Assembly: GCF_055900595.2 (NCBI RefSeq)
Contig: NZ_CM148325.1
Direction: 5' to 3' (one strand)
Length of the DNA: 64,000 nt
Below are positions 1-64,000 of this stretch, piece after piece. The translations under genes were made by a program, and so were the position numbers. How positions within the stretch are numbered: the first letter of the stretch is position 1; the number at the start of each line of letters is the position of its first letter. Below the pieces are notes generated by a model. That model ran no database searches and had not been told where the DNA came from. It worked only from the letters and a program-made list of their open reading frames with translations.

Positions 1-808
1 GTGGATCAATCTCTCCAGGCGTTATCAGCGCGGGTAAACCCAACACGATGACAATATTAAAAATGTTTGCGCCAATGATATTCCCGACAGCAATGTCGTT
101 TTCACCTTTGCGAACCCCCGCGATTGCGGTTGCCAGTTCTGGCAGACTGGTTCCGATAGCGATTGCCGTCAGACCCATCGTCAACTCGCTGATGGCAAAG
201 TAATTCGCCAGCACCGTGGCGTTATCAACCACCATCCGCGTGGCCACTGGCATGATGATCAGCGCAATGCCGAGCCATAAAAACGCGACGGGCAATCCGC
301 CTTCACGCGGCAGCTCTGCAAGCTGCTCTCTGGTCAGGCTGTCAGTCCCCTGACGTTCAGCCAGACGTGCAAGTTTAACAATGAACAGCAGCCATAGCAC
401 AGCCAGAAAGAGGAGAAAGATACCATCGCTGCGACTAAGTTGTCCGTCATAGAGTACGGAACCGGCCACCACACTGACCAACAACATTAAGGGTAATTCG
501 CGGCGCAGAACATCGGAATGGACGGTAAAAGGACGTACCAGCGCAGCCAGACCGAGGATCAGCAAAATATTGATAATGTTTGATCCGAGGGCTACACCAA
601 CGGCTAAATCGCGTTGTTCGTGCAGTGATGCGGCAAGCGAAACGATGATTTCTGGTAACGATGTGCCAATACTGACCACCGTCATGCCGATGATCAGTGG
701 CGGTATGCCAAAGGATCGGCAAAGAATGGACGCGGCAAATACCAGGCGGTCGGCACTGTAAACGACCAAAAGTAAACCAACAATTAACAGTGCCGTAGCT
801 AAAAGCAT
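1..808 (-). CDS. yrbG: Inner-membrane Ca2+/Na+ antiporter-family protein YrbG, N-terminal part (3' end lies beyond window start)
   Basis: Reverse-strand ATG at 808 gives MLLATALLIV...; open frame runs to the window edge; located upstream of mlaF as in E. coli. Confidence 0.8.
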   Translation of the reverse strand, partial: MLLATALLIVGLLLVVYSADRLVFAASILCRSFGIPPLIIGMTVVSIGTSLPEIIVSLAASLHEQRDLAVGVALGSNIINILLILGLAALVRPFTVHSDVLRRELPLMLLVSVVAGSVLYDGQLSRSDGIFLLFLAVLWLLFIVKLARLAERQGTDSLTREQLAELPREGGLPVAFLWLGIALIIMPVATRMVVDNATVLANYFAISELTMGLTAIAIGTSLPELATAIAGVRKGENDIAVGNIIGANIFNIVIVLGLPALITPGEIDP

Positions 809-1017
809 CTAACGTCCTTTCTTCAGGTATACTCGCCGGTCCGCTGAAGATTTTCAGAAAGCCGTAACGGATTCTTAATTTTGACTTTATGCGGCTAAAA
901 AGTAAAACAAATGCCAGCTTTCGCTAACCACGGCGGGTAATATTCTGTAAATATGTTGGGTTCAAGGTTAAATTGAGCGCCATGCTTAGAAAATCAACGC
1001 AAGACGAAGGGTGAATT

Positions 1018-2617
<1,600 letters not shown>

Positions 2618-2621
2618 GTTC

Positions 2622-3173
2622 ATGCAAACGAAAAAAAATGAAATTTGGGTGGGTATCTTTTTATTAGCAGCACTGCTGGCGGCGCTGTTTGTTTGCCTGA
2701 AGGCGGCGAACGTGACGTCCATACGTACTGAACCGACCTATACGCTTTATGCGACGTTCGATAACATTGGCGGCCTGAAAGCGCGCTCTCCGGTCAGCAT
2801 TGGTGGCGTTGTTGTGGGCCGGGTGGCGGATATTACGCTGGACCCGAAAACCTATCTGCCACGCGTAACGCTGGAAATTGAACAACGTTATAACCACATT
2901 CCTGATACCAGTTCGCTGAGCATCCGTACTTCCGGCCTGCTGGGGGAACAATATCTGGCATTAAACGTCGGTTTTGAAGACCCGGAACTGGGGACTGCTA
3001 TCCTGAAGGATGGCGATACAATCCAGGACACTAAGTCTGCGATGGTGCTGGAAGATCTCATTGGTCAGTTCCTTTACGGTAGTAAAGGCGATGACAATAA
3101 GAATAGTGGCGATGCGCCAGCTGCTGCGCCAGGTAATAATGAAACCACTGAACCTGTGGGTACAACGAAATAA
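2622..3173 (+). CDS. mlaD: MCE-domain periplasmic substrate-binding protein MlaD
   Basis: ATG at 2622 gives MQTKKNEIWVG..., 183 aa; ORF-track start 2607 is an upstream extension. Confidence 0.9.
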   Translation: MQTKKNEIWVGIFLLAALLAALFVCLKAANVTSIRTEPTYTLYATFDNIGGLKARSPVSIGGVVVGRVADITLDPKTYLPRVTLEIEQRYNHIPDTSSLSIRTSGLLGEQYLALNVGFEDPELGTAILKDGDTIQDTKSAMVLEDLIGQFLYGSKGDDNKNSGDAPAAAPGNNETTEPVGTTK

Positions 3174-3826
<653 letters not shown>

Positions 3827-3827
<1 letters not shown>

Positions 3828-4120
3828 TGAGCGAGTCACTGAGCTGGATGCAGACGGGTGACACGCTGGCGTTATCCGGAGAGCTGGATCAGGACGTTCT
3901 GCTACCGCTTTGGGAAATGCGTGAGGAGGCGGTGAAGGGGATTACCTGCATCGATCTTAGCCGTGTATCCCGCGTTGATACAGGTGGACTGGCGCTGCTG
4001 CTCCATCTTATCGATCTGGCGAAAAAGCAGGGCAACAATGTGACGCTTCAGGGGGTAAACGACAAAGTGTATACCCTGGCGAAATTGTATAATTTGCCTG
4101 CTGATGTTCTGCCTCGTTAA
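3827..4120 (+). CDS. mlaB: STAS-domain protein MlaB
   Basis: ATG overlaps mlaC stop (TAATG); 97 aa MSESLSWMQ...; ORF-track start 3731 is an in-frame extension inside mlaC. Confidence 0.9.
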
Positions 4121-4279
4121 ATTTTTTCAGGCCGGATAAGGCGTTAACCGCCTGTCCGGCAAACCTGCCTGCAAGTTGAGCCTTGTCTGATTTATCAGCG
4201 AGGCTTTTTGCTTATTTATGCCAGCGCAACTTTGCTCTAAGATGTTTCGCTGGTTTATTAACTGATGATTGAAGATCCC

Positions 4280-4534
4280 ATGGAAAATAATGAAATTCAG
4301 AGCGTGTTGATGAACGCTCTCTCCCTCCAGGAAGTCCACGTTTCCGGCGATGGCAGCCACTTTCAGGTTATTGCCGTGGGTGAGTTGTTTGACGGCATGA
4401 GTCGGGTTAAAAAACAGCAGACGGTCTATGGCCCGCTGATGGAATATATTGCGGATAACCGCATTCATGCTGTGTCGATCAAAGCGTATACCCCTGCGGA
4501 GTGGGCGCGCGATCGCAAACTGAACGGCTTTTGA
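4280..4534 (+). CDS. ibaG: BolA-family acid stress protein IbaG
   Basis: ATG at 4280 gives MENNEIQSV..., 84 aa. Confidence 0.85.
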
Positions 4535-4588
4535 GCTATGGGCGATTCGCCGGTAGCGGATATGAATTGTTAACTGAGAACAAACTAA

Positions 4589-5848
<1,260 letters not shown>

Positions 5849-5895
5849 TCGTCCGAGAGCTGGCAGCCCCGTTCGCGGGGCTACCGCCAGACCAC

Positions 5896-6174
5896 TCATT
5901 TTTTCGGTTTAGTGTAGCTACGCATCAACTGCGTTCTGTCGATAAACTCATGGGTCTGCGGATCATGGTAGCGTGATGGCCAGATAACCCAGGGGTCAGT
6001 TCCCAGGGCTTTCGCAATAATCATCTCTCCTTTCGGCCATGGGCGCGATAATGCGTTCGCCAGCGTTGAGGAACTCAAACCATTTCTACGAGATTCCGCC
6101 GCCATTGACGTTCCTTTCTTGCGTAAACCCGCAATGATGTCAGCGGGATGCCAGTCAATGAAATTACTTTCCAT
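5896..6174 (-). CDS. sfsB: Ner-like DNA-binding regulator SfsB (Nlp)
   Basis: 92 aa ORF convergent with murA. Confidence 0.85.
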   Translation of the reverse strand: MESNFIDWHPADIIAGLRKKGTSMAAESRRNGLSSSTLANALSRPWPKGEMIIAKALGTDPWVIWPSRYHDPQTHEFIDRTQLMRSYTKPKK

Positions 6175-6402
6175 CTTTCCTCACTCCTTAAGTTAGTCGC
6201 TTTCATTCAGAACACTTCTTCTGTCGAGCATCACTATACTCCTGATGGCCTATTGCTCTAAAAAGTTCCTGTAAAGAGTGTGAATATTCAGAATATATAA
6301 AGATACATACACTGGTTTTTCAGGCGTTATCACGCTGAATAAGTGTTTTTATGGAACTTATTGGAATCATCCCGCGCACTGCGCGGGATGAGGGGGAGGG
6401 GA

Positions 6403-7374
6403 TTAACGATCGCGTTGAACAGCGATGTGCGCGAGGCCGATGAGTGCTTCTCGCCACGGGGTGTCCGGGAGCACCTGTAACGCTGCGATGGCTTTGTCTG
6501 CTTCTTCCTCGGCACGCTGACGCGTCCATTCAAGAGAGCCACAAGCGTTCATTGCTTCCAGAACCGGTTCCAGAAGATGACGACCGTTACCCTGTTCGAT
6601 GGCGGTACGAATCATCTGTGCCTGTTCTGGTGTGCCATGATGCATTGCATGCAGCAGCGGCAGCGTCGGTTTACCTTCGTTCAGATCGTCGCCGACGTTT
6701 TTACCTAACTGTTCGCCATCGGCATTGTAATCGAGTAAATCGTCGATCAACTGGAAAGCGGTGCCGAGATAACGCCCATAATCCTGCAGGCCTTTCTCCT
6801 CCTCCGGCGTACAGCCAGCCAGAATCCCGGAACACTGCGCGGCAGCCTCAAACAGACGCGCGGTCTTGCTGTAGATAACGCGCATGTAGTTTTCTTCGGT
6901 GATGTCCGGGTCGTTAACGTTCATCAGTTGCAGAACTTCACCTTCTGCGATGACGTTTACGGCTTCAGACATCACTTCCAGCACTTTGAGCGAACCGAGG
7001 CTGGTCATCATCTGGAACGCGCGGGTATAAATAAAATCGCCTACCAGCACGCTGGCGGCATTGCCAAATGCGGCGTTGGCGGTAGCTTTACCCCTGCGCA
7101 TATCTGATTCATCCACAACGTCGTCGTGCAGCAGAGTCGCCGTGTGGATAAACTCGATCAGGGCAGCAATGGTGACATGCGCATTTCCCTCATAGCCAAC
7201 AGCTCGTGCAGCCAGTACAGCAATCATCGGACGAATACGTTTACCGCCGCCGCTGACGATGTAATAGCCTAACTGATTGATCAGTTGGACGTCTGAATTA
7301 AGCTGCTCAAGGATTGCCGCATTAACACCCGCCATATCTTGCGCGGTTAACTCATTGATTTTTTCTAAATTCAT
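6403..7374 (-). CDS. ispB: Octaprenyl diphosphate synthase
   Basis: 323 aa ORF with polyprenyl synthase DDxxD motifs (LLHDDVVDESD, FQLIDDLLDY). Confidence 0.95.
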   Translation of the reverse strand: MNLEKINELTAQDMAGVNAAILEQLNSDVQLINQLGYYIVSGGGKRIRPMIAVLAARAVGYEGNAHVTIAALIEFIHTATLLHDDVVDESDMRRGKATANAAFGNAASVLVGDFIYTRAFQMMTSLGSLKVLEVMSEAVNVIAEGEVLQLMNVNDPDITEENYMRVIYSKTARLFEAAAQCSGILAGCTPEEEKGLQDYGRYLGTAFQLIDDLLDYNADGEQLGKNVGDDLNEGKPTLPLLHAMHHGTPEQAQMIRTAIEQGNGRHLLEPVLEAMNACGSLEWTRQRAEEEADKAIAALQVLPDTPWREALIGLAHIAVQRDR

Positions 7375-7596
7375 CGCAAAAGCCGGGCTTTTCGCCCCGA
7401 TTACCTTACTGTGAACAAAGGCAACTTAGGGTTTATGGTTAGGAATATAGGGTGATTGTACTGAAAAAATGGCACAGATAAACGTTACCGTACAAGTTGT
7501 GTTTTTTTTCTTCGTGTATTGACTGTAGCACTTGTCAAAGGCGTGCGTTTTGCGTAATATTCGCGCCCTATTGTGAATATTTATAGCGCACTCTGA

Positions 7597-8222
<626 letters not shown>

Positions 8223-8248
8223 GTTTTTCGCGTCCCGGTAACGGATGA

Positions 8249-8278
8249 AAGCCCCGCAACACGTTGCGGGGCTTTTTA
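8249..8278 (+). terminator. Intrinsic terminator-like hairpin after rpmA
   Basis: GC stem gccccgcaac/gttgcggggc followed by a T-run. Confidence 0.55.
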
Positions 8279-8348
8279 CATTCGATAACCGGTAAAAATT
8301 CGCATCGTGCGGCGTTAACTCGCAAATGCGTTTTGTAGGGAATACGGT

Positions 8349-9314
8349 ATGAAGCAGCAGGCAGGCATTGGCATTCTTTTGGCGCTCACCACAGCAATTT
8401 GCTGGGGGGCGTTGCCAATTGCAATGAAGCAGGTGCTGGAGGTGATGGAACCTCCGACAATCGTGTTTTACCGTTTCTTGATGGCGAGTATTGGCCTTGG
8501 TGCCATTCTTGCGGTGAAGAAGAGGTTGCCGCCATTACGCGTGTTTCGTAAGCCACGCTGGTTGATTTTGTTAGCAGTGGCGACCGCCGGGCTGTTTGGG
8601 AACTTCATCCTGTTCAGCTCATCTTTGCAATACCTGAGTCCGACCGCTTCGCAGGTGATTGGGCAACTCTCGCCAGTTGGCATGATGGTTGCCAGCGTAT
8701 TTATCCTGAAAGAGAAAATGCGCAGCACTCAGGTTGTAGGGGCATTGATGCTCCTGAGCGGCCTGGTGATGTTTTTTAACACCAGTCTGGTCGAGATATT
8801 TACAAAGCTCACCGATTACACCTGGGGAGTTATTTTTGGGGTCGGTGCGGCGACGGTTTGGGTGAGTTATGGCGTGGCGCAAAAGGTTTTATTACGTCGG
8901 CTGGCCTCACCGCAGATCCTGTTTTTATTGTACACTTTATGTACAATTGCGCTCTTCCCTCTGGCAAATCCTGGAGTGATAGCGCAGCTTAGCCACTGGC
9001 AGCTCGCATGTTTAATTTTTTGCGGACTGAATACATTGGTAGGATATGGCGCCCTGGCGGAAGCGATGGCTCGCTGGCAGGCAGCGCAGGTGAGCGCGAT
9101 CATCACGCTCACCCCACTGTTTACGCTGTTTTTTTCAGATCTTTTATCACTGGCCTGGCCCGATTTCTTCGCCAGACCGATGTTAAACCTTTTAGGTTAT
9201 CTCGGTGCGTTTGTCGTGGTTGCGGGCGCGATGTATTCCGCCATTGGTCATCGTATTTGGGGCGGTTTACGTAAGCATACAACGGTGGTATCGCAACCCC
9301 GCGCAGGCGAATGA
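8349..9314 (+). CDS. yhbE: EamA/DMT-family inner membrane transporter YhbE
   Basis: 321 aa polytopic ORF between rpmA and obgE. Confidence 0.9.
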   Translation: MKQQAGIGILLALTTAICWGALPIAMKQVLEVMEPPTIVFYRFLMASIGLGAILAVKKRLPPLRVFRKPRWLILLAVATAGLFGNFILFSSSLQYLSPTASQVIGQLSPVGMMVASVFILKEKMRSTQVVGALMLLSGLVMFFNTSLVEIFTKLTDYTWGVIFGVGAATVWVSYGVAQKVLLRRLASPQILFLLYTLCTIALFPLANPGVIAQLSHWQLACLIFCGLNTLVGYGALAEAMARWQAAQVSAIITLTPLFTLFFSDLLSLAWPDFFARPMLNLLGYLGAFVVVAGAMYSAIGHRIWGGLRKHTTVVSQPRAGE

Positions 9315-10502
<1,188 letters not shown>

Positions 10503-10507
10503 TCAGC

Positions 10508-10540
10508 TAAACCCCGGCCATGTGCCGGGGTTTCTCTTTA
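10508..10540. terminator. Bidirectional terminator-like hairpin between convergent obgE and dacB
   Basis: aaaccccggcc-atgt-gccggggttt palindrome flanked by A-run and T-run. Confidence 0.5.
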
Positions 10541-10542
10541 GA

Positions 10543-11976
10543 CTAATTATTCTGATAAATATCTTTATACAAACGGCTTTCAAAACGCACTAACGGAATG
10601 CGGCGATTACGCTGATCCGCGGGTTCTACCGCATAGCCAGAAAGATATTGTACAAACGCCATTCGTTGCCCGCTCGCTGTGGTAATGAATCCCGCCAGGT
10701 TATATACCCCCTGCAAAGAGCCGGTTTTTGCTGAGACCTTTCCGTCCACGCCAGCCTGATGCAGGCCCGCACGGTACTGCAAAGAGCCGTCATAGCCTGC
10801 CAGCGGCAGCATAGAGATAAAGTTAAGTTCATTGTCATGTTGGGCAATGTATTGCAGCACCTGCATCATGGTGGCAGGTGCAATCAGGTTATGCCGCGAA
10901 AGCCCTGAACCATCGGCAATAATCGTGTTACCAATATCGATACCAGCTTGCTGACGCAGGATCTGACGTACGGCATCCGATCCGGCCCGCCATGTTCCGG
11001 GCACATTGAAGCGCGCATGGCCTATCATGCGGAAAACCGTATCGGCAATCATGTTGTCTGACTTTTTCAGCATAATCTTAAGCAGATCGTGCAGCGGGGC
11101 CGACTGTTTACTGGCAACTACCGTTCCGGGTTCATTAACCTGAGTCTGGCGCAGTAGTGTTCCGCTCCAGGTGATACCTGCCTGTTTTAACTCATCTTTC
11201 AGAATTGCACCGGCATAGCTGGCTCCATCCTGTATGGCAAAAGCCAACGGGAGCGGCTCAGAACGTTGTGGCAGGCATCCGGTCAGCGTAAAGCGGTTCA
11301 GGTCGCCTGGCACCACATCCAGCTCGCAATATTGCGCTTCGGCAGAACCACGGGGGAGGGTGCGTACCTGGCTGAACATCGTAACAGGGTAATAAGATGC
11401 CACGCGTATAAAGGCCATATCACCGGGTTTTTGGGCACTGTAGAGCGAGACGGAGAAACAGTTGCGGTCAACTATGGCGGCGGCAGGCGGAGCGCTAAAG
11501 CATTGTGTCATGTCATTCCACGGCCAGCCGGGGGCTTTATCGTGGCTGGCAAAAATGGAGGTGTCTATCAACACATTACCATCAATTTGGTTGACGCCAG
11601 ATTTTTTCAAAGTCGTGACCATATTGCGAATATCCTGACGTTTTAACGTCGGATCGGCACCAAATCGCGCCACTAAGTCACCCTTGAGTACGCCGTTTTC
11701 CACATTGCCTTTGGTTTCAAGCGTAGTAGTAAAACGAAAATCGGGGCCGAGTTGAATCAACGCCGCCAGCGCAGTAATCACTTTCTGCGTACTGGCGGGC
11801 AGCGCCATCTGCTGACTGTGGTAATCAATAGCGGGGGCCGATGCGCCGACTTTTTGCACCATCAGGGCAAGGTTGGCACCAGCGGGGAGTTGAGTAATGT
11901 ACTCATCAACATTCGCGGCCTGAACACTGAACGCTATACAGCTGGTCAATCCGATGATAAATCTGGAAAATCGCAT
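10543..11976 (-). CDS. dacB: D-alanyl-D-alanine carboxypeptidase/endopeptidase PBP4
   Basis: 477 aa ORF with signal peptide and STQK active-site motif. Confidence 0.95.
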   Translation of the reverse strand: MRFSRFIIGLTSCIAFSVQAANVDEYITQLPAGANLALMVQKVGASAPAIDYHSQQMALPASTQKVITALAALIQLGPDFRFTTTLETKGNVENGVLKGDLVARFGADPTLKRQDIRNMVTTLKKSGVNQIDGNVLIDTSIFASHDKAPGWPWNDMTQCFSAPPAAAIVDRNCFSVSLYSAQKPGDMAFIRVASYYPVTMFSQVRTLPRGSAEAQYCELDVVPGDLNRFTLTGCLPQRSEPLPLAFAIQDGASYAGAILKDELKQAGITWSGTLLRQTQVNEPGTVVASKQSAPLHDLLKIMLKKSDNMIADTVFRMIGHARFNVPGTWRAGSDAVRQILRQQAGIDIGNTIIADGSGLSRHNLIAPATMMQVLQYIAQHDNELNFISMLPLAGYDGSLQYRAGLHQAGVDGKVSAKTGSLQGVYNLAGFITTASGQRMAFVQYLSGYAVEPADQRNRRIPLVRFESRLYKDIYQNN

Positions 11977-12094
11977 AATCTCGCGCTAACAACCTGGAAT
12001 CGAGCCGTCATACTACGGCGCAACGCCCTATAAAGTAAACGATGACCCTGCGGGAACTTCAGGGTAAAATGACTATCAAAATGTGAATTGCAGC

Positions 12095-12128
12095 TGACCT
12101 GGGACTTGTACCCGGGTCGGTATTTTTT
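12095..12128 (+). promoter_or_regulatory. Terminator-like hairpin plus T-run inside the greA leader (candidate GraL-type attenuator)
   Basis: gacctggg...cccgggtc stem followed by ttttttt, about 100 bp upstream of greA start. Confidence 0.4.
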
Positions 12129-12223
12129 TGCTTCTGGTCCCGGTGAGGAGTTATGCCGGGCAGGCCGAACAGCCGGGGTGGGTGAAGACTTGCCCCATCA
12201 GGAATATTCAAGAGGTATAACAA

Positions 12224-12700
<477 letters not shown>

Positions 12701-12744
12701 GAATTACCCAATACTCAAGATGTTGATGTATTGTAAAGAAAGGA

Positions 12745-12769
12745 AAAAGGCCGCTATGCGGCCTTTTAT
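12745..12769. terminator. Terminator-like hairpin between convergent greA and yhbY
   Basis: aaaaaggccgc-tatg-cggccttttat. Confidence 0.5.
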
Positions 12770-12855
12770 CAACGAACAGAGCGTGGCATTTTGCTCTCCT
12801 GCCTGCGGAAAACCCCTCGTTTTACACAGCAAATGTGTGTAACTTTAGGATAATC

Positions 12856-13149
12856 TTAGCGTGGCAACGAGATTTTACGTTCTTTAGTTGGGCGATAAAG
12901 CACCAGCGTTTTACCGATGACCTGTACATTACAGGCGCCGGTTTCGCGCACGATAGCTTCCACGATCAAGGTTTTAGTTTCGCGATCTTCGGTGGCGATT
13001 TTCACCTTGATGAGTTCATGGTGCTCTAACGCTTGTTCAATCTCGGCCAGCACCCCTTCGGTCAAACCATTACTGCCAAGCAGAACAACTGGCTTGAGCG
13101 GATGTGCCAGACCTTTCAGGTGCTGTTTTTGTTTAGTACTCAGATTCAT
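12856..13149 (-). CDS. yhbY: Ribosome assembly RNA-binding protein YhbY (CRS1/YhbY domain)
   Basis: 97 aa ORF divergent from rlmE. Confidence 0.9.
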   Translation of the reverse strand: MNLSTKQKQHLKGLAHPLKPVVLLGSNGLTEGVLAEIEQALEHHELIKVKIATEDRETKTLIVEAIVRETGACNVQVIGKTLVLYRPTKERKISLPR

Positions 13150-13172
13150 CGTATTTTTTGCTTACGTTGGGA

Positions 13173-13200
13173 TTGAAAACGGGTCATTCTACCGCCATCT
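13173..13200 (+). promoter_or_regulatory. Candidate sigma-32 heat-shock promoter of rlmE-ftsH
   Basis: TTGAAA at 13173-13178 and CCGCCATCT at 13192-13200, resembling the CTTGAAA / CCCCATNT heat-shock consensus. Confidence 0.4.
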
Positions 13201-13274
13201 CCCATATATCACCAAATAGGCGCGTAAAAATTTACGCAATTGGTTACGATGAGTTATCCCCATGGGAAAGTTAA

Positions 13275-13904
13275 ATGACAGGTAAGAAGCGTTCTGCCAG
13301 CTCCAGCCGCTGGCTTCAGGAACACTTTAGCGATAAATATGTTCAACAGGCACAGAAAAAGGGGTTACGTTCCCGTGCCTGGTTTAAACTTGATGAAATA
13401 CAGCAAAGTGACAAACTCTTTAAACCGGGAATGACGGTTGTCGACCTTGGTGCTGCTCCGGGTGGTTGGTCACAATATGTGGTCACCCAAATTGGCGGCA
13501 AAGGCCGCATCATCGCTTGCGATCTTTTACCTATGGATCCTATCGTTGGTGTGGACTTTCTTCAGGGCGATTTTCGTGATGAACTGGTGATGAAAGCACT
13601 GCTGGAGCGCGTTGGCGACAGCAAAGTCCAGGTTGTCATGTCCGATATGGCACCAAACATGAGCGGAACACCGGCGGTGGATATCCCCCGTGCCATGTAT
13701 CTGGTGGAACTGGCGTTAGAAATGTGTCGTGATGTATTAGCGCCAGGTGGCAGTTTTGTAGTGAAGGTGTTCCAGGGCGAAGGTTTCGATGAGTATCTAA
13801 GGGAAATTCGCTCCCTGTTTACGAAGGTCAAAGTTCGTAAGCCGGACTCTTCTCGTGCACGTTCGCGGGAAGTGTATATTGTAGCGACCGGGCGTAAACC
13901 CTAA
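13275..13904 (+). CDS. rlmE: 23S rRNA U2552 2'-O-methyltransferase RlmE (FtsJ/RrmJ)
   Basis: 209 aa ORF with SAM-binding [13 protein letters not shown] motif. Confidence 0.95.
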
Positions 13905-14003
13905 CCGGGAGATTTCAGACGAAAGTTTGAAAGATGCTGGATATAGAGTATCCTGACGCTGTTTTTAACACAGTTGTAATAAGAGGTTAATCCCTTGAGT
14001 GAC

Positions 14004-15938
14004 ATGGCGAAAAACCTAATACTCTGGCTGGTCATTGCCGTTGTGCTGATGTCAGTATTCCAGAGCTTTGGGCCCAGCGAGTCTAATGGCCGTAAGGTGG
14101 ATTACTCTACCTTCCTACAAGAGGTCAATAACGACCAGGTTCGTGAAGCGCGTATCAACGGACGTGAAATCAACGTTACCAAGAAAGATAGTAACCGTTA
14201 TACCACTTACATTCCGGTTCAGGATCCGAAATTACTGGATAACCTGTTGACCAAGAACGTCAAGGTTGTCGGTGAACCGCCTGAAGAACCAAGCCTGCTG
14301 GCTTCTATCTTCATCTCCTGGTTCCCGATGCTGTTGCTGATTGGTGTCTGGATCTTCTTCATGCGTCAAATGCAGGGCGGCGGTGGCAAAGGTGCCATGT
14401 CGTTCGGTAAGAGCAAAGCGCGCATGCTGACGGAAGATCAGATCAAAACGACCTTTGCTGACGTTGCGGGCTGCGACGAAGCAAAAGAAGAAGTTGCTGA
14501 ACTGGTTGAGTATCTGCGCGAGCCGAGCCGCTTCCAGAAACTCGGCGGTAAGATCCCGAAAGGCGTCCTGATGGTCGGTCCTCCGGGTACCGGTAAAACG
14601 CTGCTGGCGAAAGCGATTGCAGGCGAAGCGAAAGTTCCGTTCTTTACTATCTCCGGTTCTGACTTCGTAGAAATGTTCGTCGGTGTGGGTGCATCCCGTG
14701 TTCGTGACATGTTCGAACAGGCGAAGAAAGCGGCTCCGTGCATCATCTTTATCGATGAAATCGACGCCGTAGGCCGCCAGCGTGGCGCAGGTCTGGGCGG
14801 TGGTCACGATGAACGTGAACAGACTCTGAACCAGATGCTGGTTGAGATGGATGGCTTCGAAGGTAACGAAGGTATCATCGTTATCGCTGCGACTAACCGT
14901 CCGGACGTTCTCGACCCGGCGCTGCTGCGTCCTGGCCGTTTCGACCGTCAGGTTGTGGTTGGCTTGCCAGATGTTCGCGGTCGTGAGCAGATTCTGAAAG
15001 TTCACATGCGTCGCGTACCATTGGCACCCGATATCGACGCGGCAATCATTGCCCGTGGTACTCCAGGTTTCTCCGGTGCTGACCTGGCGAACCTGGTGAA
15101 CGAAGCGGCACTGTTCGCTGCTCGTGGCAACAAACGTGTTGTGTCGATGGTTGAGTTCGAGAAAGCGAAAGACAAAATCATGATGGGTGCGGAACGTCGC
15201 TCCATGGTGATGACGGAAGCGCAGAAAGAATCGACTGCTTACCACGAAGCAGGTCACGCGATTATCGGTCGCCTGGTGCCGGAACACGATCCGGTGCACA
15301 AAGTAACGATTATCCCGCGCGGTCGTGCGCTGGGTGTGACCTTCTTCTTGCCTGAGGGCGACGCAATCAGCGCCAGCCGTCAGAAACTGGAAAGCCAGAT
15401 TTCTACGCTGTACGGCGGTCGTCTGGCAGAAGAGATCATCTACGGGCCGGAACATGTTTCTACCGGGGCGTCCAACGATATTAAAGTTGCGACCAACCTG
15501 GCGCGTAACATGGTTACCCAGTGGGGCTTCTCTGAGAAACTCGGTCCGCTGCTGTATGCGGAAGAAGAAGGTGAAGTGTTCCTCGGTCGTAGCGTAGCGA
15601 AAGCGAAACATATGTCCGATGAAACGGCACGTATCATCGACCAGGAAGTGAAAGCACTGATCGAGCGTAACTATAATCGTGCGCGTCAGCTTCTGACCGA
15701 CAATATGGATATTCTGCATGCGATGAAAGATGCTCTCATGAAATATGAGACTATCGACGCACCGCAGATTGATGACCTGATGGCACGTCGCGATGTACGT
15801 CCGCCAGCGGGCTGGGAAGAACCAGGCGCTTCTAACAATTCTGGCGACAATGGTAGTCCAAAGGCTCCGCGTCCGGTTGATGAACCGCGTACGCCGAACC
15901 CGGGTAACACCATGTCAGAGCAGTTAGGCGACAAGTAA
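14004..15938 (+). CDS. ftsH: ATP-dependent zinc metalloprotease FtsH
   Basis: ATG at 14004 gives [15 protein letters not shown]..., 644 aa; Walker A GPPGTGKT and zinc motif HEAGH; ORF-track start 13995 is a TTG extension. Confidence 0.95.
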
Positions 15939-15970
15939 GTTCCCGCATTAGATGACTGTATTTGTACCGA

Positions 15971-16000
15971 AAACCCCGGGGCGTGCTCCGGGGTTTTTTC
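15971..16000 (+). terminator. Intrinsic terminator-like hairpin after ftsH
   Basis: aaaaccccggggcgtgctccggggtttttt. Confidence 0.6.
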
Positions 16001-16027
16001 TTATCAATTCATACCAGGGATAACATC

Positions 16028-16876
16028 ATGAAACTCTTTGCCCAGGGCACTTCACTGGACCTTAGCCATCCTCACGTAATGGGGATCCTCAACGTTACGC
16101 CTGATTCCTTTTCGGATGGCGGCACGCATAACTCGCTGATAGATGCGGTGAAACATGCGAATCTGATGATTAACGCTGGTGCGACGATCATTGACGTTGG
16201 TGGCGAGTCCACGCGCCCAGGGGCGGCGGAAGTTAGCGTTGAAGAAGAGTTGCAACGTGTTATTCCTGTGGTTGAGGCAATTGCTCAACGCTTCGAAGTC
16301 TGGATCTCGGTAGATACTTCCAAACCAGAAGTCATCCGTGAGTCAGCGAAAGTTGGTGCTCACATTATTAACGATATTCGCTCTCTTTCCGAACCTGGCG
16401 CTCTGGAAGCTGCTGCAGAAACCGGTTTGCCAGTTTGCCTGATGCATATGCAGGGAAATCCAAAAACCATGCAGGAAGCCCCGAAGTATGATGATGTCTT
16501 TGCGGAAGTGAATCGCTACTTTATTGAGCAGATAGCTCGTTGTGAGCAGGCGGGTATCGCAAAAGAGAAATTGTTGCTCGACCCCGGATTCGGTTTCGGT
16601 AAAAATCTCTCCCATAACTATTCATTACTGGCGCGCCTGGCTGAATTTCACCATTTCAACCTGCCGCTGTTGGTGGGTATGTCACGAAAATCGATGATTG
16701 GGCAATTGCTGAACGTGGGGCCGTCCGAGCGCCTGAGCGGTAGTTTGGCCTGTGCGGTCATTGCCGCAATGCAAGGTGCGCACATCATTCGTGTTCATGA
16801 CGTCAAAGAAACCGTAGAAGCGATGCGGGTGGTGGAAGCCACTCTGTCTGCAAAGGAAAACAAACGCTATGAGTAA
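16028..16876 (+). CDS. folP: Dihydropteroate synthase
   Basis: ATG at 16028 gives [32 protein letters not shown]..., 282 aa; ORF-track start 15962 runs through the ftsH terminator. Confidence 0.9.
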
Positions 16877-18206
16877 TCGTAAATATTTCGGTACCGATGG
16901 GATTCGTGGTCGTGTAGGGGATGCGCCGATCACCCCTGATTTTGTACTTAAGTTGGGTTGGGCCGCCGGTAAAGTGCTGGCGCGCCACGGCTCGCGTAAG
17001 ATCATTATTGGTAAAGACACGCGTATTTCTGGCTATATGCTGGAGTCAGCACTGGAAGCGGGTCTGGCGGCTGCGGGCCTTTCCGCACTCTTTACAGGCC
17101 CGATGCCTACACCTGCCGTGGCTTATCTGACGCGTACCTTCCGCGCAGAGGCCGGGATTGTAATTTCTGCATCGCATAACCCATTCTACGATAACGGCAT
17201 TAAATTCTTTTCTATTGACGGTACTAAGCTGCCGGATGCAGTTGAAGAAGCCATCGAAGCGGAAATGGAAAAAGAGATCAGCTGTGTTGATTCGGCAGAA
17301 CTGGGTAAAGCCAGCCGTATCGTTGATGCTGCGGGTCGCTATATCGAGTTTTGCAAAGCCACGTTCCCGAACGAACTTAGCCTCAGTGAACTGAAGATTG
17401 TGGTGGATTGCGCAAATGGCGCGACTTATCACATCGCGCCGAACGTACTGCGTGAACTGGGGGCGAACGTTATCGCTATCGGTTGTGAGCCGAACGGCGT
17501 AAACATCAATGCCGAAGTGGGGGCAACTGATGTTCGTGCGTTACAGGCGCGCGTACTGGCTGAAAAAGCAGATCTTGGTATCGCCTTTGACGGTGACGGC
17601 GACCGCGTGATTATGGTTGACCATGAAGGCAATAAAGTCGATGGCGACCAGATTATGTATATCATCGCGCGCGAAGGTCTGCGTCAGGGCCAACTGCGTG
17701 GTGGCGCGGTGGGTACATTGATGAGCAACATGGGGCTGGAACTCGCCCTGAAACAGCTAGGAATTCCGTTTGCTCGTGCGAAAGTGGGCGATCGCTACGT
17801 ACTGGAAAAAATGCAGGAGAAAGGCTGGCGTATCGGTGCAGAGAACTCTGGTCATGTGATCCTGCTGGATAAAACCACAACCGGTGACGGCATCGTTGCT
17901 GGTTTGCAGGTACTGGCGGCGATGGCGCGTAACCATATGAGCCTGCACGACCTTTGCAGTGGTATGAAAATGTTCCCGCAGATTCTGGTTAACGTGCGTT
18001 ACACCGCAGGTAGTGGCGATCCGCTGGAGCATGAATCAGTCAAAGCTGTAACCGCAGAAGTTGAAGCGGCGCTGGGTAGCCGTGGACGTGTGCTGTTGCG
18101 TAAATCCGGCACCGAACCGTTAATTCGCGTGATGGTGGAAGGCGAAGACGAAGCGCAGGTGACTGAATTTGCACACCGCATCGCCGATGCAGTAAAAGCC
18201 GTTTAA
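16869..18206 (+). CDS. glmM: Phosphoglucosamine mutase
   Basis: 445 aa ORF with active-site SASHNP motif; overlaps folP stop by 8 bp. Confidence 0.95.
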
Positions 18207-18225
18207 CGCGTTATATAACTGGCTA

Positions 18226-18252
18226 AAAAGGCGGCGATTGTCGCCTTTTTTC
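18226..18252 (+). terminator. Terminator-like hairpin after glmM
   Basis: aaaaaggcggcgattgtcgcctttttt. Confidence 0.5.
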
Positions 18253-18433
18253 TCAGCGAACACATCGGTTTTGCTGTTTTTTTCCGCAGTTGATACAATG
18301 CGATAAAATTGCCCTTGCGAAGGTCATTCGCTTTGGTTAGTATTCACACCCGCTTCAGTGGGAAAGATTAGAAACTCCCGCTTTATTGGTTGAAGCATTG
18401 GTACGCGGCAACTCCGCAAGGAACAGGTTGATT

Positions 18434-18766
18434 ATGTACGAAGCTCTTTTAGTAGTTTTCCTTATTGTGGCAATTGGCCTTGTTGGTCTGATCATGCTGC
18501 AGCAAGGTAAAGGCGCTGATATGGGAGCCTCCTTCGGAGCAGGCGCTTCCGCTACGCTGTTTGGTTCAAGTGGTTCTGGTAACTTCATGACCCGCATGAC
18601 GGCGCTGCTGGCAACGTTATTCTTCATCATCAGTCTGGTGCTGGGTAACATCAATAGCAACAAAACCAATAAAGGTAGCGAATGGGAAAATCTGAGTGCA
18701 CCGGCGAAAACCGAACAAACTCAGCCAGCTGCTCCGGCTAAGCCGACCAGCGATATCCCGAACTAA
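18434..18766 (+). CDS. secG: Protein translocase subunit SecG
   Basis: ATG at 18434 gives MYEALLVVFLIVAIGLVGLIMLQQGKGADMG..., 110 aa. Confidence 0.9.
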   Translation: MYEALLVVFLIVAIGLVGLIMLQQGKGADMGASFGAGASATLFGSSGSGNFMTRMTALLATLFFIISLVLGNINSNKTNKGSEWENLSAPAKTEQTQPAAPAKPTSDIPN

Positions 18767-18780
18767 AAAGTAGTATCCGT

Positions 18781-18867
18781 GCCGAGGTGGTGGAATTGGT
18801 AGACACGCTACCTTGAGGTGGTAGTGCCCAATAGGGCTTACGGGTTCAAGTCCCGTCCTCGGTACCA
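18781..18867 (+). tRNA. leuU: tRNA-Leu (anticodon GAG)
   Basis: GCCGAGGTGGTGGAATTGGTAGACACGCTACCTTGAGGTGG...GGTACCA; cloverleaf with long variable arm; directly downstream of secG. Confidence 0.95.
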
Positions 18868-18876
18868 AATTCCAGA

Positions 18877-18906
18877 AAAGAGACGCTGAAAAGCGTCTTT
18901 TTTTGT
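18877..18906 (+). terminator. Intrinsic terminator after leuU
   Basis: agacgct-gaaa-agcgtct stem followed by a T-run. Confidence 0.6.
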
Positions 18907-19140
18907 TTTATATCCCCGCATTTTATTGGCTGGATAACGAGCCCCCTCAACTCCTCTCTCTTTGCCTCCTGACTCCGCATAAATCCTTCAAAATAAGATC
19001 TGAATCACTTTTGTTTGGTAGAGCATATAAGCTAAGTGTAAACATTTTTTCAAAATGATATAGATCAGGACTTCAGTTTTTCTAATGTATAAAATCGCAC
19101 GCCGTCGATATTTACTCTGTTCTTATCTACGGGTTTGGGG

Positions 19141-20736
19141 ATGGCTGCACATAACGTATTTCGAAAAATTAAAAATAACTGGCTTATAATTTTTTGTGTA
19201 ATTATTTTTTCTCTGATTAATATCATTGCTTCTTCAGGATCACATCTGGTTCATCGAACACTTTTCTTTGTGCTTTTTATCCTTGTTATAAAACGCACAG
19301 CGTCTTTCCCTTTACGTTTATTATTTGGTATCCCAGTTATGCTGTTGGCTGCTGCGGATCTCTGCATCAGCCTCTATGCATGGTGTACCTTCGGCACCAG
19401 TTTCAATGATGGCTTTGCGATAAGCGTTTTACAAAGTGATCCAGATGAGATTACAAAGATGCTGGGGCTTTATATTGTTTATTGCATTATTTTCCTTGCC
19501 CTGTTCGCACTCTTTTTATCCTCGGTAATAAAATATGATGTTTCGCTACCGGGAAAAAAAATCACAGTGACGTTGTTGCTGATTCTGATTGCGATAAGCT
19601 TATTTTCTTCAGTCAAGTTTGCCCTTAAAGATAAAAAAACAAAGAAAACGGTAGATCCTTATATTGTGGCATCCCGATTCGCAACATATACACCATTTTT
19701 CAACTTAAATTATTTCGCTTTAGCCGCAAAGGAATACCACAGGCTGATGGCCATTGCTGACAAAGTGCCAGGCTATCAATTAGAACTAAGCGATAATGGC
19801 ATCGATGATTATGTATTAATTGTAGGGGAGTCAGTAAGGGCCTCGAATATGTCCATCTATGGGCATAACAGATCGACAACGCCACAGCTCGAAAAACAGA
19901 AGGAGCGTATTAAGCTTTTTACTCAGGCGATAAGCGGAGCGCCTTATACTGCGTTAGCCGTTCCTCTTACTTTAACTGTGGATACTGTATTTGATCACGA
20001 TATCCAGCATTACCCTGACAACATCATTAATATGGCTAATCAGGCTGGGTTTGACACATACTGGCTTAGTGCTCAAGCTGCATTCAGACAGAACGGGACT
20101 GCTGTTGCCAGTATTGCGATGCGAGCGAAAGAAAGAGTCTATGTCAGAGGATATGACGAATTGTTGCTTCCGCATCTGGCTGAGGCATTAAATAAAAAAT
20201 CGCCAAATAAGAAACTGATTGTTCTCCATCTGGTTGGCAGTCATGAACCTGTTTGCGCCACATATCCAGAAGCCAAAGCTGTGTATTATCCATTGGATAA
20301 TCAGGATGCCTGTTATGACAACTCAATTCATTACACCGATAGCATTTTAGGGCAGGTCTTTGCGCTGCTTAAAAATAAGCGAGCCTCGGTTATGTATTTT
20401 GCTGACCATGGGCTTGAACGCGATCCAACGGCAAAACATAGCTATTTCCACGGTGGGAAGAAACCTAGTCAGGAAGCTTATCATGTACCGATGTTTATCT
20501 GGTACAGCCCAATGCTCGGTGAGAACGTTGATCGTTCGACAGTAACTGATATTTTTTCCACTGCTTATAACGACTATCTTATCAATGCGTGGATGGGAGT
20601 TACCCGACCAGAACAACCTAAAACACTTAAAGACGTGATCTCTCACTATCAGGGGGAATCGCGGGTTATTGACGGAAGCCATGAAATGTTTGATTACCGG
20701 GAACTAAGACGAAATTTTAATGCGGACAAGCAGTAA
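19141..20736 (+). CDS. yhbX: Putative phosphoethanolamine transferase-like inner membrane sulfatase-family protein YhbX
   Basis: About 531 aa ORF with hydrophobic N-terminal half and sulfatase/EptA-like C-terminal half; position between leuU and argG matches yhbX; start uncertain (ATG 19141 or TTG 19135); visibly AT-rich. Confidence 0.8.
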   Translation: MAAHNVFRKIKNNWLIIFCVIIFSLINIIASSGSHLVHRTLFFVLFILVIKRTASFPLRLLFGIPVMLLAAADLCISLYAWCTFGTSFNDGFAISVLQSDPDEITKMLGLYIVYCIIFLALFALFLSSVIKYDVSLPGKKITVTLLLILIAISLFSSVKFALKDKKTKKTVDPYIVASRFATYTPFFNLNYFALAAKEYHRLMAIADKVPGYQLELSDNGIDDYVLIVGESVRASNMSIYGHNRSTTPQLEKQKERIKLFTQAISGAPYTALAVPLTLTVDTVFDHDIQHYPDNIINMANQAGFDTYWLSAQAAFRQNGTAVASIAMRAKERVYVRGYDELLLPHLAEALNKKSPNKKLIVLHLVGSHEPVCATYPEAKAVYYPLDNQDACYDNSIHYTDSILGQVFALLKNKRASVMYFADHGLERDPTAKHSYFHGGKKPSQEAYHVPMFIWYSPMLGENVDRSTVTDIFSTAYNDYLINAWMGVTRPEQPKTLKDVISHYQGESRVIDGSHEMFDYRELRRNFNADKQ

Positions 20737-20741
20737 CTGAA

Positions 20742-20767
20742 TGACCCTGCCCATAAAAGGGCAGGGA
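20742..20767. terminator. Terminator-like hairpin between convergent yhbX and argG
   Basis: ccctgccc-ataaaa-gggcaggg. Confidence 0.5.
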
Positions 20768-20779
20768 AAAATTGAGGTT

Positions 20780-22138
<1,359 letters not shown>

Positions 22139-22173
22139 TTAATTAACTGATGATGAGCCTGGATTTCCGCTCT

Positions 22174-22213
22174 CACTGAATTTTTATGCAAAATAAATGA
22201 GTTTTAATTTAAT
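22174..22213 (-). promoter_or_regulatory. Candidate tandem ArgR (ARG box) operators upstream of argG
   Basis: cacTGAATttttATgCAaa and following AT-rich TGAAT/ATTCA-like motif, 50-90 bp upstream of argG start. Confidence 0.4.
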
Positions 22214-22348
22214 CATCTTTTATCGATGACAGGAAGAGTTTAGTGTGTTTTTTGTAAAATAATGCGCTTAAGGAGGAGCAGTAGAGGGCAAAAGTATTCG
22301 ACAAACGAAAGTGAACTGGATATTCATTCACGCGATTAGCAATAAATG

Positions 22349-22378
22349 TTGACAAAATGTGGCGTGGATCACTATAAT
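22349..22378 (+). promoter_or_regulatory. Near-consensus sigma-70 promoter upstream of metY
   Basis: TTGACA at 22349-22354, 18 bp spacer, TATAAT at 22373-22378; about 95 bp upstream of tRNA. Confidence 0.5.
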
Positions 22379-22470
22379 GACTGCAGATTTTACGTCCCGT
22401 CTCGGTACACCAAATCCCAGCAGTATTTGCATTTTTTACCCAAAACGAGTAGAATTTGCCACGTTTCAGG

Positions 22471-22547
<77 letters not shown>

Positions 22548-22669
22548 CTTTCCCTTAGAGTCCTTTTTCAAATATACTGTGAAGACTTCGGCCTTCGTAG
22601 TGGGATTTGAAAAAATCCTTCTGGAAAGTGCTCCAGACCGCAGTTGCGGTTATAGGGTTCAGTTATATA

Positions 22670-22694
22670 AAGCCCCGATTTATCGGGGTTTTTT
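22670..22694 (+). terminator. Terminator/attenuator-like hairpin between metY and rimP
   Basis: aaagccccgatt-tatcggggtttttt. Confidence 0.5.
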
Positions 22695-22753
22695 GTTATC
22701 TGACTACAGAATAACTGGGCTTTAGGCCCTTTTTTTATGTCTTGGGGGTGGGC

Positions 22754-23206
22754 TTGTCCACATTAGAGCAAAAATTAACAGAGATGATTACTGCGCCAGT
22801 TGAGGCCCTGGGTTTTGAACTGGTTGGCATCGAGTTTATTCGCGGTCGCACATCCACACTGCGCATCTATATTGATAGTGAAGATGGCATCAATGTTGAT
22901 GATTGTGCTGATGTGAGCCACCAGGTAAGTGCTGTGCTGGATGTCGAAGATCCCATCACCGTTGCTTATAACCTGGAAGTCTCCTCACCGGGTCTCGATC
23001 GCCCACTGTTCACGGCTGAACACTACGCCCGTTTCGTCGGAGAAGAGGTGACTCTGGTTCTCCGTATGGCGGTACAAAACCGTCGTAAATGGCAGGGCGT
23101 TATCAAAGCGGTAGACGGTGAAATGATCACAGTTACCGTCGAAGGTAAAGATGAAGTGTTCGCGCTGAGTAATATCCAGAAGGCGAACCTGGTTCCCCAC
23201 TTTTAA
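22754..23206 (+). CDS. rimP: Ribosome maturation factor RimP
   Basis: 150 aa from TTG at 22754 ([15 protein letters not shown]...); start codon choice uncertain (GTG 22748 also possible). Confidence 0.8.
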
Positions 23207-23233
23207 TAGTCTGGATGAGGTGAAAAGCCCGCG

Positions 23234-24721
<1,488 letters not shown>

Positions 24722-24745
24722 TAAACTGTAGCAGGAAGGAACAGC

Positions 24746-27418
24746 ATGACAGATGTAACGATTAAAACGCTGGCCGCAGAGCGACAGACCTCCGTGGAAC
24801 GCCTGGTACAGCAATTTGCTGATGCAGGTATCCGGAAGTCTGCTGACGACTCTGTGTCCGCACAAGAGAAACAGACTTTAATTGACCACCTGAATCAGAA
24901 AAATTCAGGCCCGGACAAATTAACGCTGCAACGTAAAACCCGCAGCACCCTTAACATTCCTGGTACCGGTGGAAAAAGCAAATCGGTACAAATCGAAGTC
25001 CGCAAGAAACGCACCTTTGTGAAACGCGATCCGCAAGAGGCTGAACGCCTTGCTGCGGAAGAGCAGGCGCAGCGTGAAGCGGAAGAGCAAGCCCGTCGTG
25101 AGGCAGAAGAATCGGCCAAACGCGAGGCGCAACAAAAAGCTGAACGTGAGGCCGCAGAACAAGCTAAGCGTGAAGCCGCTGAACAAGCGAAACGTGAAGC
25201 TGCGGAAAAAGACAAAGTGAGCAATCAACAAGACGATATGACTAAAAACGCCCAGGCTGAAAAAGCCCGCCGTGAGCAGGAAGCTGCAGAGCTCAAGCGT
25301 AAAGCTGAAGAAGAAGCGCGTCGTAAACTCGAAGAAGAAGCACGTCGCGTTGCTGAAGAAGCACGTCGTATGGCGGAAGAAAACAAATGGACTGATAACG
25401 CGGAACCGACTGAAGATTCCAGCGATTATCACGTTACTACTTCTCAACATGCTCGCCAGGCAGAAGACGAAAGCGATCGTGAAGTCGAAGGCGGCCGTGG
25501 CCGTGGTCGTAACGCGAAAGCAGCGCGTCCGAAGAAAGGCAACAAACACTCTGAATCAAAAGCTGATCGTGAAGAAGCACGCGCAGCAGTACGTGGCGGT
25601 AAAGGCGGGAAACGTAAAGGTTCTTCGCTGCAGCAAGGCTTCCAGAAGCCAGCTCAGGCCGTTAACCGTGACGTTGTGATTGGCGAAACCATCACCGTTG
25701 GCGAACTGGCGAACAAGATGGCGGTTAAAGGTTCTCAGGTCATCAAAGCGATGATGAAACTGGGCGCAATGGCAACCATCAACCAGGTTATCGATCAGGA
25801 AACCGCACAGCTGGTTGCTGAAGAGATGGGCCACAAAGTTATCCTGCGTCGTGAAAACGAGCTGGAAGAAGCGGTAATGAGCGACCGTGACACGGGTGCT
25901 GCGGCTGAACCGCGCGCGCCGGTTGTGACCATCATGGGTCACGTTGACCACGGTAAAACCTCTTTGCTGGACTACATTCGTTCAACGAAAGTGGCCTCTG
26001 GCGAAGCGGGCGGCATTACCCAGCACATTGGTGCATACCACGTTGAAACTGAAAACGGCATGATCACCTTCCTGGACACCCCGGGGCACGCCGCGTTTAC
26101 TTCAATGCGTGCACGTGGTGCGCAGGCAACGGACATCGTAGTCCTGGTTGTTGCTGCCGACGACGGCGTAATGCCGCAGACCATCGAAGCAATTCAGCAC
26201 GCGAAAGCGGCAGGCGTGCCGGTTGTGGTTGCAGTGAACAAGATCGACAAACCAGAAGCCGATCCAGATCGCGTTAAGAACGAACTCTCTCAGTACGGCA
26301 TCCTGCCGGAAGAGTGGGGCGGTGAAAGCCAGTTCGTACACGTGTCTGCGAAAGCAGGTACCGGTATCGATGAACTGCTGGACGCTATCCTGTTGCAGGC
26401 AGAAGTTCTGGAACTGAAAGCGGTACGTAAAGGTATGGCGAGCGGTGCGGTTATCGAATCCTTCCTCGATAAAGGTCGTGGTCCGGTTGCTACTGTTCTG
26501 GTACGTGAAGGTACTCTGCACAAGGGCGACATCGTTCTGTGTGGTTTCGAATACGGTCGTGTTCGCGCAATGCGTAACGAAATGGGTCAGGAAGTGCTGG
26601 AAGCAGGTCCGTCCATTCCAGTTGAAATCCTTGGCTTGTCCGGTGTTCCGGCAGCGGGTGACGAAGTTACCGTAGTGCGTGACGAGAAGAAAGCACGTGA
26701 AGTTGCACTGTATCGTCAGGGCAAATTCCGTGAAGTTAAACTGGCACGTCAGCAGAAATCGAAACTCGAGAACATGTTCGCCAACATGACCGAAGGCGAA
26801 GTTCACGAAGTGAACATCGTTCTGAAGGCAGACGTTCAGGGTTCCGTGGAAGCGATCTCCGACTCCTTGCTGAAACTGTCTACTGACGAAGTTAAAGTGA
26901 AGATTATCGGTTCTGGCGTAGGTGGTATCACCGAAACCGACGCTACCCTGGCTGCGGCGTCCAACGCCATCCTGGTTGGCTTCAACGTACGTGCTGATGC
27001 CTCTGCACGTAAAGTGATTGAAGCGGAAAGCCTGGATCTGCGTTACTACTCCGTCATCTATAACCTGATCGACGAAGTGAAAGCGGCGATGAGCGGTATG
27101 CTGTCTCCGGAACTGAAACAGCAGATTATCGGTCTGGCGGAAGTTCGTGATGTGTTCAAATCACCGAAATTTGGTGCCATCGCAGGTTGTATGGTTACTG
27201 AAGGTGTGGTTAAACGTCACAACCCGATCCGCGTTCTGCGCGACAACGTGGTTATCTACGAAGGCGAGCTGGAGTCCCTGCGCCGCTTCAAAGATGACGT
27301 TAACGAAGTCCGTAACGGTATGGAATGTGGTATCGGCGTTAAGAACTACAACGACGTCCGCACTGGCGATGTGATCGAAGTATTCGAAATCATCGAGATC
27401 CAACGTACCATCGCTTAA
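24746..27418 (+). CDS. infB: Translation initiation factor IF-2
   Basis: 890 aa ORF with E/A/R/K-rich N-terminal region and GTPase motifs ([18 protein letters not shown]). Confidence 0.95.
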
Positions 27419-27435
27419 GGTTTTTAGGGTTCTAT

Positions 27436-27510
27436 GCGGGATAAGGCGTTTACGCCGCATCCGGCATGGATTGCCTGATGCGACGCTGGCGCATCTTATC
27501 AGGCTACGTG
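27436..27510. repeat. REP (repetitive extragenic palindrome) elements between infB and rbfA
   Basis: gcgggataaggcgtttacgccgcatccggc... and ...gcctgatgcgacgctggcgcatcttatcaggc, typical REP sequence. Confidence 0.55.
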
Positions 27511-27580
27511 AACAGCCCTTCCACCTGAAATTAATTTTAAAAAGGGGCTAACAGCCCCTTTTTTGTCAGGAGAATTTATT

Positions 27581-27982
27581 ATGGCGAAAGAATTTGGTCG
27601 CCCGCAGCGCGTAGCGCAGGAAATGCAAAAAGAGATCGCTCTCATCCTGCAACGCGAAATTAAAGATCCTCGTCTGGGCATGATGACCACCGTTTCCGGT
27701 GTCGAAATGTCTCGTGACCTGGCGTATGCAAAAGTATATGTGACGTTCCTTAACGACAAAGATGAAGATGCGGTTAAAGCGGGCATCAAAGCGTTACAAG
27801 AAGCCTCTGGTTTCATCCGCAGCCTGCTGGGGAAAGCGATGCGCCTGCGTATCGTGCCGGAACTGACCTTCTTCTACGACAACTCGCTGGTTGAAGGGAT
27901 GCGTATGTCAAACCTGGTGACCAGCGTGGTCAAACATGACGAAGAACGTCGTGTTAATCCGGACGACAGCAAGGAGGACTAA
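27581..27982 (+). CDS. rbfA: Ribosome-binding factor A
   Basis: ATG at 27581 gives [20 protein letters not shown]..., 133 aa. Confidence 0.9.
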
Positions 27983-28926
27983 TGAGTCGTCCTCGTCGTC
28001 GCGGTCGCGACATTAACGGCGTTTTGTTGCTGGATAAACCACAGGGTATGTCCAGCAACGATGCGCTGCAAAAAGTGAAACGGATTTATAACGCCAACCG
28101 TGCCGGACACACTGGCGCGCTGGATCCGCTGGCGACCGGCATGCTGCCGATTTGCCTCGGGGAAGCCACCAAGTTTTCCCAGTATCTGCTGGACTCCGAC
28201 AAACGCTATCGGGTGATTGCGCGTCTTGGACAGCGTACCGATACTTCTGATGCCGACGGACAAATCGTTGAAGAACGTCCGGTAACCTTTAGTGCAGAGC
28301 AACTGGCGGCGGCACTGGATACTTTCCGTGGTGATATCGAACAGATCCCATCGATGTATTCAGCACTGAAATACCAGGGCAAAAAACTGTACGAATATGC
28401 GCGTCAGGGAATTGAAGTCCCGCGTGAAGCACGCCCGATTACCGTTTATGAATTGCTGTTTATTCGCCACGAAGGCAATGAACTGGAGCTGGAAATTCAC
28501 TGCTCAAAAGGCACCTATATCCGCACTATCATTGACGATCTCGGCGAAAAACTCGGCTGTGGCGCGCATGTTATTTACCTGCGTCGCCTGGCTGTAAGTA
28601 AATATCCGGTTGAACGGATGGTGACTCTGGAACATCTGCGTGAACTGGTTGAGCAAGCCGAGCAGCAGGATATTCCGGCAGCGAAGTTACTTGATCCATT
28701 ACTGATGCCAATGGACAGTCCAGCTTCGGACTATCCGGTGGTGAATCTTCCGTTAACGTCTTCTGTTTACTTCAAAAATGGTAACCCGGTTCGTACATCC
28801 GGTGCGCCGCTGGAAGGACTGGTTCGCGTTACAGAAGGTGAGAATGGCAAGTTTATCGGTATGGGCGAAATTGACGATGAAGGCCGCGTTGCGCCTCGTC
28901 GCCTGGTGGTTGAATACCCGGCGTAA
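27982..28926 (+). CDS. truB: tRNA pseudouridine-55 synthase
   Basis: 314 aa ORF with catalytic [12 protein letters not shown] motif. Confidence 0.95.
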
Positions 28927-28978
28927 TGTTAACCGTCTTGCGATAACAAGTCGCTACGAGTAGAATACTGCCGCTTAA

Positions 28979-29344
<366 letters not shown>

Positions 29345-29360
29345 TTCTTGCGAGTTTCAG

Positions 29361-29387
29361 AAAAGGGGCCTGAGTGGCCCCTTTTTT
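29361..29387 (+). terminator. rpsO intrinsic terminator hairpin
   Basis: aaaaggggcc-tgag-tggcccctttttt. Confidence 0.65.
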
Positions 29388-29589
29388 CAAACTGACGGCA
29401 GCAATTCACTGGAAACTAATGTATTGTTGCTATGAATGATCTTCCGTTGCAGAGGTTCGCGCGGCTAATGAGAGGCTTTACCCACATTGGGCTGGGTTAG
29501 GGTTGTCATTAGTCGCGAGGATGCGCAGAAGATCGGGTATTAACACCAGTGCCGTAAGGTGCTGTCTAAGAAAGAGAAAGGATATTACA

Positions 29590-31725
29590 TTGCTTAATCC
29601 GATCGTTCGTAAATTCCAGTACGGCCAACACACCGTGACTCTGGAAACCGGCATGATGGCTCGTCAGGCTACTGCCGCTGTTATGGTTAGCATGGATGAC
29701 ACCGCGGTATTCGTTACCGTTGTTGGTCAGAAAAAAGCCAAACCAGGTCAGGACTTCTTCCCGCTGACCGTTAACTATCAGGAGCGTACCTACGCTGCTG
29801 GTCGTATCCCGGGTAGCTTCTTCCGTCGTGAAGGCCGCCCAAGCGAAGGCGAAACGCTGATCGCGCGTCTGATTGACCGCCCGATTCGCCCGCTGTTCCC
29901 GGAAGGTTTCGTCAACGAAGTTCAGGTTATCGCCACCGTGGTTTCTGTTAACCCGCAGGTTAACCCGGATATCGTCGCGATGATTGGTGCTTCTGCTGCG
30001 CTGTCTCTGTCTGGTATTCCGTTCAATGGTCCGATTGGTGCTGCCCGCGTAGGTTACATCAATGACCAGTACGTACTGAACCCGACTCAGGACGAGCTGA
30101 AAGAGAGCAAACTGGACCTGGTTGTTGCCGGTACAGAAGCTGCCGTGCTGATGGTTGAATCTGAAGCTGAACTGCTGAGCGAAGACCAGATGCTGGGCGC
30201 AGTGGTGTTCGGTCATGAACAACAGCAGGTTGTTATTCAGAACATCAATGAACTGGTGAAAGAAGCCGGTAAACCGCGTTGGGATTGGCAGCCGGAGCCG
30301 GTAAACGAAGCGCTGAACGCGCGCGTTGCTGCGCTGGCTGAAGCTCGTCTGAGCGATGCTTATCGCATTACCGACAAACAAGAGCGTTATGCGCAGGTTG
30401 ATGTCATCAAATCTGAAACCATCGCGACGCTGCTTGCTGAAGACGAAACCCTGGACGAAAACGAACTGGGTGAAATTCTGCACGCTATCGAGAAAAATGT
30501 TGTTCGTAGCCGCGTACTGGCAGGTGAACCGCGTATCGACGGTCGTGAAAAAGATATGATCCGTGGTCTGGATGTGCGTACTGGCGTGCTGCCGCGTACT
30601 CACGGTTCTGCGTTGTTCACCCGTGGTGAAACGCAGGCACTGGTTACCGCAACGCTGGGTACTGCACGTGACGCACAGGTTCTTGATGAACTGATGGGCG
30701 AACGTACTGACACCTTCCTGTTCCACTACAACTTCCCTCCGTATTCCGTAGGTGAAACTGGCATGGTCGGTTCTCCGAAGCGTCGTGAAATTGGTCACGG
30801 TCGTCTGGCGAAGCGCGGCGTGCTGGCAGTAATGCCGGATATGGACAAATTCCCGTACACCGTACGTGTAGTGTCTGAAATTACCGAATCCAACGGTTCT
30901 TCTTCTATGGCTTCCGTGTGCGGTGCGTCTCTGGCGCTGATGGACGCAGGTGTGCCAATCAAAGCTGCTGTTGCGGGTATCGCAATGGGTCTGGTGAAAG
31001 AAGGCGACAACTACGTTGTACTGTCTGACATTTTGGGCGACGAAGATCACCTGGGCGATATGGACTTCAAAGTTGCGGGGTCCCGCGACGGTATCTCTGC
31101 ACTGCAGATGGATATCAAAATTGAAGGTATCACCAAAGAGATCATGCAGGTTGCGCTGAATCAAGCTAAAGGTGCGCGTCTGCATATCCTGGGCGTCATG
31201 GAGCAGGCGATCAACGCGCCGCGTGGTGATATCTCTGAGTTTGCACCGCGTATCCATACCATCAAGATCAATCCGGACAAGATCAAAGACGTTATCGGTA
31301 AAGGCGGTTCTGTTATCCGTGCCCTGACCGAAGAAACTGGCACTACCATCGAAATCGAAGATGACGGTACTGTGAAGATCGCAGCGACCGACGGCGAGAA
31401 GGCGAAAAACGCTATTCGTCGTATCGAAGAGATCACTGCAGAAATCGAAGTGGGTCGCGTCTACAATGGTAAAGTGACCCGTATCGTTGACTTTGGCGCG
31501 TTTGTTGCCATCGGCGGCGGTAAAGAAGGTCTGGTCCACATCTCTCAAATCGCCGACAAGCGTGTTGAGAAAGTGACCGACTACCTGCAGATGGGTCAGG
31601 AAGTACCGGTGAAAGTTCTGGAAGTCGATCGCCAGGGCCGTATCCGTCTGAGCATTAAAGAAGCGACTGAGCAGTCTCAACCTGCTGCAGCACCGGAAGC
31701 TCCGGCTGCTGAACAGGGCGAGTAA
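29590..31725 (+). CDS. pnp: Polyribonucleotide nucleotidyltransferase (PNPase)
   Basis: 711 aa from TTG at 29590 ([16 protein letters not shown]...); ORF-track start 29503 is an upstream in-frame extension into the leader. Confidence 0.9.
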
Positions 31726-31736
31726 GGTTGCCATTT

Positions 31737-31763
31737 GCCCTCCGCTGCGGCGGGGGGCTTTTA
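31737..31763 (+). terminator. Terminator-like hairpin after pnp
   Basis: gccctccgctgcggcggggggctttt. Confidence 0.5.
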
Positions 31764-31833
31764 ACCGGGCAGGACGCCTTGTTAGCAACCGGGAACAGGA
31801 CGTTCATTCAACCGTGGTCTTCGGGAGTGGGAA

Positions 31834-32718
31834 ATGAAGCCTTTTTTGCGCTGGTGTTTCGTTGCGACAGCACTTACGCTTGCAGGATGCAGTAATACTT
31901 CCTGGCGTAAAAGTGAAGTCCTCGCGGTACCATTGCAACCGACTTTGCAGCAGGAAGTGATTCTGGCACGTATGGAACAAATCCTTGCCAGTCGGGCTTT
32001 AACCGATGACGAACGCGCACAGCTTTTATATGAGCGCGGAGTGTTGTATGATAGTCTCGGTCTGAGGGCATTAGCGCGTAACGATTTTTCGCAAGCGCTG
32101 GCAATCCGACCGGATATGCCTGAAGTATTCAATTACTTAGGCATATATTTAACGCAGGCAGGCAATTTTGATGCTGCCTATGAAGCGTTTGATTCTGTAC
32201 TTGAGCTTGATCCAACTTACAACTACGCGCACTTGAATCGCGGGATCGCATTATATTACGGCGGTCGTGACAAGTTAGCGCAAGATGATCTGCTGGCGTT
32301 TTATCAAGACGATCCCAATGATCCTTTCCGTAGTCTGTGGCTTTATCTCGCCGAGCAGAAGCTCGATGAGAAGCAGGCTAAAGAAGTGTTAAAACAGCAC
32401 TTCGAAAAATCGGATAAGGAGCAGTGGGGATGGAACATTGTCGAGTTCTACCTGGGCAACATTAGCGAACAAACGTTAATGGAAAGGCTCAAGGCGGACG
32501 CAACGGATAACACCTCGCTCGCTGAGCATCTCAGTGAAACCAACTTCTATTTAGGTAAGTACTACCTAAGTCTGGGGGATTTGGACAGCGCCACGGCACT
32601 GTTCAAACTGGCGGTTGCCAACAACGTTCATAACTTTGTTGAGCACCGATACGCATTGTTGGAATTATCGCTCCTGGGCCAGGACCAAGATGACCTGGCA
32701 GAATCGGACCAGCAATAG
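31834..32718 (+). CDS. nlpI: TPR-repeat outer membrane lipoprotein NlpI
   Basis: 294 aa ORF with lipobox LTLAGCS. Confidence 0.95.
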
Positions 32719-32824
32719 CTGACGTACACATCAGCCCGTAATCTTTTTTGATTGCCATCACCTTAACGGGTGAGGGCGTTGTTGTTCGTTAATACACCTA
32801 CTTTGAGCCGGTTCACACTTTTCA

Positions 32825-32905
32825 ATGAAAATTGCTGATCAATTTCATGATGAGTTATGTAGACTGGCCGCCATTAATTTTGAGGCACACGTACTACATG
32901 GCTGA
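32825..32905 (+). CDS. yrbN: Small protein YrbN (26 aa) overlapping the deaD start
   Basis: ATG at 32825 gives [26 protein letters not shown], stop TGA at 32903-32905; recalled as the annotated small ORF upstream of deaD. Confidence 0.5.
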
Positions 32906-34787
32906 ATTCGAAACCACTTTTGCAGATCTGGGCCTGAAGGCTCCTATCCTTGAAGCCCTTAACGATCTGGGTTACGAAAAACCATCTCCAATTCAGGCAG
33001 AGTGTATTCCACATCTGCTGAATGGCCGCGACGTTCTGGGTATGGCCCAGACGGGGAGCGGAAAAACGGCAGCATTCTCTTTACCTCTGCTGCAAAATCT
33101 TGATCCTGAGCTGAAAGCACCACAGATTCTGGTGCTGGCACCGACCCGCGAACTGGCGGTACAGGTTGCTGAGGCAATGACGGATTTCTCTAAACACATG
33201 CGCGGCGTAAACGTGGTTGCCCTGTACGGCGGCCAGCGTTATGACGTGCAATTACGCGCCCTGCGTCAGGGGCCGCAGATCGTTGTCGGTACTCCAGGCC
33301 GTCTGCTGGACCACCTGAAACGTGGCACTCTGGACCTCTCTAAACTGAGCGGTCTGGTTCTGGATGAAGCTGACGAAATGCTGCGCATGGGCTTCATCGA
33401 AGACGTTGAAACCATTATGGCGCAGATCCCGGAAGGTCATCAGACCGCTCTGTTCTCTGCAACTATGCCGGAAGCGATTCGTCGCATTACCCGCCGCTTT
33501 ATGAAAGAGCCGCAGGAAGTACGCATTCAGTCCAGCGTGACTACCCGTCCTGACATCAGCCAGAGCTACTGGACTGTGTGGGGGATGCGTAAAAACGAAG
33601 CGCTGGTACGTTTCCTGGAAGCGGAAGATTTTGATGCGGCGATTATCTTCGTTCGTACTAAAAACGCGACTTTGGAAGTGGCAGAAGCTCTTGAGCGTAA
33701 CGGCTACAACAGCGCTGCACTGAACGGTGACATGAACCAGGCGCTGCGTGAGCAGACTCTGGAACGCCTGAAAGATGGTCGTCTGGATATCCTGATTGCG
33801 ACCGACGTTGCGGCCCGTGGCCTGGACGTTGAGCGTATCAGCCTGGTAGTTAACTACGATATCCCGATGGATTCCGAGTCTTACGTTCACCGTATTGGTC
33901 GTACAGGCCGTGCGGGGCGTGCTGGTCGTGCGCTGCTGTTCGTTGAGAACCGCGAGCGTCGTCTGCTGCGCAACATTGAACGCACTATGAAGCTGACCAT
34001 TCCGGAAGTAGAACTGCCGAACGCAGAGCTGCTGGGCAAACGCCGTCTGGAAAAATTCGCCGCTAAAGTACAGCAGCAGCTGGAAAGCAGCGATCTGGAT
34101 CAATACCGTGCACTGCTGAGCAAAATTCAGCCGACTGCAGAAGGTGAAGAGCTGGATCTCGAAACTCTGGCAGCCGCACTGCTGAAAATGGCACAGGGTG
34201 AACGTACTCTGATCGTGCCGCCAGATGCGCCGATGCGTCCGAAACGTGAATTCCGTGACCGTGATGACCGTGGTCCGCGCGATCGTAACGACCGTGGCCC
34301 GCGTGGCGACCGTGAAGATCGTCCACGTCGTGAACGTCGTGATGTTGGCGATATGCAGCTGTACCGTATTGAAGTGGGCCGCGATGATGGTGTTGAAGTT
34401 CGTCATATCGTTGGCGCGATTGCTAACGAAGGTGACATCAGCAGCCGTTACATCGGTAACATCAAGCTGTTTGCTTCTCACTCCACCATCGAACTGCCGA
34501 AAGGTATGCCGGGTGAAGTGCTGCAACACTTTACGCGTACTCGCATTCTCAACAAGCCGATGAACATGCAGTTACTGGGCGATGCACAGCCGCATACTGG
34601 CGGTGAGCGTCGTGGCGGTGGTCGTGGTTTCGGTGGCGAACGTCGTGAAGGCGGTCGTAACTTCAGCGGTGAACGCCGTGAAGGTGGTCGTGGTGATGGT
34701 CGTCGTTTCAGCGGCGAACGTCGTGAAGGCCGCGCGCCGCGTCGTGATGACTCTACTGGTCGTCGTCGTTTCGGTGGTGATGCGTAA
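32898..34787 (+). CDS. deaD: Cold-shock DEAD-box ATP-dependent RNA helicase DeaD (CsdA)
   Basis: ATG at 32898 gives [16 protein letters not shown]..., 629 aa; motifs [25 protein letters not shown]; RGG-rich C-terminus. Confidence 0.9.
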
Positions 34788-34826
34788 TTCGCTGACCCGC
34801 AGAACTCTGCCGTAAAGTAAAATATA

Positions 34827-34858
34827 CAGCCCCGATTTTAACAATCGGGGCTTTTTTT
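34827..34858 (+). terminator. deaD intrinsic terminator
   Basis: cagccccgatt-ttaacaa-tcggggcttttttt. Confidence 0.65.
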
Positions 34859-34867
34859 CTGTCTTTT

Positions 34868-34888
34868 GTACTCGTGTACTGGTACAGT
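34868..34888 (+). promoter_or_regulatory. Candidate TrpR operator in the mtr promoter
   Basis: gtactcgtgtactggtacagt contains repeated ACTNGT/GTAC half-sites like trp operators; about 50 bp upstream of mtr. Confidence 0.4.
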
Positions 34889-34938
34889 GCAATGCATAAC
34901 AACGCAGTCGCACTATTTTTCACTGGAGAGAAGCCCTC

Positions 34939-36183
34939 ATGGCAACACTAACCACCACCCAAACGTCACCGTCGCTGCTTGGCGGCGTGGTGATTATCGG
35001 CGGCACCATTATTGGCGCAGGGATGTTTTCTCTGCCAGTGGTCATGTCCGGGGCGTGGTTCTTCTGGTCAATGGCGGCGCTGATCTTTACCTGGTTCTGT
35101 ATGCTGCATTCCGGCTTGATGATTCTGGAAGCTAACCTGAATTATCGAATCGGTTCGAGTTTTGACACCATAACCAAAGATTTGCTAGGCAAAGGCTGGA
35201 ACGTGGTCAACGGCATTTCCATTGCCTTTGTGCTCTACATCCTGACTTACGCCTATATTTCTGCCAGCGGTTCGATTCTGTATCACACCTTCGCGGAGAT
35301 GTCGCTGAATGTTCCGGCACGAGCTGCAGGTTTTGGTTTTGCGCTACTGGTGGCGTTTGTGGTGTGGTTGAGCACCAAAGCCGTCAGCCGGATGACGGCG
35401 ATTGTGCTTGGGGCGAAAGTTATTACCTTCTTCCTCACTTTCGGCAGTTTGCTGGGGCATGTGCAGCCTGCGACATTGTTTAACGTCGCGGAAAGCAATG
35501 CGTCTTATGCACCGTATCTGTTGATGACCCTACCGTTCTGTCTGGCCTCATTTGGTTATCACGGTAACGTGCCGAGCCTGATGAAGTATTACGGCAAAGA
35601 TCCGAAAACTATCGTGAAATGCCTGGTCTACGGTACGCTGATGGCGCTGGCGCTGTATACCATCTGGTTGCTGGCGACGATGGGCAACATCCCTCGTCCG
35701 GAGTTTATCGGCATCGCCGAGAAGGGCGGTAATATTGATGTGCTGGTACAGGCGTTAAGCGGCGTGCTGAACAGCCGTAGTCTGGATCTGCTGCTGGTCG
35801 TGTTCTCAAACTTTGCGGTAGCGAGTTCGTTCCTCGGTGTTACGCTGGGTTTGTTTGACTATCTGGCAGATCTGTTTGGTTTCGATGACTCGGCTATGGG
35901 CCGCTTGAAAACGGCACTGTTGACCTTCGCACCGCCTGTTGTGGGTGGTTTGCTGTTCCCGAACGGATTCCTGTACGCCATTGGTTATGCTGGCTTAGCG
36001 GCTACCATCTGGGCGGCAATCGTTCCGGCGCTGCTGGCCCGCGCATCGCGTAAACGCTTTGGCAGCCCTAAATTCCGTGTCTGGGGCGGCAAGCCGATGA
36101 TTGCACTGATTCTGGTGTTTGGTGTTGGCAACGCACTGGTGCATATTTTATCGAGCTTTAATTTGCTGCCGGTGTATCAGTAA
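34939..36183 (+). CDS. mtr: Tryptophan-specific permease Mtr
   Basis: 414 aa polytopic [36 protein letters not shown]... Confidence 0.95.
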
Positions 36184-36189
36184 TTAGCG

Positions 36190-36300
36190 GTGCCTTATCC
36201 GACATTTCTGCTGCCTACACAATGCCTGATGTGCTTCGCTTATCAGGCCTACGTAGGACAGCGTTGCCAGCTCGGATAAGGCTTCCCACGTTAAAACACA
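36190..36300. repeat. REP elements between mtr and yhbW
   Basis: gccttatccgacatttctgctgcctac...gcttatcaggcctacgtagg...gctcggataaggc REP-type palindromes. Confidence 0.5.
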
Positions 36301-37308
36301 CTATCCCAGTAACTCTTCCTTAACATCCATCGCCAGCTCAAACGAATGCAGGCGCGCCTGGTGATCGAAAATCTGCCCGTTAACCATAATCTCATCCGCG
36401 TCGGTTTCGCGCAGGATCGACTGCAAACCATGACGCACTTTCGCTTTATCACCCACCAGCGACATACTCAGCGCCTGCTGCACGCCATACTGCTCAGACG
36501 GTGACCAGAACTGATCCATATTTTGAATCGGTGGCGGCAGTTGCCCGGTTTCACCGCGGCGCAGCTTCACAAAGGCTTGCTGCATCGAGGTAAACAGGAA
36601 TTCGGCGTCGCGGTTGCTGTCGGCGGCGATAATATTGATGCACACCATCGCGTACGGTTTCTCCAGCCGCGCCGACGGTTTGAAGTTACTGCGATAAAGA
36701 TGCAGTGCCTGGAATAGCATATCCGGTGCGAAGTGTGAGGCAAACGCGAACGGCAGACCAAGCTGCGCCGCCAGTTGTGCACTGTAAAGGCTGGAGCCTA
36801 ATAACCACACGGGGATTTTCTCGCCATAGCCCGGTACAGGGCGCACATGCGGATTGGGATCACGGGCGTCAAACCAGTCCACCAGCTCCGCGACATCGCG
36901 GGGGAAATTATCAATATCGCCGCTCATATGGCGACGTAGTGCCATCATGGTTCGCTGGTCACTACCCGGAGCACGGCCCAGCCCCAAATCGATTCGCCCC
37001 GGATAGAGCGTATTGAGCGTACCGAACTGTTCGGCAATCACCAACGGTGAGTGGTTTGGTAACATCACGCCGCCAGACCCCAGATGCAGCGTGGTGGTAT
37101 TTGCCGCCAGATAGCCAATCAATACTGATGTTGCAGCACTGGCAATGCCGGTCATATTGTGGTGTTCCGCCAGCCAGTAGCGATGATAGCCGCGCTTTTC
37201 AGCCAGACGGGCGAGATCGAGAGAGTGGGAGAACGCTTCTCGCGCTGAAGAGCCTTCGGGGATGGGGGCCAGATCGAGTAGCGAAAACGCAATGGTTTTA
37301 TCAGTCAT
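36301..37308 (-). CDS. yhbW: Luciferase-like (LLM-class) flavin-dependent monooxygenase YhbW
   Basis: 335 aa [29 protein letters not shown]... Confidence 0.9.
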
Positions 37309-37388
37309 AACAGCTCACTTTGTTACCGATTAATCTTTAATACTGCATTAAAGAGTAGTTAAAGTTGTTAACAAAGTGAGCTATTTGC

Positions 37389-38267
37389 TTAGGCTTGCAG
37401 TTCCAGCCCAGCCAGCCGTCTCCAGTAGCCGTTACAGTCGCTGTTTGCCGTCAACGGGAGTGGTGCAGCGCCATTTTCATTAGCGCGGAAGGCGTCGAGC
37501 ATAGCGAAAGTGTCAGTACCCTGCGGTGACAGGCGGACCACATCAACCAGCCCCTGCATGGATGCCAGCTCGTTACCGAGGTTGTACACGTAGCCGCTCA
37601 TGGTCTGAATGCCATTGAGCACAAACACTTGTTGGTTTTCCTGCGACAGCACGTTGCGCCCGTTCGGATACTTAATGCAGCAGGTTTCACACTCATCTTT
37701 TGGGCGGTCTTCCGAACGCGCGGTAAAGCAGCGGGCGGAGTAGGCCAGCGGCAGATGACCGTAGCTCAAGACTTCCACTTCAAACTGGTTGCGAATGCCC
37801 AGCTCATCGCACTGATTAAGCAGATTCACCAGCCAGTCGCGGGAAAGTTCCACCGGCATACACCAGCGCATCATGCCCTGTTTGAGTAATATTTTCAGCG
37901 TCACCGCGTTGTAGCAGTTCAGCGCGTGTCCGGCGACGAACGGCAGTTTGCGCTCAGCGCACATATTCACCACGCCAAGATCGCTGGCTTCAATCAGAAA
38001 CTCACCGTTCTCAACATAGCGTTTCAGTTCGCCCAGTTCGGAGGATGCCTGCACCAGCGCCAGCGTGGAGAGCACAATCTGCTTGCCACTTCCGGCGAGC
38101 GATTTTGCCATCTCCAGCCAGTCGCCAACTTTGGTTGCCCGGCGTTTGCTACAGACCGCTTCACCGAGATAAATCACGTCTGCGCTGCTGGCGGCGGCCT
38201 GCTGATAAAAATCTTCCAGCGTCTCTTTTGGCCAGTACCACAGCACCGGCCCTAAGGAATATTTCAT
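37389..38267 (-). CDS. ubiV: U32-peptidase-family protein UbiV (YhbV), O2-independent ubiquinone biosynthesis
   Basis: ATG at 38267 gives MKYSLGPVLWYWPKETLEDFY..., 292 aa. Confidence 0.85.
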   Translation of the reverse strand: MKYSLGPVLWYWPKETLEDFYQQAAASSADVIYLGEAVCSKRRATKVGDWLEMAKSLAGSGKQIVLSTLALVQASSELGELKRYVENGEFLIEASDLGVVNMCAERKLPFVAGHALNCYNAVTLKILLKQGMMRWCMPVELSRDWLVNLLNQCDELGIRNQFEVEVLSYGHLPLAYSARCFTARSEDRPKDECETCCIKYPNGRNVLSQENQQVFVLNGIQTMSGYVYNLGNELASMQGLVDVVRLSPQGTDTFAMLDAFRANENGAAPLPLTANSDCNGYWRRLAGLELQA

Positions 38268-38275
38268 TGCTCTTC

Positions 38276-39271
38276 TCACTGCCATTTACGGTGATACGCG
38301 CCAAGAGTGGTTTGCGTGCCTTCGGACATCGACCCGAGCGTCTCCATCCACGCGCTTTGTGGTACGAAGTTTTGCGGATCGGCCTTACAACGGTCGATAG
38401 CCTGACGCCAGACTTTTGCCACCTGGCTGACATACGCCGGGCTACGCTGGCGGCCTTCAATTTTCACCGAAGCGATATTCGCCGCCATTAACTCCGGCAG
38501 TAGCTCAAGGGTATTGAGACTGGTTGGTTCTTCCAGCGCGTGATAGCGCTCGCCGTCCACCAGATAACGCCCTTTACACAGTGTCGGATAACCTGCGTTT
38601 TCGCCGTCCTGATAACGGTCGATCAGCACTTCGTTCAGGCGAGATTCCAGCCCCTGCGGCGTTTGCTGCCAGCGCACGAAACGGGCCGGAGAACATGCCC
38701 CCACGGTGTTGGGCGACTCACCCGTCAGATACGACGACAGATAGCAACGACCTTCCGACATAATGCACAGACTGCCGAAAGCGAACACTTCCAGCGGTAC
38801 AGGCGTGACCCGCGCCAGTTGTTTCACCTGATGAATCGACAACACGCGCGGCAGCACCACGCGGGCAACGTCAAAATGGCGATGATAAAAGTGAATCGCC
38901 TCTTCATTGGTTGCTGAAGCCTGCACTGACACATGACGTTCAATATGCGGGTATCGCTGGGCGGCGTACTCCAGCATGGCGAGGTCGGCGAGAATCAGCG
39001 CATCGGCACCCAACTGCGCCGCCATATCCACGGCGCGCTGCCAGCGGGCGTAACCGTCCGGATGCGCAAAAGTGTTAATCGCGATGTGAAGTTTGCGGCG
39101 ATGTTGATGGACAAAACTCACCGCTTCCTGCAATTTTTTCTCGGTAAAGTTAAGGCCGGCGAAGTGACGGGCATTGGTATCATCTTTTAGCCCGATATAA
39201 ACAGCATCTGCGCCGTTTTCGATGGCCGCCTTAAGCGCCGGGAGATTTCCGGCAGGGCAGAGCAGCTCCAT
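38276..39271 (-). CDS. ubiU: U32-peptidase-family protein UbiU (YhbU), O2-independent ubiquinone biosynthesis
   Basis: ATG at 39271 gives MELLCPAGNLPALKAAIENGADAVY..., 331 aa. Confidence 0.85.
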   Translation of the reverse strand: MELLCPAGNLPALKAAIENGADAVYIGLKDDTNARHFAGLNFTEKKLQEAVSFVHQHRRKLHIAINTFAHPDGYARWQRAVDMAAQLGADALILADLAMLEYAAQRYPHIERHVSVQASATNEEAIHFYHRHFDVARVVLPRVLSIHQVKQLARVTPVPLEVFAFGSLCIMSEGRCYLSSYLTGESPNTVGACSPARFVRWQQTPQGLESRLNEVLIDRYQDGENAGYPTLCKGRYLVDGERYHALEEPTSLNTLELLPELMAANIASVKIEGRQRSPAYVSQVAKVWRQAIDRCKADPQNFVPQSAWMETLGSMSEGTQTTLGAYHRKWQ

Positions 39272-39479
39272 AATTTTTCCTGAAGGGTGCGCTATCAAAA
39301 CGCAAAAATGTTAACGAACTGGGATTTTAGTTAACCTTGCAGCGACAATTTTTGATTTAAGGCAGTTAAAGTTGTATTGGTGGTAGCAGCAATTTCATAT
39401 GGAATTGTTGATTTATACCGCTATGTTATTTTTCTGATATGGCAAAATAGGATGATTGTTGAAACAGGGAGTAAAACTC

Positions 39480-40004
39480 GTGTTGGATAAACTGCGTTCC
39501 CGTATTGTGCATTTGGGGCCATCTCTGTTGAGTGTACCGGTAAAACTGACGCCATTTGCGCTAAAACGCCAGGTTCTTGAGCAGGTCTTAAGCTGGCAAT
39601 TCCGCCAGGCGCTGGATGATGGCGAGCTGGAGTTTCTTGAAGGGCGCCGGTTAAGTATTCATGTGCGTGATATTGACCTGCAATGGTTTACCTCGGTGGT
39701 GAATGGCAAACTGGTCGTTAGCCAGAACGCGCAAGCTGATGTGAGTTTTAGTGCCGACGCCAGCGATCTGCTGATGATTGCGGCGCGTAAACAAGATCCG
39801 GACACGCTCTTCTTCCAGCGTCGGCTGGTGATTGAAGGCGATACGGAGCTGGGGCTGTATGTGAAAAACCTGATGGACGCCATTGAACTGGAGCAAATGC
39901 CGAAAGCCTTACGCATGATGCTGCTGCAACTGGCGGATTTTGTTGAGGCGGGAATGAAAACCGCGCCTGAAACCAAACAGACATCGGTAGGTGAACCATG
40001 CTAA
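39480..40004 (+). CDS. ubiT: SCP2-domain protein UbiT (YhbT)
   Basis: GTG at 39480 gives MLDKLRSRIVHLGPSLL..., 174 aa; divergent from ubiUV; start codon choice uncertain. Confidence 0.8.
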   Translation: MLDKLRSRIVHLGPSLLSVPVKLTPFALKRQVLEQVLSWQFRQALDDGELEFLEGRRLSIHVRDIDLQWFTSVVNGKLVVSQNAQADVSFSADASDLLMIAARKQDPDTLFFQRRLVIEGDTELGLYVKNLMDAIELEQMPKALRMMLLQLADFVEAGMKTAPETKQTSVGEPC

Positions 40005-40501
40005 TTCGAGTAGAAATTCCCATTGATGCGCCGGGTATTGATGCCCTGCTGCGTCGTTCATTCGAAAGTGATGCGGAAGCGAAGCTGGTTCACGATCTGC
40101 GTGAAGATGGCTTTCTGACGCTGGGGCTGGTGGCGACAGATGACGAAGGTCAGGTCATTGGCTATGTGGCATTCAGTCCGGTTGATGTGCAGGGCGAAGA
40201 CCTGCAATGGGTCGGCATGGCACCGCTGGCGGTAGATGAAAAATACCGTGGACAGGGGCTGGCACGCCAACTGGTCTATGAAGGACTCGATTCGCTTAAT
40301 GAGTTCGGCTATGCCGCAGTGGTGACGCTGGGCGATCCGGCGCTGTACAGTCGTTTCGGCTTTGAGCTGGCGGCGCATCACGATCTGCGTTGCCGCTGGC
40401 CGGGCACTGAAAGCGCCTTCCAGGTACATCGTTTAGCGGATGACGCGCTGAACGGCGTAACCGGTCTGGTTGAGTATCACGAGCACTTCAATCGCTTTTA
40501 A
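39998..40501 (+). CDS. yhbS: GNAT-family N-acetyltransferase YhbS
   Basis: 167 aa ORF overlapping ubiT stop. Confidence 0.9.
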
Positions 40502-40790
40502 TCTTTGGGGTTTGCAGGCTGCTTATCAGCTCTGCAAACCCTGAGCCTTCCGCTACCAGACGTTCTTTTTGCCGTTTGGTCAGTTGTTTAACGCGATATT
40601 CCGCCCGTAGTGCCAGCGAACGGTCGCCCACTGGCGCGGAAAATGCCAGCGTCAGTTCACCTTTCCCACGCAGTGCTTTTGCGCCTTTGCCGCTTTGATG
40701 TTGCTGATAGCGGCGTTCGACATCCGTGGTGATCCCGGTATAAAGCTTATTGTCGGCGGTACGGATCAAGTAAAGAAACCAGGGTGTCAT
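40488..40790 (-). CDS. yhbQ: GIY-YIG nuclease superfamily protein YhbQ
   Basis: ATG at 40790 gives [27 protein letters not shown]..., 100 aa. Confidence 0.85.
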
Positions 40791-40840
40791 CGTCTGCGTC
40801 ACATGTTAAGGTCAGGCCCACAGTATAAAAGAGAACAGCT

Positions 40841-41263
40841 ATGGAAACACTCACCGCCATCAGCCGTTGGCTGGCAAAACAACATGTTGTCACTTGGTGT
40901 GTGCAGCAGGAAGGGGAATTGTGGTGCGCCAATGCCTTTTATCTTTTTGATGCACAGAAAGTTGCCTTCTACATTTTGACGGAGGAAAAAACGCGTCACG
41001 CGCAGATGAGTGGGCCGCAGGCGGCAGTTGCTGGAACGGTAAACGGTCAGCCGAAAACGGTAGCGTTAATTCGCGGCGTGCAGTTTAAAGGTGAGATCCG
41101 CAGACTGGAAGGTGAGGAAAGCGACTTTGCGCGCAAGGCGTATAATCGTCGCTTTCCGGTTGCCAGAATGCTGTCGGCGCCGGTGTGGGAAATCCGGCTT
41201 GATGAAATCAAATTCACTGACAACACGCTGGGCTTTGGTAAAAAAATGATTTGGCTACGTAGC

Positions 41264-41284
<21 letters not shown>
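40841..41284 (+). CDS. yhbP: UPF0306 protein YhbP
   Basis: 147 aa ORF; 3' end overlaps yhbO 3' end by 21 bp. Confidence 0.85.
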
Positions 41285-41820
<536 letters not shown>

Positions 41821-41821
41821 T

Positions 41822-41872
<51 letters not shown>

Positions 41873-41899
41873 GGGAGCGCAAGGCAGACAATTCTGTAA

Positions 41900-42545
<646 letters not shown>

Positions 42546-42617
42546 TTATTCCCAAGAATTGATAGTGAGCGTAATATTCACGCGCTTAATTATCATAATT
42601 TATTCCTGGGGAATGCT

Positions 42618-43658
42618 ATGACTGGTCAGTCTTCATCTCAGGCGGCAACGCCCATTCAGTGGTGGAAACCCGCGCTTTTCTTTCTCGTTGTCATTGCCGG
42701 ACTTTGGTATGTGAAATGGCAACCTTACTACGGTAAAGCCTTTACTGCCGCCGAAACTCACAGTATCGGTAAATCTATCCTTGCGCAGGCGGATGCTAAT
42801 CCGTGGCAAGCTGCGTGGGACTACGCGATGGTCTATTTCCTCGCGGTATGGAAAGCGGCGGTACTGGGGGTGATCCTCGGGTCGTTGATTCAGGTGCTGA
42901 TCCCTCGTGACTGGCTGCTACGCACGCTGGGGCAATCGCGCTTTCGCGGCACGCTGCTGGGAACGCTGTTTTCGCTGCCGGGCATGATGTGTACTTGCTG
43001 TGCGGCACCGGTCGCGGCGGGGATGCGTCGCCAACAGGTGTCGATGGGCGGGGCGCTGGCATTCTGGATGGGCAATCCGTTGTTAAACCCGGCGACGCTG
43101 GTGTTTATGGGTTTTGTCCTCGGCTGGGGCTTTGCGGCGATTCGTCTGGTGGCGGGACTGGTGATGGTGTTGCTGATTGCGACCCTGGTGCAAAAATGGG
43201 TGCGTGAAACACCGCAAACACAGGCACCGGTCGAAATTGACATGCCGGAAGTGCAGGGCGGATTCTTTAGCCGCTGGGGTAGGGCGCTATGGACGCTTTT
43301 CTGGAGTACGATCCCGGTATATATCCTTGCCGTACTGGCGTTGGGTGCCGCTCGCGTCTGGTTATTCCCCCATGCCGATGGTGCTGTCGATAACAGCCTG
43401 ATGTGGGTGATTGCGATGGCGGTAGCGGGATGCTTGTTTGTCATTCCCACGGCAGCAGAAATTCCGATTGTACAAACGATGATGCTGGCAGGTATGGGAA
43501 CCGCTCCGGCGCTGGCATTGTTGATGACGCTTCCTGCTGTAAGTTTGCCGTCGCTGATAATGTTGCGTAAAGCGTTCCCGGCGAAAGCCTTATGGCTGAC
43601 GGGTGCGATGGTGGCGGTGTCTGGTGTGATTGTCGGCGGGCTGGCGCTGTTGTTCTGA
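42618..43658 (+). CDS. yraQ: Permease-family inner membrane protein YraQ
   Basis: 346 aa polytopic ORF. Confidence 0.9.
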   Translation: MTGQSSSQAATPIQWWKPALFFLVVIAGLWYVKWQPYYGKAFTAAETHSIGKSILAQADANPWQAAWDYAMVYFLAVWKAAVLGVILGSLIQVLIPRDWLLRTLGQSRFRGTLLGTLFSLPGMMCTCCAAPVAAGMRRQQVSMGGALAFWMGNPLLNPATLVFMGFVLGWGFAAIRLVAGLVMVLLIATLVQKWVRETPQTQAPVEIDMPEVQGGFFSRWGRALWTLFWSTIPVYILAVLALGAARVWLFPHADGAVDNSLMWVIAMAVAGCLFVIPTAAEIPIVQTMMLAGMGTAPALALLMTLPAVSLPSLIMLRKAFPAKALWLTGAMVAVSGVIVGGLALLF

Positions 43659-43673
43659 TTTGAGGGAAAACAT

Positions 43674-43848
43674 GTCGGATGCGGCGTAAACGCCTTATCC
43701 GACCTACGGTTTGCATCGTTGTAGGCCTGATAAGACGCGGCAAGCGTCGCATCAGGCAACGGCAGTCGGATGCGGCGCAGGCGCCTTATCCGACCTACGG
43801 TTTGCATCGTTGCAGGCCTGATAAGACGCGGCAAGCGTCGCATCAGGC
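43674..43848. repeat. Tandem BIME: two near-identical 84-bp REP-pair units at 91-bp period
   Basis: Unit 1 43674-43757 and unit 2 43765-43848, each gtcggatgcggcg...gccttatccgacctacggtttgcatcgttg.aggcctgataagacgcggcaagcgtcgcatcaggc. Confidence 0.7.
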
Positions 43849-43862
43849 ATTACAAGGCGTTG

Positions 43863-44438
43863 TTATTTAATGAACGTAAACGCCGTGGTTACCCGCTTCA
43901 CGCCGCTTACCCGGCTGGCAATATCTGCCGCCGCTTTCGCTTCACGTTCAGTCACCAGCCCCATCAGGAACACTTCACCGTTTTCGGTGGTCACTTTCAC
44001 GTTGGACGATTTCACCAGGTCGCTGGTTAAGAGCTGCGAACGCACTTTGGTGGTGATCCACGTATCGTTAGACGCTTCGCCCAGACCAATCGGCTGGCCC
44101 TGACGAATCTCGTTATACACTTCGTTGGCACCGTCTACGCCCATAGCAATCTGTTTGGCGCGAGCCGAAAGTTCAGCGTTTGGTGACTGCCCAACCAGCA
44201 GCACTTTGCCCTGATAGGCCGTTACATTAATGCGAGCTTCTTTCTTGATTTGTTCGTCTTTCGACAATGCGCTGTTCACGCGCACTTCCAGGGTTCCATC
44301 ATCCACCTGGGTGCCGACACTGCGTGGGTCAGTTGCGGCTTTTGTACCCACAGCCGCGGTGCCCACTACGGCGGCAGCAACGCAACCTTGCAACAGCAGT
44401 GCGGAAATAAGGACTGCGATTGGCGATAATGCCTTCAT
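43863..44438 (-). CDS. dolP: BON-domain outer membrane lipoprotein DolP (YraP)
   Basis: 191 aa ORF with lipobox LLLQGCVAAA. Confidence 0.9.
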   Translation of the reverse strand: MKALSPIAVLISALLLQGCVAAAVVGTAAVGTKAATDPRSVGTQVDDGTLEVRVNSALSKDEQIKKEARINVTAYQGKVLLVGQSPNAELSARAKQIAMGVDGANEVYNEIRQGQPIGLGEASNDTWITTKVRSQLLTSDLVKSSNVKVTTENGEVFLMGLVTEREAKAAADIASRVSGVKRVTTAFTFIK

Positions 44439-44447
44439 GTATTCTCC

Positions 44448-45038
44448 TTAAACATCCTGGTGAGGGAAAAGCGTGTTATCGATCAGATCGCACAAGCAAT
44501 TTACCGTCAGCATATGCATTTCCTGAATGCGAGCACTACGATGCGAAGGAATGCGGATCTCCACATCCTGTGGCCCTAACAACCCTGCAAGTTCACCGCC
44601 GTCATAGCCAGTCAATGCCACAATGGTCATATCACGCGTAACAGCAGCTTCTACTGCTTTTACGATATCGCGGCTGTTGCCACGGGTGGAAATGGCTAAC
44701 AACACATCTCCCGCATGCCCCAGCGCCCGCACCTGTTTTGCATACACTTCATCATGTAAGCGATCGTTGGCAATCGCCGTTAAGACAACATTATCAGTAT
44801 TTAGTGCAATGGCAGGTAAGCTGGGCCGCTCCGTTTCGAAACGGTTGATCATGCTGGCAGCAAAATGCTGTGCATTGGCAGCGGAAGTTCCATTACCACA
44901 ACAGAGGATTTTGTTGCCATTGAGCAGAGACTGAACCAGCGTCATGGCTGCACGGGAGATGGCATCCGGAAGCGCCTCTGCTGCCGCAATTTGAGTTTGA
45001 ATGCTTTCAGTGAAGCAAGCTTTAATTCGTTCTTGCAC
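44448..45038 (-). CDS. diaA: DnaA initiator-associating protein DiaA (SIS domain)
   Basis: 196 aa [27 protein letters not shown]... Confidence 0.9.
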
Positions 45039-45057
45039 GCTAATCCTTAAACCTTAA

Positions 45058-45453
45058 TTATGAGTGGTCATTAAAGGCATCCTTAATCCACTCAACTTCA
45101 TTCCCGGTGAAGGCTACCACATCGAACCGGCAATCCACAGTATCAAAACTCCCATTATGACGCGCGAGCCACAAGCGGGCAGTCTGTAATAATTTGTGTT
45201 GTTTGCTGCGGGTCACACTGGCTGCCGCACCACCGTAAAGGGCTGAGCGGCGGTAACGCACCTCGACAAAAACGGTGGTCCTGCCTTCACGCATTATCAG
45301 ATCGATCTCGCCGCCACGCTCGTTCACGTTAGCGGCGACAAACCGCAGTCCTTTGCTCTCCAGCCAGCGACGCGCTTGTGCTTCCCACGCATCGCCGGTC
45401 TGTTTAGTGGTTAACTGGCGGGGACTACCTGACCTTGTTGGTACTGTAGCCAT
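45058..45453 (-). CDS. yraN: UPF0102 protein YraN
   Basis: 131 aa ORF; its 5' end overlaps the 3' end of lpoA. Confidence 0.85.
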
Positions 45454-47447
45454 GATAACTTCCTGTTAATTACGCAATCCGGGTTAGCCGTCAGACTTCC
45501 GGTATTACCGTTGATTTCGAAACCCTGAACCTGGCGCATCTGTGAGAAATGATTTGCCAACGACCAGGCATCAACGCCCATCGCATACATGCGAGCCAGC
45601 GAATAATCGTTATTCACCGCACTGAGCGCCTGCTGCATTAATGGCAGATTACCGCCTGCCAGCATCGGGATTTCGCTATATTGCAAACCTTCCATTTCCA
45701 GACGGAAATCCGGACCCGCGGTGCCTTGTGCGCTGCGGGAACTGGCGTACAGCGTTGCACCACTCTGGCTACCGTTACGCATGGCGATCATCGGTTTGAT
45801 AAAAGCGATTTCACCCGGCGTTGCCACAATGTACACCGCATCGACACGACCGCCATTATTGGTGAACTGGTCATCGGTTGGCGTGGTTTGCAGCATTGGA
45901 TTGTTGGTCGTTATGCCTGAATCGGTTGTCGCTCTGGGAGTAATCGGGCTACCGGTTAAAGCGATACCAGAACCACCGTTAACTCCCGCGCGTAATTCGC
46001 TGGTGGAACCAAATTTTTGTTGCAAAACGGTGCCGCCGCCCAGCTTCTGCCACTCTTGCGCAAACGCATTGGCTACGCGATCGCCCAGCGAACTGCGAGG
46101 GATCAGCACCAGTGGCGCTTGTTTACCCTGGTCACGAATATGACGCGCTGCATCGCGCGCTTCGTCTTCCGGTGAAAGCGCGAAGTAACAAATATTGACG
46201 CGGTTTTCGATATTTTCCGGCTGGTTCAGTGCCAGCACGTTCAGCGGGGTGTTGCTTTTCAGTAACTCTTCAACGTTATTTTTCAGCAACGGACCGACCA
46301 CAATACTCGCGCCATCCTGCTGAACCTGGCTTAATATCTGGCTAAGCGGTTGTGATGAGGTATCATAAATTTTCAGCTCTGCGGATGGATTCGCGGGGGC
46401 GCTTACCGCCGCAGTGCTTGCCGCCGGGGCGCTTACAGGCACTGGTTGAGCCGCGGTTTCTTCGCCTGTCAGATCGCTAACCGAGGCTTGTGCCGGGCTG
46501 GCAACGCCGTCAACAGTTTGCTGCAGGGGTTGTTCTGCAACGTCTGCGATTGGTGCGGCAGTTGCCTGTGCCGCCACTGGCTGAGTGCCGATATTTTTCG
46601 CCGCTTCAAAGCCTTGCTGAATAGTGCGACCAAATACCGCTGCCTGGCCATTCAGTGGCAACAGCAGGGCGATTTTGTTGGTTGACGCTGGTTTAAATGC
46701 TTTTACGTTTACCAACTGCGTAGGCAGCATTTTCGCGCCCGGGTTGTTCGGATAACGTTTCTGCCAGTCGGCGATCCCAGCTTTCATCATGCCGGGATCG
46801 TTACGGTTATCAAACCAGACGCGCTGCAGATCAAGCCAGCCTTGCAGAATATTTTCGTCGGCGTTGATCACCAGCGTATTCGCCTGGTCCTGAGTCATGG
46901 AGGAGAGTGCCTGCCATGTAGCATCAATATTCTGTTGCTTTTCTTTCGCGCCGAGCAGGGGTTCCTGAGCAATTAAGGCGCGCAGTAAATCAATGGAAGG
47001 ACGCCCCTGACTGGCATCGATTTTTGCCTGCCAGTAACGCGCCTGCTGGTTTTGATCTAAATCGGCAGGTGTGATTTTCGCCAGCAGGGTTTGTGCGCCA
47101 GCAAAATCTTTCTGCGCCAGCTTAATTTCTACTGCCAGAAGAGTTTTCTCGCGACGCTGGTAATCGTTCAGTTCCTGCGGCAGTTGGTTAAACAGCTCCA
47201 CCGCCTGCCCGGTTTTACCTTCTTTCACCAGTGCACGAATGGCGAGTAATTGCCAGTTGATCCTGGTATCATCAGCGCTTTGCTGCATCTGCTGAAGATA
47301 AAAGGCAGAATCAGCCTGCGCCGTGCCCTGCATATAGGCAGTGGACTGATCGGGAGTATGGGTGCCACAACCGGCGAAAATCAGGGCTGCCAGAACAACA
47401 GGCAGACAACGCGCGGCTTTCAAACGAGAAAATGTTGAGGGTACCAT
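45411..47447 (-). CDS. lpoA: Outer membrane lipoprotein activator of PBP1A, LpoA
   Basis: ATG at 47447 gives [28 protein letters not shown]..., 678 aa. Confidence 0.9.
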
Positions 47448-47511
47448 AATGTATCCAGTGATATTTTTTTTACGCAATGCTCAATATTAAATCGGCAATA
47501 CGGACGACACA

Positions 47512-48375
47512 ATGAAACAACACCAATCGGCGGATAATTCTCAGGGCCAGCTTTACATTGTACCGACGCCAATCGGCAATCTGGCAGATATCACCCAGCG
47601 TGCGTTGGAGGTTTTACAGGCCGTTGATCTGATTGCCGCCGAGGATACGCGTCATACCGGTTTACTGCTGCAACATTTTGGAATTAACGCCAGGTTGTTC
47701 GCCTTGCACGACCATAACGAACAACAGAAAGCCGAAACGTTACTGGCGAAGCTGCAGGAAGGGCAAAACATTGCGCTGGTGTCCGATGCCGGAACGCCAC
47801 TGATTAACGATCCCGGCTATCATCTGGTGCGTACCTGCCGAGAAGCGGGGATTCGCGTGGTGCCACTACCGGGGCCGTGTGCTGCTATCACTGCATTAAG
47901 TGCTGCGGGTTTACCATCCGATCGTTTTTGTTATGAAGGTTTCCTGCCTGCCAAATCAAAAGGCCGTCGTGATGCGCTAAAAGCCATTGAAGCGGAGCCG
48001 CGTACGCTGATTTTTTATGAATCCACCCACCGTCTGTTAGATAGCCTGGAAGATATCGTTGCTGTGCTGGGTGAGTCCCGTTACGTGGTGCTGGCGCGTG
48101 AGCTCACCAAAACCTGGGAAACCATTCACGGCGCGCCCGTTGGCGAGCTGCTGGCGTGGGTCAAAGAAGATGAAAACCGTCGCAAAGGTGAAATGGTGCT
48201 GATTGTTGAAGGCCATAAAGCACAGGAAGAAGACTTACCTGCCGATGCCCTGCGCACGCTGGCGTTGTTACAGGCTGAGCTTCCGCTGAAGAAAGCGGCG
48301 GCGCTGGCAGCAGAGATTCACGGCGTGAAAAAAAACGCGCTGTATAAGTATGCGCTGGAACAGCAGGGGGAGTGA
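47512..48375 (+). CDS. rsmI: 16S rRNA C1402 2'-O-methyltransferase RsmI
   Basis: 287 aa ORF divergent from lpoA. Confidence 0.9.
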
Positions 48376-48379
48376 TTAC

Positions 48380-48412
48380 AGGCGTCGCAGCAAGAATAGA
48401 GCTGCAACGCCT
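48380..48412. terminator. Palindrome between convergent rsmI and agaI (candidate bidirectional terminator)
   Basis: ggcgtcgcagc-aagaataga-gctgcaacgcc imperfect inverted repeat filling the 49-bp gap. Confidence 0.4.
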
Positions 48413-48424
48413 ACACCGGGCGAT

Positions 48425-49192
48425 TTAACGACGACACATCTCATCAATCATGCATGTGAAATAGTTATGCAGCCATAAAAACGAAGCCGGGATAGCGGTA
48501 GAGACTTTAGCCGTGAGAAAACGTTCTGTCGCATCCTGCTTTCCTTCGCCAGTTATCAGTAACAAAACTTCGCGGGCATTGAGAATATCCTTCAGGCCTA
48601 AAGTGATCCCACGAGTCACGGGGCGACCCGCGGTTTTTAACATCTCATGTTGTTGCGTTCTGGTATCAAGCTGGCTGATATGGCTTGCTGGTTGCAGACT
48701 TTCTCCCGGTTCGTTCAGCCCAAGATGGCCGTTTTTTCCCAATCCGAGAACGCATAAATCCAGACCGCCTTTGCGCGCAATCAGGTTCGTTACCCGTTCG
48801 CACTCTGTCTCATTTATCTCTTCAGAGCGAAAGCTGATGAGCTGGTCTTCACGTAGCCCCAGCGGCTGCACGATATGCTGTTGAAGGAAAGTTTCGCAGG
48901 TGCCAGGCATCGTTAATGGCAGATCCACCCATTCGTCGAGCTTCACGAAGGTCAGTTGGCTGACATCAACCTGCTGCTGGTGGATTTTTTCTACCAGATA
49001 ATGATACGTCAGTAATGGCGTGGCTCCGGTCGCCAGGCAAATCACGGCATCCGGTTTGCTACGGATCACGGCCAATAAATATTCGCTGGCACGTTCACTT
49101 AACGCCGTATAGTTTTCAACTTGTTGAAGGGTTTGCACAGGATGAAATTCCTTTAGTAAAGAGGCACCACCAGACGCAGTGCCTCGTTCCAT
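48425..49192 (-). CDS. agaI: Galactosamine-6-phosphate deaminase/isomerase AgaI (NagB family)
   Basis: 255 aa ORF; last gene of the agaS-kbaY-agaBCDI block; ATG directly follows agaD stop. Confidence 0.85.
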   Translation of the reverse strand: MERGTASGGASLLKEFHPVQTLQQVENYTALSERASEYLLAVIRSKPDAVICLATGATPLLTYHYLVEKIHQQQVDVSQLTFVKLDEWVDLPLTMPGTCETFLQQHIVQPLGLREDQLISFRSEEINETECERVTNLIARKGGLDLCVLGLGKNGHLGLNEPGESLQPASHISQLDTRTQQHEMLKTAGRPVTRGITLGLKDILNAREVLLLITGEGKQDATERFLTAKVSTAIPASFLWLHNYFTCMIDEMCRR

Positions 49193-49984
49193 TTACAAAA
49201 TGCCGAATGCGGAACAAACAATAGAGAGCACAAAAGTCACGCCGATTAACAGCACCGGATGCGCTTTTTTCACCCGCAGGAAGTAATACATCAGCAGGGT
49301 GTAGGCCATCGGTAAAATGTTCGGGAAGACTTTATCGAAGAAATCCTGCTGCAGCGCGACGCTGTGGGTACTGTCGATGGCAAACGATGTCACCACGTTA
49401 ATATGCACATACGAAGCGATCAGCCCGCCGATTACCGTGATCCCGAGGATGGTTGCCGAACGAGCAATCATCTGCGAGTTCTCTCGCACTTTATCGATCG
49501 CCTTCACGCCGACTGAATAACCGACGTGGGTCCAGCCGACGCGCAGGAAGAAGATAAGCAGGTAAACGGCGAAAAATAGAATCGGCCCCAGCAAGTTTCC
49601 CTGGCTGGCAAATGATGAGCAAATTCCCGCCATAATCGGCAATAAGGTAAACCAGAAAATCGCATCGCCAATCCCGGCGATTGGGCCAAACAGTGCCACT
49701 TTGAGGCCTTTAATGGTGTCGCGGTTTTCTCCTTTTTCTTCCATCGAAATTAATAACCCCATCAGGAATCCGACCAGATTCGGGTGGGTATTAATAAATT
49801 CGAGATTATCTTTCATCGCCGCGCTTAGGCCCGGTTTGTCGTCCTTATAAATCTTTTTCAGGATCGGCAACATCGCCCAGGTAAAACCTCCCGCCTGCAT
49901 CCTTTCGTAGTTAAAGCTCGCTTGCAGGAGTGACGAACGAAAGCCCAGACGGGTGATATCTTTTTTACTGATTTCAGATCCCAT
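49193..49984 (-). CDS. agaD: PTS galactosamine-specific EIID component AgaD
   Basis: ATG at 49984 gives MGSEISKKDITRLGFRSSLLQASFNYERMQ..., 263 aa; ORF-track start 50131 is an extension inside agaC. Confidence 0.85.
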   Translation of the reverse strand: MGSEISKKDITRLGFRSSLLQASFNYERMQAGGFTWAMLPILKKIYKDDKPGLSAAMKDNLEFINTHPNLVGFLMGLLISMEEKGENRDTIKGLKVALFGPIAGIGDAIFWFTLLPIMAGICSSFASQGNLLGPILFFAVYLLIFFLRVGWTHVGYSVGVKAIDKVRENSQMIARSATILGITVIGGLIASYVHINVVTSFAIDSTHSVALQQDFFDKVFPNILPMAYTLLMYYFLRVKKAHPVLLIGVTFVLSIVCSAFGIL

Positions 49985-50777
49985 TGCTGTAGTCCTCTTC
50001 TTCATTTTTACTGGCAACGGGCTGCGGTTGCGCTTGCTGCCGGGATTTCGCATTGAAAAACTCATACACCGCAAAGCCTGCACCCAGTACGGCAACTGGC
50101 AACAGGTTGCTGACCTGGATGTAGCAAACAAACAAGAAACCGGCGATCAGGTAAGGGATATATTGCGCTTTGAACATCACGCGCAGCAGCAGGCCAAAAC
50201 CAACGGCAGGCAGAATGCCGCCAGCCACTTCAAAGCCGTGGGTCAGCCAGGCGGGCATCGCTTTCACCAGCGCCTGCATCGCCCCTTGCGCCAGGTAAGT
50301 ACAGAGGAAAGCAATCACCGCATACGCTGAAGCGACGATGAGCATCGTTGTCCAGTTAAGTCGGGAAAACGCTGCTGTATCCGCCTCTTTCGCACATTTA
50401 TCGGCTTTGGTCATAAATAATGAGAATGCCGAATAGAAGAACAGAATGACGTACTGCATTAACAAACTAAACGGCAGACCAAGGCCAATTGCCGTTTTGG
50501 CATCGACGCCAGTAGACCACGCAATGACGGTAGTCATCAGACCCGCCATAATTGGGTTGGGCGGCTGTACACCACCTGCGGGGGTTAATCCGGCGAAAGC
50601 CAGTTCTGTTAGGCCACCGGTAATTAAGCCAGTCTGAATATCACCGAGAATAGCACCTGTAAGGGTACAAACGATTATCGGGCGGAATAAAAATAAGGCT
50701 TCCAGCCAAAAATCAATCCCCAGAACGAAAACTAACGCCGCCAGGGATAATCCCTGAATTAGGGTTATTTCATGCAT
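49974..50777 (-). CDS. agaC: PTS galactosamine-specific EIIC component AgaC
   Basis: 267 aa mannose-family EIIC. Confidence 0.9.
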   Translation of the reverse strand: MHEITLIQGLSLAALVFVLGIDFWLEALFLFRPIIVCTLTGAILGDIQTGLITGGLTELAFAGLTPAGGVQPPNPIMAGLMTTVIAWSTGVDAKTAIGLGLPFSLLMQYVILFFYSAFSLFMTKADKCAKEADTAAFSRLNWTTMLIVASAYAVIAFLCTYLAQGAMQALVKAMPAWLTHGFEVAGGILPAVGFGLLLRVMFKAQYIPYLIAGFLFVCYIQVSNLLPVAVLGAGFAVYEFFNAKSRQQAQPQPVASKNEEEDYSNGI

Positions 50778-50816
50778 TTTTATTACCTCAAACCAGTATT
50801 AAGGCGATTTTTGAAT

Positions 50817-51293
50817 TTAGTCAGGGATTTGTTCTTTTTGATCGCCGGGGACGTCCTGAATAAAAATATTCACACCGCGTTGTTTAATAAAGCGTAAGTC
50901 CGCGAGATCTTGATCGTCGATATAAACTTTACTGCTGATTTGCTTTTTACCTTCCGAGAAATGCATATTGCCGACGTTGACATCTTTCAGGTCAATGCCA
51001 CCTTCTATCAATTTACGTACCGTTTGCGGCGTACGGCAAATCAAGAAGATTTTCTGATGCGGTGCAGCTTTGCCGATGACGTTAATGGTTTTTTCGATAG
51101 TAAAGAAACGAATGCCAAAGCCGTAGGTTTCCGCGGTAATACCCATTAATTTTTGTTGAATATCATCGTTAGCGACAACATCATCCACGACTACCAGCAG
51201 ATTTGCACCGATGGTAGATGTCCAGGTCACACCAACCTGACCGTGAACCAGACGGTTATCAATACGGGTTAAGAGAATATTTGGACTGCTCAT
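50817..51293 (-). CDS. agaB: PTS galactosamine-specific EIIB component AgaB
   Basis: 158 aa mannose-family EIIB. Confidence 0.9.
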   Translation of the reverse strand: MSSPNILLTRIDNRLVHGQVGVTWTSTIGANLLVVVDDVVANDDIQQKLMGITAETYGFGIRFFTIEKTINVIGKAAPHQKIFLICRTPQTVRKLIEGGIDLKDVNVGNMHFSEGKKQISSKVYIDDQDLADLRFIKQRGVNIFIQDVPGDQKEQIPD

Positions 51294-51459
51294 TGTGTAA
51301 TCCTCACCATAAAGTTGAATAATATAATTTTTTTAAATATATTATTGTTGCGATATTTTACTGATGTATTTATTAAGGTTTAGTTATCTCCTTTACCATT
51401 AAGGCACTCCCCGATATTAATCGGGAAGTACATTGGGATAAATCATAAAAAACTAATGA

Positions 51460-52332
<873 letters not shown>

Positions 52333-53487
52333 TTATGCCTGCCACGGATGAATGATTACGCCTTGCACCACACGGTTAACGGTGCCGCTGGCTGATGGGG
52401 TATCCGGCGTATTGCCCATGTGCAGCGACTGCATCAGTGCAAACGTCTGGGCGTACATCAGGAAGCAAAATGCCTGCTCAACGTCGATAAAGTGACGTGA
52501 CGGCGGCAGGATGATATGTGGACCGGCGGTAATAACGTCGTTGCCTTCCGCGGCGATGGCGATTACGCGCATTGCCTGGTTGTCACGGCGGAGTTCTGCC
52601 AGCAGATCAAGATCATACTGACGCGTATAGGGGTGGCTGGAGACAAACACCACCACCAGCGTTTCGTCATCGACCAGTGATTTAGGCCCATGACGGAATC
52701 CGGTCGGGGAATCATAAAAGGCCGCCAGTTTACCCGCCGTCAGTTCCAGTACTTTCAGCGCCGACTCGCGTGCTGCGCCCTGTAAGCCACCGCTGCCGAG
52801 ATAAACGATCCGTTTCCACGGTGCGTAACCAAACACACCTTCGCTGAAATCGCCCAGTGAGGTCAGGATCGCCTGGCAACGATCCGCTACGTCGCGGAAG
52901 GTCTGGCTATTGATTGTCTCAGGTGCGAAAACCGCGAGGCAGCTGGCCATCATAGTGGTAATGCTGCTTGTCATCGCAAAGCCGCGATCGTGCGTTTCTG
53001 CGGGCATCAGCAGGGCAAACGCGTTGTCGCTGTTGATCGCGTTTTGGTAAAGAGCGCCCGCTTCGTTGCAGGTGATCGGCAGGTGATAGCATTCCGGTAC
53101 AAACTGATTCGCCAGTTCCACGGCGGCGACGCTTTCCGGGCTGTTGCCAGATCGACCGAAGGAGATCAACAGCAGTGGATGCGCTGGGTTCAGGTATTCC
53201 ATTGGATTGGTGACCAGATCGGTGGTCGGTACGGCGCTGACGTTTTTGCCGGTATGGCTGGCAAGCCACGGCGCGATGATGTCACCGATAAATGCCGAGG
53301 TTCCGGCTCCGGTCAGAATGATCCGCAGATTCTCTTTGCGCAGTAACGGTTCAAGGAAGTTATTGAGAGCTGTACGTAACGCGTCGATGTTGGTGAGTGA
53401 ACGGATCCATGCGCGAGGCTGATGGCGGATCTCTTCTTCAGTCCATGTGCCGGTGGTGGCGGCCGCTGGGGTGTAATTTTCTGGCAT
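52333..53487 (-). CDS. agaS: SIS-domain sugar-phosphate isomerase/deaminase AgaS
   Basis: 384 aa ORF. Confidence 0.9.
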   Translation of the reverse strand: MPENYTPAAATTGTWTEEEIRHQPRAWIRSLTNIDALRTALNNFLEPLLRKENLRIILTGAGTSAFIGDIIAPWLASHTGKNVSAVPTTDLVTNPMEYLNPAHPLLLISFGRSGNSPESVAAVELANQFVPECYHLPITCNEAGALYQNAINSDNAFALLMPAETHDRGFAMTSSITTMMASCLAVFAPETINSQTFRDVADRCQAILTSLGDFSEGVFGYAPWKRIVYLGSGGLQGAARESALKVLELTAGKLAAFYDSPTGFRHGPKSLVDDETLVVVFVSSHPYTRQYDLDLLAELRRDNQAMRVIAIAAEGNDVITAGPHIILPPSRHFIDVEQAFCFLMYAQTFALMQSLHMGNTPDTPSASGTVNRVVQGVIIHPWQA

Positions 53488-53539
53488 AACTCAATCCTTA
53501 GTCTGATGAACTTGACTTCCGGCATTGCAGGTTTCGCTT

Positions 53540-53660
53540 GCCTTTCGTTTCATTTCACTTGGTGATTCGTTTCGTTGATTAAAATCTATAGAAAAGAAAT
53601 CGAAAGTTCAATGGAGAAAAAAGAAATAAAACGAAATTTGTGATCGTTGAAAGAAAAGAC
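53540..53660 (-). promoter_or_regulatory. agaS promoter region with iterated AgaR operator-like motifs
   Basis: Repeated CTTTCGTTTCATTTC / TTCGTTTCGTT / AAAGAAATCGAAAG / AAAACGAAAT motifs just upstream of agaS. Confidence 0.4.
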
Positions 53661-53837
53661 AAGGGAAGATTAAAGGATTGCGTGATGACGTCGCTATGTG
53701 TACCGATTGCTGGAAGCGGCGTACCGTAGAGCGGATAAGACGCGCCAGCGTCGCATTCGACACCACTGCACAGATTAAAACGAAAGAAAAAGAAAGGCCT
53801 TACGGGGGAAGTGAAGGCCCAATAAAGGAGCAAACCA

Positions 53838-54971
53838 TCAAAACGAAGCTAATTGACCCTGAATCCAGATTTGTTGCACATACAGTCCGCTATTCAGCGC
53901 AACGACGCTGGCGCGTTTGCCCGGTTTAAGTGATCCCAGAACACCATCAACACCCAGCATTCGCGCCGGATGCAGCGATGCCATATGGATGGCTTCCGCA
54001 GGCGTTACGCCCGTCAACTCGACCATGTTGCGCACTGCCGCATCGACAGACAGCGTACTGCCCGCCAGCCCACCGGACGCGGTACGGACAACGCCACCGC
54101 GCATCTGCACTTCTTCACCACATAACGTATATTGACCATCCGGCATCCCGGCTGCCTGCATCGCATCAGTTATCAGCACTATTCTCTCTTTCGCACAGCA
54201 ACAACACAGCGACATCGCCGCCGGATGTACATGATGCCCATCGGCTATCAATTCCAGCCAGGCGCGCTTGTCCGTTAAACCCGCGCCAACCATTCCCGGT
54301 TCGCGGTGATGTAATCCTGTCATCCCGTTATAGCAATGCACCAGGCCGTCTGCGCCAGCATCAAATACGGCGCGGGTTTGTTGCCAGGTTGCTGCGCTAT
54401 GTCCCAGCATTACCCGCACGTTCTGCTGTTTAAGATGACGAATGGCTTGTAACGCGCCCGTTTTTTCCGGTGCCAGCGCCACCACGCGCAAGGTATGCCG
54501 TGAAACAGCAATCAATTGATCCAGCTCGGCAATTTCCAGCTCGCGAAACAGCTCCGGCGGATGTGCGCCTTTATTCTGCGGCGTGAAGTACGGTCCTTCG
54601 AGATAACTCCCCAGCACTTGCGCACCAGGTCCACCGCGCTGGCAGCGTAGAGCAATACGTTCCAGCGCCGCATGAATGGTATTAAGCGGCGCGGTTACGG
54701 TAGTCGGCAACCAACTGCCGACACCTTCCCGTGCCTTGTGCATTGCCAGCTTGTCGAGCACATCCGGCGCGTCATCCATAACATCAACGCCCGCACCACC
54801 GTGTACATGGGTATCGATATAAGCGGGGCAGAGCAGTTCCGCATCGCGTTCAGTCACGCCCACTGGAATCGGTTCGATTGCTGCAATTACACCGTCAGCA
54901 ATATGCAACTGATGATCATCAAGCCAGCCCTCCTCAGTCAGCAGTCTTCTGGCGCGCAGAACGTGTGTCAT
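53838..54971 (-). CDS. agaA: N-acetylgalactosamine-6-phosphate deacetylase AgaA (full length)
   Basis: ATG at 54971 gives MTHVLRARRLLTEEGWLDD..., about 377 aa NagA-like amidohydrolase; uninterrupted. Confidence 0.85.
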   Translation of the reverse strand: MTHVLRARRLLTEEGWLDDHQLHIADGVIAAIEPIPVGVTERDAELLCPAYIDTHVHGGAGVDVMDDAPDVLDKLAMHKAREGVGSWLPTTVTAPLNTIHAALERIALRCQRGGPGAQVLGSYLEGPYFTPQNKGAHPPELFRELEIAELDQLIAVSRHTLRVVALAPEKTGALQAIRHLKQQNVRVMLGHSAATWQQTRAVFDAGADGLVHCYNGMTGLHHREPGMVGAGLTDKRAWLELIADGHHVHPAAMSLCCCCAKERIVLITDAMQAAGMPDGQYTLCGEEVQMRGGVVRTASGGLAGSTLSVDAAVRNMVELTGVTPAEAIHMASLHPARMLGVDGVLGSLKPGKRASVVALNSGLYVQQIWIQGQLASF

Positions 54972-55402
54972 ATTCCTTCCTCGACCGGACATTCTTCATG
55001 GCAGCGGCCTAACTCGTCTACCAGACTGGTCAGCCCACGGTGTCCACACTCCAGCGCCTGCACACGGAATTCTTCACCGCTTAACCCTTCGCGCTCCAGC
55101 ACCATTTCCAGTAACAGTTGCAAATTGGTGCCGGTGATCACTTCATAGCCCGGTTTTTGCATCGCCAGCGTTGAAGCCACGCGAAACGGTGTGCCGCCCA
55201 GCAAATCTGTCAGAAAAACAATGCCGTCTTCACAATCCAGTTGGGCGATGGCTTCTTCAAGCTGCGATGTAAGCAGCGCAGTGCTTGAGGTTTCCGGAAA
55301 ATCAATGGCGATAAACTGCGACTGCTCGCCGAGGATTTGCTTCATTGCTTTTTCCATGCCGCTGGCAAATCCGCCATGCCCTGTCAAAATAATACTTAAC
55401 AT
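54968..55402 (-). CDS. agaF: PTS N-acetylgalactosamine/galactosamine EIIA component AgaF
   Basis: 144 aa mannose-family EIIA. Confidence 0.85.
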   Translation of the reverse strand: MLSIILTGHGGFASGMEKAMKQILGEQSQFIAIDFPETSSTALLTSQLEEAIAQLDCEDGIVFLTDLLGGTPFRVASTLAMQKPGYEVITGTNLQLLLEMVLEREGLSGEEFRVQALECGHRGLTSLVDELGRCHEECPVEEGI

Positions 55403-55419
55403 CTAATACCTCATTGTAT

Positions 55420-56298
55420 TTAAAGGAAATGACAGAATTTACCGACGATGCCAAGAACCACGGTAACCGCAATCAGGCGCAGCGGACTCCAGCCGCGGCG
55501 TACCAGCCAGAACATGGTCAGGGTGTAGACCAGCGGTAAGAAGGCAGGCATCAGTTTGTCGATAACGTCAGCCTGCAGCTTAACCACTGCGTCGCCCGCC
55601 GTGATTTCCAGCGTGGTGCTTAAACGAACATAGGTTGCCACCAGCGCGCCGATTACCGTCATCCCAACGATTGACGCAGCATGGCCGACTTTTTTGGTAT
55701 TCGCTTTAATGAGTGGAATCGCCGCCACGCCCATGCGGTAAGCATAATGCGCCAGACCAAAACGCAGCCCCAGGTGTACCACGTTGAACAGCACAATAAA
55801 GACGACTGCGCCAAGAATAGAGCCTTGCAATGCCAGACTGGCTCCAATCCCGCCACAAATCGGCAGTAACGTTAGCCAGAACATGGCATCGCCAATCCCG
55901 CCGAGCGGCGCACCGACGGCAATTTTGGTGCTCTGAATACTGTTAACGTCCTGCTTAGAACGCTCCATCGCAAGGATAATGCCGATAACAAACGTCACCA
56001 GAAACGGATGGGTATTGAAGAAACCCATATGTCCCTTCATGGCGCGCGCCAGGTCGCGTTTATTAGTGTGGATCTTTTTCAGAGCAGGCAGCAGACCGTA
56101 CAACCAGCCGGAAGCCTGCATACGTTCGTAGTTAAAAGACGCTTGTAACAGCATGGAACGCCAGGCGACGCGGTTGATATCTTTTTTCGTCAGCTCTGCG
56201 CCAATGCTCTGATCTTCATACACGTTTTCATTGACGCCTGTCAGCAGTGTCTCTTCATTTTCGCTGACGTTCGGCAGGGTGGTTTGATTAGATGCCAT
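55420..56298 (-). CDS. agaE: PTS N-acetylgalactosamine-specific EIID component AgaE
   Basis: ATG at 56298 gives MASNQTTLPNV..., about 292 aa; 11-bp overlap with agaW like the agaC/agaD junction. Confidence 0.85.
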   Translation of the reverse strand: MASNQTTLPNVSENEETLLTGVNENVYEDQSIGAELTKKDINRVAWRSMLLQASFNYERMQASGWLYGLLPALKKIHTNKRDLARAMKGHMGFFNTHPFLVTFVIGIILAMERSKQDVNSIQSTKIAVGAPLGGIGDAMFWLTLLPICGGIGASLALQGSILGAVVFIVLFNVVHLGLRFGLAHYAYRMGVAAIPLIKANTKKVGHAASIVGMTVIGALVATYVRLSTTLEITAGDAVVKLQADVIDKLMPAFLPLVYTLTMFWLVRRGWSPLRLIAVTVVLGIVGKFCHFL

Positions 56299-57067
56299 CT
56301 TCAAATTCCTCTTTCTGTGCCGCAGGTTGAGTCGGTTCAGGAGATTTACGCAGCAAGTCGATCAGCGCCATCGCCAGCGCGGCGGCAGCAATAGCCAGCA
56401 CCGGTAACTTGAGCCAGGCTGCGGCAACAAAGCCCAGGATGAAGTAGGGGATGTAGACGTTTTTCATCATGATTTTCAGCAGCACGGCAAAACCGATTGC
56501 TGGCATGATGCCACCCGCGACGCCGAGGCCGTCGATTAATCGTTGCGGCAGGACATCAATGATGGTTTTGGCATGTTCTGCGCCGAAGTAGATAGGCAGG
56601 AAAGCGCAGAGAAAATAGAACGTGCCGAGTGCCAACAGTGCCAGATAGTTCACGCGTTCAATGCCGCGTGTATCGGCGTTCTCCGCCATCCGGTCGCAGC
56701 GGGACATTACGCCAGACATCACCGAGAACAGGAAGGTAATCCCCATCTGTACTGCGACAGCGAAAGGTACGGCGACACCGACCGCGACATCCGGTTTCAC
56801 GCCAGTAGTAATGGCAAACGCCGTGCCGACGATAGTTCCGATAATCACGTTAGGCGGCTGTGCGCCCGCCAGTGGTGCCAGCCCCATCCACACCAGTTCC
56901 AGCGTACCGCCGGTTAAAATACCGGTATGCAGATCGCCAAGCACCAACCCAACTAACGGGCCGAGGACCACCGGGCGGTGCATATGGGTCAAGCCGTTAA
57001 ACATATCCAGGCCAGCGATAAAGGCGATAATGCCCAACGCAAATGCCTGCAACAGACTGATTTCCAT
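56288..57067 (-). CDS. agaW: PTS N-acetylgalactosamine-specific EIIC component AgaW (full length)
   Basis: 259 aa mannose-family EIIC, paralogous to AgaC; uninterrupted. Confidence 0.85.
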   Translation of the reverse strand: MEISLLQAFALGIIAFIAGLDMFNGLTHMHRPVVLGPLVGLVLGDLHTGILTGGTLELVWMGLAPLAGAQPPNVIIGTIVGTAFAITTGVKPDVAVGVAVPFAVAVQMGITFLFSVMSGVMSRCDRMAENADTRGIERVNYLALLALGTFYFLCAFLPIYFGAEHAKTIIDVLPQRLIDGLGVAGGIMPAIGFAVLLKIMMKNVYIPYFILGFVAAAWLKLPVLAIAAAALAMALIDLLRKSPEPTQPAAQKEEFEDGI

Positions 57068-57077
57068 AATGAATCCC

Positions 57078-57551
57078 TCAAAGTAATTTAAAGAGGTCCA
57101 CAGCAGGTTCTGTCGGAACGCCCTGAACGAAGCATTCCACCCCAGCGGCTTTCAGGTCGTTAAATGCCGCGATATCGCTCGCATCCACAGAAACCGTTTT
57201 GGCAATTTGCTGCTTGCCATTGGCATAGTGCATGTTGCCAACGTTAATGCGACTCACCGGGACCCCACCTTTAACCAGCATCAGGAAATCGGCAGGTGTT
57301 TTACAAACCAGCAGAATTTTCTGCCGATCGGCGGCGCGGTGGATGTTGTCGATCACTTTTTGCAGCGTCCAGAAACGTACGGCGATCCCTTCAGCCAGTA
57401 CCATTTCCATCAGGTTTTGTTGTACCGGATCTTCGGCAACCTCATCATTGGCTACCAGCACCAGATTTGCCCCCGCAAATCCGACCCACTGAACGCCGAC
57501 CTGACCGTGAATCAAGCGTTCATCAATCCGGCTTAAAACAATATTTGGCAT
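57078..57551 (-). CDS. agaV: PTS N-acetylgalactosamine-specific EIIB component AgaV
   Basis: ATG at 57551 gives MPNIVLSRIDERLIHGQVG..., 157 aa. Confidence 0.85.
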   Translation of the reverse strand: MPNIVLSRIDERLIHGQVGVQWVGFAGANLVLVANDEVAEDPVQQNLMEMVLAEGIAVRFWTLQKVIDNIHRAADRQKILLVCKTPADFLMLVKGGVPVSRINVGNMHYANGKQQIAKTVSVDASDIAAFNDLKAAGVECFVQGVPTEPAVDLFKLL

Positions 57552-57573
57552 AGCGTGTTCCTCTTTGTTTTGC

Positions 57574-58854
57574 TTATTGGCCTTCACAGGCTGTGTGGTA
57601 CTGCGCCAGGATGTCCTGAATATGGTTGATAATGAGTTCCCGTGGCGTTGGCTGCAGCTCGCCGGAGCGAACTTTCACGTATTGCAGCGGCAGGTACTGA
57701 CTGATGAGCGGCAGCGGAATTGGTGCATCCGCCAGGTTACGAACCAGATGGGCGAAAGCGTCATCAATCTGGCTGTCCGGCCAGTAATAGCGCACGCGAT
57801 CCGAGTAGCTATAACCACGCGCCAGACGACGCGCGTTGCCATCACCGTGGTAGTGGCTTTGCCAGTATTCCGGGCGGTCGAGCATCACGTTTTCCAGCAC
57901 CTGACGCAGACCGGAACAGGCTTTTGCTGGCACCAGTTCTTCTTCAATCGCCGCCAGAGAGAACAGAGCTTCACGCAGGGCGAAGGTGAGCGCCGGACCA
58001 ACTTTCAGAATGGCAAAGTGGTCAATCACCAGCTGGCGCAGCGATTGCGGCGTTTGGTAATCGGTAGAGTGCGCTTCGAAAATCAGCGTTTCGTAGTTTT
58101 CGACCATCTGGCTTAAGGCGGTCGCTTTAGCTGGCTGATAATCAATAACGTTGGTGTGATCGAATTCGACGCCGGGTTGTACCACCAGAGCAATGATGCG
58201 TGGCCAGATGGCATTCAGACCTTGCTTTTCAAAGGCGTGACGATGGGCTTCCAGCGTGGCGCGGGCGGCATCCGGCGTAGTGACCGCCAGCTCGCTTAAG
58301 GTTTCATGCGCGCCGCCAGGTACCGGCACTTCGGTACCAATGACATACACCAGATCGGCTTCGCCAAAGTGTTCACGGCAGGTTTCTTCCGCGACTTTAG
58401 CCAGTCGGGCGGCGCGTTCAGCCACGATGTCATCGGTTAAGGGAACCGGATCGTCCTGACAGGACATGCTGCAATCAAGGTGAATTTTTTTGAATCCTGC
58501 CGCCACGTAGCTTTTAATCAAATCATCGGCATTTGCCATCGCCTGAGCTGCAGGCAGGTTTTGCCAGCGGTTTGGCCCCAGATGATCGCCACCCAGAATC
58601 AACGCGTCTTGTGGGAAATTCAATGAGTCGGCGAGCTGACAAACAAAGCCGCGAAAATCGGCGGGTGTCATTCCGGTATAACCACCGAACTGGTCCACCT
58701 GATTGGATGTCGCTTCAATCAGTAACGGTGTTTGGTTTACACTGGCGTAGCGGATTGCAGCTTCCAGCACCAGCGGGTGTGCGGAACAAACGGCATAAAT
58801 CCCATTTGTTTTGCCCTCTTTGTGCTGCCTCACCATTTCTGTCAGATGTTTCAC
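57574..58854 (-). CDS. kbaZ: Tagatose-bisphosphate aldolase non-catalytic subunit KbaZ (AgaZ)
   Basis: 426 aa from GTG at 58854 ([22 protein letters not shown]...); start uncertain, ORF-track start is 58920. Confidence 0.8.
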
Positions 58855-58929
58855 TTTCCTCTCCAGTTCAGATTGCTGCGATATTAATCTTTCGTTTTGT
58901 TTCAGTTGATACTGCGTCATGGTGAGATA

Positions 58930-59095
58930 AAAATAAAACGAAAGATAATAGTTTTCTGATCTGATTCACAAAAGAAACATAATGAAAGTCACTGAAACGA
59001 GAGTAGCTTGCGTCAATGGGCAAGGTGGGCTTGCATTTGCTCAATAGAAAGGCGTTAATAGGCAAAACGAAATGAAACGAAAGTTTTACGAAAGG
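58930..59095. promoter_or_regulatory. Divergent kbaZ / agaR promoter region with AgaR operator-like repeats
   Basis: Iterated AAACGAAAG, AAAGAAACATAATGAAAG and AAAACGAAATGAAACGAAAGTTTTACGAAAGG motifs. Confidence 0.4.
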
Positions 59096-59102
59096 ACTTA
59101 CT

Positions 59103-59912
59103 ATGAGTAATACCGACGCTTCAGGCGAGAAGCGAGTGACAGGCACCAGCGAGCGACGAGAACAAATCATTCAGCGCCTGCGACAGCAAGGGAGTGTGCA
59201 GGTTAACGATCTGTCGGCATTGTATGGCGTATCTACTGTGACGATCCGCAACGATCTGGCGTTTCTGGAAAAGCAGGGGATCGCTGTGCGGGCCTATGGC
59301 GGCGCGTTGATCTGCGATAGCACGACGCCGTCAGTCGAGCCATCAGTGGAAGATAAAAGCGCGCTGAACACTGCGATGAAACGCAGCGTTGCGAAAGCTG
59401 CCGTTGAGTTGATTCAGCCAGGTCATCGGGTGATCCTCGATTCCGGGACCACCACGTTTGAGATTGCTCGTCTGATGCGCAAGCACACTGACGTAATTGC
59501 GATGACCAATGGTATGAACGTAGCCAATGCACTGCTGGAAGCAGAAGGCGTTGAACTTCTTATGACCGGCGGGCATCTGCGGCGTCAGTCGCAATCTTTT
59601 TACGGCGATCAGGCTGAACAATCGCTACAAAATTACCACTTCGATATGCTGTTTCTTGGCGTAGATGCTATTGATCTGGAGCGCGGCGTCAGCACGCATA
59701 ATGAAGATGAAGCCCGTTTAAACCGTCGGATGTGCGAAGTTGCGGAACGGATCATCGTGGTCACCGATTCCAGTAAGTTCAACCGTTCCAGTTTACATAA
59801 GATCATTGATACTCAACGTATCGACATGATCATTGTTGATGAAGGCATTCCTGCGGATAGTCTGGAAGGACTGCGAAAGGCTGGGGTTGAAGTGATTCTG
59901 GTCGGGGAGTGA
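59103..59912 (+). CDS. agaR: DeoR-family transcriptional repressor AgaR
   Basis: 269 aa ORF with N-terminal HTH and DeoR C-terminal domain. Confidence 0.9.
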
Positions 59913-59966
59913 GAAATGGTGCCCGCTGGTCAACACCAATGCGTTCGGCGGGCATTGTGAACACCA

Positions 59967-60431
59967 TCAATGGTTTTCTTCTGTCTCTTGGGTGAGGCTT
60001 TCCCAGTCGGCAGGAGGATGTCCTCTTTTTAACATTTTACTGAATACGGTATAGGCATCTGTTTTTTTACCGTAGGTGCGCAGCGTGTTTTCATCGTTCA
60101 TCCATCCCAGAATGATGACTTTCTCTTTTTCACTGTAACGAAAGAAGAGACGATAGCGACCAGCACCAAATTTTACCCGTGACCAGTCTTTATTTTTCCC
60201 AGAGCCTAACGACTTGCCATGACGGAATGCCGGTGATGATGGATTGACCGTGATATGCTCCTCAATCACTTTATGGACCACCGCCAATAACTTTGTGGCA
60301 GCTTTTCTCTGATAATTTTCAGGATCTTTTCCCTTTAATGCCTCGACTTCGGCAACTAAAGCATCGTAGGTTTCCTGAAAACAGGGATGAGCATATAGCG
60401 CCCAACCATTAACCCTTTGTGGAAAATCCAT
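59967..60431 (-). CDS. yhaV: Toxin YhaV (ribosome-dependent mRNA interferase)
   Basis: 154 aa ORF MDFPQRVNGWALYAHPCFQETYDALVAEVE...; start overlaps prlF stop. Confidence 0.85.
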   Translation of the reverse strand: MDFPQRVNGWALYAHPCFQETYDALVAEVEALKGKDPENYQRKAATKLLAVVHKVIEEHITVNPSSPAFRHGKSLGSGKNKDWSRVKFGAGRYRLFFRYSEKEKVIILGWMNDENTLRTYGKKTDAYTVFSKMLKRGHPPADWESLTQETEENH

Positions 60432-60766
60432 TATTCGTCGTCGCCAATCTCATCGTCAATGTTGACGTCCATGCCAGCGACAAGTTTCTTTCCTTGTTGA
60501 ATGTCGAATGGACGAGTTTTTTGCGGGTTGTTCTGGATATCTGCATCCAGAAAACGCAAAAATGCATTCATAGTATGATCCTCCTGTTCATCTCCCAGTC
60601 GGCACATAAATACTTGCCCACCAGGCAGAATTTCGTAATGAATGCTGTCCAGGCCTGGCTTCAGTTTTAAGGCCTCACGCACTGGCGCGGGGATAGTTGT
60701 TTGTCCGCGTATCGTGACCTTTGATTCAGTGGTCAGTACAGCGTTAGAGCGAGCATTAGCGGGCAT
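60431..60766 (-). CDS. prlF: Antitoxin PrlF (SohA), AbrB/SpoVT-type
   Basis: 111 aa ORF with acidic C-terminus; immediately upstream of yhaV. Confidence 0.85.
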   Translation of the reverse strand: MPANARSNAVLTTESKVTIRGQTTIPAPVREALKLKPGLDSIHYEILPGGQVFMCRLGDEQEDHTMNAFLRFLDADIQNNPQKTRPFDIQQGKKLVAGMDVNIDDEIGDDE

Positions 60767-60914
60767 TATTTACTGTCCTTTTACAGCCTGTTTTCTGCTC
60801 AAATTATAAGCTTGAACTAAGGTAATGCAAATGCATTATTAATGGATGTGTGGACTTTAAACAATAAAAACATGGCACTAAGGCCATGTTTTGCGAGGGA
60901 CGTTCCAAAAGAAA

Positions 60915-62486
60915 TCAGGTCACCGGTGCCGGGTTAAACACCGCCAGCTGGTTATGCAGTCCCCATTGATCTGAGAAGGTTTTCTTCTTCCCGCTGGCGA
61001 CGTCGAGAATAAAGTGGAACAGCTTCCAGCCCACTTCTTCTATGGTTTCTTCGCCGGTGGCGATGGTGCCTGCGTTGATATCCATTAAGTCAAACCAACG
61101 GTTTGCCAGTTCGGTGCGGGTCGCCATTTTAATGACGGGTACTACCATCAGGCCATATGGCGTGCCGCGACCGGTCGTAAACACTTGCACGGTAATCCCT
61201 GATGCCACCTGTTGCGTGCCACAGACAAAATCGCTGGCTGGCGTCGCGGCGTAAATTAATCCGCGTTTAGTCGGGCGTTGACCGGGCGATAGCACTTCAA
61301 CAATTGCGCTTTTACCCGATTTAGCAATGGAGCCGAGAGCCTTCTCCACTACGTTTGCCAGACCGCCTTTCTTGTTGCCCGGAGAAGGGTTGGCGCTGCG
61401 GTCGGTTTTTCCCATATTCAGATAGTTATCGTACCACTCCATCTCTTCCAGCAGACGCTTGCCGACCTCTTCGTTCACTGCGCGCGGCGTCAGCAGATGG
61501 ATCGCGTCACGCACTTCTGTGACTTCCGAGAACATCACTGTTGCACCGCAGCGCACCAGTAGATCAGACGCATACCCAACCGCTGGATTTGCCGTTACGC
61601 CAGAAAACGCATCGCTGCCACCGCACTGCATGCCGACAACCAGTTCTGAAGCCGGACAGGTTTCTCGCTGACGTTGATTCAGTTTTTGTATATGGCGTTC
61701 GGCGACCTGCAAAATATCCTCGACCATGGACTGAAAACCGACATGCTTTTCATCCTGCAAACTGACAATGCTGGCGCTTTCTACTGGAATAGCTTGCACA
61801 TCATCCGTTCCAGTCAGCAGGCGCTCAGGCTGCAACTTTTCACAACCCAGACCAATCACCATTACTTCGCCGCCAAAGTTAGGGTTCAGCGAAATATTGT
61901 GAATGGTACGGATAGGCACAACTGCCGCCGGTGCGTTAATCGCCACGCCACAACCGTACAAATGATTCAGCCCCACCACGCCATCGACGTTCGGGTATTT
62001 CGGTAGCAGATCGCGTTCAATGATTTTTACTACGTAGTCCACCACGCCTGCCACACAGTGGACGCTGGTGGTGATGCCGAGCAGGTTTTTGGTGCCCACG
62101 CTGCCATCAGCATTGCGATAGCCCTCAAAGGTGTATCCTTCCAGCGGCGGTAAGGGTTCCGGGACTTTGGTTGCCAGTGGCAGTGTGTGTAACGGCGGCG
62201 CTTCCGGTAGTACAACCATTGATTCGTCGATCCAGCTTCCGCGTGGGATTGCGCGCACGGCGTAACCAATCACTTCACCATAACGAATAATTTCACCATT
62301 AGCCGGAATGTCCAGCAATGCGACTTTATGCCCCTGGGGAATATGTTCAATTAATTCCAGCCCATCCGGAAAACGCGTTCCTGCTTTCAGGCCATTATCA
62401 TTAACAATAATTGCCACATTATCTGTGTCATGAACTTTTATATAAAACGCAGTTGGCGTTTCTTGTCTGATTTCGATGTTGGCCAT
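60915..62486 (-). CDS. garD: Galactarate dehydratase
   Basis: 523 aa [31 protein letters not shown]... Confidence 0.9.
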
Positions 62487-62861
62487 TGTGCAATATTCTC
62501 CAGCCAGGGGTTATTAAAATGAGGATCTGGTCTCATTTAAAAAATAAATGACTTCATTGGGTGAAATAAGAATGTCAGGAGTTTAAACGCAGAAATGTGA
62601 TCAATGTCAATCATTTCAGGGATTGCAGTGCCGCCCGGCAGGGTAAAGCGCAAATCTGTGCTTTAGCGCGCAACCTTATGTGCATATGCTCAAAATAATA
62701 TTTAAATAGTAATAATAAAATTAGCATTTGCACAATGATTATTATTCTCTCGCTGCTTATACTAATTCCTGAGTTCATTGTCGTAACGGCATAAATAAAA
62801 CTCATAAATAACACATTCCCCATAATAATAAAAATCAGCATAAGTACCCGAGGTAAATAAA

Positions 62862-64000
62862 ATGATTCTGGACACCGTTGACGTAAAAAAGAAAGGCGTG
62901 CATACCCGCTATTTAATATTACTGATTATTTTTATTGTTACCGCCGTTAACTACGCCGATCGTGCAACGCTGTCTATTGCTGGTACCGAAGTGGCAAAAG
63001 AGTTGCAGTTAAGTGCGGTTTCGATGGGTTACATCTTTTCTGCTTTTGGCTGGGCCTACTTGCTGATGCAAATCCCCGGCGGCTGGCTGCTTGATAAGTT
63101 TGGCTCGAAAAAAGTTTACACCTACAGCCTCTTTTTCTGGTCGCTATTCACCTTCCTGCAAGGCTTTGTTGATATGTTCCCGCTGGCCTGGGCAGGGATC
63201 TCCATGTTCTTTATGCGCTTTATGCTCGGCTTCTCGGAAGCGCCATCATTCCCGGCGAACGCCCGTATTGTCGCCGCCTGGTTCCCGACGAAAGAACGTG
63301 GTACTGCCTCCGCCATCTTTAACTCGGCGCAATATTTCTCGCTGGCGCTCTTTTCGCCTCTGCTTGGCTGGCTGACTTTCGCCTGGGGATGGGAGCACGT
63401 CTTTACCGTTATGGGGGTGATTGGTTTTGTGCTGACGGCGCTGTGGATCAAGTTGATTCATAACCCGACAGATCACCCACGTATGTCTGCGGAAGAGCTG
63501 AAGTTTATATCTGAAAATGGCGCGGTGGTCGATATGGACCACAAAAAGCCGGGCAGCGCGGCAGCAAGCGGTCCCAAACTGCATTACATCAAGCAATTGC
63601 TCTCTAACCGCATGATGCTGGGTGTATTTTTCGGGCAATATTTTATCAACACCATCACCTGGTTCTTCCTTACCTGGTTCCCGATTTATCTGGTGCAGGA
63701 AAAAGGCATGTCGATTCTGAAAGTGGGTCTGGTCGCCTCGATTCCGGCACTGTGTGGTTTTGCGGGCGGCGTGCTCGGTGGTGTCTTCTCGGATTATCTG
63801 ATCAAACGCGGTTTGTCCCTGACCCTGGCACGTAAGTTACCGATTGTGCTGGGAATGTTGCTGGCTTCCACCATCATCTTATGTAACTACACCAACAACA
63901 CCACGCTGGTGGTCACGCTGATGGCGCTGGCTTTTTTTGGCAAAGGATTTGGTGCTCTGGGCTGGCCGGTGATTTCTGACACCGCGCCGAAAGAGATTGT
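62862..64000 (+). CDS. garP: MFS galactarate/glucarate transporter GarP, N-terminal part (continues beyond window end)
   Basis: ATG at 62862 gives MILDTVDVKKKGVHTRYLILLIIFIVTAVNYADRATLSIAG...; open to window end; divergent from garD. Confidence 0.85.
   Translation, partial: MILDTVDVKKKGVHTRYLILLIIFIVTAVNYADRATLSIAGTEVAKELQLSAVSMGYIFSAFGWAYLLMQIPGGWLLDKFGSKKVYTYSLFFWSLFTFLQGFVDMFPLAWAGISMFFMRFMLGFSEAPSFPANARIVAAWFPTKERGTASAIFNSAQYFSLALFSPLLGWLTFAWGWEHVFTVMGVIGFVLTALWIKLIHNPTDHPRMSAEELKFISENGAVVDMDHKKPGSAAASGPKLHYIKQLLSNRMMLGVFFGQYFINTITWFFLTWFPIYLVQEKGMSILKVGLVASIPALCGFAGGVLGGVFSDYLIKRGLSLTLARKLPIVLGMLLASTIILCNYTNNTTLVVTLMALAFFGKGFGALGWPVISDTAPKEI

Follow-up and report, generated by a model that had tools for sequence, protein, structure and literature searches.

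In-frame length alleles at short direct repeats in the C-terminal tail of the Escherichia coli RNA helicase DeaD

The deaD Locus and Its Product

The window analyzed here, the whole 64,000-nucleotide stretch taken from contig NZ_CM148325.1 of assembly GCF_055900595.2, carries deaD in the gene order nlpI-deaD-mtr, which agrees with the annotated K-12 RP437 region, nlpI-(yrbN)-deaD-mtr. The features at the locus are as follows:

32898..34787, + strand: deaD/csdA coding sequence, cold-shock DEAD-box RNA helicase, 629 aa plus stop (assigned from NCBIfam, Pfam and K-12 identity)
34599..34784, + strand: DNA for the R/G/E-rich, predicted disordered C-terminal tail, last 62 codons, aa 568-629 (Pfam PF12343)
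34828..34862, + strand: deaD intrinsic terminator, a 10-bp stem with 6 G-C pairs, then a T-run

The product matches the NCBIfam equivalog PRK11634 (NF008642) across residues 1-629 at 1397.5 bits, where the cut-off is 989, and it is the K-12 protein WP_001295553.1 without a differing residue, all of the nucleotide differences from K-12 deaD being synonymous. Its Pfam domains are PF00270 DEAD (30-196), PF00271 Helicase_C (232-340), PF25399 DeaD_dimer (374-443), PF03880 DbpA RBD (489-558) and PF12343 DeaD_C (568-629). This is the order expected for DeaD/CsdA – helicase core, dimerization domain (DD), RNA-binding domain (RBD) and tail – and the layout described for CsdA (PMC11850223). The 3'UTR directly past the deaD stop codon is unusually divergent.

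Extent and Composition of the C-terminal Tail

An earlier, sequence-only reading of this DNA had noted a near-repeat peptide at the DeaD C-terminus, and the open reading frame 32898..34787 does end with the peptide that it quoted (aa 568-610); the 24-nt DNA unit quoted along with it lies at 34635-34658, with one synonymous difference. That reading gave the arginine/glycine-rich tail the last 75 codons. The tail is real but shorter, comprising the last 62 codons (34599-34784), and the first 13 codons of the longer range encode the end of the RNA-binding domain and a connector. PF12343 matches aa 568-629 with 45.6 bits against a gathering score of 23.3, over profile positions 1-62 of 62 and at the extreme C-terminus.

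The 62 residues include 19 R, 20 G, 11 D/E and 4 F, for a net charge of +8, and are organized as GERR(E/G)GGR-type near-repeat blocks with F, S and N residues between them. Intrinsic disorder of the tail is predicted by the AlphaFold2 model, in which pLDDT is below 50 at residues 562-629 (38-42), with no secondary structure, and 85-97 in the folded domains. Solved DeaD structures end at residue 564, and the tail is present in no PDB chain. The description of the tail as an RGG tail was apt as to its richness in arginine and glycine but not as a strict motif call: because the RGG tripeptide occurs once (with RG three times in all), "RGG" is a loose label here, and a regular-expression scan of the tail for tri-RGG, di-RGG and tri-RG with 0-4-residue spacers found none of them. 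A minimal di-RG motif is present once, as RGGGRG at residue 572.

That the tail binds RNA is suggested by the literature on CsdA C-terminal regions together with the net positive charge; the main RNA-binding platform of CsdA is the RBD, not the tail (PMC11850223). DeaD phase-separates both in vitro and in vivo (PMC12758526).

Repeat Structure of the Tail DNA

Repetition in the last 75 residues goes beyond their composition. Pairs sharing 4-, 5- and 6-mers number 18, 11 and 7, compared with shuffle means of 1.4, 0.2 and 0.03, and 0 of 5000 shuffles matched the observed counts. In the DNA, Tandem Repeats Finder identified one array, with 72% matches and a score of 106:

34600..34694, + strand: imperfect tandem array, 33-nt period, ~2.9 copies, encoding GGERR(G/E)GGR(G/N)F(G/S) units

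A repeat search yielded imperfect-copy families of 44, 23 and 15 nt, spaced 33/45 nt. The longest exact direct repeat in the tail is the 18-nt GGCGAACGTCGTGAAGGC, at 34635 and 34713, and the spacing is in frame for every exact repeat of at least 8 nt. Because 8-66% of synonymous re-encodings of the tail attain the observed DNA repeat values, the DNA repeats are accounted for by peptide sequence and codon usage, being no longer than peptide repeats and codon bias predict.

The same statistics bear on whether the repeats act as nucleic acid, through mRNA structure, a 3'-derived small RNA or an antisense gene, with no role for the protein. A 113-aa open reading frame on the opposite strand (34572..34913) and the divergence of the 3'UTR just past deaD could be taken in favor of such a role. 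However, that reading frame is the T-rich mirror of the GGT/CGT codons, an Rfam search of the region returned no family at gathering score, shuffled sequences fold as well as the tail mRNA (z = -0.68), and synonymous re-encoding reproduces the repeat statistics. Moreover, the substitutions between alleles are synonymous, and therefore selection acts on the peptide. We give a purely nucleic-acid role almost no credence.

Length Alleles and Their Breakpoints

It had been proposed from the sequence that tail length is plausibly a strain variable, a claim that an identical repeat number in all E. coli deaD alleles would contradict. Comparison across alleles showed that the repeat number is not identical: in complete E. 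coli genomes (n=5,426) there are nine non-canonical tail lengths, +30, +15, +12, -12, -15, -33, -66, -78 and -132 nt, at a low overall frequency (~4.4%). All nine are in frame and were verified by sequence and by gene length, the genes are intact per PGAP annotation in finished genomes, and each of the nine variant proteins recurs unchanged in public sequence collections (3 to at least 1000 contigs).

The tail had also been called slippage-prone, and the breakpoints agree with this: every one of them falls at a short direct repeat, which slippage would predict. The repeats are of 5-18 nt at all nine alleles, each pair having been either listed beforehand or generated by probe design. The units and repeat pairs, all on the + strand, are:

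34602..34616, + strand: 15-nt unit GGTGAGCGTCGTGGC (GERRG), with copies of the 8-nt repeat TGGCGGTG at its two ends (34598 and 34613)
34642..34653, + strand: 12-nt unit GTCGTGAAGGCG, bounded by GTCGT at 34642 and 34654, duplicated in the +12 allele
34635-34652 and 34713-34730, + strand: 18-nt exact direct repeat pair GGCGAACGTCGTGAAGGC, deletion between them giving the -78 allele (603 aa)
34617-34628 and 34683-34694, + strand: 12-nt direct repeat pair GGTGGTCGTGGT, deletion between them giving the -66 allele (607 aa)
34607-34614 and 34739-34746, + strand: 8-nt direct repeat pair GCGTCGTG, deletion between them giving the -132 allele (585 aa)
34653-34658 and 34686-34691, + strand: 6-nt direct repeat pair GGTCGT, deletion between them giving the -33 allele (618 aa)

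The 15-nt unit GGTGAGCGTCGTGGC behaves as a coding VNTR, in that GERRG stands head-to-tail at 0, 1, 2 or 3 copies among strains: 0 in ET776 (-15), 1 in the window, 2 in strain 361 (+15) and 3 in A1.S1.160 (+30). The +12 allele, taken from the MZ1211 alignment, encodes 633 aa and reads ...ERREGGREGGRNF.... Among the deletions, the -78 allele is found in SCEC020001 (gene of 1812 nt; protein on 687 contigs), the -66 allele in 14EC047 and in O145:H28 strains RM12761/RM13516 (150 contigs), and the -33 allele, from which one whole 33-nt period is gone, in K56-43-un (gene of 1857 nt; 125 contigs). The -132 allele, carried by FXCREC035 and FXCREC004, leaves only 18 aa of tail, and its protein is on 4 contigs.

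The -78 deletion is both recurrent and recent. It was found on two haplotypes, and EC0026B_C and R1, laboratory siblings of strain EC0026B, differ by the -78 indel with 0 further differences in ~810 nt. This 78-bp difference was already tabulated in a 2023 paper (Table 1, from hybrid assemblies; PMC10569738).

Could the length variants be sequencing or assembly artefacts, in which repeats were collapsed or expanded? Error is possible for some database proteins that have odd ends or large internal duplications and are known from single metagenome or Logan contigs (P0001-P0004, P0027, P0029, P0086, P0101). For the nine alleles we consider it very improbable: they are present in finished genomes as PGAP-intact genes, the contigs that carry identical proteins are independent and come from several sources, the 78-bp difference was seen independently in hybrid assemblies (PMC10569738), and repeats of at most 18 nt are far below read length.

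A number of other candidates were set aside. Proteins P0001-P0005, which score above the query self-score, owe their extra length to internal duplication outside the tail, which rules out tail expansion in them. DeaD lengths of 651 and 646 aa in the databases are upstream start-codon calls, so they represent no tail variation. A deaD match on a "plasmid" was rejected because the records are chromosome-sized or megabase and merely labelled plasmids.

Frequency of the Variant Tails

The canonical 629-aa protein is found in ~95% of E. coli genomes, and a non-canonical tail in ~239 of 5,426 complete ones (4.4%). The junction probe for +12 was positive in exactly 158 of the 5,426. Probes for the other junctions gave 86 positive genomes, of which ~81 are real variants; the ~5 false ones (e.g. 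YZ22PE67, YZ22PE68, 400625) have the window's 3'UTR in common. The +15 probe (win_dup15) accounted for 33 of 60 sampled rows, and the counts for +15 (~47 genomes), -78 (~21) and -15 are extrapolated from those 60 of the 86. Because the probes detect repeat-bounded events only, the support that this census lends to repeat-bounded breakpoints is partly circular; no probe was involved in finding the first four alleles.

Alternatives to these probes performed poorly. Identity and coverage bands from a BLAST search with the whole tail as query are unreliable as a census, returning only 9 low-coverage genomes and leaving the -78 group, extrapolated to ~21 genomes, invisible. Canonical-length SNP backgrounds can mimic a probe junction, as in the strain 104 type (GGC>GGT) and 2018-05-2CC.

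The commoner variants look clonal. Tail DNA of the +12 allele is at least 99% identical across 160 genomes, and many +15 strains carry ST361 in their names. Variability among close relatives was seen in one case, EC0026B_C versus R1; elsewhere ~95% of genomes are canonical.

These frequencies bear on a rival reading of the tail as an adaptive "tuning knob" or contingency-type locus, in which frequent and selected repeat change adjusts the helicase, its condensates or growth in the cold. Some alleles are indeed common (the counts given above for +12, +15 and -78, the last with its 687 contigs), the -78 deletion has at least two origins and is polymorphic inside one clinical clone, and the 15-nt unit ranges from 0 to 3 copies. 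Yet a single length prevails in ~95% of genomes and is identical in Salmonella, and the common variants have the clonal appearance just noted. The repeats are imperfect (72%, 2.9 copies) and exact over 18 nt at most, whereas phase-variable loci have long perfect tracts, and they are not enriched above the codon-bias expectation. All tail changes are in frame, and therefore no on/off switching results. We think a tuning knob unlikely.

A further proposal, that the alleles are neither neutral nor slightly deleterious but a natural series tuning DeaD RNA tethering and the condensate threshold, and selected in certain clinical lineages, strikes us as quite improbable. If it were true, shortening (-78 at least twice, -66 and -132) or lengthening (the +12 clade and the +15 ST361 clone) would have been selected, for example by way of the condensates marked by DeaD that have lately been connected with antibiotic persistence.

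Conservation within and beyond E. coli

The Salmonella DeaD tail has the same length as that of E. coli, with 58 of 62 residues identical (94%), and the Klebsiella tail has one extra unit. In distant DeaD orthologs with an RBD, the tail is basic, ranges over 0-296 aa and is built of unrelated repeats or sequence. Because variation is low-frequency (~4.4%) and 629 aa is dominant and common to Salmonella, the tail is constrained rather than hypervariable, with one length mostly held.

Such conservation is unusually high for a generic disordered region, and could point to a specific partner over nonspecific electrostatics. The repeat units might then bind a defined partner – an rRNA element, RNase E or the degradosome, or a ribosomal protein – and be disordered only when alone. 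Along with the Salmonella identity, the purely synonymous differences between the window and K-12 favor a module of this kind, as does the existence of a curated Pfam family for the tail; Iost and Dreyfus suggested that C-terminal extensions confer partner or RNA specificity (PMC1616957). Against it, the AlphaFold2 model has no structure in the tail, the distant orthologs retain the RBD next to tails that differ in length and sequence as described above, natural lineages retain alleles in which 22-44 of the 62 residues are missing, and the DeaD/CsdA literature covered here names no partner for the tail segment. We judge a partner-specific module to be rather improbable.

Proposed Origin and Role of the Tail

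We favor, at a probability of roughly 0.8, the reading that this is a known disordered helicase tail with a rare, slippage-type, in-frame length polymorphism, whose 629-aa form is kept by purifying selection. The tail itself has been described already; what is added is the series of nine E. coli length alleles (~4% of genomes) and their repeat-bounded breakpoints.

In the mechanism that we propose, the 62-residue, net-basic, mixed-charge, low-complexity tail that follows the RBD most likely serves as a flexible arm that acts electrostatically and without sequence specificity. Through it the dimeric helicase would gain further contacts with RNA and a set of weak, multivalent interactions. These would help to keep DeaD on large, structured RNAs and play a part in the condensates that DeaD is known to form. 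Because a short peptide recurs in a narrow codon set (CGT, GGT/GGC, GAA), its DNA contains direct repeats of 5-18 nt, all spaced in frame. From time to time these repeats could slip during replication or recombine over their short homology, as the anatomy of the breakpoints suggests, with the loss or duplication of 12-132 nt. The outcome would be a low-frequency series of in-frame length alleles, and purifying selection probably keeps 629 aa the prevailing length in both E. coli and Salmonella.

Relation to Known Systems

The closest relative is the Pfam family PF12343 itself, the "DeaD helicase C-terminal disordered region". In profile match, post-RBD position and predicted disorder the window tail is a member, with no difference in kind.

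Eukaryotic RGG/RG boxes, such as LAF-1 and Ded1-type tails, are likewise R/G-rich, disordered, low-complexity regions on RNA helicases. The DeaD tail differs from them in having one RGG and three RG, with acidic residues that alternate with the arginines (GERRE) in mixed-charge blocks. Arginine methylation is typical of the eukaryotic boxes and is not known in the DeaD tail. Phase separation is common to the eukaryotic RGG/RG proteins and DeaD (PMC12758526).

Among bacterial DEAD-box helicases, RhlE-type proteins resemble DeaD in bearing a basic C-terminal intrinsically disordered region (IDR). In RhlE1 and RhlE2 of P. aeruginosa these regions evolve fast and influence how the protein binds RNA, its phase separation and its functional specificity (PMC11260450). 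The RhlE-type helicases belong to another subfamily, in which neither a DD nor an RBD precedes the tail and the sequences are unrelated. The DeaD tail is short and shows strong conservation among enterics.

At the DNA level, the GERRG 15-nt unit resembles coding minisatellites and VNTRs, in which short coding units change copy number in frame. The tail differs from contingency loci: its repeats are few and imperfect and form no long near-perfect tract of short units, variation is rare (~4%), frameshift switching of expression on or off is absent, and nothing points to a role at the cell surface or in host interaction.

The alleles provide a natural series of tails, with 18 to 72 residues after the RBD and a protein that is otherwise identical. 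The series is of modest added value, and is usable to probe how the length of a disordered region relates to RNA binding, phase separation, cold growth and ribosome assembly. The EC0026B case is also a caution for variant callers, in that the "78-bp insertion in deaD" of the literature is more convincingly explained by a repeat-mediated deletion, against which the retained ancestral allele looks like an insertion.

Length alleles of the DeaD tail

The sequence-only reading had suggested that the repeat tail at the DeaD C-terminus varies in length among strains, and comparison of repeat counts across E. coli alleles bears this out: counts differ, with nine non-canonical in-frame lengths among 5,426 complete E. 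coli genomes. The features concerned are as follows.

32898-34787, + strand: deaD/csdA ORF, 629 codons, with nlpI upstream and mtr downstream
34599-34784, + strand: R/G-rich tail, last 62 codons (aa 568-629), matching PF12343

With the NCBIfam DeaD equivalog PRK11634 (cut-off 989) the ORF reaches 1397.5 bits, and Pfam places on it the DEAD, Helicase_C and DeaD dimerisation domains, a DbpA-type RNA-binding domain (RBD, aa 489-558) and, on aa 568-629, the PF12343 "DeaD helicase C-terminal disordered region" (45.6 bits versus 23.3). WP_001295553.1 is the DeaD accession both in K-12 and in a strain that matches the window at 100% DNA identity in this region, a shared accession that identifies the window product as canonical E. 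coli DeaD/CsdA. Many database entries use an upstream TTG or ATG start (+22/+17 aa), giving E. coli proteins of often 651 aa and Salmonella proteins of 646 aa, and length comparisons must therefore allow for start choice. This alternative start region lies at 32832-32897 in the window and at 1376-1456 in the compared locus L001; the K-12 annotation instead has a 26-aa ORF, yrbN, overlapping the deaD start.

Because BLAST identity bands made a poor allele census, we designed probes spanning hypothetical repeat-mediated junctions, such that canonical alleles should give no 28-nt seed. This set matched 86 of the 5,426 genomes, and a dedicated +12 junction probe matched exactly 158. The probes detect repeat-bounded events alone, in four SNP backgrounds, and the overall figure of about 239 genomes with non-canonical tails (4.4%) is therefore a lower bound.

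Table. Tail-length alleles, named by nucleotides gained or lost: carriers and source; genomes of 5,426 (~, extrapolated from the 60 of 86 matches listed); contigs with the verbatim variant protein.
+12: duplication in MZ1211, 633 aa (BLAST); 158; at least 1000
+15: duplication in strain 361, 634 aa (BLAST); ~47; at least 1000
-78: deletion between 18-nt repeats in SCEC020001, 1812-nt gene (junction probes and inspection); ~21; 687
-66: deletion in 14EC047 and two O145:H28 strains, 607 aa (BLAST); 3; 150
-15: ET776 (junction probes and inspection); 2-3; 43
+30: A1.S1.160, three GGERR units in tandem (junction probes and inspection); 2; 3
-132: deletion in FXCREC035, 585 aa (BLAST); 2; 4
-12: Ec1120; 2; 9
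-33: K56-43-un (junction probes and inspection); 1; 125

Three breakpoints fall in direct repeats that had been listed beforehand: TGGCGGTG at 15-nt spacing for +15, GGTGGTCGTGGT at 66-nt spacing for -66 and GCGTCGTG at 132-nt spacing for -132. The +12 breakpoint lies at GTCGT with 12-nt spacing, as read off the sequence. When each variant tail was joined to the canonical N-terminus and searched in a collection of 15 billion proteins, all nine proteins were found verbatim, on 3 to at least 1000 contigs, which excludes assembly artefacts as the source of these alleles.

A common canonical-length allele, WP_001301504.1 (GFGG>GFSG; about 334 genomes, including strain 104, locus L015), carries a synonymous GGC>GGT change, equivalent to window ~34650-34652, that makes the first ERREGG DNA copy the same as the second and imitates a junction-probe match. 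This change could reflect gene conversion between repeat copies or plain drift.

Recurrence and a published insertion

The common variants (+12 and +15) look clonal, unlike -78. The +12 tail DNA is at least 99% identical across 160 genomes, its carriers being, among others, E. coli 042 and one O7:H15 ST70 strain, and many +15 genomes bear the names ST361 or "strain 361". The -78 deletion is found in two haplotype backgrounds, which differ from each other at 6 sites in ~800 nt (SCEC020001 versus EC0026B).

EC0026B_C and EC0026B_R1 (L023 and L024) are laboratory-derived siblings of a clinical isolate, and a 78-nt indel is their sole difference over ~810 aligned bases. In the published account, C is identical to the progenitor, while the nitrofurantoin-resistant isolate R1 has 14 substitutions, its siblings having none, and is listed relative to C with "Insertion: 78 bp, deaD, G585(26 aa)R586" (PMC10569738, Table 1). 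We find that the "insertion" gives R1 exactly the canonical deaD allele. Because slippage could not regenerate the 60 nucleotides of unique sequence among the 78, we infer that the true event was a deletion on the C/progenitor branch, the ancestral allele being kept in R1. The exact canonical allele, together with the 14 substitutions, suggests that R1 descends from a separate subpopulation within the clinical isolate rather than being a fresh mutant.

Repeats in peptide and DNA

The near-repeat peptide described from sequence is present letter for letter at aa 568-610, and its repetition far exceeds what composition predicts: shared peptide 4-, 5- and 6-mers number 18, 11 and 7 against shuffle means of 1.4, 0.2 and 0.03, with 0 of 5000 shuffles reaching the observed counts. 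Two details needed correction. The R/G-rich part is the last 62 codons, not 75, and the "RGG" label is loose, as RGG occurs once and scanning the tail for tri-RGG, di-RGG and tri-RG motifs returned none. GERR(E/G)GGR followed by F, S or N is a better unit formula. The tail holds 19 R, 20 G, 11 D/E and 4 F, for a net charge of +8.

At 34600-34694, Tandem Repeats Finder detects a period of 33 nt (2.9 copies, 72% matches, score 106), and a repeat search of the tail DNA found imperfect families of 44, 23 and 15 nt spaced by 33/45 nt. Exact direct repeats reach at most 18 nt, and all those of at least 8 nt are spaced in frame. When the peptide was rewritten with synonymous codons taken from deaD outside the tail, or when the tail codons themselves were permuted, 8-66% of trials matched or exceeded the observed DNA in longest exact repeat and in counts of repeated 8- and 12-mers. 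The tail DNA is thus not specially repetitive beyond its peptide and codon set (17 CGT, 14 GGT, 7 GGC), and the substrate for slippage arises incidentally from peptide repetition combined with a restricted choice of codons. There was no sign of an RNA-level function: Rfam gave no family at gathering score in the region, and folding of the tail mRNA is no stronger than that of shuffled sequences (z = -0.68).

Constraint and relatives

The tail is not hypervariable. The 629-aa length is kept in about 95% of complete E. coli genomes, and window and K-12 tails differ only synonymously. Salmonella canonical DeaD is also 629 aa, its tail identical at 58 of 62 residues with no indel; longer Salmonella forms (+21, +22 and +26 aa) are rare and occur on few contigs. 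E. marmotae DeaD has 627 aa, and the Klebsiella protein (643-644 aa) carries an additional GERREGGR unit as well as a second copy of APRRDD(A/S)S. In 105 distant RBD-retaining orthologues the post-RBD tail spans 0-296 aa (median 47), almost always basic, with lineage-specific repeats unlike GERRE. The picture is one of steady in-frame indel input and, over the long term, tail turnover from lineage to lineage, with stabilising selection holding a single length in the E. coli/Salmonella group.

Disorder and proposed function

In an AlphaFold2 model from a 59-sequence alignment, block-mean pLDDT is 85-97 for the greater part of the core, the dimerisation domain and the RBD. Between residues 562 and 629 no position reaches 50 (block means 38-42) and there is no secondary structure, and solved structures cover residues 6-210, 218-445 and 482-564 only. 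The predicted disorder agrees with the Pfam annotation.

The tail is thus net-basic, of mixed charge and predicted to be disordered, and it follows the RBD of a dimeric helicase; its alleles are in frame, with breakpoints bounded by direct repeats. According to PMC11850223, which summarises Xu et al. 2017, CsdA is laid out as core, dimerisation domain, RBD and C-terminal tail and holds RNA mainly through the RBD. DeaD phase-separates in vitro, and its condensates also form inside cells (PMC12758526); in other DEAD-box helicases of bacteria, disordered regions modulate both RNA binding and phase separation (PMC11260450). The tail would most likely serve as a flexible, nonspecific electrostatic arm adding RNA contacts and multivalency, with a length that would matter enough for selection to maintain; variants would arise by replication slippage or short-homology recombination. 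We consider it improbable that, in certain lineages, the length alleles serve as adaptive settings of condensate or cold-shock behaviour.

As a PF12343 member within textbook DeaD/CsdA, the tail is a feature already known. In composition and setting it is similar to the low-complexity RGG/RG tails of eukaryotes, though not in their defining motifs, and it acts as a weak coding VNTR, not a contingency locus. What is new is only the list of naturally occurring length alleles, together with the reinterpretation of one published "insertion".

Other observations in and around deaD

The central Arg/Asp-rich linker (34227-34361, aa 444-488) also has period-9 DNA repeats and is predicted to be disordered (AlphaFold2 pLDDT below 50 at 457-480); P0080, a Salmonella allele on 11 contigs, lacks 3 residues there. 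This linker may be a second slippage-prone low-complexity segment. Several E. coli/Shigella database entries (P0001-P0005; for example P0005 from Shigella flexneri and P0003 from nr) have large in-frame internal duplications of 27-200 aa outside the tail, putatively real tandem duplications or assembly errors. No mobile deaD copy lies behind the "plasmid" matches H426-H433, which are mislabelled chromosomes or chromosome fragments (0.35-5.4 Mb).

An antisense ORF of 113 aa (34572-34913, minus strand) has threonine-rich runs that mirror the GGT/CGT codon repeats; it shows no sign of being a gene and is a mirror artefact. Between the deaD stop and the terminator, 40 nt (34788-34827) differ from K-12 at ~14 positions plus a 2-nt indel, the adjoining coding DNA differing by less than 2%; a 421-nt query across this patch matched the window at 99% identity or above in just 12 of 5,425 genomes. 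The patch looks like a localised replacement or a hypervariable 3'UTR. In strain Survcare321 (NZ_CP076301.1, locus L003), IS200C directly follows the deaD terminator in place of the normal deaD-mtr intergenic sequence.

Follow-up and report, generated by a model that had tools for sequence, protein, structure and literature searches.

How FNR-dependent, anaerobic control can be exerted from an intergenic region in which no FNR palindrome is apparent is the question raised by the divergent ubiT and ubiUV genes. We analysed this region within a window of 64,000 nucleotides (contig NZ_CM148325.1, assembly GCF_055900595.2). The window belongs to an E. coli chromosome: of 5426 complete E. coli genomes, 5424 were matched by a query of 501 bp taken from around the region (blastn, at least 95% identity), with ubiT and ubiU as the annotated features under the match. 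A first-pass annotation made from the letters alone had referred to FNR-dependent control of these genes and had noticed only TTGAT half-sites between them, so that any FNR site was expected to be non-canonical. The divergent gene layout it described was borne out by blastn and annotation. On the minus strand ubiU occupies 38276..39271, as supported by the list of open reading frames, the K-12 annotation (996 bp) and a colinear alignment to K-12, and it starts at the ATG at 39271 to give the 331-aa product annotated in K-12. An in-frame TTG at 39298 was rejected as the start codon on the grounds of the K-12 annotation (996 bp, 331 aa). The second gene of the operon, ubiV (37389..38267, minus strand; open reading frame and 879 bp in the K-12 annotation), begins 9 nt past the last base of ubiU. 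On the plus strand ubiT extends from a GTG start at 39480 to 40004, and its 174-aa translation matches the K-12 annotation. The control region of both strands is therefore the 208 bp from 39272 to 39479. The earlier description of a 180-bp AT-rich stretch (39299-39479) was right as to composition, with 34.6% GC in the control region versus 51.6% in the window, and slightly too short in extent; its boundary at 39299 stems from the upstream TTG at 39298 in the list of reading frames.

The comparison with the K-12 intergenic sequence that had been proposed revealed near identity. Only two of the 208 bases differ from MG1655, at 39287 (G/T) and 39341 (A/T), and both differences fall outside the two FNR sites described for K-12. 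The 14-mers of these sites, their 56-bp start-to-start spacing, the genes and the promoters are the same in both sequences, and we found no relevant difference; the window represents another E. coli strain. The regulation of the ubiT/ubiUV region is thus already known and has been validated on essentially identical sequence. Arias-Cartin et al. described two Fnr-binding sites in the intergenic region, F1 (TTGATTTAAGGCAG) and F2 (TTGATTTATACCGC), and thereby documented the anaerobic, FNR-dependent control (Arias-Cartin et al. 2023, mBio, PMC10470549). Sequences identical to these lie on the plus strand of the window at 39352..39365 (F1, activating ubiUVp) and 39408..39421 (F2, activating ubiTp2). 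The two half-sites quoted in the first-pass annotation (ttgatttaagg... and ttgatttatacc...) are the first bases of F1 and F2, respectively. In K-12, F1 is located 36 nt upstream of the ubiUVp transcription start site (TSS), whereas F2 is located 33 nt upstream of that of ubiTp2 and 19 nt downstream of that of ubiTp1. When fnr was expressed from pBAD in a fnr deletion strain, strong activation was seen for the fusions of ubiUVp and ubiTp2 but not for that of ubiTp1. A five-base chromosomal mutation of F1 abolished UbiV production without oxygen, and both the mutation and the deletion of F2 abolished the anaerobic induction of ubiT, while the aerobic basal level of UbiT remained intact after mutation of F2. 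Each mutation affected its own operon only, the F1 mutation leaving ubiT expression unchanged (all PMC10470549).

Binding of FNR at this locus has also been reported in vivo. Myers et al. described an FNR peak at yhbT/yhbU that was detected with each of three ChIP-seq peak callers as well as by ChIP-chip and that had already appeared in a previous ChIP-chip data set, and they classed yhbUV as directly FNR-activated (Myers et al. 2013, PMC3688515). We converted the coordinates between genome versions with a shift of +1978, calibrated on the garP/garD site of that study. The ChIP-seq summit at 3,299,423 is thereby placed at 3,301,401, inside F1 (3,301,391-3,301,404) and about 60 bp from F2. Only one motif was counted in this peak (PMC3688515), and direct occupancy of F2 therefore rests on genetics and not on resolved ChIP or footprinting. 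The best motif of the peak had a PatSer ln(p) of -8.72, which is under the prediction threshold of -10.75, and the motifs across FNR peaks range from about -4 to -16.5 (PMC3688515). Hence, F1 is not unusual among the sites that FNR occupies in vivo, and a near-consensus palindrome is predictive of such sites but not required.

By sequence the two sites are inconspicuous. A pattern search for TTGATNNNNATCAA with at most two mismatches gave no match in 39272-39479. TTGAT is present in the control region at 39352 and 39408, and ATCAA is found only once, at 39294. F1 and F2 are three-mismatch matches to TTGATNNNNATCAA with every mismatch in the right half; this class occurs at near chance frequency in the window (290 observed versus about 243 expected) and therefore carries little information. 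For the matrix scan that had been suggested with the first-pass annotation, we used a symmetrised FNR weight matrix derived from 63 predicted FNR sites under ChIP-seq peaks (Myers et al. 2013, Table S6). Among the 63,987 positions of the window, F1 ranked 17th with 8.9 bits and F2 158th with 3.2 bits, which makes them the best and second-best matches in the control region. No better palindrome turned up. Both are below the weakest of the 63 training sites (12.0 bits; the training sites span 12-21 bits) and fall short of a high-confidence prediction. In dinucleotide shuffles of the region, a best match of at least 8.9 bits was reached with P = 0.10 and a second match of at least 3.2 bits with P = 0.26. 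The empirical frequency of the F1 score (2.7e-4, ln about -8.2) is in line with the published ln(p) of -8.72. Pattern search and matrix scan thus agree with the earlier observation of TTGAT half-sites lacking an ATCAA partner at the right spacing, and taken by itself the sequence contains no significant canonical FNR site in the control region. The absence of an obvious consensus site is not equal to the absence of FNR sites, however, as F1 and F2 are functional.

The single ATCAA (39294-39298) constitutes a third FNR-type half-site, located in the 5' UTR of ubiU, 23 bp before the start codon. It pairs with GGGTG, has a matrix score of -3.3 bits and lies at a poorly conserved position. It is probably a chance match.

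The architecture of the two sites explains why no palindrome is visible, namely that in each a perfect TTGAT is combined with a weak other half. F1 reads TTGAT-TTAA-GGCAG and F2 reads TTGAT-TTAT-ACCGC, and the right halves GGCAG and ACCGC each retain two of five consensus bases. This degeneracy of both right halves agrees with the expectation that any FNR site here would be non-canonical. Neither site is a near-consensus TTGAT-N4-ATCAA palindrome; both possess the TTGA half-site and, after the N4 spacer, the symmetry-related C at position 12. A repeat search also detected a 13-nt direct repeat on the plus strand, AATT[T/G]TTGATTTA, with copies at 39347..39359 and 39403-39415, 56 bp apart, each copy comprising the perfect half of F1 or F2 with its extension. 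The repeat contains a perfect half-site together with the spacer (TTGATTTA) that occurs in the strongest known sites, TTGATTTACATCAA and TTGATTTAAATCAA. These belong to the class II promoters of narK and nirB (TTGATTTACATCAA) and yfiD (TTGATTTAAATCAA), which share with F1 and F2 the perfect left half, the spacer and the placement at about 41.5 bp. In contrast to F1 and F2, whose right halves match ATCAA at two of five positions only, the narK, nirB and yfiD sites are full palindromes. FNR sites with a G-rich right half are known from aqpZ/ybjD (TTGATTTAGGGCAA) and hcp (TTGATTTAGCGCAA) (Myers et al. 2013, Table S6). Between the aqpZ/ybjD site and F1 just two positions differ, namely 9 (in the spacer) and 14, which shows that FNR can bind in vivo to a site with GGCA in its right half. 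At position 14 F1 ends in G whereas aqpZ/ybjD ends in A, and G is the rarest base there (1 of 126 half-sites).

The positions of F1 and F2 relative to the promoters point to class II activation. We derived the transcription start sites from the distances stated in the text of PMC10470549. For ubiUVp this gives a TSS near 39316-39317, with the centre of F1 (39358.5) at -41.5/-42.5, and a putative -10 hexamer, TAAAAT, can be read from the sequence on the minus strand at 39329-39324 in agreement with the published F1 distance. For ubiTp2 the TSS is near 39454-39455, which places the centre of F2 (39414.5) at -39.5/-40.5, and a putative extended -10 element, TGgCAAAAT, at 39440..39448 on the plus strand fits the published F2 distance. 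The -10 elements and the exact -41.5-type geometry are thus what we infer from sequence and published distances. The FNR-independent ubiTp1 would start at approximately 39388..39389 (plus strand) according to its 19-nt distance to F2. A sigma-70 consensus scan gave no convincing -10 or -35 hexamers for ubiTp1, and a simple sigma-70 scan gave no -35 consensus for ubiUVp or ubiTp2, which for the latter two is as expected for activator-dependent promoters. In the one weak sigma-70 match it is the second hexamer, AATTAT, that runs into the ubiU start codon. Myers et al. reported that in 19 of 23 FNR-activated promoters with known TSS the site is located at about 41.5 bp upstream (PMC3688515). With site centres at about -41.5 (+/-4) and recognisable -10 elements, ubiUVp and ubiTp2 both represent class II arrangements. 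The perfect half is the one nearer to the promoter in the case of ubiUVp and the one farther from it in the case of ubiTp2.

We are therefore highly confident that the region comprises two back-to-back class II FNR-activated promoters with a separate degenerate FNR site for each. According to this model, in the absence of oxygen [4Fe-4S]-FNR dimers bind F1, whose centre precedes the leftward ubiUV start by about 41.5-42.5 bp, and switch ubiUV on, and FNR at F2, centred about 40 bp ahead of the start of the rightward promoter ubiTp2, raises ubiT expression. In air, ubiTp1, which starts between F1 and F2, provides FNR-independent basal expression of ubiT. Each site consists of a perfect TTGAT half with the preferred spacer (TTGATTTA) and a weak other half that retains the critical C12, and the weak halves may set the threshold of induction.

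Conservation was examined within E. coli and beyond. The 84-bp stretch from F1 to F2 was at least 99% identical (without mismatch) in 5380 of 5424 E. coli genomes. For the comparison between species, a back-translated UbiU N-terminus was scanned in one genome per species, which yielded 120 ubiU loci; the 80 of these with ubiT divergently upstream (tblastn) formed the comparison set. F1 homologues were sought with the pattern TTGA[TC]-N6-CAG, in which positions 12-14 are fixed and positions 10 and 11 are free. The pattern was present in 71 of 80 intergenic regions, while about 0.008 matches were expected per region, and most of the 71 genomes carry a TAnnnT hexamer on the ubiU strand at a fixed offset. 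Both free positions were predominantly G (66/71 at position 10 and 67/71 at position 11), and the flanking columns drop to about 0.1-0.9 bits per column. F1 including GGCAG has been kept through Enterobacterales, Vibrio, Moritella and Aeromonas. Shewanella, Colwellia, Aliamphritea and Wohlfahrtiimonas have near-consensus intergenic FNR palindromes (15-17.5 bits), mostly at the F1-equivalent position. F2 homologues, i.e. TTGA[TC] centred 55-95 nt upstream of the ubiT start, were found in 68 of 80 genomes. Their right half drifts, with C12 kept in 57 of 68, and throughout Enterobacterales the gap of 18 nt from F2 to TGGCA[A/G]AAT is constant. The sequence CCGCTATG after F2 is highly conserved within Enterobacteriaceae.

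The conservation of FNR sites upstream of ubiTUV across Pseudomonadota is already published (ISME J 2024, PMC11707229). That study found in 96% of the divergent loci a candidate FNR site separating the two genes, and it names E. coli and P. aeruginosa as the only species in which ubiTUV FNR sites have been demonstrated directly. Our comparison of 80 genomes agrees with the FNR/Anr sites predicted there. The search described there used palindromic 14-bp motifs, and the text consulted does not address the conservation of the non-consensus half.

Two further observations concern the ubiU loci themselves. For 41 of 121, the search of up to 1.2 kb of upstream sequence revealed no ubiT, some loci having much less sequence. 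These loci are mostly from Vibrionaceae (L004, L008, L011, L013, L015 and other Vibrio, Photobacterium and Aliivibrio) and are consistent with the architecture with ubiT apart from ubiUV that was described in the ISME J 2024 study. In Ca. Pantoea persica (L024) tblastn matched UbiT residues 72-174 only, as compared with matches from residue 1-4 onwards in other Pantoea, which may reflect a truncation or decay of ubiT in this lineage associated with insects. L024 still carries the F1 motif TTGATTTAAGGCAG.

Other readings of F1 and F2 have to be weighed against this evidence. The TTGAT motifs could be due to chance or represent sigma-70 -35-like hexamers, with an indirect anaerobic induction of ubiTUV. 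TTGATT indeed resembles TTGACA at four of six -35 consensus positions, the shuffle statistics at the level of the region are not significant, and the simple sigma-70 scan provided no good promoter that would explain expression otherwise. Nevertheless, we consider this explanation very improbable, as the summit of the FNR ChIP peak falls inside F1, mutating either site abolishes induction of its own operon alone, the 14-mers persist over long evolutionary distances between decaying flanks, and both sites are found at class II distance from conserved -10 elements. Just as improbable is that another protein of the CRP/FNR family, CRP or YeiL, is the main reader of the sites. CRP and FNR sites share the TGA-N6-TCA core, and another member of the family might accept the unusual, conserved GGCAG half. 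However, F1 and F2 both have the FNR-type T-TGA and not the G-TGA of CRP, the published ChIP was on FNR, pBAD-fnr restores activation in the fnr deletion strain, and we found no evidence of another factor.

A different kind of alternative leaves FNR as the activator and concerns the weak halves. GGCAG of F1, and to a lesser extent CCGC of F2, may be functional themselves, either as part of a selected sub-maximal, asymmetric FNR site that would delay induction until oxygen is nearly gone, or through overlap with another element, for instance the core promoter of ubiTp1 or the site of a co-regulator. We regard this as possible, if on balance rather unlikely. The retention of G at the two free positions of F1 between decaying flanks argues for it. 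Moreover, among the 126 symmetrised half-sites of ChIP-supported E. coli FNR sites G11 is present in 4 and G14 in 1, so that FNR preferences do not explain their retention. The conserved CCGCTATG after F2 points in the same direction, and the induction of ubiUV, which has been reported only from 0.1% O2 down to anoxia, would fit. On the other hand, CAG at positions 12-14 was fixed by the search pattern, which leaves only positions 10 and 11 as independent evidence, and the taxa are related, so that the counts ignore kinship. The unchanged ubiT expression after mutation of F1 argues against a strong overlap of F1 with ubiTp1. Furthermore, the known FNR sites include the close relatives TTGATTTAGGGCAA and TTGATTTAGCGCAA, and no candidate for a second factor was found. 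With considerable doubt, then, we propose from the alignments that F1 as TTGAT-N4-GGCAG might be under stabilising selection that sets the oxygen threshold, or that GGCAG might be read by a second factor. A sigma-54 reading of GGCAG (-24 GG / -12 GC) was rejected by eye; the spacing to the downstream GC/GT is off consensus and varies between taxa.

Besides F1 and F2, the control region contains other elements. Between the two sites, at 39375-39391, many Enterobacteriaceae have a conserved inverted repeat, TATTGGTnnnACCAATA or TATTGATnnnACCAATA (among the carriers are L005, L016, L079, L094, L098 and L102 (Citrobacter), L063 and L108 (Enterobacter), L046, L048 and others). The repeat matches the PdhR box AATTGGTnnnACCAATT at 12 of 14 positions in Citrobacter and at 10-11 of 14 in Enterobacter, Kluyvera and Pseudocitrobacter, and it is always located about 107-108 nt from the ubiT start, where it coincides with the E. 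coli ubiTp1 start. In Escherichia its right arm is degraded (TATTGGTGGTAGCAGCAAT) and the best PdhR-box match is 10 of 14. The pattern suggests that in other genera ubiT is controlled by a pyruvate-sensing regulator of the GntR family, a control that would have been lost in E. coli. For E. coli itself PdhR was rejected, as the box is degenerate (10/14) and the text of the PdhR gSELEX paper does not mention yhbT/ubiT.

A second inverted repeat, AATGTTAACGAA / TTAGTTAACCTT, is located at 39307-39338 and includes two palindromic GTTAAC hexamers 20 bp apart. It brackets the -10 element and TSS of ubiUVp. In 31 species of Enterobacteriaceae the block ATTGTTAACGAACTGGGATTTTAGTTAACC shows a conservation of about 90-100%, which exceeds the need of a -10 hexamer, and the repeat could be a candidate operator over the ubiUVp core promoter. 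ArcA direct repeats are not supported as an explanation of the TGTTAA/AGTTAA pair, whose centre-to-centre distance is 20 bp and not 11; yhbT/yhbU is absent from the main text of the ArcA ChIP-seq paper. No match to the IscR type 2 motif was seen by eye. The only Rfam match, a sub-threshold one to CRISPR-DR22 on the minus strand (39412-39448), overlaps F2 and the ubiTp2 spacer. A structured RNA of this type was rejected and the match ascribed to chance (21.9 bits versus a gathering score of 50, E = 0.079, no repeat array).

Beyond the confirmation of the published control, the observation adds little to what is known of the ubiT/ubiUV locus. The case of F1 and F2 does illustrate that genuine FNR sites escape scans for a consensus or with a matrix, with P = 0.10 and 0.26 for two sites that are functional in E. 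coli. If the affinity of F1 is indeed tuned, this site would show cleanly, in a natural setting, that selection can favour weak binding of a transcription factor.

Follow-up and report, generated by a model that had tools for sequence, protein, structure and literature searches.

What is the repeated, palindrome-rich element that separates the convergent genes yraQ and dolP, how did it come to carry two units, and does the second unit change what the locus does? The array is a known kind of element, and the K-12 version of the locus has already been catalogued as a BIME-2. BIME-2 architecture with Y and Z2 REPs, gyrase cleavage and copy-number polymorphism between strains have been described since the 1990s. 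What we add for this locus is an allele census across 5,426 genomes, the recognition that its junction is a family linker, and a caution on naRNA4 annotation. Taken as a whole, our reading is very likely correct: a two-unit BIME-2 that fills the yraQ-dolP gap, functions as its family does, and derives from an old array that collapses repeatedly.

We analysed a 64,000-nt stretch of DNA, referred to here as the window. Tandem Repeats Finder reported a single array at 43674-43849 with a period of 91, 1.9 copies, 95% matches and no indels. Its score of 324 was the highest in the window, the runner-up reaching 106. A repeat search returned direct copies of 85 nt (43674-43758 and 43765-43849), identical at 81 of 85 positions and spaced 91 bp apart. 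Both searches agree with the sequence-only reading, which had described a tandem BIME of two units with a 91-bp period. Comparison of the two units (U1 and U2) also bore out the 84-bp unit length given there, which is measured stem to stem with the copies in register over 85 nt, and the four differences listed. Three of these alter the first hairpin's loop (TAAA in U1 vs CAGG in U2), and the fourth is a T-to-C change ahead of the second hairpin (GTAG vs GCAG).

Each unit is composed of a Z-type hairpin (GTCGGATGCGGCG-loop-CGCCTTATCCGAC), CTAC, a 13-nt linker, GTAG (GCAG in unit 2) and an inverted Y hairpin (Table 1). A REP scan and hairpin typing both support the earlier description of each unit as an inverted REP pair. 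The ORF list and RefSeq place the array where it had been said to lie, between yraQ and dolP, the gene names being those of the RefSeq annotation on 100%-identical records. The intergenic gap measures 204 bp and is mostly occupied by the array. All four REPs are located between the two stop codons, with the outer REP stems 15 nt from the yraQ stop and 14 nt from the dolP stop. The region is 100% identical in E. coli Z0117EC0005 (dog, Korea) and strain 100117 (Gambia). An assembly artefact is excluded, because the 575-bp two-unit configuration recurs in 321 independent complete genomes.

Table 1. Features of the yraQ-dolP region, in window coordinates.
Feature	Coordinates	Strand	Details
yraQ (permease) CDS	42618..43658	+	stop TGA 43656-43658; ORF list, RefSeq
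Unit 1 Z2-type REP	43674..43707	-	hairpin 43674-43703 (GTCGGATGCGGCGTAAACGCCTTATCCGAC) + CTAC 43704-43707; REP scan
Unit 1 tail-to-tail linker, S type	43708..43720	.	GGTTTGCATCGTT; 13 nt
Unit 1 Y-type REP	43721..43757	+	GTAG 43721-43724 + hairpin 43725-43757
Head-to-head junction, BIME-2 's'-type linker	43758..43764	.	AACGGCA
Unit 2 Z2-type REP	43765..43798	-	hairpin 43765-43794, variant loop CAGG; CTAC 43795-43798
Unit 2 tail-to-tail linker	43799..43811	.	GGTTTGCATCGTT
Unit 2 Y-type REP	43812..43848	+	GCAG 43812-43815 replaces conserved GTAG; hairpin 43816-43848
Z2(unit 2)-junction-Y(unit 1) module	43724..43795	- (dolP-sense)	Rfam naRNA4 RF02564 match
dolP (yraP) CDS	43863..44438	-	stop 43863-43865; ORF list, RefSeq

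The four imperfect palindromes, two in each unit, form hairpins of 30 or 33 nt, each with the 2-nt internal mismatch. They conform to the definition of a REP as an extragenic imperfect palindrome, 30-40 nt long, whose stem contains an internal mismatch. Folded singly on both strands, the hairpins ranged from -17.4 to -20.5 kcal/mol (z -4.3 to -5.7). The unit 1 Z hairpin gave -18.4 (+) and -17.4 (-) kcal/mol. The unit 1 Y hairpin, whose arms had 0 mismatches in the REP scan, gave -20.4 and -20.5 kcal/mol. The three loop substitutions left the stem energy of the unit 2 Z hairpin unaltered at -18.4 kcal/mol. The whole array gave fold z values of -6.2 (plus strand) and -6.5 (minus strand), and none of 200 shuffled sequences folded as well. 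The repeat and hairpin structure is not a product of chance.

Two families of BIME are distinguished by Ton-Hoang et al. (PMC3333891), and PMC1187871 agrees on both. BIME-1 elements combine z1 and y REPs through a long conserved L linker that often holds an IHF site, and they occur as single copies. BIME-2 elements combine z2 and y REPs through a short S linker, occur in tandem copies with s, l or r flanking motifs, and differ in copy number among strains (PMC3333891). We compared the focal array side by side with K-12 BIMEs as reference elements. It has alternating inverted Y and Z2 REPs, with perfectly matched Y arms and a TAAA loop in Z, and its Z REP matches the Z2 half of the naRNA4 consensus, the CAGG loop of unit 2 being a variant. 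The Z2 label itself follows from the TAAA loop and from sequence identity with REPs called z2 by others; the Z REPs of the REPtron are labelled z1 in PMC3479197. Among the references, the Z loop is TAAA in the BIME-2 REP325, TAAA or TGAA in the BIME-2 at tldD-yhdP, and TGAA in the BIME-1 at yaaX-yaaA.

The linkers point the same way. Counted from stem to stem, with CTAC and GTAG included, the tail-to-tail linker of the focal array measures 21 nt, compared to 25 nt in REP325 and 23-24 nt at tldD-yhdP, and 43 nt at yaaX-yaaA. Its two units are joined head to head through a 7-nt s-type motif with a 91-bp period. The corresponding values are 7 nt (AACGGCT) and 91 bp at tldD-yhdP and 13 nt and 100 bp in REP325, while yaaX-yaaA, a single pair, has neither a head-to-head linker nor a period. 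Copy number is also polymorphic at an otherwise conserved locus, as in BIME-2. On these sequence features, the focal array is a BIME-2 and not a BIME-1.

The tldD-yhdP BIME-2 of K-12 shares with the focal array the 91-bp period and the order of Z, tail-to-tail linker, inverted Y and 7-nt head-to-head linker. One of its Z REPs is identical to that of focal unit 1, and its junction is one base away from the focal one. It has seven REPs, compared to four in the focal array, and it departs from the focal array in the tail-to-tail linker (GGTTATGTTCCGTTT) and in the Y loop; because of these last two differences, the focal units are not copies of tldD-yhdP. REP325, which lies between yjdM and yjdN, encodes naRNA1-6 and is the source of the Rfam model RF02564, resembles the focal array in its alternating Y and Z2 REPs with a TAAA loop. 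Unlike the focal array, it has six units and a 13-nt 'l' linker, in addition to its longer period and tail-to-tail linker.

The sequence-only reading held that unit number at this site varies among strains, and comparison across 5,426 complete E. coli genomes bears this out within narrow bounds: one or two units, never more, or none. The E-value limits were set such that only a single uninterrupted alignment could pass them, and alleles of the same length were taken to share the same architecture, with 13 alleles checked by eye. One unit was present in 4,649 genomes (85.7%), K-12 included, and two units in 321 (5.9%), the allele of the window included. A synthetic three-unit query (E<=1e-230) detected three or more units in 0 of the 5,426 genomes. 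The remaining ~456 genomes (8.4%) had no BIME at the site, and in these only the coding flanks aligned, with a coverage of 63-65%.

Between K-12 MG1655 and the window, the gap differs by exactly one 91-bp period (113 vs 204 bp). The one-unit BIME of K-12 and most E. coli has the same site, flanks and REP-to-stop distances as the focal allele, and its unit corresponds to U1 of two-unit alleles on related haplotypes. Missing from it are the 's' junction and second unit, 91 bp together, and hence it has no head-to-head pair. The no-BIME alleles L005 and L006 carry unrelated intergenic sequence of 115-121 bp. In L005, the core CCCTCTCCCCTTTGGGGAGAGGGTTAGGGTGAGGGG agrees with the consensus that Holder et al. 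(PMC4666352) give for BoxC/TMECO intrastrand triplexes, and we report the no-BIME class as carriers of a BoxC/triplex element at this site.

How the second unit arose bears on the description of the array as tandem duplicated, which holds for the presence of two tandem units but not for a simple local duplication. Such a duplication of a one-unit ancestor, recent and produced by slippage or unequal crossing-over with no BIME-specific process, would fit the minority status of the two-unit state (5.9%), the low divergence of U1 and U2 (4 of 85 positions), and the identity of U1 to the one-unit allele that occurs in O157/O103 strains as well as on the rare haplotype of the window. However, a 91-bp duplication must leave a junction made of flanking sequence, in this case a mix of TTACAA and AAACAT. 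The observed junction, ACGGCA, matches neither the left flank (AAACAT) nor the right (TTACAA) and is the family head-to-head linker; the two-unit form is thus not a simple local duplication of the one-unit form. Divergent haplotypes and another species representative carry the same junction too, and characters of U2 are common across haplotypes. A recent local duplication is therefore improbable.

Two-unit alleles were found on at least three flank haplotypes. Per 400 flank positions, the window differs from L002 at 8 and from L015 at 19, while L003 and L004 show 14-15 differences from the window and only 3-4 from K-12. L015 comes from a genome that serves as a one-genome-per-species representative in the collection, yet is labelled E. 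coli. The junction ACGGCA (AACGGCA) is common to the window, L002 and L015, and ACAGCA (AACAGCA) is found in L003 and L004. Outside these alleles, at least two units, joined by a longer junction, are present in Escherichia sp. MOD1-EC7003, and Escherichia sp. E1V33 has one unit.

Comparison of the units within and between alleles gave two kinds of signal. Some U2-specific characters recur across haplotypes: the window and L002 have the CAGG loop in common, and L002, L003 and L004 have TGTGTCG. Other substitutions are specific to a lineage and common to both units of an allele, at four columns in L015 and one in L003/L004. The distances between U2 copies of different lineages (8-9) exceed those between U1 and U2 within an allele (2-7). 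On the rare haplotype of the window itself, the one-unit allele L018 carries a unit that is exactly U1, with no U1/U2 chimera. A pure U1 is expected from a crossover in the 36-nt identical Y tract and is compatible with either direction of change. The occurrence of a one-unit allele on this haplotype shows that copy number has changed recently.

From these patterns, we infer an old multi-unit array that has been homogenised by gene conversion and has collapsed recurrently to one unit. The two-unit state looks old because no flank sequence can account for its junction, which is found again in divergent lineages. The building of an array with the family 's' junction at this site would predate the split of the present Escherichia lineages and was presumably the work of the REP-associated transposase TnpA_REP. 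Gene conversion would since have homogenised the units, and on repeated occasions the array would have been cut back to one unit when its 85-nt direct repeats recombined. The polarity of this scheme, with two units ancestral and one derived, rests on the junction and three outgroup genomes. Array-building is usually credited to TnpA_REP, an enzyme able to assemble additional REPs and, in vitro, to cleave and recombine BIMEs (PMC3333891); independent re-expansions by TnpA_REP may also have occurred.

Binding and cleavage by TnpA_REP require the GTAG tetranucleotide, and every change to GTAG abolished cleavage in vitro (PMC3333891, PMC3479197). This conserved foot is intact in three of the four REPs of the array, namely both Z REPs, in which it reads CTAC on the plus strand (in unit 1 this is GTAG placed 5' of the Z hairpin on the minus strand), and the unit 1 Y REP. 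The unit 1 Z REP is, in addition, near-identical to the REP co-crystallised with TnpA_REP. The difference between gttgtaggc and gttgcaggc that had been noted between the units falls in this tetranucleotide. Because GCAG replaces the GTAG that TnpA_REP needs, the Y REP of unit 2 is predicted to be inert to the transposase. GTAG is kept at this position in the other two-unit alleles, and L002 instead has GCAG in unit 1.

The two-unit state creates one feature that single units lack. The interval formed by Z2 of unit 2, the junction and Y of unit 1, which exists only with two units, matched the Rfam naRNA4 model over its full length with 70.7 bits, compared to a gathering score of 59.5. Two-unit alleles scored 68.3-70.7 bits and one-unit alleles at most 38.4, and the BoxC alleles gave no match. 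The 72-nt module folds as two hairpins at -41 kcal/mol, and its linker, UGCCGUU, has a 6-nt deletion compared to the AAcGGUGCCGACU of the model. It does not have the 77-nt unit with the constant 13-nt 'l' linker that is seen in REP325.

A match of this kind could be taken to mean that the duplication makes a functional naRNA4-type sRNA, in the form of a tail on the dolP transcript, which, like the RNA reported for REP325, would bridge cruciform DNA by binding HU. Several observations fit this proposal. The match is full length, above the gathering score, confined to two-unit alleles and in the sense orientation of dolP; in REP325, too, the matches follow the sense strand of the neighbouring genes, yjdM and yjdN. 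The two-hairpin fold agrees with Qian et al., for whom two hairpins are a requirement for DNA condensation. HU binding and nucleoid condensation have been demonstrated for REP325 RNA only.

Against an sRNA, the model matched every head-to-head Z/Y pair tested, including REP325 (95-111 bits), tldD-yhdP (71-77 bits) and a pair at infB-rbfA within the window (69.9 bits). The focal score falls below those of REP325, and the linker is 6 nt shorter than its 'l' linker. No sigma-70-like promoter was detected in the array, synthesis would need read-through of the first Y hairpin, and the module is missing at this site in ~94% of E. coli. We consider a functional sRNA unlikely, to a slightly greater degree than a recent local duplication. 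Since the model matches every head-to-head Z/Y pair tested, the naRNA4 match detects BIME-2 architecture rather than an sRNA gene or a function. For annotators, matches of this model on BIME-2 head-to-head pairs should not be read as sRNA genes; beyond correct annotation, the locus has little significance.

The function of the array would be that of its family. At the RNA level, the literature (PMC12306157 among the sources) describes REPs as stabilising upstream mRNA and attenuating transcription, and the hairpins, which have no U-tract, may serve to terminate both convergent transcripts or shield their 3' ends. For translation, the summary of Liang et al. 2015 in PMC12306157 states that a REP <16 nt from a stop codon stalls terminating ribosomes, and the REPs at <16 nt from both stops may damp termination here. 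For DNA, the literature names Y REPs as the sites that gyrase cleaves preferentially inside BIME-2, and those of the array could form a weak gyrase cleavage site.

Published Topo-Seq data from K-12 (Sutormin et al., PMC6379681 table DS3) include an 83-bp 'BIMEs2' interval that lies 16,170 bp from the next BIME-2. In the window, 16,166 bp separate the array from the pair at 27432-27508, and given this near-equal spacing, we took the 83-bp interval as the K-12 version of the locus. One gyrase cleavage site was recorded there with ciprofloxacin and one with oxolinic acid, with none for rifampicin plus ciprofloxacin or for microcin B17 (PMC6379681). The signal at the one-unit locus of K-12 is thus weak, with one site in two of four conditions. 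For comparison, tldD-yhdP is the strongest gyrase-cleaved BIME-2 in the same data, with 35 cleavage sites with ciprofloxacin vs one at the one-unit yraQ-dolP locus (PMC6379681).

The second unit would add two hairpins to each 3' region and one Y REP, and would leave the spacing from REP to stop codon unchanged. Because of this unchanged spacing, its effect is probably small or neutral, and the two alleles would represent a near-neutral length polymorphism. The second unit does supply the only head-to-head Z2-s-Y module at the site and a second Y REP, and a weak BIME-2 could thereby become a lineage-specific topological or RNA element. If the second unit were not neutral, acting as a stronger gyrase site or as a naRNA4-like, HU-binding dolP tail in 5.9% of E. 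coli, it would measurably shift the expression of dolP or yraQ, or local supercoiling. We regard such an effect as unlikely, about as much so as the sRNA proposal, and favor a small or neutral contribution of the second unit.

The array might also be read as a conventional bidirectional intrinsic (Rho-independent) terminator serving the two genes. Its position between convergent genes, its strong GC-rich hairpins on both strands and the lack of another evident terminator in the gap are in keeping with that role. However, no terminator-like site, defined as a hairpin followed by a T-run, was found in 43659-43862 on either strand, and the termination attributed to REPs and BIMEs is described in the same literature as attenuation or Rho-dependent. 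A conventional intrinsic terminator is therefore very unlikely, and the family-type role in ending or protecting transcripts without a U-tract is preferred. The sole terminator-like matches in the region were weak stems within the 3' end of yraQ.

The sequence-only reading had also proposed that the structure can bind gyrase or IHF. The IHF consensus WATCAANNNNTTR was absent from 43659-43862 at <=1 mismatch, and was present in both K-12 BIME-1 controls with 0 and 1 mismatch. In the two reference BIME-2s, it was not found at <=1 mismatch. Since IHF binding belongs to the L linker of BIME-1, we retain gyrase only. The BIME-1/RIB/RIP elements at yaaX-yaaA and cueO-gcd are, like the focal array, intergenic inverted Y/Z REP pairs, and differ from it in having a long L linker with the IHF consensus, a TGAA Z loop, a single copy of ~97 bp and a match to Rfam ES036/CssrF. 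Although the focal units, like BIME-1, each consist of a Y/Z REP pair, a BIME-1/RIB-type element with an IHF-binding linker can be dismissed almost with certainty, given the short linker, the missing IHF consensus, the lack of the ES036/CssrF match that the BIME-1 L linker gives, the iteration of two pairs with TAAA/CAGG loops in an element class described as single-copy, and the cataloguing of the K-12 locus as BIME-2. Across the whole window, the IHF consensus occurred at 48 sites vs 51.9 expected, which is the chance level, and the near-match closest to the array was a 1-mismatch site at 43853-43865, outside the REPs.

The MG1655 RefSeq record examined lists no REP features at the yraQ-dolP locus. 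Several ORFs cross the array, among them one at 43679-43870 (63 aa) and one at 42890-43843 on the minus strand, antisense to yraQ. We take these to be artefacts of REP translation, and such spurious ORFs should not be annotated as genes. A CRISPR-like array was considered and rejected by inspection: what would be the 'spacers' recur as well, and REP palindromes make up both types of repeat.

A half-site scan for REP arms over the window returned the four REPs of the yraQ-dolP array, the REP pair at 27432-27508 and a degenerate singleton at 53726-53761. The array had been called the only iterated repeat array in the window. This stands for long-period and REP arrays but not overall, as Tandem Repeats Finder also reported 30 further short-period repeats (8-33 nt). 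Those compared with the annotation (infB, deaD) are coding.

The yraQ-dolP haplotype carried by the window is, by sequence comparison, rare and divergent. Compared with the common alleles of E. coli, 25-31 of 485 nt (5-6%) were different at the 3' end of yraQ (window 43174-43658) and 10-13 of 486 nt at the 3' end of dolP (window 43863-44348). Only 8 of 5,426 genomes matched the 575-bp region at 99% or higher. The haplotype is possibly a recombinational import.

Approximately 8.4% of complete E. coli genomes carry an unrelated, REP-free sequence of 115-121 bp in place of the entire yraQ-dolP intergenic region. The core of this sequence in L005, one of two alleles lacking the BIME, is CCCTCTCCCCTTTGGGGAGAGGGTTAGGGTGAGGGG, which agrees with the published BoxC/TMECO intrastrand-triplex consensus, and a degenerate copy is present in L006, the other such allele. 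Two distinct small-repeat families thus occupy the yraQ-dolP site as alternatives.

In the minimum free energy fold predicted for plus-strand RNA of the two-unit array (window 43650-43870), the two Y REPs pair with each other, the 5' arm of the one in unit 1 with the 3' arm of the one in unit 2, and the unit 2 Z hairpin is enclosed. The predicted minus-strand RNA fold retains four local hairpins. This modeling points to a possible alternative RNA pairing, a long-range interaction between the two Y REPs, that would be limited to two-unit alleles. Mechanical ORFs also traverse the array, with arginine-rich translations of the form 'MRR..LIRP..'. These are likely artefacts of REP translation, of a type able to contaminate protein databases.

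Coordinates of features associated with the yraQ-dolP site and of other repeats in the window
Feature	Sequence	Coordinates	Strand	Location or remark
BIME-2-type REP pair	window	27432-27508		between infB and rbfA; second such element in window
Degenerate solitary REP-like palindrome	window	53726-53761		4 mismatches to arm consensus
Tandem repeat, 24-nt period	window	25055-25381		inside infB, coding; by coordinate mapping
Tandem repeat, 33-nt period	window	34600-34706		deaD 3' end, coding; by coordinate mapping
Replacement intergenic sequence	L005 (E. coli strain Br_167_kylling)	486-606		equivalent to window 43659-43862
Replacement intergenic sequence	L006 (E. coli strain HS-02)	486-600		equivalent to window 43659-43862
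Mechanical ORF through REP array	window	43679-43870	+	
Mechanical ORF through REP array	window	43770-44030	+	
Mechanical ORF through REP array	window	43441-43752	-	
Mechanical ORF through REP array	window	42890-43843	-	317 aa; also antisense to yraQ

The infB-rbfA element consists of a TAAA-loop Z and a Y REP arranged head to head across a 7-nt linker, and its plus strand scored 69.9 bits, above the Rfam naRNA4 gathering score. Its counterpart in K-12 is a BIME-2 of 76 bp, for which the Topo-Seq table (PMC6379681) lists one gyrase site under ciprofloxacin. The L linker of the K-12 yaaX-yaaA BIME-1 (L011 144-186) matched Rfam ES036/CssrF at 38.7 bits, compared to a gathering score of 37.6. With this match, Rfam 'sRNA' families cover the linker of BIME-1 as well as the head-to-head pair of BIME-2, and repeated matches to both models are expected in any E. 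coli genome.

Coordinate mapping to NZ_CP098223.1 placed the REP-like palindrome between nagA/agaA and agaS. The remaining tandem repeats of appreciable size in the window, those in infB and deaD, have short periods and are unrelated to REPs. Mapping from the same sequence also showed that rsmI directly adjoins agaI (~48376-48424), whereas in K-12 MG1655 the yra fimbrial operon genes yraJ and yraK lie immediately upstream of rsmI; based on this difference, the yra fimbrial operon appears to be absent from the window's strain.

Follow-up and report, generated by a model that had tools for sequence, protein, structure and literature searches.

Why do rsmI and agaI lie side by side in the window, the 64-kb stretch of DNA analysed here, when the yraHIJK fimbrial operon separates the same two genes in E. 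coli K-12? The first-pass annotation of the window, which assumed the K-12 gene order agaI-yraHIJK-rsmI, left the answer as an either/or between an ancestral empty site and a clean deletion. The assumed order is right: a K-12 derivative has the order rsmI, yraK, yraJ, yraI, yraH, agaI, and the reservation that agaI might adjoin rsmI in K-12 too falls away. The operon is, however, larger than the 'about 4.5 kb' first given, with a yraH-yraK coding span of 5,007 bp, a distance of 5,449 bp from the rsmI stop codon to the agaI stop codon, and an allele-specific segment of 5,483 bp.

We located both genes in the window by their open reading frames and through the RefSeq annotation of a near-identical record, NZ_CP098223.1 (E. 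coli Z0117EC0005), which contains the same rsmI and agaI genes and shows 18 differences from the window over 64 kb. The rsmI gene (16S rRNA C1402 2'-O-methyltransferase) occupies positions 47512-48375 on the + strand, and its translation has 287 amino acids; agaI, annotated as galactosamine-6-phosphate isomerase, lies on the - strand at 48425-49192 (255 amino acids). The spacer between the convergent stop codons (48376-48424) measures 49 bp, exactly as first described, and the same 49 bp recur unchanged in three further genomes of Escherichia cryptic clade I, the lineage to which we assign the window below. No fimbrial subunit, chaperone or usher had been noticed in the window, and similarity search and annotation agree with this: the K-12 YraH, YraI, YraJ and YraK proteins gave no tblastn match in the 64 kb at E<=1e-5, and none of the 70 annotated features of NZ_CP098223.1 is fimbrial. 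The junction likewise has no insertion sequence (IS), no target-site duplication and no truncated flanking gene, all of them marks of an IS- or transposon-mediated deletion, and a repeat search found no terminal direct or inverted repeats there. The scar-free appearance reported at first reading is thus borne out by annotation and repeat search.

The spacer holds the single imperfect palindrome that had been described, at 48380-48412. Its 12-bp arms (AGGCGTCGCAGC and GCTGCAACGCCT) enclose a 9-nt loop and contain one mismatch, which is a C.A in RNA of the + strand and a G.U in RNA of the - strand. RNA of the agaI strand folds better than RNA of the rsmI strand because the mismatch becomes a G.U pair there, with predicted energies of -26.2 kcal/mol (z = -5.5) for the - strand and -19.5 kcal/mol (z = -1.9) for the + strand. 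The element is a G+C-rich stem-loop, as expected of an intrinsic terminator; there is no U-tract 3' of the stem and no T-run on either strand, and a terminator scan did not call it. The hairpin is kept in eight sequences, with a compensatory G-C to A-T change in strain E69. One such pair in one sequence is not above the shuffle control for covariation, and an Rfam scan of 47000-49600 at E<=1 gave no match; we do not claim this putative hairpin as a selected RNA structure. A REP-type repeat was considered as well and rejected, since the palindrome occurs only once in the window. By inference, this hairpin would be the 3'-end structure shared by both convergent transcripts.

We compared the window with the K-12 allele by blastn. 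Homology stops at 48369 and restarts at 48468, so that a haplotype-specific segment of 98 bp here (48370-48467) stands against 5,483 bp in K-12 (L001:2518-8000). Each breakpoint falls slightly within a gene rather than at its end: the 98-bp segment comprises the last two rsmI codons, the spacer, and the last 14 agaI codons plus the stop. Since homology ends within the genes, the two alleles encode different RsmI and AgaI C-termini. RsmI ends in ...QQGE in the window (287 amino acids) and is one residue longer than K-12 RsmI, which ends in ...QQG (286 amino acids). The AgaI of the window ends in ...FLWLHNYFTCMIDEMCRR (255 amino acids; also given as ...NYFTCMIDEMCRR) and that of K-12 in ...FLWLHSNFICLINT (251 amino acids), the very end of the latter reading ...SNFICLINT. 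In the K-12 allele, rsmI is followed by a canonical hairpin with a T-run, and agaI by an AT-rich region devoid of a hairpin. The yra block has a GC content of 45.1%, with a regulatory spacer of 27% GC, and its flanks have 50-55%. We searched the ends of the K-12 block for terminal direct or inverted repeats and found none. Local alignment of the 98-bp junction with both strands of the 5.5-kb K-12 block returned only 14-nt chance matches, and thus no relic of either allele is contained in the other. The same gap between conserved genes is filled in two sequence-unrelated ways, neither of which has mobile-element features.

An origin for the 98 bp emerges when the segment is compared with relatives that also lack the operon. 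It aligns gap-free with the corresponding sequence of E. coli Nissle 1917 (10 substitutions), Escherichia sp. E1V33 (11 substitutions), E. albertii (12 substitutions) and the divergent 'E. coli' E69 (16 substitutions), and it shows no difference from three other clade I genomes. The window thus combines a convergent spacer of about 49 bp, a gap-free alignment to outgroups and the absence of yra genes, the features by which we recognize the empty haplotype. A deletion cannot create a segment that is orthologous to outgroup sequence, and we conclude that the window, from a clade I strain, very probably inherited its rsmI-agaI locus in the empty form. Of the two possibilities raised initially, the empty site is thus the favoured one, on the strength of orthology to E. 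albertii, Nissle 1917 and two divergent Escherichia. In Trabulsiella odontotermitis agaI also adjoins rsmI, across a different spacer of about 138 bp (L009:8672-8811). This spacer contains REP-like palindromes (GCCGGATAAG...), and rsmI ends there in GGG TAA, as in K-12; the Escherichia empty allele has GGG GAG TGA. Given that the two genes are neighbours in Trabulsiella and E. albertii as well, the empty state can be called ancestral for the clade I lineage and for the adjacency as such. As a separate observation, AgaD of E. albertii NBRC 107761 was recovered in two overlapping tblastn pieces (residues 1-92 and 84-263; L006:7210-7997), which suggests a possible agaD frameshift in that strain.

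The window had been treated as K-12-like E. coli, and this part of the initial reading has to be revised. We compared two regions of the window, 38409-55370 and 20000-24000, with complete genomes. Over 16.9 kb, a value for one locus rather than for a whole genome, the window shares 98.5% identity with EC42405 and 95.4% with both K-12 and Nissle. EC42405 and 2013C-4282 have been named as completely sequenced strains of cryptic clade I, a group with >98.3% average nucleotide identity (ANI) within the clade and >95.9% ANI to E. coli (PMC10100065); the identity to EC42405 agrees with the published thresholds (>98.3% within the clade, about 96% to E. coli). In comparisons with the lpoA-rsmI part of the window, only 18 of 5,424 genomes reach an identity of 95% or more, and all others fall in the range of 90-95%. 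The same 18 genomes, EC42405 and 2013C-4282 among them, are the closest in the second region as well. Taken together, these identities place the window in Escherichia cryptic clade I and not in E. coli sensu stricto. Among complete genomes, Z0117EC0005, from a dog in South Korea, is the nearest, with 18 mismatches over the 64 kb, and seven human isolates are as close in the regions tested.

All four clade I genomes that we inspected have the empty junction, and the lack of yra thus characterises the clade rather than the strain. As for homologues elsewhere in the genome, we queried all complete E. coli genomes by megablast with a chimeric sequence in which the lineage-specific lpoA-rsmI part of the window is joined to a reverse-complemented 1.5-kb fragment of the K-12 yraJ gene. 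Z0117EC0005 ranked first, and its single place was the lpoA-rsmI part. The near-identical Z0117EC0005 chromosome hence has no K-12-like yraJ, at a megablast sensitivity of roughly >=85% nucleotide identity that leaves distant usher homologues out of range. In the whole collection the chimeric query had three plasmid places, as many as the lpoA-rsmI query alone. Among the 18 clade I-like genomes, E. coli AST85 alone has a second place for the chimeric query, which may be a duplicated lpoA or a copy of yraJ; its lpoA-rsmI match already falls into two pieces with the lpoA-rsmI query alone.

The empty site is also common beyond clade I. A 2-kb query across the junction was found contiguous, in one place, in 1,835 of 5,426 complete E. 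coli genomes, Nissle 1917 and ST131 included. The yra block is present in 3,523 of the 5,426 (about 65%), always on the chromosome, the median being one location per genome. The two counts add up to 5,358, and the remainder includes decayed versions such as that of EC25 (L015:5058-6167), in which an IS1-bounded deletion starts within mtr, takes out rsmI and covers most of the yra block. In several lineages the yra operon is interrupted by IS elements: IS1203 in O157:H7 strains, an IS3-family element in JE86-ST05, and IS1 in strains 410, EC09 and N385.

Much of this pattern is on record. Gain of yra by the E/B1/A lineage has been published, with the pattern covered by two studies taken together (PMC6896753, PMC11565901); Yra determinants are significantly associated with non-B2 lineages (PMC11565901), and the genes that only A/B1 urinary isolates were found to express include yra (PMC4128348). 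Yra is not named in the text of Wurpel et al. 2013 (PMC3559732). The feature is thus an already known and common presence/absence polymorphism, to which our analysis adds the precise positions of the breakpoints within the gene tails, the assignment of the window to clade I and the finding of a third haplotype at this locus.

These comparisons outline how the locus may have reached its present state. The junction in the window does not stem from a deletion in the strain but is the version that occurs in clade I, E. albertii and the D, F, G and B2 groups of E. coli. The alternative haplotype has a 5.5-kb, low-GC block of four chaperone-usher genes, yraHIJK, in place of the 98 bp, and this block supplies the final codons of both flanking genes as well as a terminator downstream of rsmI. 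We infer that the haplotypes would be gained, lost and exchanged only by homologous recombination in the lpoA/rsmI and aga flanks. The expected outcome for a strain such as that of the window is the lack of Yra fimbriae and slightly different RsmI and AgaI tails.

The flanks of the junction differ sharply in their divergence. RsmI of the window and of K-12 are 100% identical over 286 amino acids, and the genes are 92.1% identical in nucleotide sequence, with dN of 0.000 and dS of 0.41; the rsmI of the window is as distant from E. coli as E. albertii is. The entire stretch 45500-48467, comprising lpoA, rsmI and the junction, is only 92-94% identical to all genomes of E. coli sensu stricto. The adjacent aga genes are close to those of K-12 (dS 0.06-0.18), and the step between the two coincides with the haplotype breakpoint at about 48468. 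We initially considered the divergent lpoA-rsmI part as a foreign import into an E. coli strain and dropped this idea, the closest genomes being clade I across 17 kb. A second locally divergent stretch lies at 20000-24000 (yhbX/phosphoethanolamine transferase, argG, tRNA-Met, rimP and nusA); it is 100% identical in the eight genomes of the window's sublineage, only 93-94% identical to other clade I and 92.7% identical to E. coli. Further into the aga side, the aga/gam cluster is intact in the window (agaW-agaE-agaF-agaA/nagA, 53838-57067, - strand). K-12 lacks about 2.3 kb that correspond to 54397-56691 of the window and is left with truncated agaW and agaA pseudogenes.

The divergence step bears on an alternative in which the empty state is secondary. 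Here, a clade I ancestor would have possessed a chaperone-usher operon between agaI and rsmI and had it replaced by an empty allele that was imported, together with lpoA-rsmI, from another Escherichia lineage. An lpoA-rsmI-junction block that is as far from E. coli as E. albertii (92.1%, dS 0.41), meeting aga genes with dS of 0.06-0.18 in a switch at about 48468, would fit such an exchange, and the occupied haplotype is old as well. E. whittamii has yraHIJK at the same site, with 83-90% amino-acid identity. Its yra genes have dS of 0.67-0.88 from those of K-12, above the 0.2-0.55 of the flanking genes, which argues against a recent transfer between the E. whittamii and K-12 lineages. A four-gene chaperone-usher operon of yraHIJK layout, with only 53-65% protein identity to Yra, occupies the same site in Escherichia sp. 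MOD1-EC7003 (L008:9137-14152). 'E. coli' 18KM2445 (L016:2447-7461) and MEW, the only 2 of the 5,426 complete 'E. coli' genomes with this variant, have an 80%-identical copy of it between agaI and rsmI. With the variant operon at the site in three genomes, a clade I ancestor could have swapped an operon for the empty allele. We nevertheless regard this replacement as unlikely. No donor was found, the block lying at much the same distance from all sampled lineages, and every clade I genome inspected has the empty state. Homogenisation of the aga side with yra-bearing E. coli, reaching as far as the homology extends, explains the step itself equally well. Under inheritance and secondary replacement alike, the junction is an inherited empty allele and not a deletion scar.

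The rsmI-agaI site therefore has at least three haplotypes in the genus, namely empty, yraHIJK and the variant operon, as judged from the genomes compared. Because the occupied haplotype, known from E. whittamii and MOD1-EC7003, is old too, the empty state is no more than a candidate for the original one at the root of Escherichia, in a sample that does not extend to E. fergusonii, E. marmotae and E. ruysiae. A tentative extension, which we consider possible but somewhat doubtful, is that the site harbours a long-lived trans-species polymorphism of three or more haplotypes that are exchanged by recombination only, with the end of homology at the indel acting as a local recombination barrier. 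If true, such a barrier would explain why rsmI with dS of 0.41 meets aga genes with dS of 0.06-0.18 exactly at the clade I junction.

The alternatives that invoke loss by deletion or through an IS fare far worse than inheritance of the empty allele. A recent, precise deletion of yraHIJK from a K-12-like allele in this lineage would at first sight look like the present junction, with no scar visible; it is highly improbable, since the 98 bp, including both gene tails, have no counterpart in K-12 yet match E. albertii and B2 strains position by position. An IS-mediated loss followed by IS excision can be dismissed as scarcely conceivable: although IS insertions and deletions do occur in the operon elsewhere (IS1 in EC25, N385 and EC09; IS3-family elements in O157:H7 and JE86-ST05), the window has no IS, target-site duplication or truncated gene, rsmI and agaI have their full length, as they do in outgroups, and the orthology of the junction to outgroups contradicts it.

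For the reading of this genome, the absence of Yra is no marker of recent genome decay; an empty site is what a third of E. coli, and clade I, normally have. Given the clade I identity of the window, its other apparent differences from K-12 call for equal caution. The patchy distribution of Yra is already documented, and the locus is of little importance for discovery. It provides a scar-free example of a fimbrial block that is swapped via flanking homology, with the C-termini of the neighbouring genes changing too.

We finally compared the junction with well-defined states of the same locus. EC25 also lacks yraHIJK, but it keeps an IS1, a truncated mtr, 167 bp of the yra-side spacer and a K-12-type agaI tail, and has lost rsmI and lpoA, none of which applies to the window. 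EC25 shows what IS-mediated loss looks like at the rsmI-agaI locus. The K-12 yraHIJK locus, whose fimbriae are classed as gamma1 chaperone-usher fimbriae (PMC3032704, PMC11565901), has the same flanking genes in the same orientation as the window and differs in that four fimbrial genes in 5,483 bp replace the 98 bp and in its gene tails. The B2 junction of Nissle 1917 and ST131 is much closer, with a 49-bp spacer, a 287-aa RsmI, a 255-aa AgaI, the same hairpin and no yra; it is set apart by about 8% nucleotide divergence across the junction region, including the 10 substitutions in 98 bp, and by an rsmI that is 92.5% identical. E. albertii NBRC 107761, finally, has an empty junction of equal length with the same protein tails (...TDEMCRR for AgaI and ...QQGE for RsmI), differing by the 12 substitutions in 98 bp and by an agaI that is 89.8% identical.

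Follow-up and report, generated by a model that had tools for sequence, protein, structure and literature searches.

The aga/kba locus of an Escherichia cryptic clade I-like sequence is a complete 13-gene cluster of the E. coli C type

Does the aga/kba locus of this DNA contain the complete set of genes for the utilization of N-acetylgalactosamine (GalNAc) and galactosamine (GalN), which is truncated in Escherichia coli K-12, and what does its state indicate about the source strain? We inspected a stretch of 64,000 nucleotides (the window), in which positions 48425-59912 are occupied by agaR on the plus strand and by kbaZ-agaVWEFA-agaS-kbaY-agaBCDI on the minus strand. The genes, their products, the scores of the matching NCBIfam models (curated cut-offs in brackets) and further particulars are as follows.

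48425-49192, minus strand: agaI, galactosamine-6-phosphate isomerase-like protein, 255 aa; NF007291, 468 bits (271)
49193-49984, minus strand: agaD, galactosamine PTS IID, 263 aa; NF007359, 456 bits (400); 262/263 identical to E. coli C; RefSeq CDS in E200086
49974-50777, minus strand: agaC, galactosamine PTS IIC, 267 aa; NF007289, 408 bits (300); 266/267 identical to E. coli C
50817-51293, minus strand: agaB, galactosamine PTS IIB, 158 aa; NF007288, 281 bits (180); VHGQV at residue 16
51460-52320, minus strand: kbaY, class II tagatose-1,6-bisphosphate aldolase, catalytic subunit, 286 aa; NF009375, 666 bits (542); 285/286 identical to E. coli C
52333-53487, minus strand: agaS, AgaS-family sugar isomerase, 384 aa; TIGR02815, 631 bits (529); 375/384 identical to E. 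coli C
53838-54971, minus strand: agaA, N-acetylgalactosamine-6-phosphate deacetylase of the NagA family, 377 aa; TIGR00221, 284 bits (226); 365/377 identical to E. coli C; HVHG at residue 55
54968-55402, minus strand: agaF, PTS IIA common to the GalNAc and GalN transporters, 144 aa; NF040761, 218 bits (130)
55420-56298, minus strand: agaE, GalNAc PTS IID, 292 aa; NF040760, 618 bits (500); 292/292 identical to E. coli C
56288-57067, minus strand: agaW, GalNAc PTS IIC, 259 aa; NF040757, 411 bits (300); 258/259 identical to E. coli C
57078-57551, minus strand: agaV, GalNAc PTS IIB, 157 aa; NF008508, 320 bits (180); IHGQV at residue 14
57574-58854, minus strand: kbaZ, tagatose-bisphosphate aldolase non-catalytic subunit, 426 aa, GTG start; NF012002, 897 bits (707); 418/426 identical to E. 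coli C; RefSeq CDS in E200086
59103-59912, plus strand: agaR, DeoR-family repressor, 269 aa; NF007316, 577 bits (351), and NF040755 (AgaR), 465 bits (260); 269/269 identical to K-12 and E. coli C

The gene order is agaR / kbaZ agaV agaW agaE agaF agaA / agaS kbaY agaB agaC agaD agaI, with agaR divergently oriented. All 13 genes are uninterrupted, each frame containing a single stop codon, located at its end; neither a frameshift nor a premature stop was found in agaW, agaE, agaF or agaA. The complete 13-gene cluster claimed in a preliminary description of this DNA is confirmed by the ORF coordinates, by the RefSeq annotation of genome E200086 and by the NCBIfam matches, and the lengths given there for AgaW (259 aa), AgaE (292 aa), AgaF (144 aa) and AgaA (377 aa) are exact. 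For agaA and agaE the mechanically derived ORFs exceed the called ones, at 384 and 294 aa, only because start codons further upstream were taken. E200086, separated from the window by 4 SNPs across 12,501 bases, carries the same 13 CDS, none of them flagged as a pseudogene. Every one of the 13 products was matched over its full length by an equivalog or subfamily model, each with a score exceeding the curated cut-off (E-values of 1e-65 to 1e-270), which excludes chance ORFs. The sole NCBIfam match of AgaA was the general NagA model TIGR00221, since the library contains no AgaA-specific model. With this gene set intact, the locus is best read as the complete aga/gam regulon in its canonical form, as found in E. 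coli C, and a GalNAc+ GalN+ phenotype is predicted for the source strain; we assign this reading a probability of about 0.9.

Comparison with E. coli K-12 MG1655 (by BLAST; we also read the junction one base at a time and located it on E. coli C122) revealed that one segment of the window is missing from that strain.

54397-56701: segment missing from MG1655 (2305 bp), comprising the 5′ portion of agaA, agaF and agaE in full, and the 3′ portion of agaW

The MG1655 sequence aligns with the window in two blocks (48468-54396 and 56692-61500), and the deletion junction exhibits 6-10 bp of microhomology. Unlike the window, MG1655 is annotated with agaW and agaA as pseudogenes and without agaE and agaF; the remnant of agaW is a pseudogene of 133 codons, and 167 codons of agaA are kept. 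The deletion of approximately 2.3 kb that had been proposed for K-12, removing agaE and agaF and truncating agaW and agaA, was thus found in MG1655 at 2305 bp, and the alignment suggested for its verification placed this gap in MG1655 and all 13 genes in C122. The remainder of the K-12 locus (b3131-b3141) resembles that of the window: agaR, kbaZ, agaV, agaS, kbaY and agaBCDI are orthologous and of equal length, except for AgaI (255 aa in the window, 251 aa in K-12), and the synteny flanking agaR is the same. It is because of the loss of these 2305 bp that K-12 is not GalNAc+ and GalN+. The preliminary description had noted its inability to use GalNAc, which is correct, but the use of galactosamine is also abolished, K-12 being Aga- Gam- through the 2.3-kb deletion (Hu et al. 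2013, PMC3668189). The grouping of agaW, agaE, agaF and agaA as a GalNAc-specific branch likewise fails for agaF, since the protein removed with it in K-12 is the shared EIIA(Aga/Gam), which serves both pathways (PMC3668189).

How informative is the intact state? Of 5426 complete genomes, 4930 (approximately 91%) retain 80% or more of the agaW-agaA span; as the condition of the majority, it therefore tells little beyond "not K-12-like". The locus had been regarded as a known strain polymorphism and not a new system, and rightly so: the intact cluster is already known and is the norm in E. coli. The non-K-12 background also holds and can be specified further, as the genomes nearest to the window belong to Escherichia cryptic clade I, ST485, which points to an ST485-like clade I source lineage. 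That lineage diverges from K-12 by approximately 4-5%. That clade I has a complete cluster, with purifying selection acting strongly on it, fits with an ancestral 13-gene form and a derived deletion in K-12, which is an atypical reference at the aga locus. Beyond correct annotation the significance of the locus is small: the complete cluster predicts the use of mucin-derived GalNAc and GalN, the usual state in E. coli.

In synteny with K-12, C, O157 and B2 strains, the locus is located between yhaV-prlF and rsmI. Genome C122, whose name we read as that of an E. coli C strain (it is to E. coli C that the published Aga+ Gam+ phenotype belongs), contains all 13 genes, and its proteins share 94-100% identity with those of the window. 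Brinkkötter and co-workers reportedly treated the aga/gam regulon as it occurs in E. coli C in 2000. E. coli C has the same 13 genes, all intact, in the same order and orientation, at the same site beside yhaV-prlF, and 12 of the 13 proteins are of equal length, although its DNA is approximately 4% divergent (dS 0.16). With its 13 genes in a regulon of approximately 12.3 kb, E. coli C is Aga+ Gam+ (Hu et al. 2013, PMC3668189). The preliminary description attributed the full set to both E. coli C and O157-type strains, which is true of the former only; O157:H7 keeps agaWEFA, but its agaC and agaI are defective. In the O157:H7 strains EDL933, Sakai and FRIK2533 the GalNAc branch agaVWEFA is intact, and the AgaW, AgaE, AgaD and AgaR proteins are identical to those of the window; an internal stop, however, makes agaI a pseudogene in O157:H7, and an early amber codon shortens agaC, whereas both are intact in the window, which is therefore of the E. 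coli C type and not of the O157 type. EDL933 and Sakai carry amber codons at codon 8 of agaC and codon 72 of agaI, and EDL933 is Aga+ Gam- (PMC3668189).

The pathway that the cluster would encode can be outlined from the literature on E. coli C, O157:H7 and K-12, together with general knowledge of the pathway and protein families, carried over by orthology: (i) AgaR, of the DeoR family, would repress three promoters (Pr, Pz and Ps), and the presence of GalNAc or GalN would switch on the kbaZ-agaVWEFA and agaS-kbaY-agaBCDI operons; (ii) GalNAc would be taken up and phosphorylated by the mannose-family PTS AgaV (IIB), AgaW (IIC) and AgaE (IID), and GalN taken up via AgaB, AgaC and AgaD, with the single IIA protein AgaF feeding both transporters; (iii) AgaA, for which NagA can stand in, would deacetylate GalNAc-6-P to GalN-6-P; (iv) AgaS would convert the latter, by deamination and isomerisation, into tagatose-6-P; (v) a kinase encoded elsewhere would generate tagatose-1,6-bisphosphate; and (vi) KbaY, stabilised by KbaZ, would cleave this to DHAP and glyceraldehyde-3-P. 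AgaI is probably dispensable, and its role is uncertain. It has been proposed that agaS encodes a galactosamine-6-phosphate deaminase/isomerase (Hu et al. 2013, PMC3668189), so that AgaS, rather than AgaI, is the proposed deaminase. Deletions of agaA and agaI were without effect on growth, nagA substituting for agaA (PMC3668189).

The transporters share with the mannose-family PTS (EII-Man, type 4; e.g. ManXYZ) the four-part IIA/IIB/IIC/IID architecture and the conserved IIA and IIB histidine motifs. AgaV and AgaB (TIGR00854), AgaC (TIGR00822) and AgaD (TIGR00828) pass the mannose/fructose/sorbose subfamily cut-offs; the scores of AgaF (TIGR00824), AgaW (TIGR00822) and AgaE (TIGR00828) are strong and just below them, and these proteins exceed the cut-offs of their own equivalog models. 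Unlike that family, the aga cluster contains two IIB/IIC/IID sets and one free-standing, shared IIA. The GalNAc and GalN specificity of both transporters is taken from the literature (PMC3668189). That in the clade I lineage they mainly carry another substrate, with GalNAc/GalN catabolism secondary, seems to us highly improbable. Evolved agaR mutations do allow the GalNAc PTS to transport glucose in ptsG-deficient E. coli C (PMC9628945), but such transport was seen only after AgaR repression had been lost in the ptsG mutant, and the window has an intact agaR with no difference from the wild type. Moreover, strong purifying selection acts on the catabolic genes just as it does on the transporters, and the window sequence contains nothing pointing to changed specificity.

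Two intergenic regions of the cluster correspond to published promoter regions.

53488-53837, minus strand: agaA-agaS intergenic region, published Ps promoter region; operator-like motifs at 53539-53562 and 53617-53640; REP-like element at approximately 53730-53760
58855-59102, no strand assigned: kbaZ/agaR divergent region, published Pz and Pr promoters; operator-like motifs at 58968-58991 and 59063-59086

The AgaR operator consensus used in the motif search is said to be that of Ray and Larson (2004). Five of the six matches to this consensus in the 64 kb fall within the two regulatory regions, against a chance expectation of 0.16. The motifs of the agaA-agaS region have 0 and 1 mismatch to it, and a third motif near kbaZ (58886-58909) falls narrowly within the stretch that the mechanical ORF call adds upstream of kbaZ. 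E. coli C contains operator-like motifs in the same two regions. A putative CRP-like site, TCTGAtctgatTCACA (58955-58970), read directly from the sequence, matches 9 of 10 core bases. A generic scan for sigma-70 promoters revealed no enrichment. The AgaR-bound promoter Ps is located upstream of agaS (PMC3668189).

An ORF-intact cluster might nevertheless be silent or partly defective, if a lineage-specific missense or regulatory change blocked the use of GalNAc or GalN. A single residue is sufficient for this, since AgaF G91S alone results in the Aga- phenotype of spinach-outbreak O157:H7 isolates (PMC3668189), and, relative to E. coli C, 1-12 residues are changed in 11 of the 13 window proteins, some of them non-conservatively. 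The substitutions number 12 in AgaA, 9 in AgaS, 8 in KbaZ, and 5 each in AgaV and AgaB, and the non-conservative ones are AgaF C86Y, AgaV C112G, KbaZ L160R and E169V, and AgaA Q108L. Given the G91S precedent, the lineage-specific changes in AgaA, AgaS, KbaZ, AgaV and AgaB cannot be certified as harmless from their sequences. We nevertheless consider a silent or defective cluster very unlikely. Relative to E. coli C, the cluster has a dS of 0.16 and a dN of 0.006, and the resulting dN/dS of approximately 0.04, with no gene above 0.09, indicates strong purifying selection and argues for maintained function. The AgaR and AgaE proteins are 100% identical to those of E. coli C, and the AgaR-operator-like motifs are retained. 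C86Y, the sole difference in AgaF, affects a hypervariable position (R/W/S/T/C/H among 113 orthologues), whereas H9 and G91 are invariant and both are intact in the window. The motifs TGHG (H9) of AgaF, IHGQV (H15) of AgaV, VHGQV (H17) of AgaB, HVHG of AgaA, and HLDH, AHG and LHGAS of KbaY are all present; the motif histidines of AgaF, AgaV and AgaB are the expected phospho-histidine positions, and HVHG of AgaA would be metal-binding. Many of the substitutions also occur in O157:H7, whose strain EDL933 grows on GalNAc (PMC3668189). The inactivating alleles AgaF G91S, agaC Q8 amber and agaI Q72 amber, as defined in PMC3668189, were sought in the window and are absent, the wild-type residues being present at AgaF G91, agaC codon 8 (CAG, Gln) and agaI codon 72 (CAG, Q72).

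The one protein of the cluster that differs in length from its E. coli C counterpart is AgaI, whose 255 aa, as opposed to the 251 aa of the K-12 and C form, result from a variant C-terminal tail of 14 residues. In the window rsmI adjoins agaI directly, unlike in E. coli C, where the yraHIJK fimbrial operon follows agaI; the absence of yraHIJK from this position accounts for the variant tail. Deletion of agaI leaves the use of GalNAc and GalN unaffected in E. coli C and EDL933 (PMC3668189). The rsmI-agaI junction and the 255-aa AgaI, found in clade I and B2, may be ancestral for E. coli sensu lato; yraHIJK would then have been inserted later in K-12, C and O157-type strains, in place of the last ~13 codons of agaI. 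Alternatively, the clade I alleles may differ in specificity or regulation. We consider these suggestions very unlikely. If the arrangement is ancestral, the 255-aa protein could be the original functional form, and this might be the reason that a function for AgaI has been hard to find in strains with the 251-aa or amber form. In phylogroup B2, ATCC 25922 likewise has 13 intact genes, a direct rsmI-agaI junction without yraHIJK and a 255-aa AgaI, but its nucleotide sequence is approximately 4% divergent from that of the window and its AgaI tail is HNHFTCVIDEMCRR, compared with HNYFTCMIDEMCRR in the window.

The interval 48425-59912, delimited by the stop codons of agaI and agaR, contains 13 reading frames, all of which proved to be uninterrupted in a mechanical ORF list and upon translation of the annotated coordinates.

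Genes of the aga/kba cluster (window coordinates, strand, product)
48425-49192, minus strand, agaI, 255 aa
49193-49984, minus strand, agaD, 263 aa
49974-50777, minus strand, agaC, 267 aa
50817-51293, minus strand, agaB, 158 aa
51460-52320, minus strand, kbaY, 286 aa
52333-53487, minus strand, agaS, 384 aa
53838-54971, minus strand, agaA, 377 aa
54968-55402, minus strand, agaF, 144 aa
55420-56298, minus strand, agaE, 292 aa
56288-57067, minus strand, agaW, 259 aa
57078-57551, minus strand, agaV, 157 aa
57574-58854, minus strand, kbaZ, 426 aa, GTG start
59103-59912, plus strand, agaR, 269 aa

Over 12,501 bases, 4 SNPs separate the window from the complete RefSeq genome of E. coli E200086 (NZ_CM128605.1), whose annotation comprises exactly the same 13 CDSs, none of them flagged as a pseudogene. 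Each of the 13 products gave a full-length match to an NCBIfam equivalog or subfamily model, with a score above the curated cut-off. The ORFs, translations, E200086 annotation and NCBIfam matches thus agree with the preliminary description, which had reported 13 intact genes at this interval; the protein lengths that it quoted (AgaW, 259 aa; AgaE, 292 aa; AgaF, 144 aa; AgaA, 377 aa) are also correct. A repeat search revealed direct repeats of 22-86 nt (71-80% identity, spacing of approximately 6.2 kb) between agaBCD (49200-51300) and agaVWE (55420-57560), which reflect the paralogy of these two transporter sets; the only other repeats were operator motifs. An Rfam scan detected no RNA families inside the cluster.

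Comparison with K-12 MG1655 yielded two alignment blocks on the window (48468-54396 and 56692-61500; approximately 96% identity). When the junction was examined nucleotide by nucleotide and placed on the E. coli C122 sequence, MG1655 was seen to lack 2305 bp, corresponding to window positions 54397-56701; microhomology of 6-10 bp, around GGTCGCAGCG, is present at the two ends of the deletion. In MG1655, agaE and agaF are missing, while agaW (133 codons) and agaA (167 codons) are annotated as pseudogenes, which is the deletion of about 2.3 kb expected from the preliminary description. This deletion renders K-12 Aga- Gam-, i.e. unable to use N-acetylgalactosamine (GalNAc) or galactosamine (GalN), whereas E. 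coli C carries all 13 genes and is Aga+ Gam+ (Hu et al. 2013, PMC3668189). All 13 genes were found in C122, and protein identities between C122 and the window range from 94.1 to 100% (AgaE and AgaR show no residue differences). In the O157:H7 strains EDL933 and Sakai, agaC is interrupted at codon 8 and agaI at codon 72 by amber codons, EDL933 being Aga+ Gam-, and spinach-outbreak isolates are Aga- owing to a G91S substitution in AgaF (PMC3668189). O157:H7 FRIK2533 retains agaVWEFA, as had been proposed, but not a full intact set, since its agaI is flagged with an internal stop and its agaC is annotated as short. The overall interpretation stands, with minor corrections concerning O157:H7 and which genes are essential.

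All three known inactivating sites (AgaF G91, agaC codon 8 CAG and agaI codon 72 CAG) are wild type in the window. Relative to E. coli C, the cluster shows a dS of 0.16 and a dN of 0.006, with dN/dS not exceeding 0.09 in any gene; such low ratios over substantial divergence indicate that the frames have been kept by selection. AgaF contains a TGHG motif, and AgaV and AgaB each contain xHGQV, which we take to be the expected phospho-histidine positions. Further His-containing motifs are present in AgaA (HVHG) and KbaY (HLDH, AHG and LHGAS); the roles of all these motifs are presumed to be those typical of the respective families. The single difference between AgaF of the window and that of E. 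coli C (Y86 and C86, respectively) was checked against orthologs because of its proximity to G91. Among 113 full-length orthologs, position 86 is occupied by R, W, S, T, C or H, while H9 and G91 are invariant; a damaging effect of Y86, five residues from the G91S site, was therefore rejected. Based on its sequence, the cluster is predicted to confer an Aga+ Gam+ phenotype.

A pathway may be proposed from the literature and general pathway knowledge, transferred to the window by orthology. AgaR would repress the regulon, with GalNAc or GalN as the inducer. GalNAc would be imported and phosphorylated by AgaVWE, and GalN by AgaBCD, with AgaF serving as the putative common IIA subunit. GalNAc-6-P would be deacetylated by AgaA or NagA, and the deamination and isomerization of GalN-6-P to tagatose-6-P is attributable to AgaS; following phosphorylation by a kinase presumably encoded elsewhere, tagatose-1,6-bisphosphate would be cleaved by KbaY with KbaZ. 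AgaI is not required, and its function is uncertain (PMC3668189).

The intergenic regions were inspected for regulatory sequences, and the Ps, Pz and Pr promoters have been placed in the agaA-agaS and kbaZ-agaR regions (PMC3668189). Between 48300 and 60000, a generic scan for sigma-70 promoters and terminators gave 6 promoter-like sites, compared with 10.9 in shuffled sequence, and no useful signal for Pz, Ps or Pr. The sequence WRMMTTTCRTTTYRTTTYNYTTKK, which we take to be the AgaR operator consensus and which reportedly originates from Ray and Larson in 2004, has 6 matches in 64 kb versus 0.16 expected. Five of these, representing putative operators, lie within the same two intergenic regions. 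The sixth (2624-2647; 3 mismatches), located in the mla region, distant from the aga cluster, can most likely be ascribed to chance, the sequence there being T-rich. A CRP-like sequence, TCTGAtctgatTCACA, read by eye at 58955-58970, may also play a regulatory role. The 350-bp agaA-agaS region additionally contains a REP-like GC-rich palindrome, gcgacgctggcgcgtcttatccgctctacgg (53730-53760), upstream of the AgaR-operator-like motifs.

The distribution of the segment deleted in K-12 was analyzed in 5426 complete E. coli genomes, using window positions 54200-56900 as the query. At least 80% of the query was covered in 4930 genomes, a further 385 gave only a partial match (those sampled displayed the K-12 pattern, with 15% coverage in two pieces) and 111 gave none. 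The intact cluster is therefore the rule and K-12 the exception. The cluster is real and already known, and, as previously noted, represents a known polymorphism, the K-12 deletion having been published (PMC3668189).

Identity of the window to K-12 is 94.8-97.6% across all 64 kb, and the possibility that the divergence of approximately 4% is local to aga, as a result of recombination, was therefore rejected. Only 8 of the 5426 genomes share at least 99% identity across the aga region. Five of these are typed in the GEMS genome announcement of 2026, which describes stool isolates: E200086, E400634, E500002 and E600003 as cryptic clade I, ST485, OND:H45, and 100117 as "Cryptic", ST485, OND:H45 (PMC13064198). 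The typing of these relatives identifies the source as clade I Escherichia, which refines the earlier assignment to a non-K-12 background.

In K-12 and E. coli C, agaI is followed by the yraHIJK fimbrial operon, which is absent from the window; in the O157 locus, its first genes, yraH and yraI, were seen after agaI. In the window, rsmI and agaI are convergent; a 49-bp spacer containing a hairpin, AGGCGTCGCAGC...GCTGCAACGCCT, separates their stop codons (edge region 48376-48468). Homology to K-12 and C stops within agaI at 48468, so that AgaI ends in a different 14-residue tail and is 255 aa long. The B2 strain ATCC 25922 has the same junction and AgaI tail, and the direct rsmI-agaI junction occurs in 1822 of the 5426 genomes.

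Several other features of the window were recorded. The segment 18910-19365, extending from tRNA-Leu (leuU) to the first ~225 bp of a yhbX-like phosphoethanolamine transferase gene (19141-20736, plus strand; 1596 bp versus 1626 bp for K-12 yhbX), has no K-12 match; the 5′ end and upstream region of this gene are replaced relative to K-12. At 10505-10509, approximately 150 bp of the K-12 dacB-obgE spacer (K-12 3330429-3330579) are missing, leaving ~40 bp between the two genes; the extra K-12 sequence is probably an intergenic repeat element. The Rfam scan gave two naRNA4 (REP-derived) matches (27435-27505 and 43724-43795), together with the following expected features:

29360-29531, minus strand, SraG sRNA
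29017-29131, S15 leader
12007-12128, greA leader
22636-22736, rimP leader
18781-18864 and 22471-22544, two tRNAs

A prlF-yhaV type II toxin-antitoxin pair (59967-60766) directly adjoins agaR, as in K-12; PrlF and YhaV are intact, and each is 97% identical to its K-12 counterpart.

Follow-up and report, generated by a model that had tools for sequence, protein, structure and literature searches.

The agaA-agaS spacer of an Escherichia coli aga/gam cluster annotated as a probable operon junction with putative AgaR operators

The 350-bp spacer between agaA and agaS is, with high probability, an ordinary and already characterised junction of the E. coli aga/gam regulon, at which one operon ends and the next one starts. 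We are similarly confident that the TTTC-repeat arrays in this spacer, and in the spacer between kbaZ and agaR, represent AgaR operators that are already known, judging from their sequence and conservation. The aga regulon with its three AgaR-controlled promoters is textbook knowledge on E. coli, as are REP elements, and the finding is of small import. Its worth lies in the annotation: each stretch of the spacer is given to a predicted terminator, REP element, REP remnant, promoter, operator or ribosome site, conserved operators are told from look-alike strings, and the repeat period is reset to half a helical turn.

The window (the whole stretch of 64,000 nucleotides that was analysed) contains the complete E. 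coli aga/gam cluster on its minus strand, and the coordinates of the relevant genes and spacer features are collected in Table 1. Positions 53488-53837 correspond exactly to the agaA-agaS spacer and positions 58855-59102 exactly to the kbaZ-agaR spacer, the two together amounting to 598 bp. E. coli Z0117EC0005 matches the window at 100% over the finding and is annotated with agaS, agaA (nagA) and agaR at these positions. K-12 has the same layout, but with the known agaW'-agaA' deletion. The agaA-agaS spacer allele of the window is rare: 16 of 5313 genomes have it at ≥99% identity. The protein encoded at 59103-59912, annotated as AgaR, contains an HTH_DeoR domain (1.9e-21) and a DeoRC domain (3.3e-55). 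For comparison across alleles and genera we used 7 E. coli alleles and the loci of K. aerogenes and of a K. pneumoniae plasmid; in the Klebsiella loci AgaS is 80% identical and the gene order is as in E. coli. These loci, like those of Proteus and Vibrio mentioned below, were taken from a plasmid collection.

Table 1. Genes and spacer features in the direction of agaS transcription (positions of the window; spacer elements are predictions)
Feature	Sequence	Position	Strand	Remarks
agaR		59103-59912	+	
Putative AgaR operator adjoining agaR	AAACTTTCGTTTCATTTCGTTTTG	59063-59086	-	0 mismatches to reported consensus
Putative AgaR operator	TGACTTTCATTATGTTTCTTTTGT	58968-58991	-	1 mismatch to reported consensus; 24-nt block invariant with Klebsiella
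CRP-like site	TCTGA-N6-TCACA	58952-58973		Between two kbaZ promoter operators; read from sequence
AgaR operator-like block	ATTATCTTTCGTTTTATTTTTA	58928-58949	-	Contains CTTTCGTTT; 22-nt block invariant with Klebsiella
Putative proximal kbaZ promoter operator	AATCTTTCGTTTTGTTTCAGTTGA	58886-58909	+ (antisense to kbaZ)	3 mismatches to reported consensus
kbaZ		57574-58854	-	Followed by agaV, agaW, agaE, agaF
agaA		53838-54971	-	PGAP name nagA; stop codon 53838-53840
Predicted intrinsic terminator hairpin	GGGCCUUCAC-UUCCCCC-GUAAGGCCU	53795-53820	-	Begins 18 nt after agaA stop
Predicted terminator T-tract	UUCUUUUUCUUUCGUUUU	53777-53794	-	Directly follows hairpin; 14 of 18 nt are T
REP element, decayed outer stem	GTGTCGAATGCGACGCTGGCGCGTCTTATCCGCTCTAC	53727-53764	-	Includes CTAC tail
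Polymorphic segment, ~57 bp		53670-53726		From alignment of 7 E. coli alleles and gapped pairwise alignment
Putative distal AgaR operator	CAAATTTCGTTTTATTTCTTTTTT	53617-53640	- (sense with agaS)	1 mismatch to reported consensus
Predicted -35 of agaS promoter	TTGAAC	53606-53611	-	CATTGA invariant; Klebsiella TTGAGC
Operator-like repeat in promoter spacer	CTTTCGATTTCTTTTC	53591-53606	-	CTTTC and TTTCTTT invariant with Klebsiella
Predicted -10 of agaS promoter	TAGATT	53583-53588	-	Klebsiella TAAATT aligned, then invariant ATTTTAA
Motif-like string	TTCGTTTCGTT	53566-53576	+	Specific to window allele
Putative proximal AgaR operator	TGCCTTTCGTTTCATTTCACTTGG	53539-53562	+ (antisense to agaS)	0 mismatches to reported consensus
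agaS ribosome-binding region	TAAGGATTG	53492-53500	-	4 nt before ATG; invariant with Klebsiella
agaS		52333-53487	-	ATG at 53487; followed by kbaY, agaBCD, agaI

A preliminary description of this DNA had reported runs of short motifs in both spacers, and the strings that it quoted are indeed present, at 53543 (TTTCGTTTCATTTC) and at 59065 (AAACGAAATGAAACGAAAG). On both strands of the 64 kb, CTTTCGTTT occurs in 6 copies, 5 of which lie inside the two spacers (2 in agaA-agaS and 3 in kbaZ-agaR), and all 4 copies of TTTCRTTTC fall inside them. TTTCNTTTY was counted 7 times in the agaA-agaS spacer and 5 times in the kbaZ-agaR spacer; the corresponding counts for TTTCGTTT were 3 and 4. Both spacers are A+T-rich (G+C content of 43% and 37%, respectively, vs 52% for the window), a composition that favors reading the TTTC/GAAA runs as a by-product of A+T-rich, low-complexity promoter DNA or as sites for general nucleoid proteins. 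Each spacer was therefore shuffled with its dinucleotides preserved, and the observed counts of TTTCNTTTY, CTTTCGTTT and TTTCGTTT were matched by 0 of 2000 shuffles, which argues against such a by-product. The kbaY-agaB spacer (51294-51459), the other long spacer of this cluster, points the same way: it is A+T-rich, yet the AgaR-type motif was not found in it.

A k-mer screen of both spacers, made without any assumed motif, returned AAACGAA, AAACGAAA and AAACGAAAG as the top shared k-mers (binomial p 4e-10 to 7e-13). The top shared 8-mer, AAACGAAA/TTTCGTTT, has 3 + 4 copies in the spacers and 3 in the remaining 63 kb (binomial p ~7e-13). The preliminary description had proposed that an over-represented motif common to the two regions be sought, and with this 8-mer and the shuffling results such a motif was found.

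The same-strand distances between TTTC cores cluster at 5, 10-11, 16-17, 20-22 and 26-27 bp. The best period was 5.4 bp (resultant 0.57, a value reached by 0.05% of random placements), and the 10.5-bp component of the same-strand core spacing was nil (0.03). The repeat unit is a 5-bp NTTTC direct repeat, present in three or four copies per operator with a period of half a helical turn. A spacing of roughly one helical turn, as had been proposed for these motifs, is therefore only half right, the period being about half of the one suggested.

In the alignment of E. coli and Klebsiella, invariant blocks of ≥6 nt in the agaA-agaS spacer are confined to the start of the T-tract, three TTTC-repeat blocks, the predicted promoter elements, TCATCA and the ribosome site. 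In the upstream part of the spacer these blocks are CCTTTCTTTT (the T-tract start), TTTCGTTTTATT, CATTGA and TTTCTTT; in the downstream part they are ATTTTAA, AAGTGAAA, AAACGAAAG, TCATCA and TAAGGATTG. The TCATCA block, invariant in Klebsiella, lies 17-22 nt before the agaS ATG. Invariant blocks in the kbaZ-agaR spacer include four TTTC-repeat operators, a shorter block containing CCTTTCT, and the CRP-like TCTGA-N6-TCACA. Beyond these genera, the region upstream of kbaY in Proteus mirabilis (AgaR 49% identical) has CTTTCGTTT and AAACGAAAG on its flanks, and both are also found upstream of kbaZ on a Vibrio diabolicus plasmid. This phylogenetic footprint is the pattern that operators and promoter elements would be expected to leave, and its presence across E. 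coli and Klebsiella excludes a purely compositional origin of the repeats. A few motif-like strings, e.g. that at 53566-53576, are unconserved and would suit an origin by composition; the motif blocks are exactly those conserved across genera, and a published AgaR site is matched among them, so that we regard by-products of base composition or nucleoid protein sites as highly improbable.

The published site in question is the AgaR binding site from PkbaZ that was used in a later study, CTTTCGTTTCATTTTCGTTT (PMC8667592 Table S3). Positions 59064-59083 read CTTTCGTTTCATTTCGTTTT, which equals this site but for one T, and K-12 reads like the window; positions 53542-53556 read CTTTCGTTTCATTTC, which equals its first 15 nt. 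According to PMC3668189 (after Ray & Larson 2004), AgaR attaches to the DNA upstream of agaS and represses this gene, which is induced by GalNAc. Binding and repression by AgaR upstream of agaS are also described in PMC4694137, and deleting agaR from E. coli C raised agaS expression 175-fold (PMC3668189). Given the match to the published site and the invariance with Klebsiella, the reading of the repeats as AgaR operators therefore holds. The earlier proposal of multiple operators for a DeoR-family AgaR is in this way sustained by the DeoR-type domains in AgaR, the published-site match, and the blocks conserved between E. coli and Klebsiella. The predicted AgaR sites lie upstream of agaS, kbaZ and agaR, the latter a DeoR-type gene.

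Ray and Larson reportedly gave, in 2004, a 24-nt AgaR operator consensus, WRMMTTTCRTTTYRTTTYNYTTKK, and are said to have described the AgaR operators of the K-12 aga regulon together with the promoters PR, PZ and PS. Within the window, this consensus had 6 matches at ≤3 mismatches, against 0.16 expected, and 5 of the 6 were in the two spacers. The other match, at 2624-2647 on the minus strand with 3 mismatches, was rejected as chance, as it covers the start codon and the Lys-rich N-terminus of mlaD. Two perfect matches (53539-53562 and 59063-59086) would support the reported consensus indirectly; a full-text literature search for the consensus or the operator strings gave no match.

In the agaS promoter region, the putative distal operator has a core, TTTCGTTTTATT, that is invariant between E. 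coli and Klebsiella, and the operator forms with 53543-53556 an inverted repeat of 14 nt (93% complementary, 66 nt between the arms). The repeat at 53591-53606 is 79% complementary to 53542-53555. Between the operators lies the pair TTGAAC-17-TAGATT, whose 17-bp gap is kept in Klebsiella. We predict that TTGAAC and TAGATT are the -35 and -10 of the agaS promoter and that transcription starts near 53576. A sigma-70 consensus scan of 53300-54000 called no promoter, and the pair scores 8/12. The proximal operator is located 52-75 bp upstream of the agaS ATG, inside the predicted leader, and E. coli and Klebsiella do not differ in its blocks AAGTGAAA and AAACGAAAG. The string TTCGTTTCGTT at 53566-53576 resembles the operator motif; AACGAAAGACATC/AACGAAAGAAATC stands at this place in K-12, BL21 and four further E. 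coli alleles, Klebsiella is unrelated here, and the string is probably not a conserved operator.

The kbaZ promoter is arranged like the agaS promoter, with the proximal operator copy antisense and the distal copies sense. The putative operator at 58886-58909 is 32-55 bp upstream of the kbaZ start and includes a 17-nt block, GAAACAAAACGAAAGAT, that is invariant with Klebsiella. At the other end of the spacer, the putative operator adjoining agaR contains a 20-nt block that is invariant between E. coli and Klebsiella. The CRP-like site at 58952-58973 is nearly invariant between E. coli and Klebsiella. In the abstract of the 2004 work by Ray and Larson, the agaZ promoter is said to depend on cAMP-CRP, with which this predicted site is consistent.

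Taken in the direction of agaS, the spacer would thus consist of a terminator (53820-53777), a decayed REP (53764-53727), a remnant of a second REP (53726-53670) and the AgaR-repressed promoter PS. We propose that AgaR, as a DeoR/GlpR-type repressor, recognises 5-bp NTTTC direct repeats strung together in arrays, an operator of 20-24 bp holding about four of them. Of the operators at PS, one would precede the predicted -35 (53617-53640), a weaker one would occupy the spacer between -35 and -10 (53591-53606), and an inverted one would fall in the leader (53539-53562). Counted from a start near 53576, AgaR oligomers on these three operators would extend from about -64 to +37. With the operators so placed around the predicted core promoter, bound AgaR would therefore cover or bracket it and may stop transcription at initiation or early in elongation; AgaR oligomers on the inverted distal and proximal sites may also make cooperative contacts. 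An inducer derived from GalNAc or GalN would release AgaR. The divergent kbaZ and agaR promoters would be controlled by the same type of repeat together with a CRP site. We infer this geometry of PS repression, like the exact -35, -10 and start, from the sequence. In the 2004 abstract the AgaR sites are reportedly placed before the transcription starts, and in that case an operator at about +25 would fit poorly with it.

At the upstream end of the spacer, the hairpin at 53795-53820 has a modest predicted fold (-10.2 kcal/mol, z -2.1), with a 7-nt loop and one bulge. It is invariant in the 7 E. coli alleles but for one position, a G to A change of the first stem base that turns a G-U pair into A-U. 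Klebsiella has at the same place an unrelated, stronger stem of 9 bp (-15.9 kcal/mol, z -4.1 and -5.4), followed by nearly the same T-tract. From this arrangement we predict that hairpin and T-tract form the intrinsic terminator of the kbaZ-agaVWEFA transcript. A consensus terminator scan did not call the hairpin at 53795-53820, possibly because of the bulge, the 7-nt loop being within the 3-8 limit of the scan; its two plus-strand terminator-like matches are on the wrong strand for these genes.

The T-tract is broken by C and G and holds GAAAG cores at 53782 and 53792, which had been counted among the operator motifs; they sit in the predicted terminator tail, although they may also belong to a distal operator. 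This second possibility arises because the T-tract is phased like an AgaR operator. Besides or instead of being a terminator tail, the T-rich run at 53777-53797 would then serve AgaR as a distal operator, ~210 bp before the agaS promoter, from which a loop to the proximal operators could form or at which read-through from agaA could be halted as by a roadblock. The run is among the 4 perfect (TTTYN)x4 matches in the 64 kb, two others of which are the best operators; it contains CTTTCGTTT and has a 17-nt stretch with 82% complementarity to the proximal operator. Only 2 positions of the T-tract differ between E. coli and Klebsiella, while the sequence of the adjacent hairpin is wholly different. 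Against this, the hairpin directly before the run is explanation enough for it in both genera, and the purine positions between the pentamers are pyrimidines here. By a count made by eye, the run has 4 mismatches to the reported 24-nt consensus, and it is not among the matches at ≤3 mismatches. In addition, Klebsiella and 2 of the 7 E. coli alleles have T for the G of CTTTCG in the T-tract, a position that does not vary in the proximal operators. On balance we consider it possible but rather unlikely that the T-tract doubles as a distal operator. If it did, one 20-nt element would end the kbaZ-agaVWEFA transcript and also anchor a ~210-bp loop or a roadblock, tightening repression of the agaS promoter; such a double role would account for the fact that the sequence of the T-tract, beyond its T-richness, is kept with Klebsiella while the hairpin is replaced.

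Downstream of the predicted terminator, and beginning 73 nt after the agaA stop codon, lies the REP element. Like a canonical REP at 27477-27500, the sequence at 53727-53764 departs from the REP core pattern at a single position. A 45-nt query from this stretch matched ≥40 places per genome in 4890 of the 5468 records with matches, the median also being ≥40. The K-12 counterpart folds into a proper REP hairpin (-11.5 kcal/mol, z -3.1). The copy in the window retains the inner stem and the CTAC tail and has lost the outer stem (-7.0 kcal/mol, z -0.8); with the K-12 copy intact, it is therefore a decayed member of the family. A degenerate REP-like sequence had been noted here at 53731-53765: its identity as a member of a dispersed REP family stands, and its position is corrected, the quoted string being at 53729-53759 and the element at 53727-53764. 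Adjacent to it, a second, inverted REP (GGCCGGATAAAGCGTTTGCGCCGCATCCAGC) stands in place of 53670-53726 in K-12-type alleles. All that the window and BL21-type alleles have of this second REP is its last ~13 nt (ACGCCGCTTCCAGC), followed by unrelated sequence, and the segment is absent from Klebsiella. Going by identity bands, E. coli genomes appear to split roughly evenly between the two structures of the segment. Operators and a REP remnant had been offered as a full account of the intergenic space. Both have a place in it, but the account was incomplete, as it lacked the predicted terminator and the ~57-bp polymorphic segment; some of its motif assignments were also wrong, namely the GAAAG cores in the T-tract and the allele-specific TTCGTTTCGTT.

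Finally, we considered whether the spacer encodes a small protein or a structured RNA. The list of open reading frames holds one of 84 aa (53579-53833, minus strand) and one of 83 aa (53678-53929, plus strand). The 84-aa frame is F/L-rich and of low complexity, runs through the predicted terminator and the REP element, and carries a stop codon in K-12; the spacer segment has other sequence in its place in K-12-type alleles and is missing from Klebsiella. The small ORFs were rejected on the grounds that the 84-aa frame is stopped in K-12 and crosses terminator and REP. An Rfam scan of 53000-59400 at E up to 1 matched no family. The whole upstream part of the spacer folded no better than its shuffles (z -0.24), and a structured RNA across the upstream half was rejected on this value. 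A coding or structured-RNA role of the spacer is accordingly extremely improbable.

Compared with known systems, the window resembles the K-12 aga regulon in genes, spacers and motif, and the operator blocks are common to both. It differs from K-12 in having full-length agaW-E-F-A and an extra, allele-specific TTCGTTTCGTT, and in being without the second REP; these differences are allelic detail only. Repressors of the GlpR, DeoR, FruR and SugR type use several operators per promoter, some over the core promoter and some distant. In the DeoR/GlpR family an oligomeric repressor occupies the operators until a sugar phosphate releases it, and the operators of GlpR and DeoR are largely palindromic. 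The putative AgaR operators of the window, unlike these largely palindromic sites, are runs of direct repeats, 5 bp each, that recur every 5.4 bp.

As in intrinsic terminators, a G+C-rich hairpin, which begins 18 nt past the final stop codon of the operon, runs directly into a T-rich tract, and Klebsiella has this structure too, built from another stem sequence; unlike them, the T-tract of the window is unusually long (18 nt), has a C every 5 nt, and is conserved in sequence across genera. Of the imperfect palindrome of ~36 nt that marks the REP/BIME elements of enterobacteria, the REP copy retains the inner stem, and it shares with them a CTAC tail, an extragenic place just past the end of an operon, and a multi-copy distribution. 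It differs from them in having no outer stem, and its partner REP, which in K-12 completes a BIME-like pair, is down to ~13 nt.

The stretch spanning the agaA-agaS spacer (window 53400-53920) was compared with 5313 E. coli genomes, among which an identity of at least 99% was reached in only 16, with 90-95% identity in 2855 and 80-90% in 2439. A control stretch, mlaFEDC (window 1800-3400), was 95-99% identical to nearly every genome. Few genomes share this spacer allele, and its divergence is unusually high. The two large identity classes correspond to presence of a second REP (K-12 type) versus its replacement (the BL21 and window type). Changes private to the window lie at 53400-53535, in the leader and the first codons of agaS. 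The segment TCTTTTCTTTCAACGATCACAAA, upstream of the distal AgaR operator of the agaS promoter, was kept among E. coli alleles and was not conserved in Klebsiella. Features of the window and of a Klebsiella plasmid are collected in the table below.

Coordinates of features in the window and in a Klebsiella plasmid
Feature	Position	Remark
REP pair, GATAAGGCGTTTACGCCGCATCCGGC then GCCTGATGCGACGCTGGCGCATCTTATCAGGCTAC	27440-27506	canonical, BIME-like
Strong hairpin	about 27545-27560	after the REP pair
rsmI	47512-48375	directly adjoins agaI
agaI	48425-49192	directly adjoins rsmI
Short hairpin CTTCCCGATTAATATCGGGGAG	within 51294-51459	kbaY-agaB spacer
TCTTTTCTTTCAACGATCACAAA	53639-53658	holds CRP-like half site TCACA
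aga cluster, K. pneumoniae plasmid (L009)	NZ_CP041094.1, 2633-11040	

AgaR-type motifs were absent from the 166-bp kbaY-agaB spacer, which carries a very A+T-rich stretch ahead of agaB; an internal promoter, a processing site and an attenuator are candidate roles for this spacer. A match to the AgaR consensus with 3 mismatches was found at the mlaE-mlaD junction (window 2624-2647, ATGCAAACGAAAAAAAATGAAATTTGG; Lys-rich mlaD start), and was judged to be due to chance; the match lies inside coding sequence.

In K. pneumoniae, at least 7 records of conjugative IncFIB/IncFII plasmids contain a complete agaR-kbaZ-agaVWEFA-agaS-kbaY cluster, and the K. aerogenes copy is collinear with it, operators and terminator included. 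Carriage of the complete cluster on conjugative plasmids makes the GalNAc pathway plasmid-mobile in Klebsiella.

The AgaR site listed in PMC8667592 (Table S3), CTTTCGTTTCATTTTCGTTT, carries an extra T relative to the genome, whose sequence is CTTTCGTTTCATTTCGTTTT in K-12 and the window alike (window 59064-59083; 1667-1914 of the compared locus L001). That T may reflect how the site was typed or designed in that study. The strain differs from K-12 in gene content: agaW, agaE, agaF and agaA are full length (window 53838-57587), so the 2.3-kb K-12 deletion is not present and the GalNAc PTS should be complete; agaC and agaI are apparently intact too. Because agaI is followed in K-12 by the fimbrial gene yraH, whereas rsmI takes this place here, this strain apparently lacks the yra fimbrial genes at this locus.

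What the first reader, a model, noticed from the sequence alone, without database searches (positions are those of the whole stretch)
59967..60766. prlF-yhaV type II toxin-antitoxin pair between agaR and garD
A 111 aa AbrB-fold antitoxin with an acidic tail (IDDEIGDDE) is followed, with overlapping stop and start codons, by a 154 aa toxin ORF matching YhaV. The pair is intact and at the conserved chromosomal position. This is a known module; it matters only as the one defence/stress-type element in the window.
Basis: partly seen in the sequence, partly recalled or inferred. Interest (0 to 1): 0.3.

Follow-up and report, generated by a model that had tools for sequence, protein, structure and literature searches.

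The report
Known E. coli prlF-yhaV toxin-antitoxin pair
This is the ordinary, already well-studied prlF-yhaV toxin-antitoxin gene pair of Escherichia coli, intact and in its usual chromosomal place, so it is correctly identified but not new.

Summary
The observation and the interpretation both hold. On the minus strand, a 111-aa ORF (60766..60431) and a 154-aa ORF (60431..59967) share one base (TAATG).

- **Family:** they score 4e-41 for Pfam PrlF_antitoxin and 7e-54 for Toxin_YhaV.
- **Identity:** both are 97% identical to the characterised K-12 proteins.
- **Position:** the order garD-prlF-yhaV-agaR-kbaZ is the same as in K-12.
- **Source:** the whole 64-kb window is 99.96-99.99% identical and collinear with an E. 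coli chromosome. RefSeq annotates the two genes there as prlF and yhaV.
- **Distribution:** the locus is in 5167 of 5426 complete E. coli genomes.
- **Toxin fold:** a high-confidence model (pLDDT 96.5) matches only RelE/ParE-type toxins in the PDB. Every residue invariant across 57 diverse homologues is retained.
- **Operator:** a 16-bp palindrome (TAATGCA-tt-TGCATTA, 60823-60838) overlaps the -35 hexamer. It is conserved upstream of three other prlF-yhaV loci (PrlF 59-77% identical), two of them in other genomic contexts.

Two caveats apply. The AbrB fold of PrlF is supported only by weak sequence hits, because the structure model failed. "Defence" is unsupported, since neither protein matches PADLOC.

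One minor allele detail: the TTCAACA x2 slippage hot spot of K-12 prlF is interrupted here (TTCGACA-TTCAACA).

Verdict: already known, low interest.

The parts
60431..60766 (-). prlF: antitoxin and autorepressor, 111 aa, with an acidic C-terminal tail
   Evidence: ORF. PF15937 at 4.1e-41 and the NF007429 equivalog at 7.5e-50. 97% identical to K-12 PrlF, differing at H8N, Q39L and N88D. Annotated prlF (WP_001296435.1) in the genome that is 100% identical here.
59967..60431 (-). yhaV: RelE/ParE-fold ribonuclease toxin, 154 aa
   Evidence: ORF. PF11663 at 6.6e-54. 97% identical to K-12 YhaV, differing at T31A, T145S, R148Q and T153N. AlphaFold2 pLDDT 96.5. The top 46 Foldseek PDB hits are all RelE/HigB/YoeB/ParE/PfiT toxins. 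All invariant residues are retained.
60429..60433 (-). TAATG junction: the prlF stop and the yhaV start share one base, which implies translational coupling
   Evidence: Read directly from the sequence. The same one-base overlap appears in homologous loci L009, L011 and L013, where the antitoxin end coordinate equals the toxin start coordinate.
60823..60838 (.). Putative operator: the perfect palindrome TAATGCA-tt-TGCATTA, overlapping the -35 hexamer
   Evidence: Inverted repeat I7. It is identical in K-12. The same palindrome lies 73-81 nt upstream of the ATG in three divergent prlF-yhaV loci (PrlF 77%, 63% and 59% identical), two of them in unrelated contexts, while the flanking sequence is not conserved. 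A review reports that the PrlF-YhaV complex binds a palindrome in the prlF promoter (PMC7781912).
60803..60831 (-). Sigma-70-type promoter: -35 TTTGCA (60831..60826), 17-nt spacer, -10 TATAAT (60808..60803)
   Evidence: Consensus scan, 10 of 12 matches. Identical in K-12. A -10-like hexamer sits at the same distance from the palindrome in the other loci. This is a consensus match only; no transcript has been mapped here.
60776..60780 (-). Shine-Dalgarno AAGGA, 9 nt upstream of the prlF ATG
   Evidence: Read directly from the sequence.
60495..60508 (-). Heptanucleotide pair TTCGACA-TTCAACA in prlF (nt 259-272). K-12 has the perfect repeat TTCAACA x2, the site of prlF1-type +7-bp frameshifts. 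Here the repeat is interrupted (C at 60505 on the + strand, giving D88).
   Evidence: An extra TTCAACA copy recurs in K-12 laboratory evolution (PMC7686311). The window-type 71-bp segment is identical in 517 of 5155 genomes and the K-12 type in 3627.
60867..60892 (-). garD intrinsic terminator hairpin, which separates prlF-yhaV from garD transcription
   Evidence: 10-bp stem followed by a T run. Folding energy -12.4 kcal/mol, z = -3.96, matched by 0 of 200 shuffles.
59920..59954 (.). Inverted repeat in the 54-nt gap between the convergent yhaV and agaR stop codons; a possible bidirectional terminator (weak)
   Evidence: I5 arms TGCCCGC/GCGGGCA. Folding is no better than shuffles (z = -1.0 and -1.4), and no T run follows on the yhaV strand, so the function is unproven.

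Best explanation
This is the chromosomal prlF-yhaV type II toxin-antitoxin operon of E. coli.

- **Transcription.** One sigma-70-type promoter (60831..60803, minus strand) drives a bicistronic mRNA. The garD terminator lies just upstream.
- **Translation.** prlF is translated first. yhaV is coupled to it through the TAATG overlap.
- **Toxin.** YhaV has a RelE/ParE fold. [quoted passage not shown]
- **Antitoxin.** PrlF is thought to bind DNA through an N-terminal MazE/AbrB-like domain. Its C-terminal part, with the acidic tail, binds and neutralises YhaV.
- **Autoregulation.** The PrlF-YhaV complex, reported as PrlF2-YhaV4 (PMC7781912), binds the palindrome TAATGCAttTGCATTA over the -35 hexamer and represses the operon.
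- **Activation.** Losing PrlF, or truncating its C-terminus as in prlF1-type +7-bp frameshifts, derepresses the operon and frees YhaV.

**Shown here:** gene anatomy, orthology, synteny, the toxin fold, retention of conserved residues, and a conserved operator-like palindrome.

**Taken from work on the 97%-identical K-12 proteins:** toxicity, rescue by the antitoxin, ribosome dependence, complex stoichiometry, DNA binding and the link to Lon.
For: - ORFs and the one-base overlap.
- Pfam and NCBIfam scores above the curated cutoffs.
- 97% identity to K-12 PrlF and YhaV.
- Same synteny as K-12.
- The window is collinear with an annotated E. coli chromosome at 99.96-99.99%.
- The locus is in 5167 of 5426 complete genomes.
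- YhaV model pLDDT 96.5, with the top 46 PDB fold matches all RelE/ParE-superfamily toxins.
- Invariant R85, R94, N112, R118, D125 and Y127, and near-invariant K87, are retained.
- The promoter plus a palindrome conserved in five loci spanning 59-100% PrlF identity.
- Literature: Culviner 2021 (PMC8546651) reports rescuable toxicity, sub-codon bias and a G preference. Gerdes 2025 (PMC11980606) places YhaV in a ribosome-dependent RelE/ParE family. PMC7781912 reports the hexamer, palindrome binding and prlF1. PMC5408214 reports that replacing two conserved arginines abolishes activity.
Against: - Nothing in the sequence contradicts this explanation.
- No experiment was done on this allele, which carries seven amino-acid differences from K-12.
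- The AbrB/MazE fold of PrlF could not be confirmed structurally: model pLDDT 48.6 and an uninformative hhalign against MazE.
- The literature disagrees on whether YhaV needs the ribosome. Schmidt 2007 reported ribosome-independent cleavage in vitro, whereas Choi 2017 and Culviner 2021 reported ribosome dependence (Table 1).
- The physiological trigger and benefit are unknown ('Signals: Unknown' in PMC7781912).
- No terminator downstream of yhaV is convincingly predicted.
Confidence: 0.93

Rival explanations
1. The pair is an intact-looking but inactive remnant. The ORFs persist, but this allele's toxin, or its neutralisation, has been crippled by its substitutions.
For: The allele differs from K-12 at 4 YhaV and 3 PrlF residues. 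Loss-of-function yhaV mutations are readily selected in chemostats (PMC5960147). Natural frameshifted prlF alleles exist.
Against: All seven substitutions lie at positions that vary among homologues. Every invariant or near-invariant YhaV residue is retained. D88 in PrlF is the residue seen in all more distant homologues. The same DNA is 100% identical in eight other genomes and at least 99% identical in 888. The promoter, operator, Shine-Dalgarno site and coupling junction are all intact.
Confidence: 0.04
2. The locus matters mainly as a regulator rather than as a growth-arrest module. On this view PrlF (SohA) acts as a DNA-binding protein and modulator of Lon activity, affecting protein export and envelope stress, and YhaV serves chiefly as its co-repressor.
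For: prlF1/sohA alleles suppress the degP(htrA) null phenotype and LamB-LacZ jamming in a Lon-dependent way (PMC5408214; PMC7781912). The locus is near-core (95% of genomes) and sits among metabolic operons rather than in a mobile island. A prlF +7-bp mutant changes ompF and sodB expression and drug susceptibility (PMC7686311).
Against: These phenotypes come from mutant or over-expressed PrlF. Their authors also attribute them to released YhaV RNase activity. The toxin is under clear constraint across 984 representative homologues. This rival does not exclude the main explanation.
Confidence: 0.12
3. It is an anti-phage abortive-infection module. On this view, infection depletes PrlF and the freed YhaV shuts down translation.
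For: Other RelE/ParE-family toxin-antitoxin systems are reviewed as contributing to defence against phages and plasmids (PMC11980606). A Salmonella homologue sits in a mobile-element-like context next to ANT- and YfjT-domain genes.
Against: Neither protein matches any PADLOC model. The E. coli copy is at a fixed, near-core position between sugar-acid and amino-sugar operons, not in a defence island. None of the papers read reports a phage phenotype.
Confidence: 0.06

Closest known systems
E. coli K-12 PrlF(SohA)-YhaV (b3129-b3130), a type II toxin-antitoxin system (Schmidt et al. 2007; Choi et al. 2017)
   Same: Same genes at the same locus: garD-prlF-yhaV-agaR. Protein lengths are the same (111 and 154 aa) and both are 97% identical. 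The TAATG overlap, promoter, palindrome and garD terminator are identical.
   Different: PrlF differs at H8N, Q39L and N88D. YhaV differs at T31A, T145S, R148Q and T153N. N88D interrupts the K-12 heptanucleotide repeat TTCAACA x2, giving TTCGACA-TTCAACA. Two bases next to the start codon also differ.
RelBE (E. coli RelE, PDB 4FXE/4FXH/4V7J)
   Same: The toxin fold is the same: Foldseek probability about 1.0 and TM up to 0.79 normalised to RelE. Both are ribosome-dependent mRNA cleavers with a G preference (PMC8546651). A local motif alignment pairs YhaV R85-x-K87 and RYRLFF with RelE K52-x-K54 and GYRLVY (weak).
   Different: Sequence similarity is not significant (hhalign probability 1.2%; no PDB sequence hit). 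YhaV is about 60 residues longer, with extra N-terminal strands and long helices. Its antitoxin is MazE/AbrB-like rather than the ribbon-helix-helix RelB.
MazE / AbrB swapped-hairpin antitoxins
   Same: PrlF residues 15-39 resemble the AbrB/MazE DNA-binding motif. 9 of 12 PrlF homologues hit PF04014, with a best E of 8e-5. The three best PDB profile hits are all AbrB-family regulators. The C-terminal tail is acidic.
   Different: All these hits are below the curated thresholds. The partner toxin has a RelE fold, not a MazF fold, so this is a 'mix-and-match' pair. The reported stoichiometry is PrlF2-YhaV4 (PMC7781912).

Membership tests
PrlF antitoxin family (Pfam PF15937 / NCBIfam NF007429) | Full-length match above the curated score cutoff | tested here: met
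   PF15937 scores 139.6 bits against a cutoff of 32, covering profile positions 1-99 of 99. NF007429 (equivalog) scores 167.6 bits against a cutoff of 125.
YhaV toxin family (Pfam PF11663) | Full-length match above the curated score cutoff, with family-invariant residues retained | tested here: met
   182.1 bits against a cutoff of 35, covering profile positions 1-137 of 138. P64, R85, R94, F96, W110, N112, R118, D125 and Y127, invariant in 57 homologues, are all present.
Orthologue of E. coli K-12 prlF-yhaV (b3129-b3130) | High identity and the same chromosomal neighbours | tested here: met
   97% amino-acid identity for both proteins. The order garD-prlF-yhaV-agaR-kbaZ is the same. The flanking 7.3 kb is 96.6% identical and collinear.
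Type II toxin-antitoxin system | Two small co-oriented genes in one operon, antitoxin first, with overlapping or coupled reading frames | tested here: met
   TAATG overlap at 60429-60433 and a single upstream promoter. Three divergent loci have the same architecture.
Type II toxin-antitoxin system | Autoregulation through an operator in its own promoter | tested here: met
   The palindrome TAATGCA-NN-TGCATTA overlaps the -35 hexamer. It is conserved at -73 to -81 in 5 of 5 loci examined although the flanks are not conserved. Binding itself was not tested here; it is reported for K-12 (PMC7781912).
Type II toxin-antitoxin system | The toxin arrests growth and is neutralised by direct binding of the protein antitoxin | not testable with these tools
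   This is reported only for the K-12 proteins: rescuable toxicity in PMC8546651 and complex formation in PMC7781912.
RelE/ParE (BECR-fold) toxin superfamily | RelE-like alpha/beta fold | tested here: met
   AlphaFold2 model with pLDDT 96.5 and pTM 0.91. Foldseek ranks 1-46 against the PDB are all PfiT, RelE, HigB, YoeB or ParE toxins, with probability up to 1.00 and target-normalised TM of 0.6-0.79.
RelE/ParE (BECR-fold) toxin superfamily | Ribosome-dependent cleavage of mRNA at the A site | not testable with these tools
   Literature only, and it conflicts: 'Yes (44), No (43)' in Table 1 of PMC8546651.
AbrB/MazE swapped-hairpin DNA-binding fold (PrlF N-terminus) | Recognisable SpoVT/AbrB-type domain by sequence or structure | tested here: inconclusive
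   PF04014 scores 17.5 bits (cutoff 24.7) and TIGR01439 scores 26.4 bits (cutoff 28.3). 9 of 12 homologues hit PF04014. The top three PDB profile hits are AbrB regulators at E of 0.5-0.7. The AlphaFold2 monomer has pLDDT 48.6. hhalign against MazE is uninformative.
Catalogued anti-phage defence system (PADLOC-DB v2) | Match to a defence-system protein model | tested here: not met
   No family matches either protein at E <= 0.1.

The most novel reading that the evidence does not exclude
The heptanucleotide TTCAACA in prlF may act as a natural slippage (contingency-type) switch.

- Most E. coli (the K-12 type, 3627 of 5155 genomes) carry two perfect copies. Gaining one copy recurs in laboratory evolution and gives beta-lactam heteroresistance.
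- Natural isolates reach 6 copies (E. coli FORC_042) and an inferred 7-19 copies in Shigella sonnei and some E. coli.
- The window's lineage (517 of 5155 genomes) keeps D88, probably the ancestral residue. That allele interrupts the repeat (TTCGACA-TTCAACA).
- This lineage should therefore enter the derepressed, toxin-active state much less often.
Probability: 0.3. Interest if true: 0.4.

Novelty: already known. Interest (0 to 1): 0.1.

Why it matters
For annotation it matters little. This is a near-core E. coli toxin-antitoxin module that was described in 2007 and is correctly named by standard pipelines. It is the only toxin-antitoxin system annotated in this 64-kb window.

Three points still have some value:
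1. Comparing divergent loci pins the likely operator to one 16-bp palindrome.
2. The PDB copy searched holds no experimental structure of PrlF or YhaV, although the complex is reported to have an unusual 2:4 stoichiometry.
3. This strain's prlF allele lacks the perfect 7-bp repeat that makes K-12 prone to prlF1-type frameshifts. That could matter for anyone extrapolating K-12 resistance-evolution results to other lineages.

Tried and rejected
- **Sequence searches of the PDB.** Neither protein, nor profiles of either, gave a meaningful hit. The only suggestive result was three AbrB-family hits for PrlF at E about 0.5. The 'YhaV (PDB 2KHE)' shown in a review figure is listed by Foldseek as Thermus thermophilus RelE (rank 12), so it is not a YhaV structure.
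- **AlphaFold2 of the PrlF monomer.** A 12-sequence alignment gave pLDDT 48.6. I did not use it for a fold search because the matches would be meaningless. PrlF is probably an obligate swapped-hairpin dimer whose C-terminus is disordered without the toxin.
- **hhalign of the PrlF profile against K-12 MazE.** It matched only the 'NIDDE' string, in the wrong region, so I rejected it.
- **hhalign of the YhaV profile against K-12 RelE.** The local match was not significant (probability 1.2%). I use it only as a hint for residue correspondence.
- **Primary paper.** Schmidt et al. 2007 (PMC2699681) is not held, so the published operator and the identity of the mutated arginines could not be checked directly.
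- **Terminator downstream of yhaV.** The inverted repeat at 59920-59954 folds no better than shuffles.
- **Internal promoter-like site** in the 3' end of prlF (60459..60430). Its -10 hexamer overlaps the yhaV start codon, so a transcript from it would lack the start. I treat it as a chance match.
- **Antisense ORFs** on the plus strand (60419-60670 and 60642-60809). I found no support for them.
- **Other RNA elements.** The Rfam scan of the window found no RNA family at this locus.

Full report
**1. Observation**

The ORF list shows two minus-strand ORFs at the reported coordinates.
- One runs 60766..60431 and encodes 111 aa (MPANARSNAV...NIDDEIGDDE).
- The other runs 60431..59967 and encodes 154 aa (MDFPQRVNGW...ETEENH).

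The raw sequence shows that the first ORF's TAA stop and the second ORF's ATG share one base (TAATG, 60433..60429).

- A DeoR-family ORF at 59103..59912 (+) matches the AgaR equivalog at 4e-140.
- A 523-aa ORF at 60915..62486 (-) matches galactarate dehydratase at 4e-283.

**2. Identity**

*Family scores.* Pfam scores the 111-aa protein as PrlF_antitoxin (4.1e-41, full profile length). It scores the 154-aa protein as Toxin_YhaV (6.6e-54, full length). NCBIfam scores the first as the PrlF equivalog NF007429, above its cutoff.

*Source of the window.* A megablast of 59900-60920 against 5,426 complete E. coli genomes finds the locus in 5,167 of them. Eight match at 100% and 888 at 99% or more. 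Every listed hit (the 15 best rows) is annotated yhaV, prlF, agaR and garD. The whole 64-kb window aligns without gaps at 99.96-99.99% to E. coli strain Z0117EC0005, so that genome's RefSeq annotation transfers directly.

*Comparison with K-12 MG1655.*
- PrlF is 108/111 identical, differing at H8N, Q39L and N88D.
- YhaV is 150/154 identical, differing at T31A, T145S, R148Q and T153N.
- The order garD-prlF-yhaV-agaR-kbaZ is the same.
- The 1-kb locus is about 97% identical at the DNA level, much like the flanking 7.3 kb at 96.6%. This looks like ordinary vertical divergence, not a swapped allele.

**3. Is it intact and likely functional?**

*Toxin.* A HMMER search of 1.84 billion representative proteins found 984 YhaV relatives at E <= 1e-3. 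In an alignment of 57 near-full-length relatives (33-55% identical), nine positions are invariant: P64, R85, R94, F96, W110, N112, R118, D125 and Y127. K87 is nearly invariant. The window protein has all of them. Its four differences from K-12 fall in the first long helix and the C-terminal tail, none at a conserved (invariant or near-invariant) position.

A review of the primary paper states that YhaV has highly conserved arginines and that replacing two of them abolishes activity (PMC5408214). I could not check which two, because the primary paper is not held.

*Antitoxin.* The three PrlF differences are at positions that vary among 12 homologues. D88 is in fact the residue found in the ten non-E. 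coli homologues with a residue aligned there; the eleventh, the most divergent, has S at that column.

**4. Fold tests**

- **No solved structure.** Sequence and profile searches of the PDB found no solved PrlF or YhaV.
- **YhaV.** AlphaFold2 with the 57-sequence alignment gave a confident model (pLDDT 96.5, pTM 0.91). Foldseek against the PDB ranks only RelE/ParE-superfamily toxins in places 1-46. These include PfiT, E. coli RelE, HigB2, M. tuberculosis RelE1/RelE2, YoeB and ParE. Probabilities reach 1.00 and target-normalised TM is 0.6-0.79. YhaV therefore has a RelE-type core with extra N-terminal strands and long helices.
- **Residue correspondence.** A weak hhalign match to K-12 RelE pairs YhaV R85-V-K87 and R94 (in RYRLFF) with RelE K52-I-K54 and R61 (in GYRLVY). 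This is a hint only.
- **PrlF.** The AbrB/MazE fold remains only suggested. Hits to PF04014 and TIGR01439 over residues 15-38 are below threshold. Nine of 12 homologues hit PF04014, with a best E of 8e-5. The three best PDB profile hits are all AbrB-family regulators, at E about 0.5. The monomer model failed (pLDDT 48.6).

**5. Regulatory anatomy**

- **Upstream boundary.** Just after garD there is a strong terminator hairpin at 60892..60867 (z = -3.96).
- **Promoter.** A sigma-70-type promoter follows: -35 TTTGCA at 60831..60826, a 17-nt spacer, and a perfect -10 TATAAT at 60808..60803.
- **Ribosome-binding site.** AAGGA lies 9 nt before the ATG.
- **Operator candidate.** A perfect palindrome, TAATGCA-tt-TGCATTA (60823-60838), overlaps the -35 hexamer.

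To test whether the palindrome means anything, I fetched three divergent prlF-yhaV loci.
- An unnamed Enterobacteriaceae genome (PrlF 77% identical) still has the pair next to garD.
- A Salmonella enterica contig (63%) has it in a mobile-element-like context, beside ANT- and YfjT-domain genes.
- A third contig (59%) has it in yet another context.

All three carry the same palindrome, (G)TAATGCA-NN-TGCATTA(C), 73-81 nt upstream of the ATG. In each, a -10-like hexamer follows at the same distance, while the surrounding DNA is unrelated. This is good comparative evidence for the operator. It agrees with the report that the PrlF-YhaV complex binds a palindrome in the prlF promoter (PMC7781912).

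Downstream, the 54-nt gap to the convergent agaR contains an inverted repeat that folds no better than shuffled sequence. Termination of the operon is therefore unresolved.

**6. Mechanism**

These points come from work on the K-12 proteins and are inferred for this allele.
- YhaV is toxic when induced and is rescued by PrlF.
[quoted passage not shown] This groups it with RelE and HigB as a ribosome-dependent nuclease (PMC8546651; PMC11980606).
- An earlier in vitro study reported ribosome-independent cleavage of mRNA and rRNA, so this point has been disputed.
- PrlF2-YhaV4 hexamers bind the operator cooperatively.
- prlF1/sohA alleles truncate the PrlF C-terminus and derepress the operon. They suppress degP-null and LamB-LacZ jamming phenotypes in a Lon-dependent way.
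- The natural trigger is listed as unknown.

**7. Defence or stress?**

Neither protein matches any PADLOC model. The locus is near-core and sits between sugar-acid and amino-sugar operons. No other toxin-antitoxin or defence system is annotated anywhere in the window, and Rfam finds no type I antitoxin RNA.

General stress genes (ftsH, deaD, dolP, yhbO, yhbQ) are also present.

**8.

K-12 prlF contains TTCAACA-TTCAACA at nt 259-272. A third copy is the single recurrent prlF mutation in a large laboratory-evolution study. It raises prlF-yhaV expression, lowers ompF and sodB mRNA, and gives carbenicillin, aztreonam and D-valine resistance, with heteroresistance (PMC7686311).

In the window the first copy reads TTCGACA (C at + strand 60505, giving D88), so the repeat is imperfect.
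- The window-type 71-bp segment is identical in 517 of 5,155 genomes.
- The K-12 type is identical in 3,627.

Natural expansions exist.
- E. coli FORC_042 has six copies and a frameshifted prlF pseudogene. Its yhaV carries R92L.
- Shigella sonnei and some E. coli encode PrlF variants of 130, 137, 144 and 151 aa. Their FNIQHST repeats correspond to 7, 10, 13 and 16 copies.

I found no paper on the natural expansions in the searchable library. This is a side lead about relatives. It does not change what the window contains.

**9. Verdict**

The finding is real and correctly interpreted, and it is already known. Interest is low. The only mildly novel angle is the interrupted slippage hot spot and the possibility that the heptanucleotide behaves as a natural switch.

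Noticed in passing
window 60495-60508 (- strand; prlF nt 259-272): The K-12 slippage hot spot TTCAACA x2 is interrupted here (TTCGACA-TTCAACA, giving D88). The window-type segment is identical in 517 of 5155 E. coli genomes and the K-12 type in 3627. D88 is the residue in all more distant PrlF homologues with a residue aligned there, so the perfect repeat in K-12 looks derived.
   Followed up: partly
L006 (E. coli FORC_042) 675-1502; proteins P0022, P0024, P0026, P0027, P0087: The prlF heptanucleotide has expanded in nature. FORC_042 has six copies, a frameshifted prlF, and R92L in yhaV. Shigella sonnei and some E. coli have an inferred 7-19 copies, giving 130-151-aa PrlF variants with FNIQHST repeats; some of these are mis-named 'deoxyribonuclease HsdR' in their source records. 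I found no paper describing this.
   Followed up: partly
L011/L012 (Salmonella enterica contigs) 2501-3297: A prlF-yhaV homologue (PrlF 63% identical) lies in a mobile-element-like context, beside genes with ANT antirepressor and YfjT domains. It has the same operator palindrome. The family is therefore not confined to the garD-agaR position.
   Followed up: partly
window about 48375-48425 (the agaI-rsmI junction): The yraHIJK fimbrial operon, about 5.4 kb in K-12 between agaI and rsmI, is absent. By the collinear annotation, agaI and rsmI are only about 50 bp apart here.
   Followed up: partly
window 54396-56692: The aga cluster is complete here (agaW, agaE, agaF, agaA/nagA). K-12 has a 2.3-kb deletion at this point that leaves agaW and agaA as pseudogenes.
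   Followed up: partly
window 43674-43849: Two 85-bp copies in inverted orientation (95% identical) lie between dolP and yraQ. They coincide with an Rfam naRNA4 (REP/BIME-type) hit at 43724-43795. A second naRNA4 hit lies at 27435-27505.
   Followed up: no
window 60430-60459 (- strand): A promoter-like consensus (TTGACG, 18 nt, AATAAT; 10 of 12 matches) lies inside the 3' end of prlF. Its -10 hexamer overlaps the yhaV start codon, so it is probably a chance match.
   Followed up: no
E. coli genome search results: 259 of 5426 complete E. coli genomes have no match to the locus. One place is on a plasmid, and some genomes have up to four places. I examined none of these.
   Followed up: no
protein P0083 (187 aa): One metagenomic protein carries both the PF15937 (PrlF) and PF11663 (YhaV) domains. 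It is either a PrlF-YhaV fusion, of the kind listed in PMC11980606, or a frameshift artefact.
   Followed up: no
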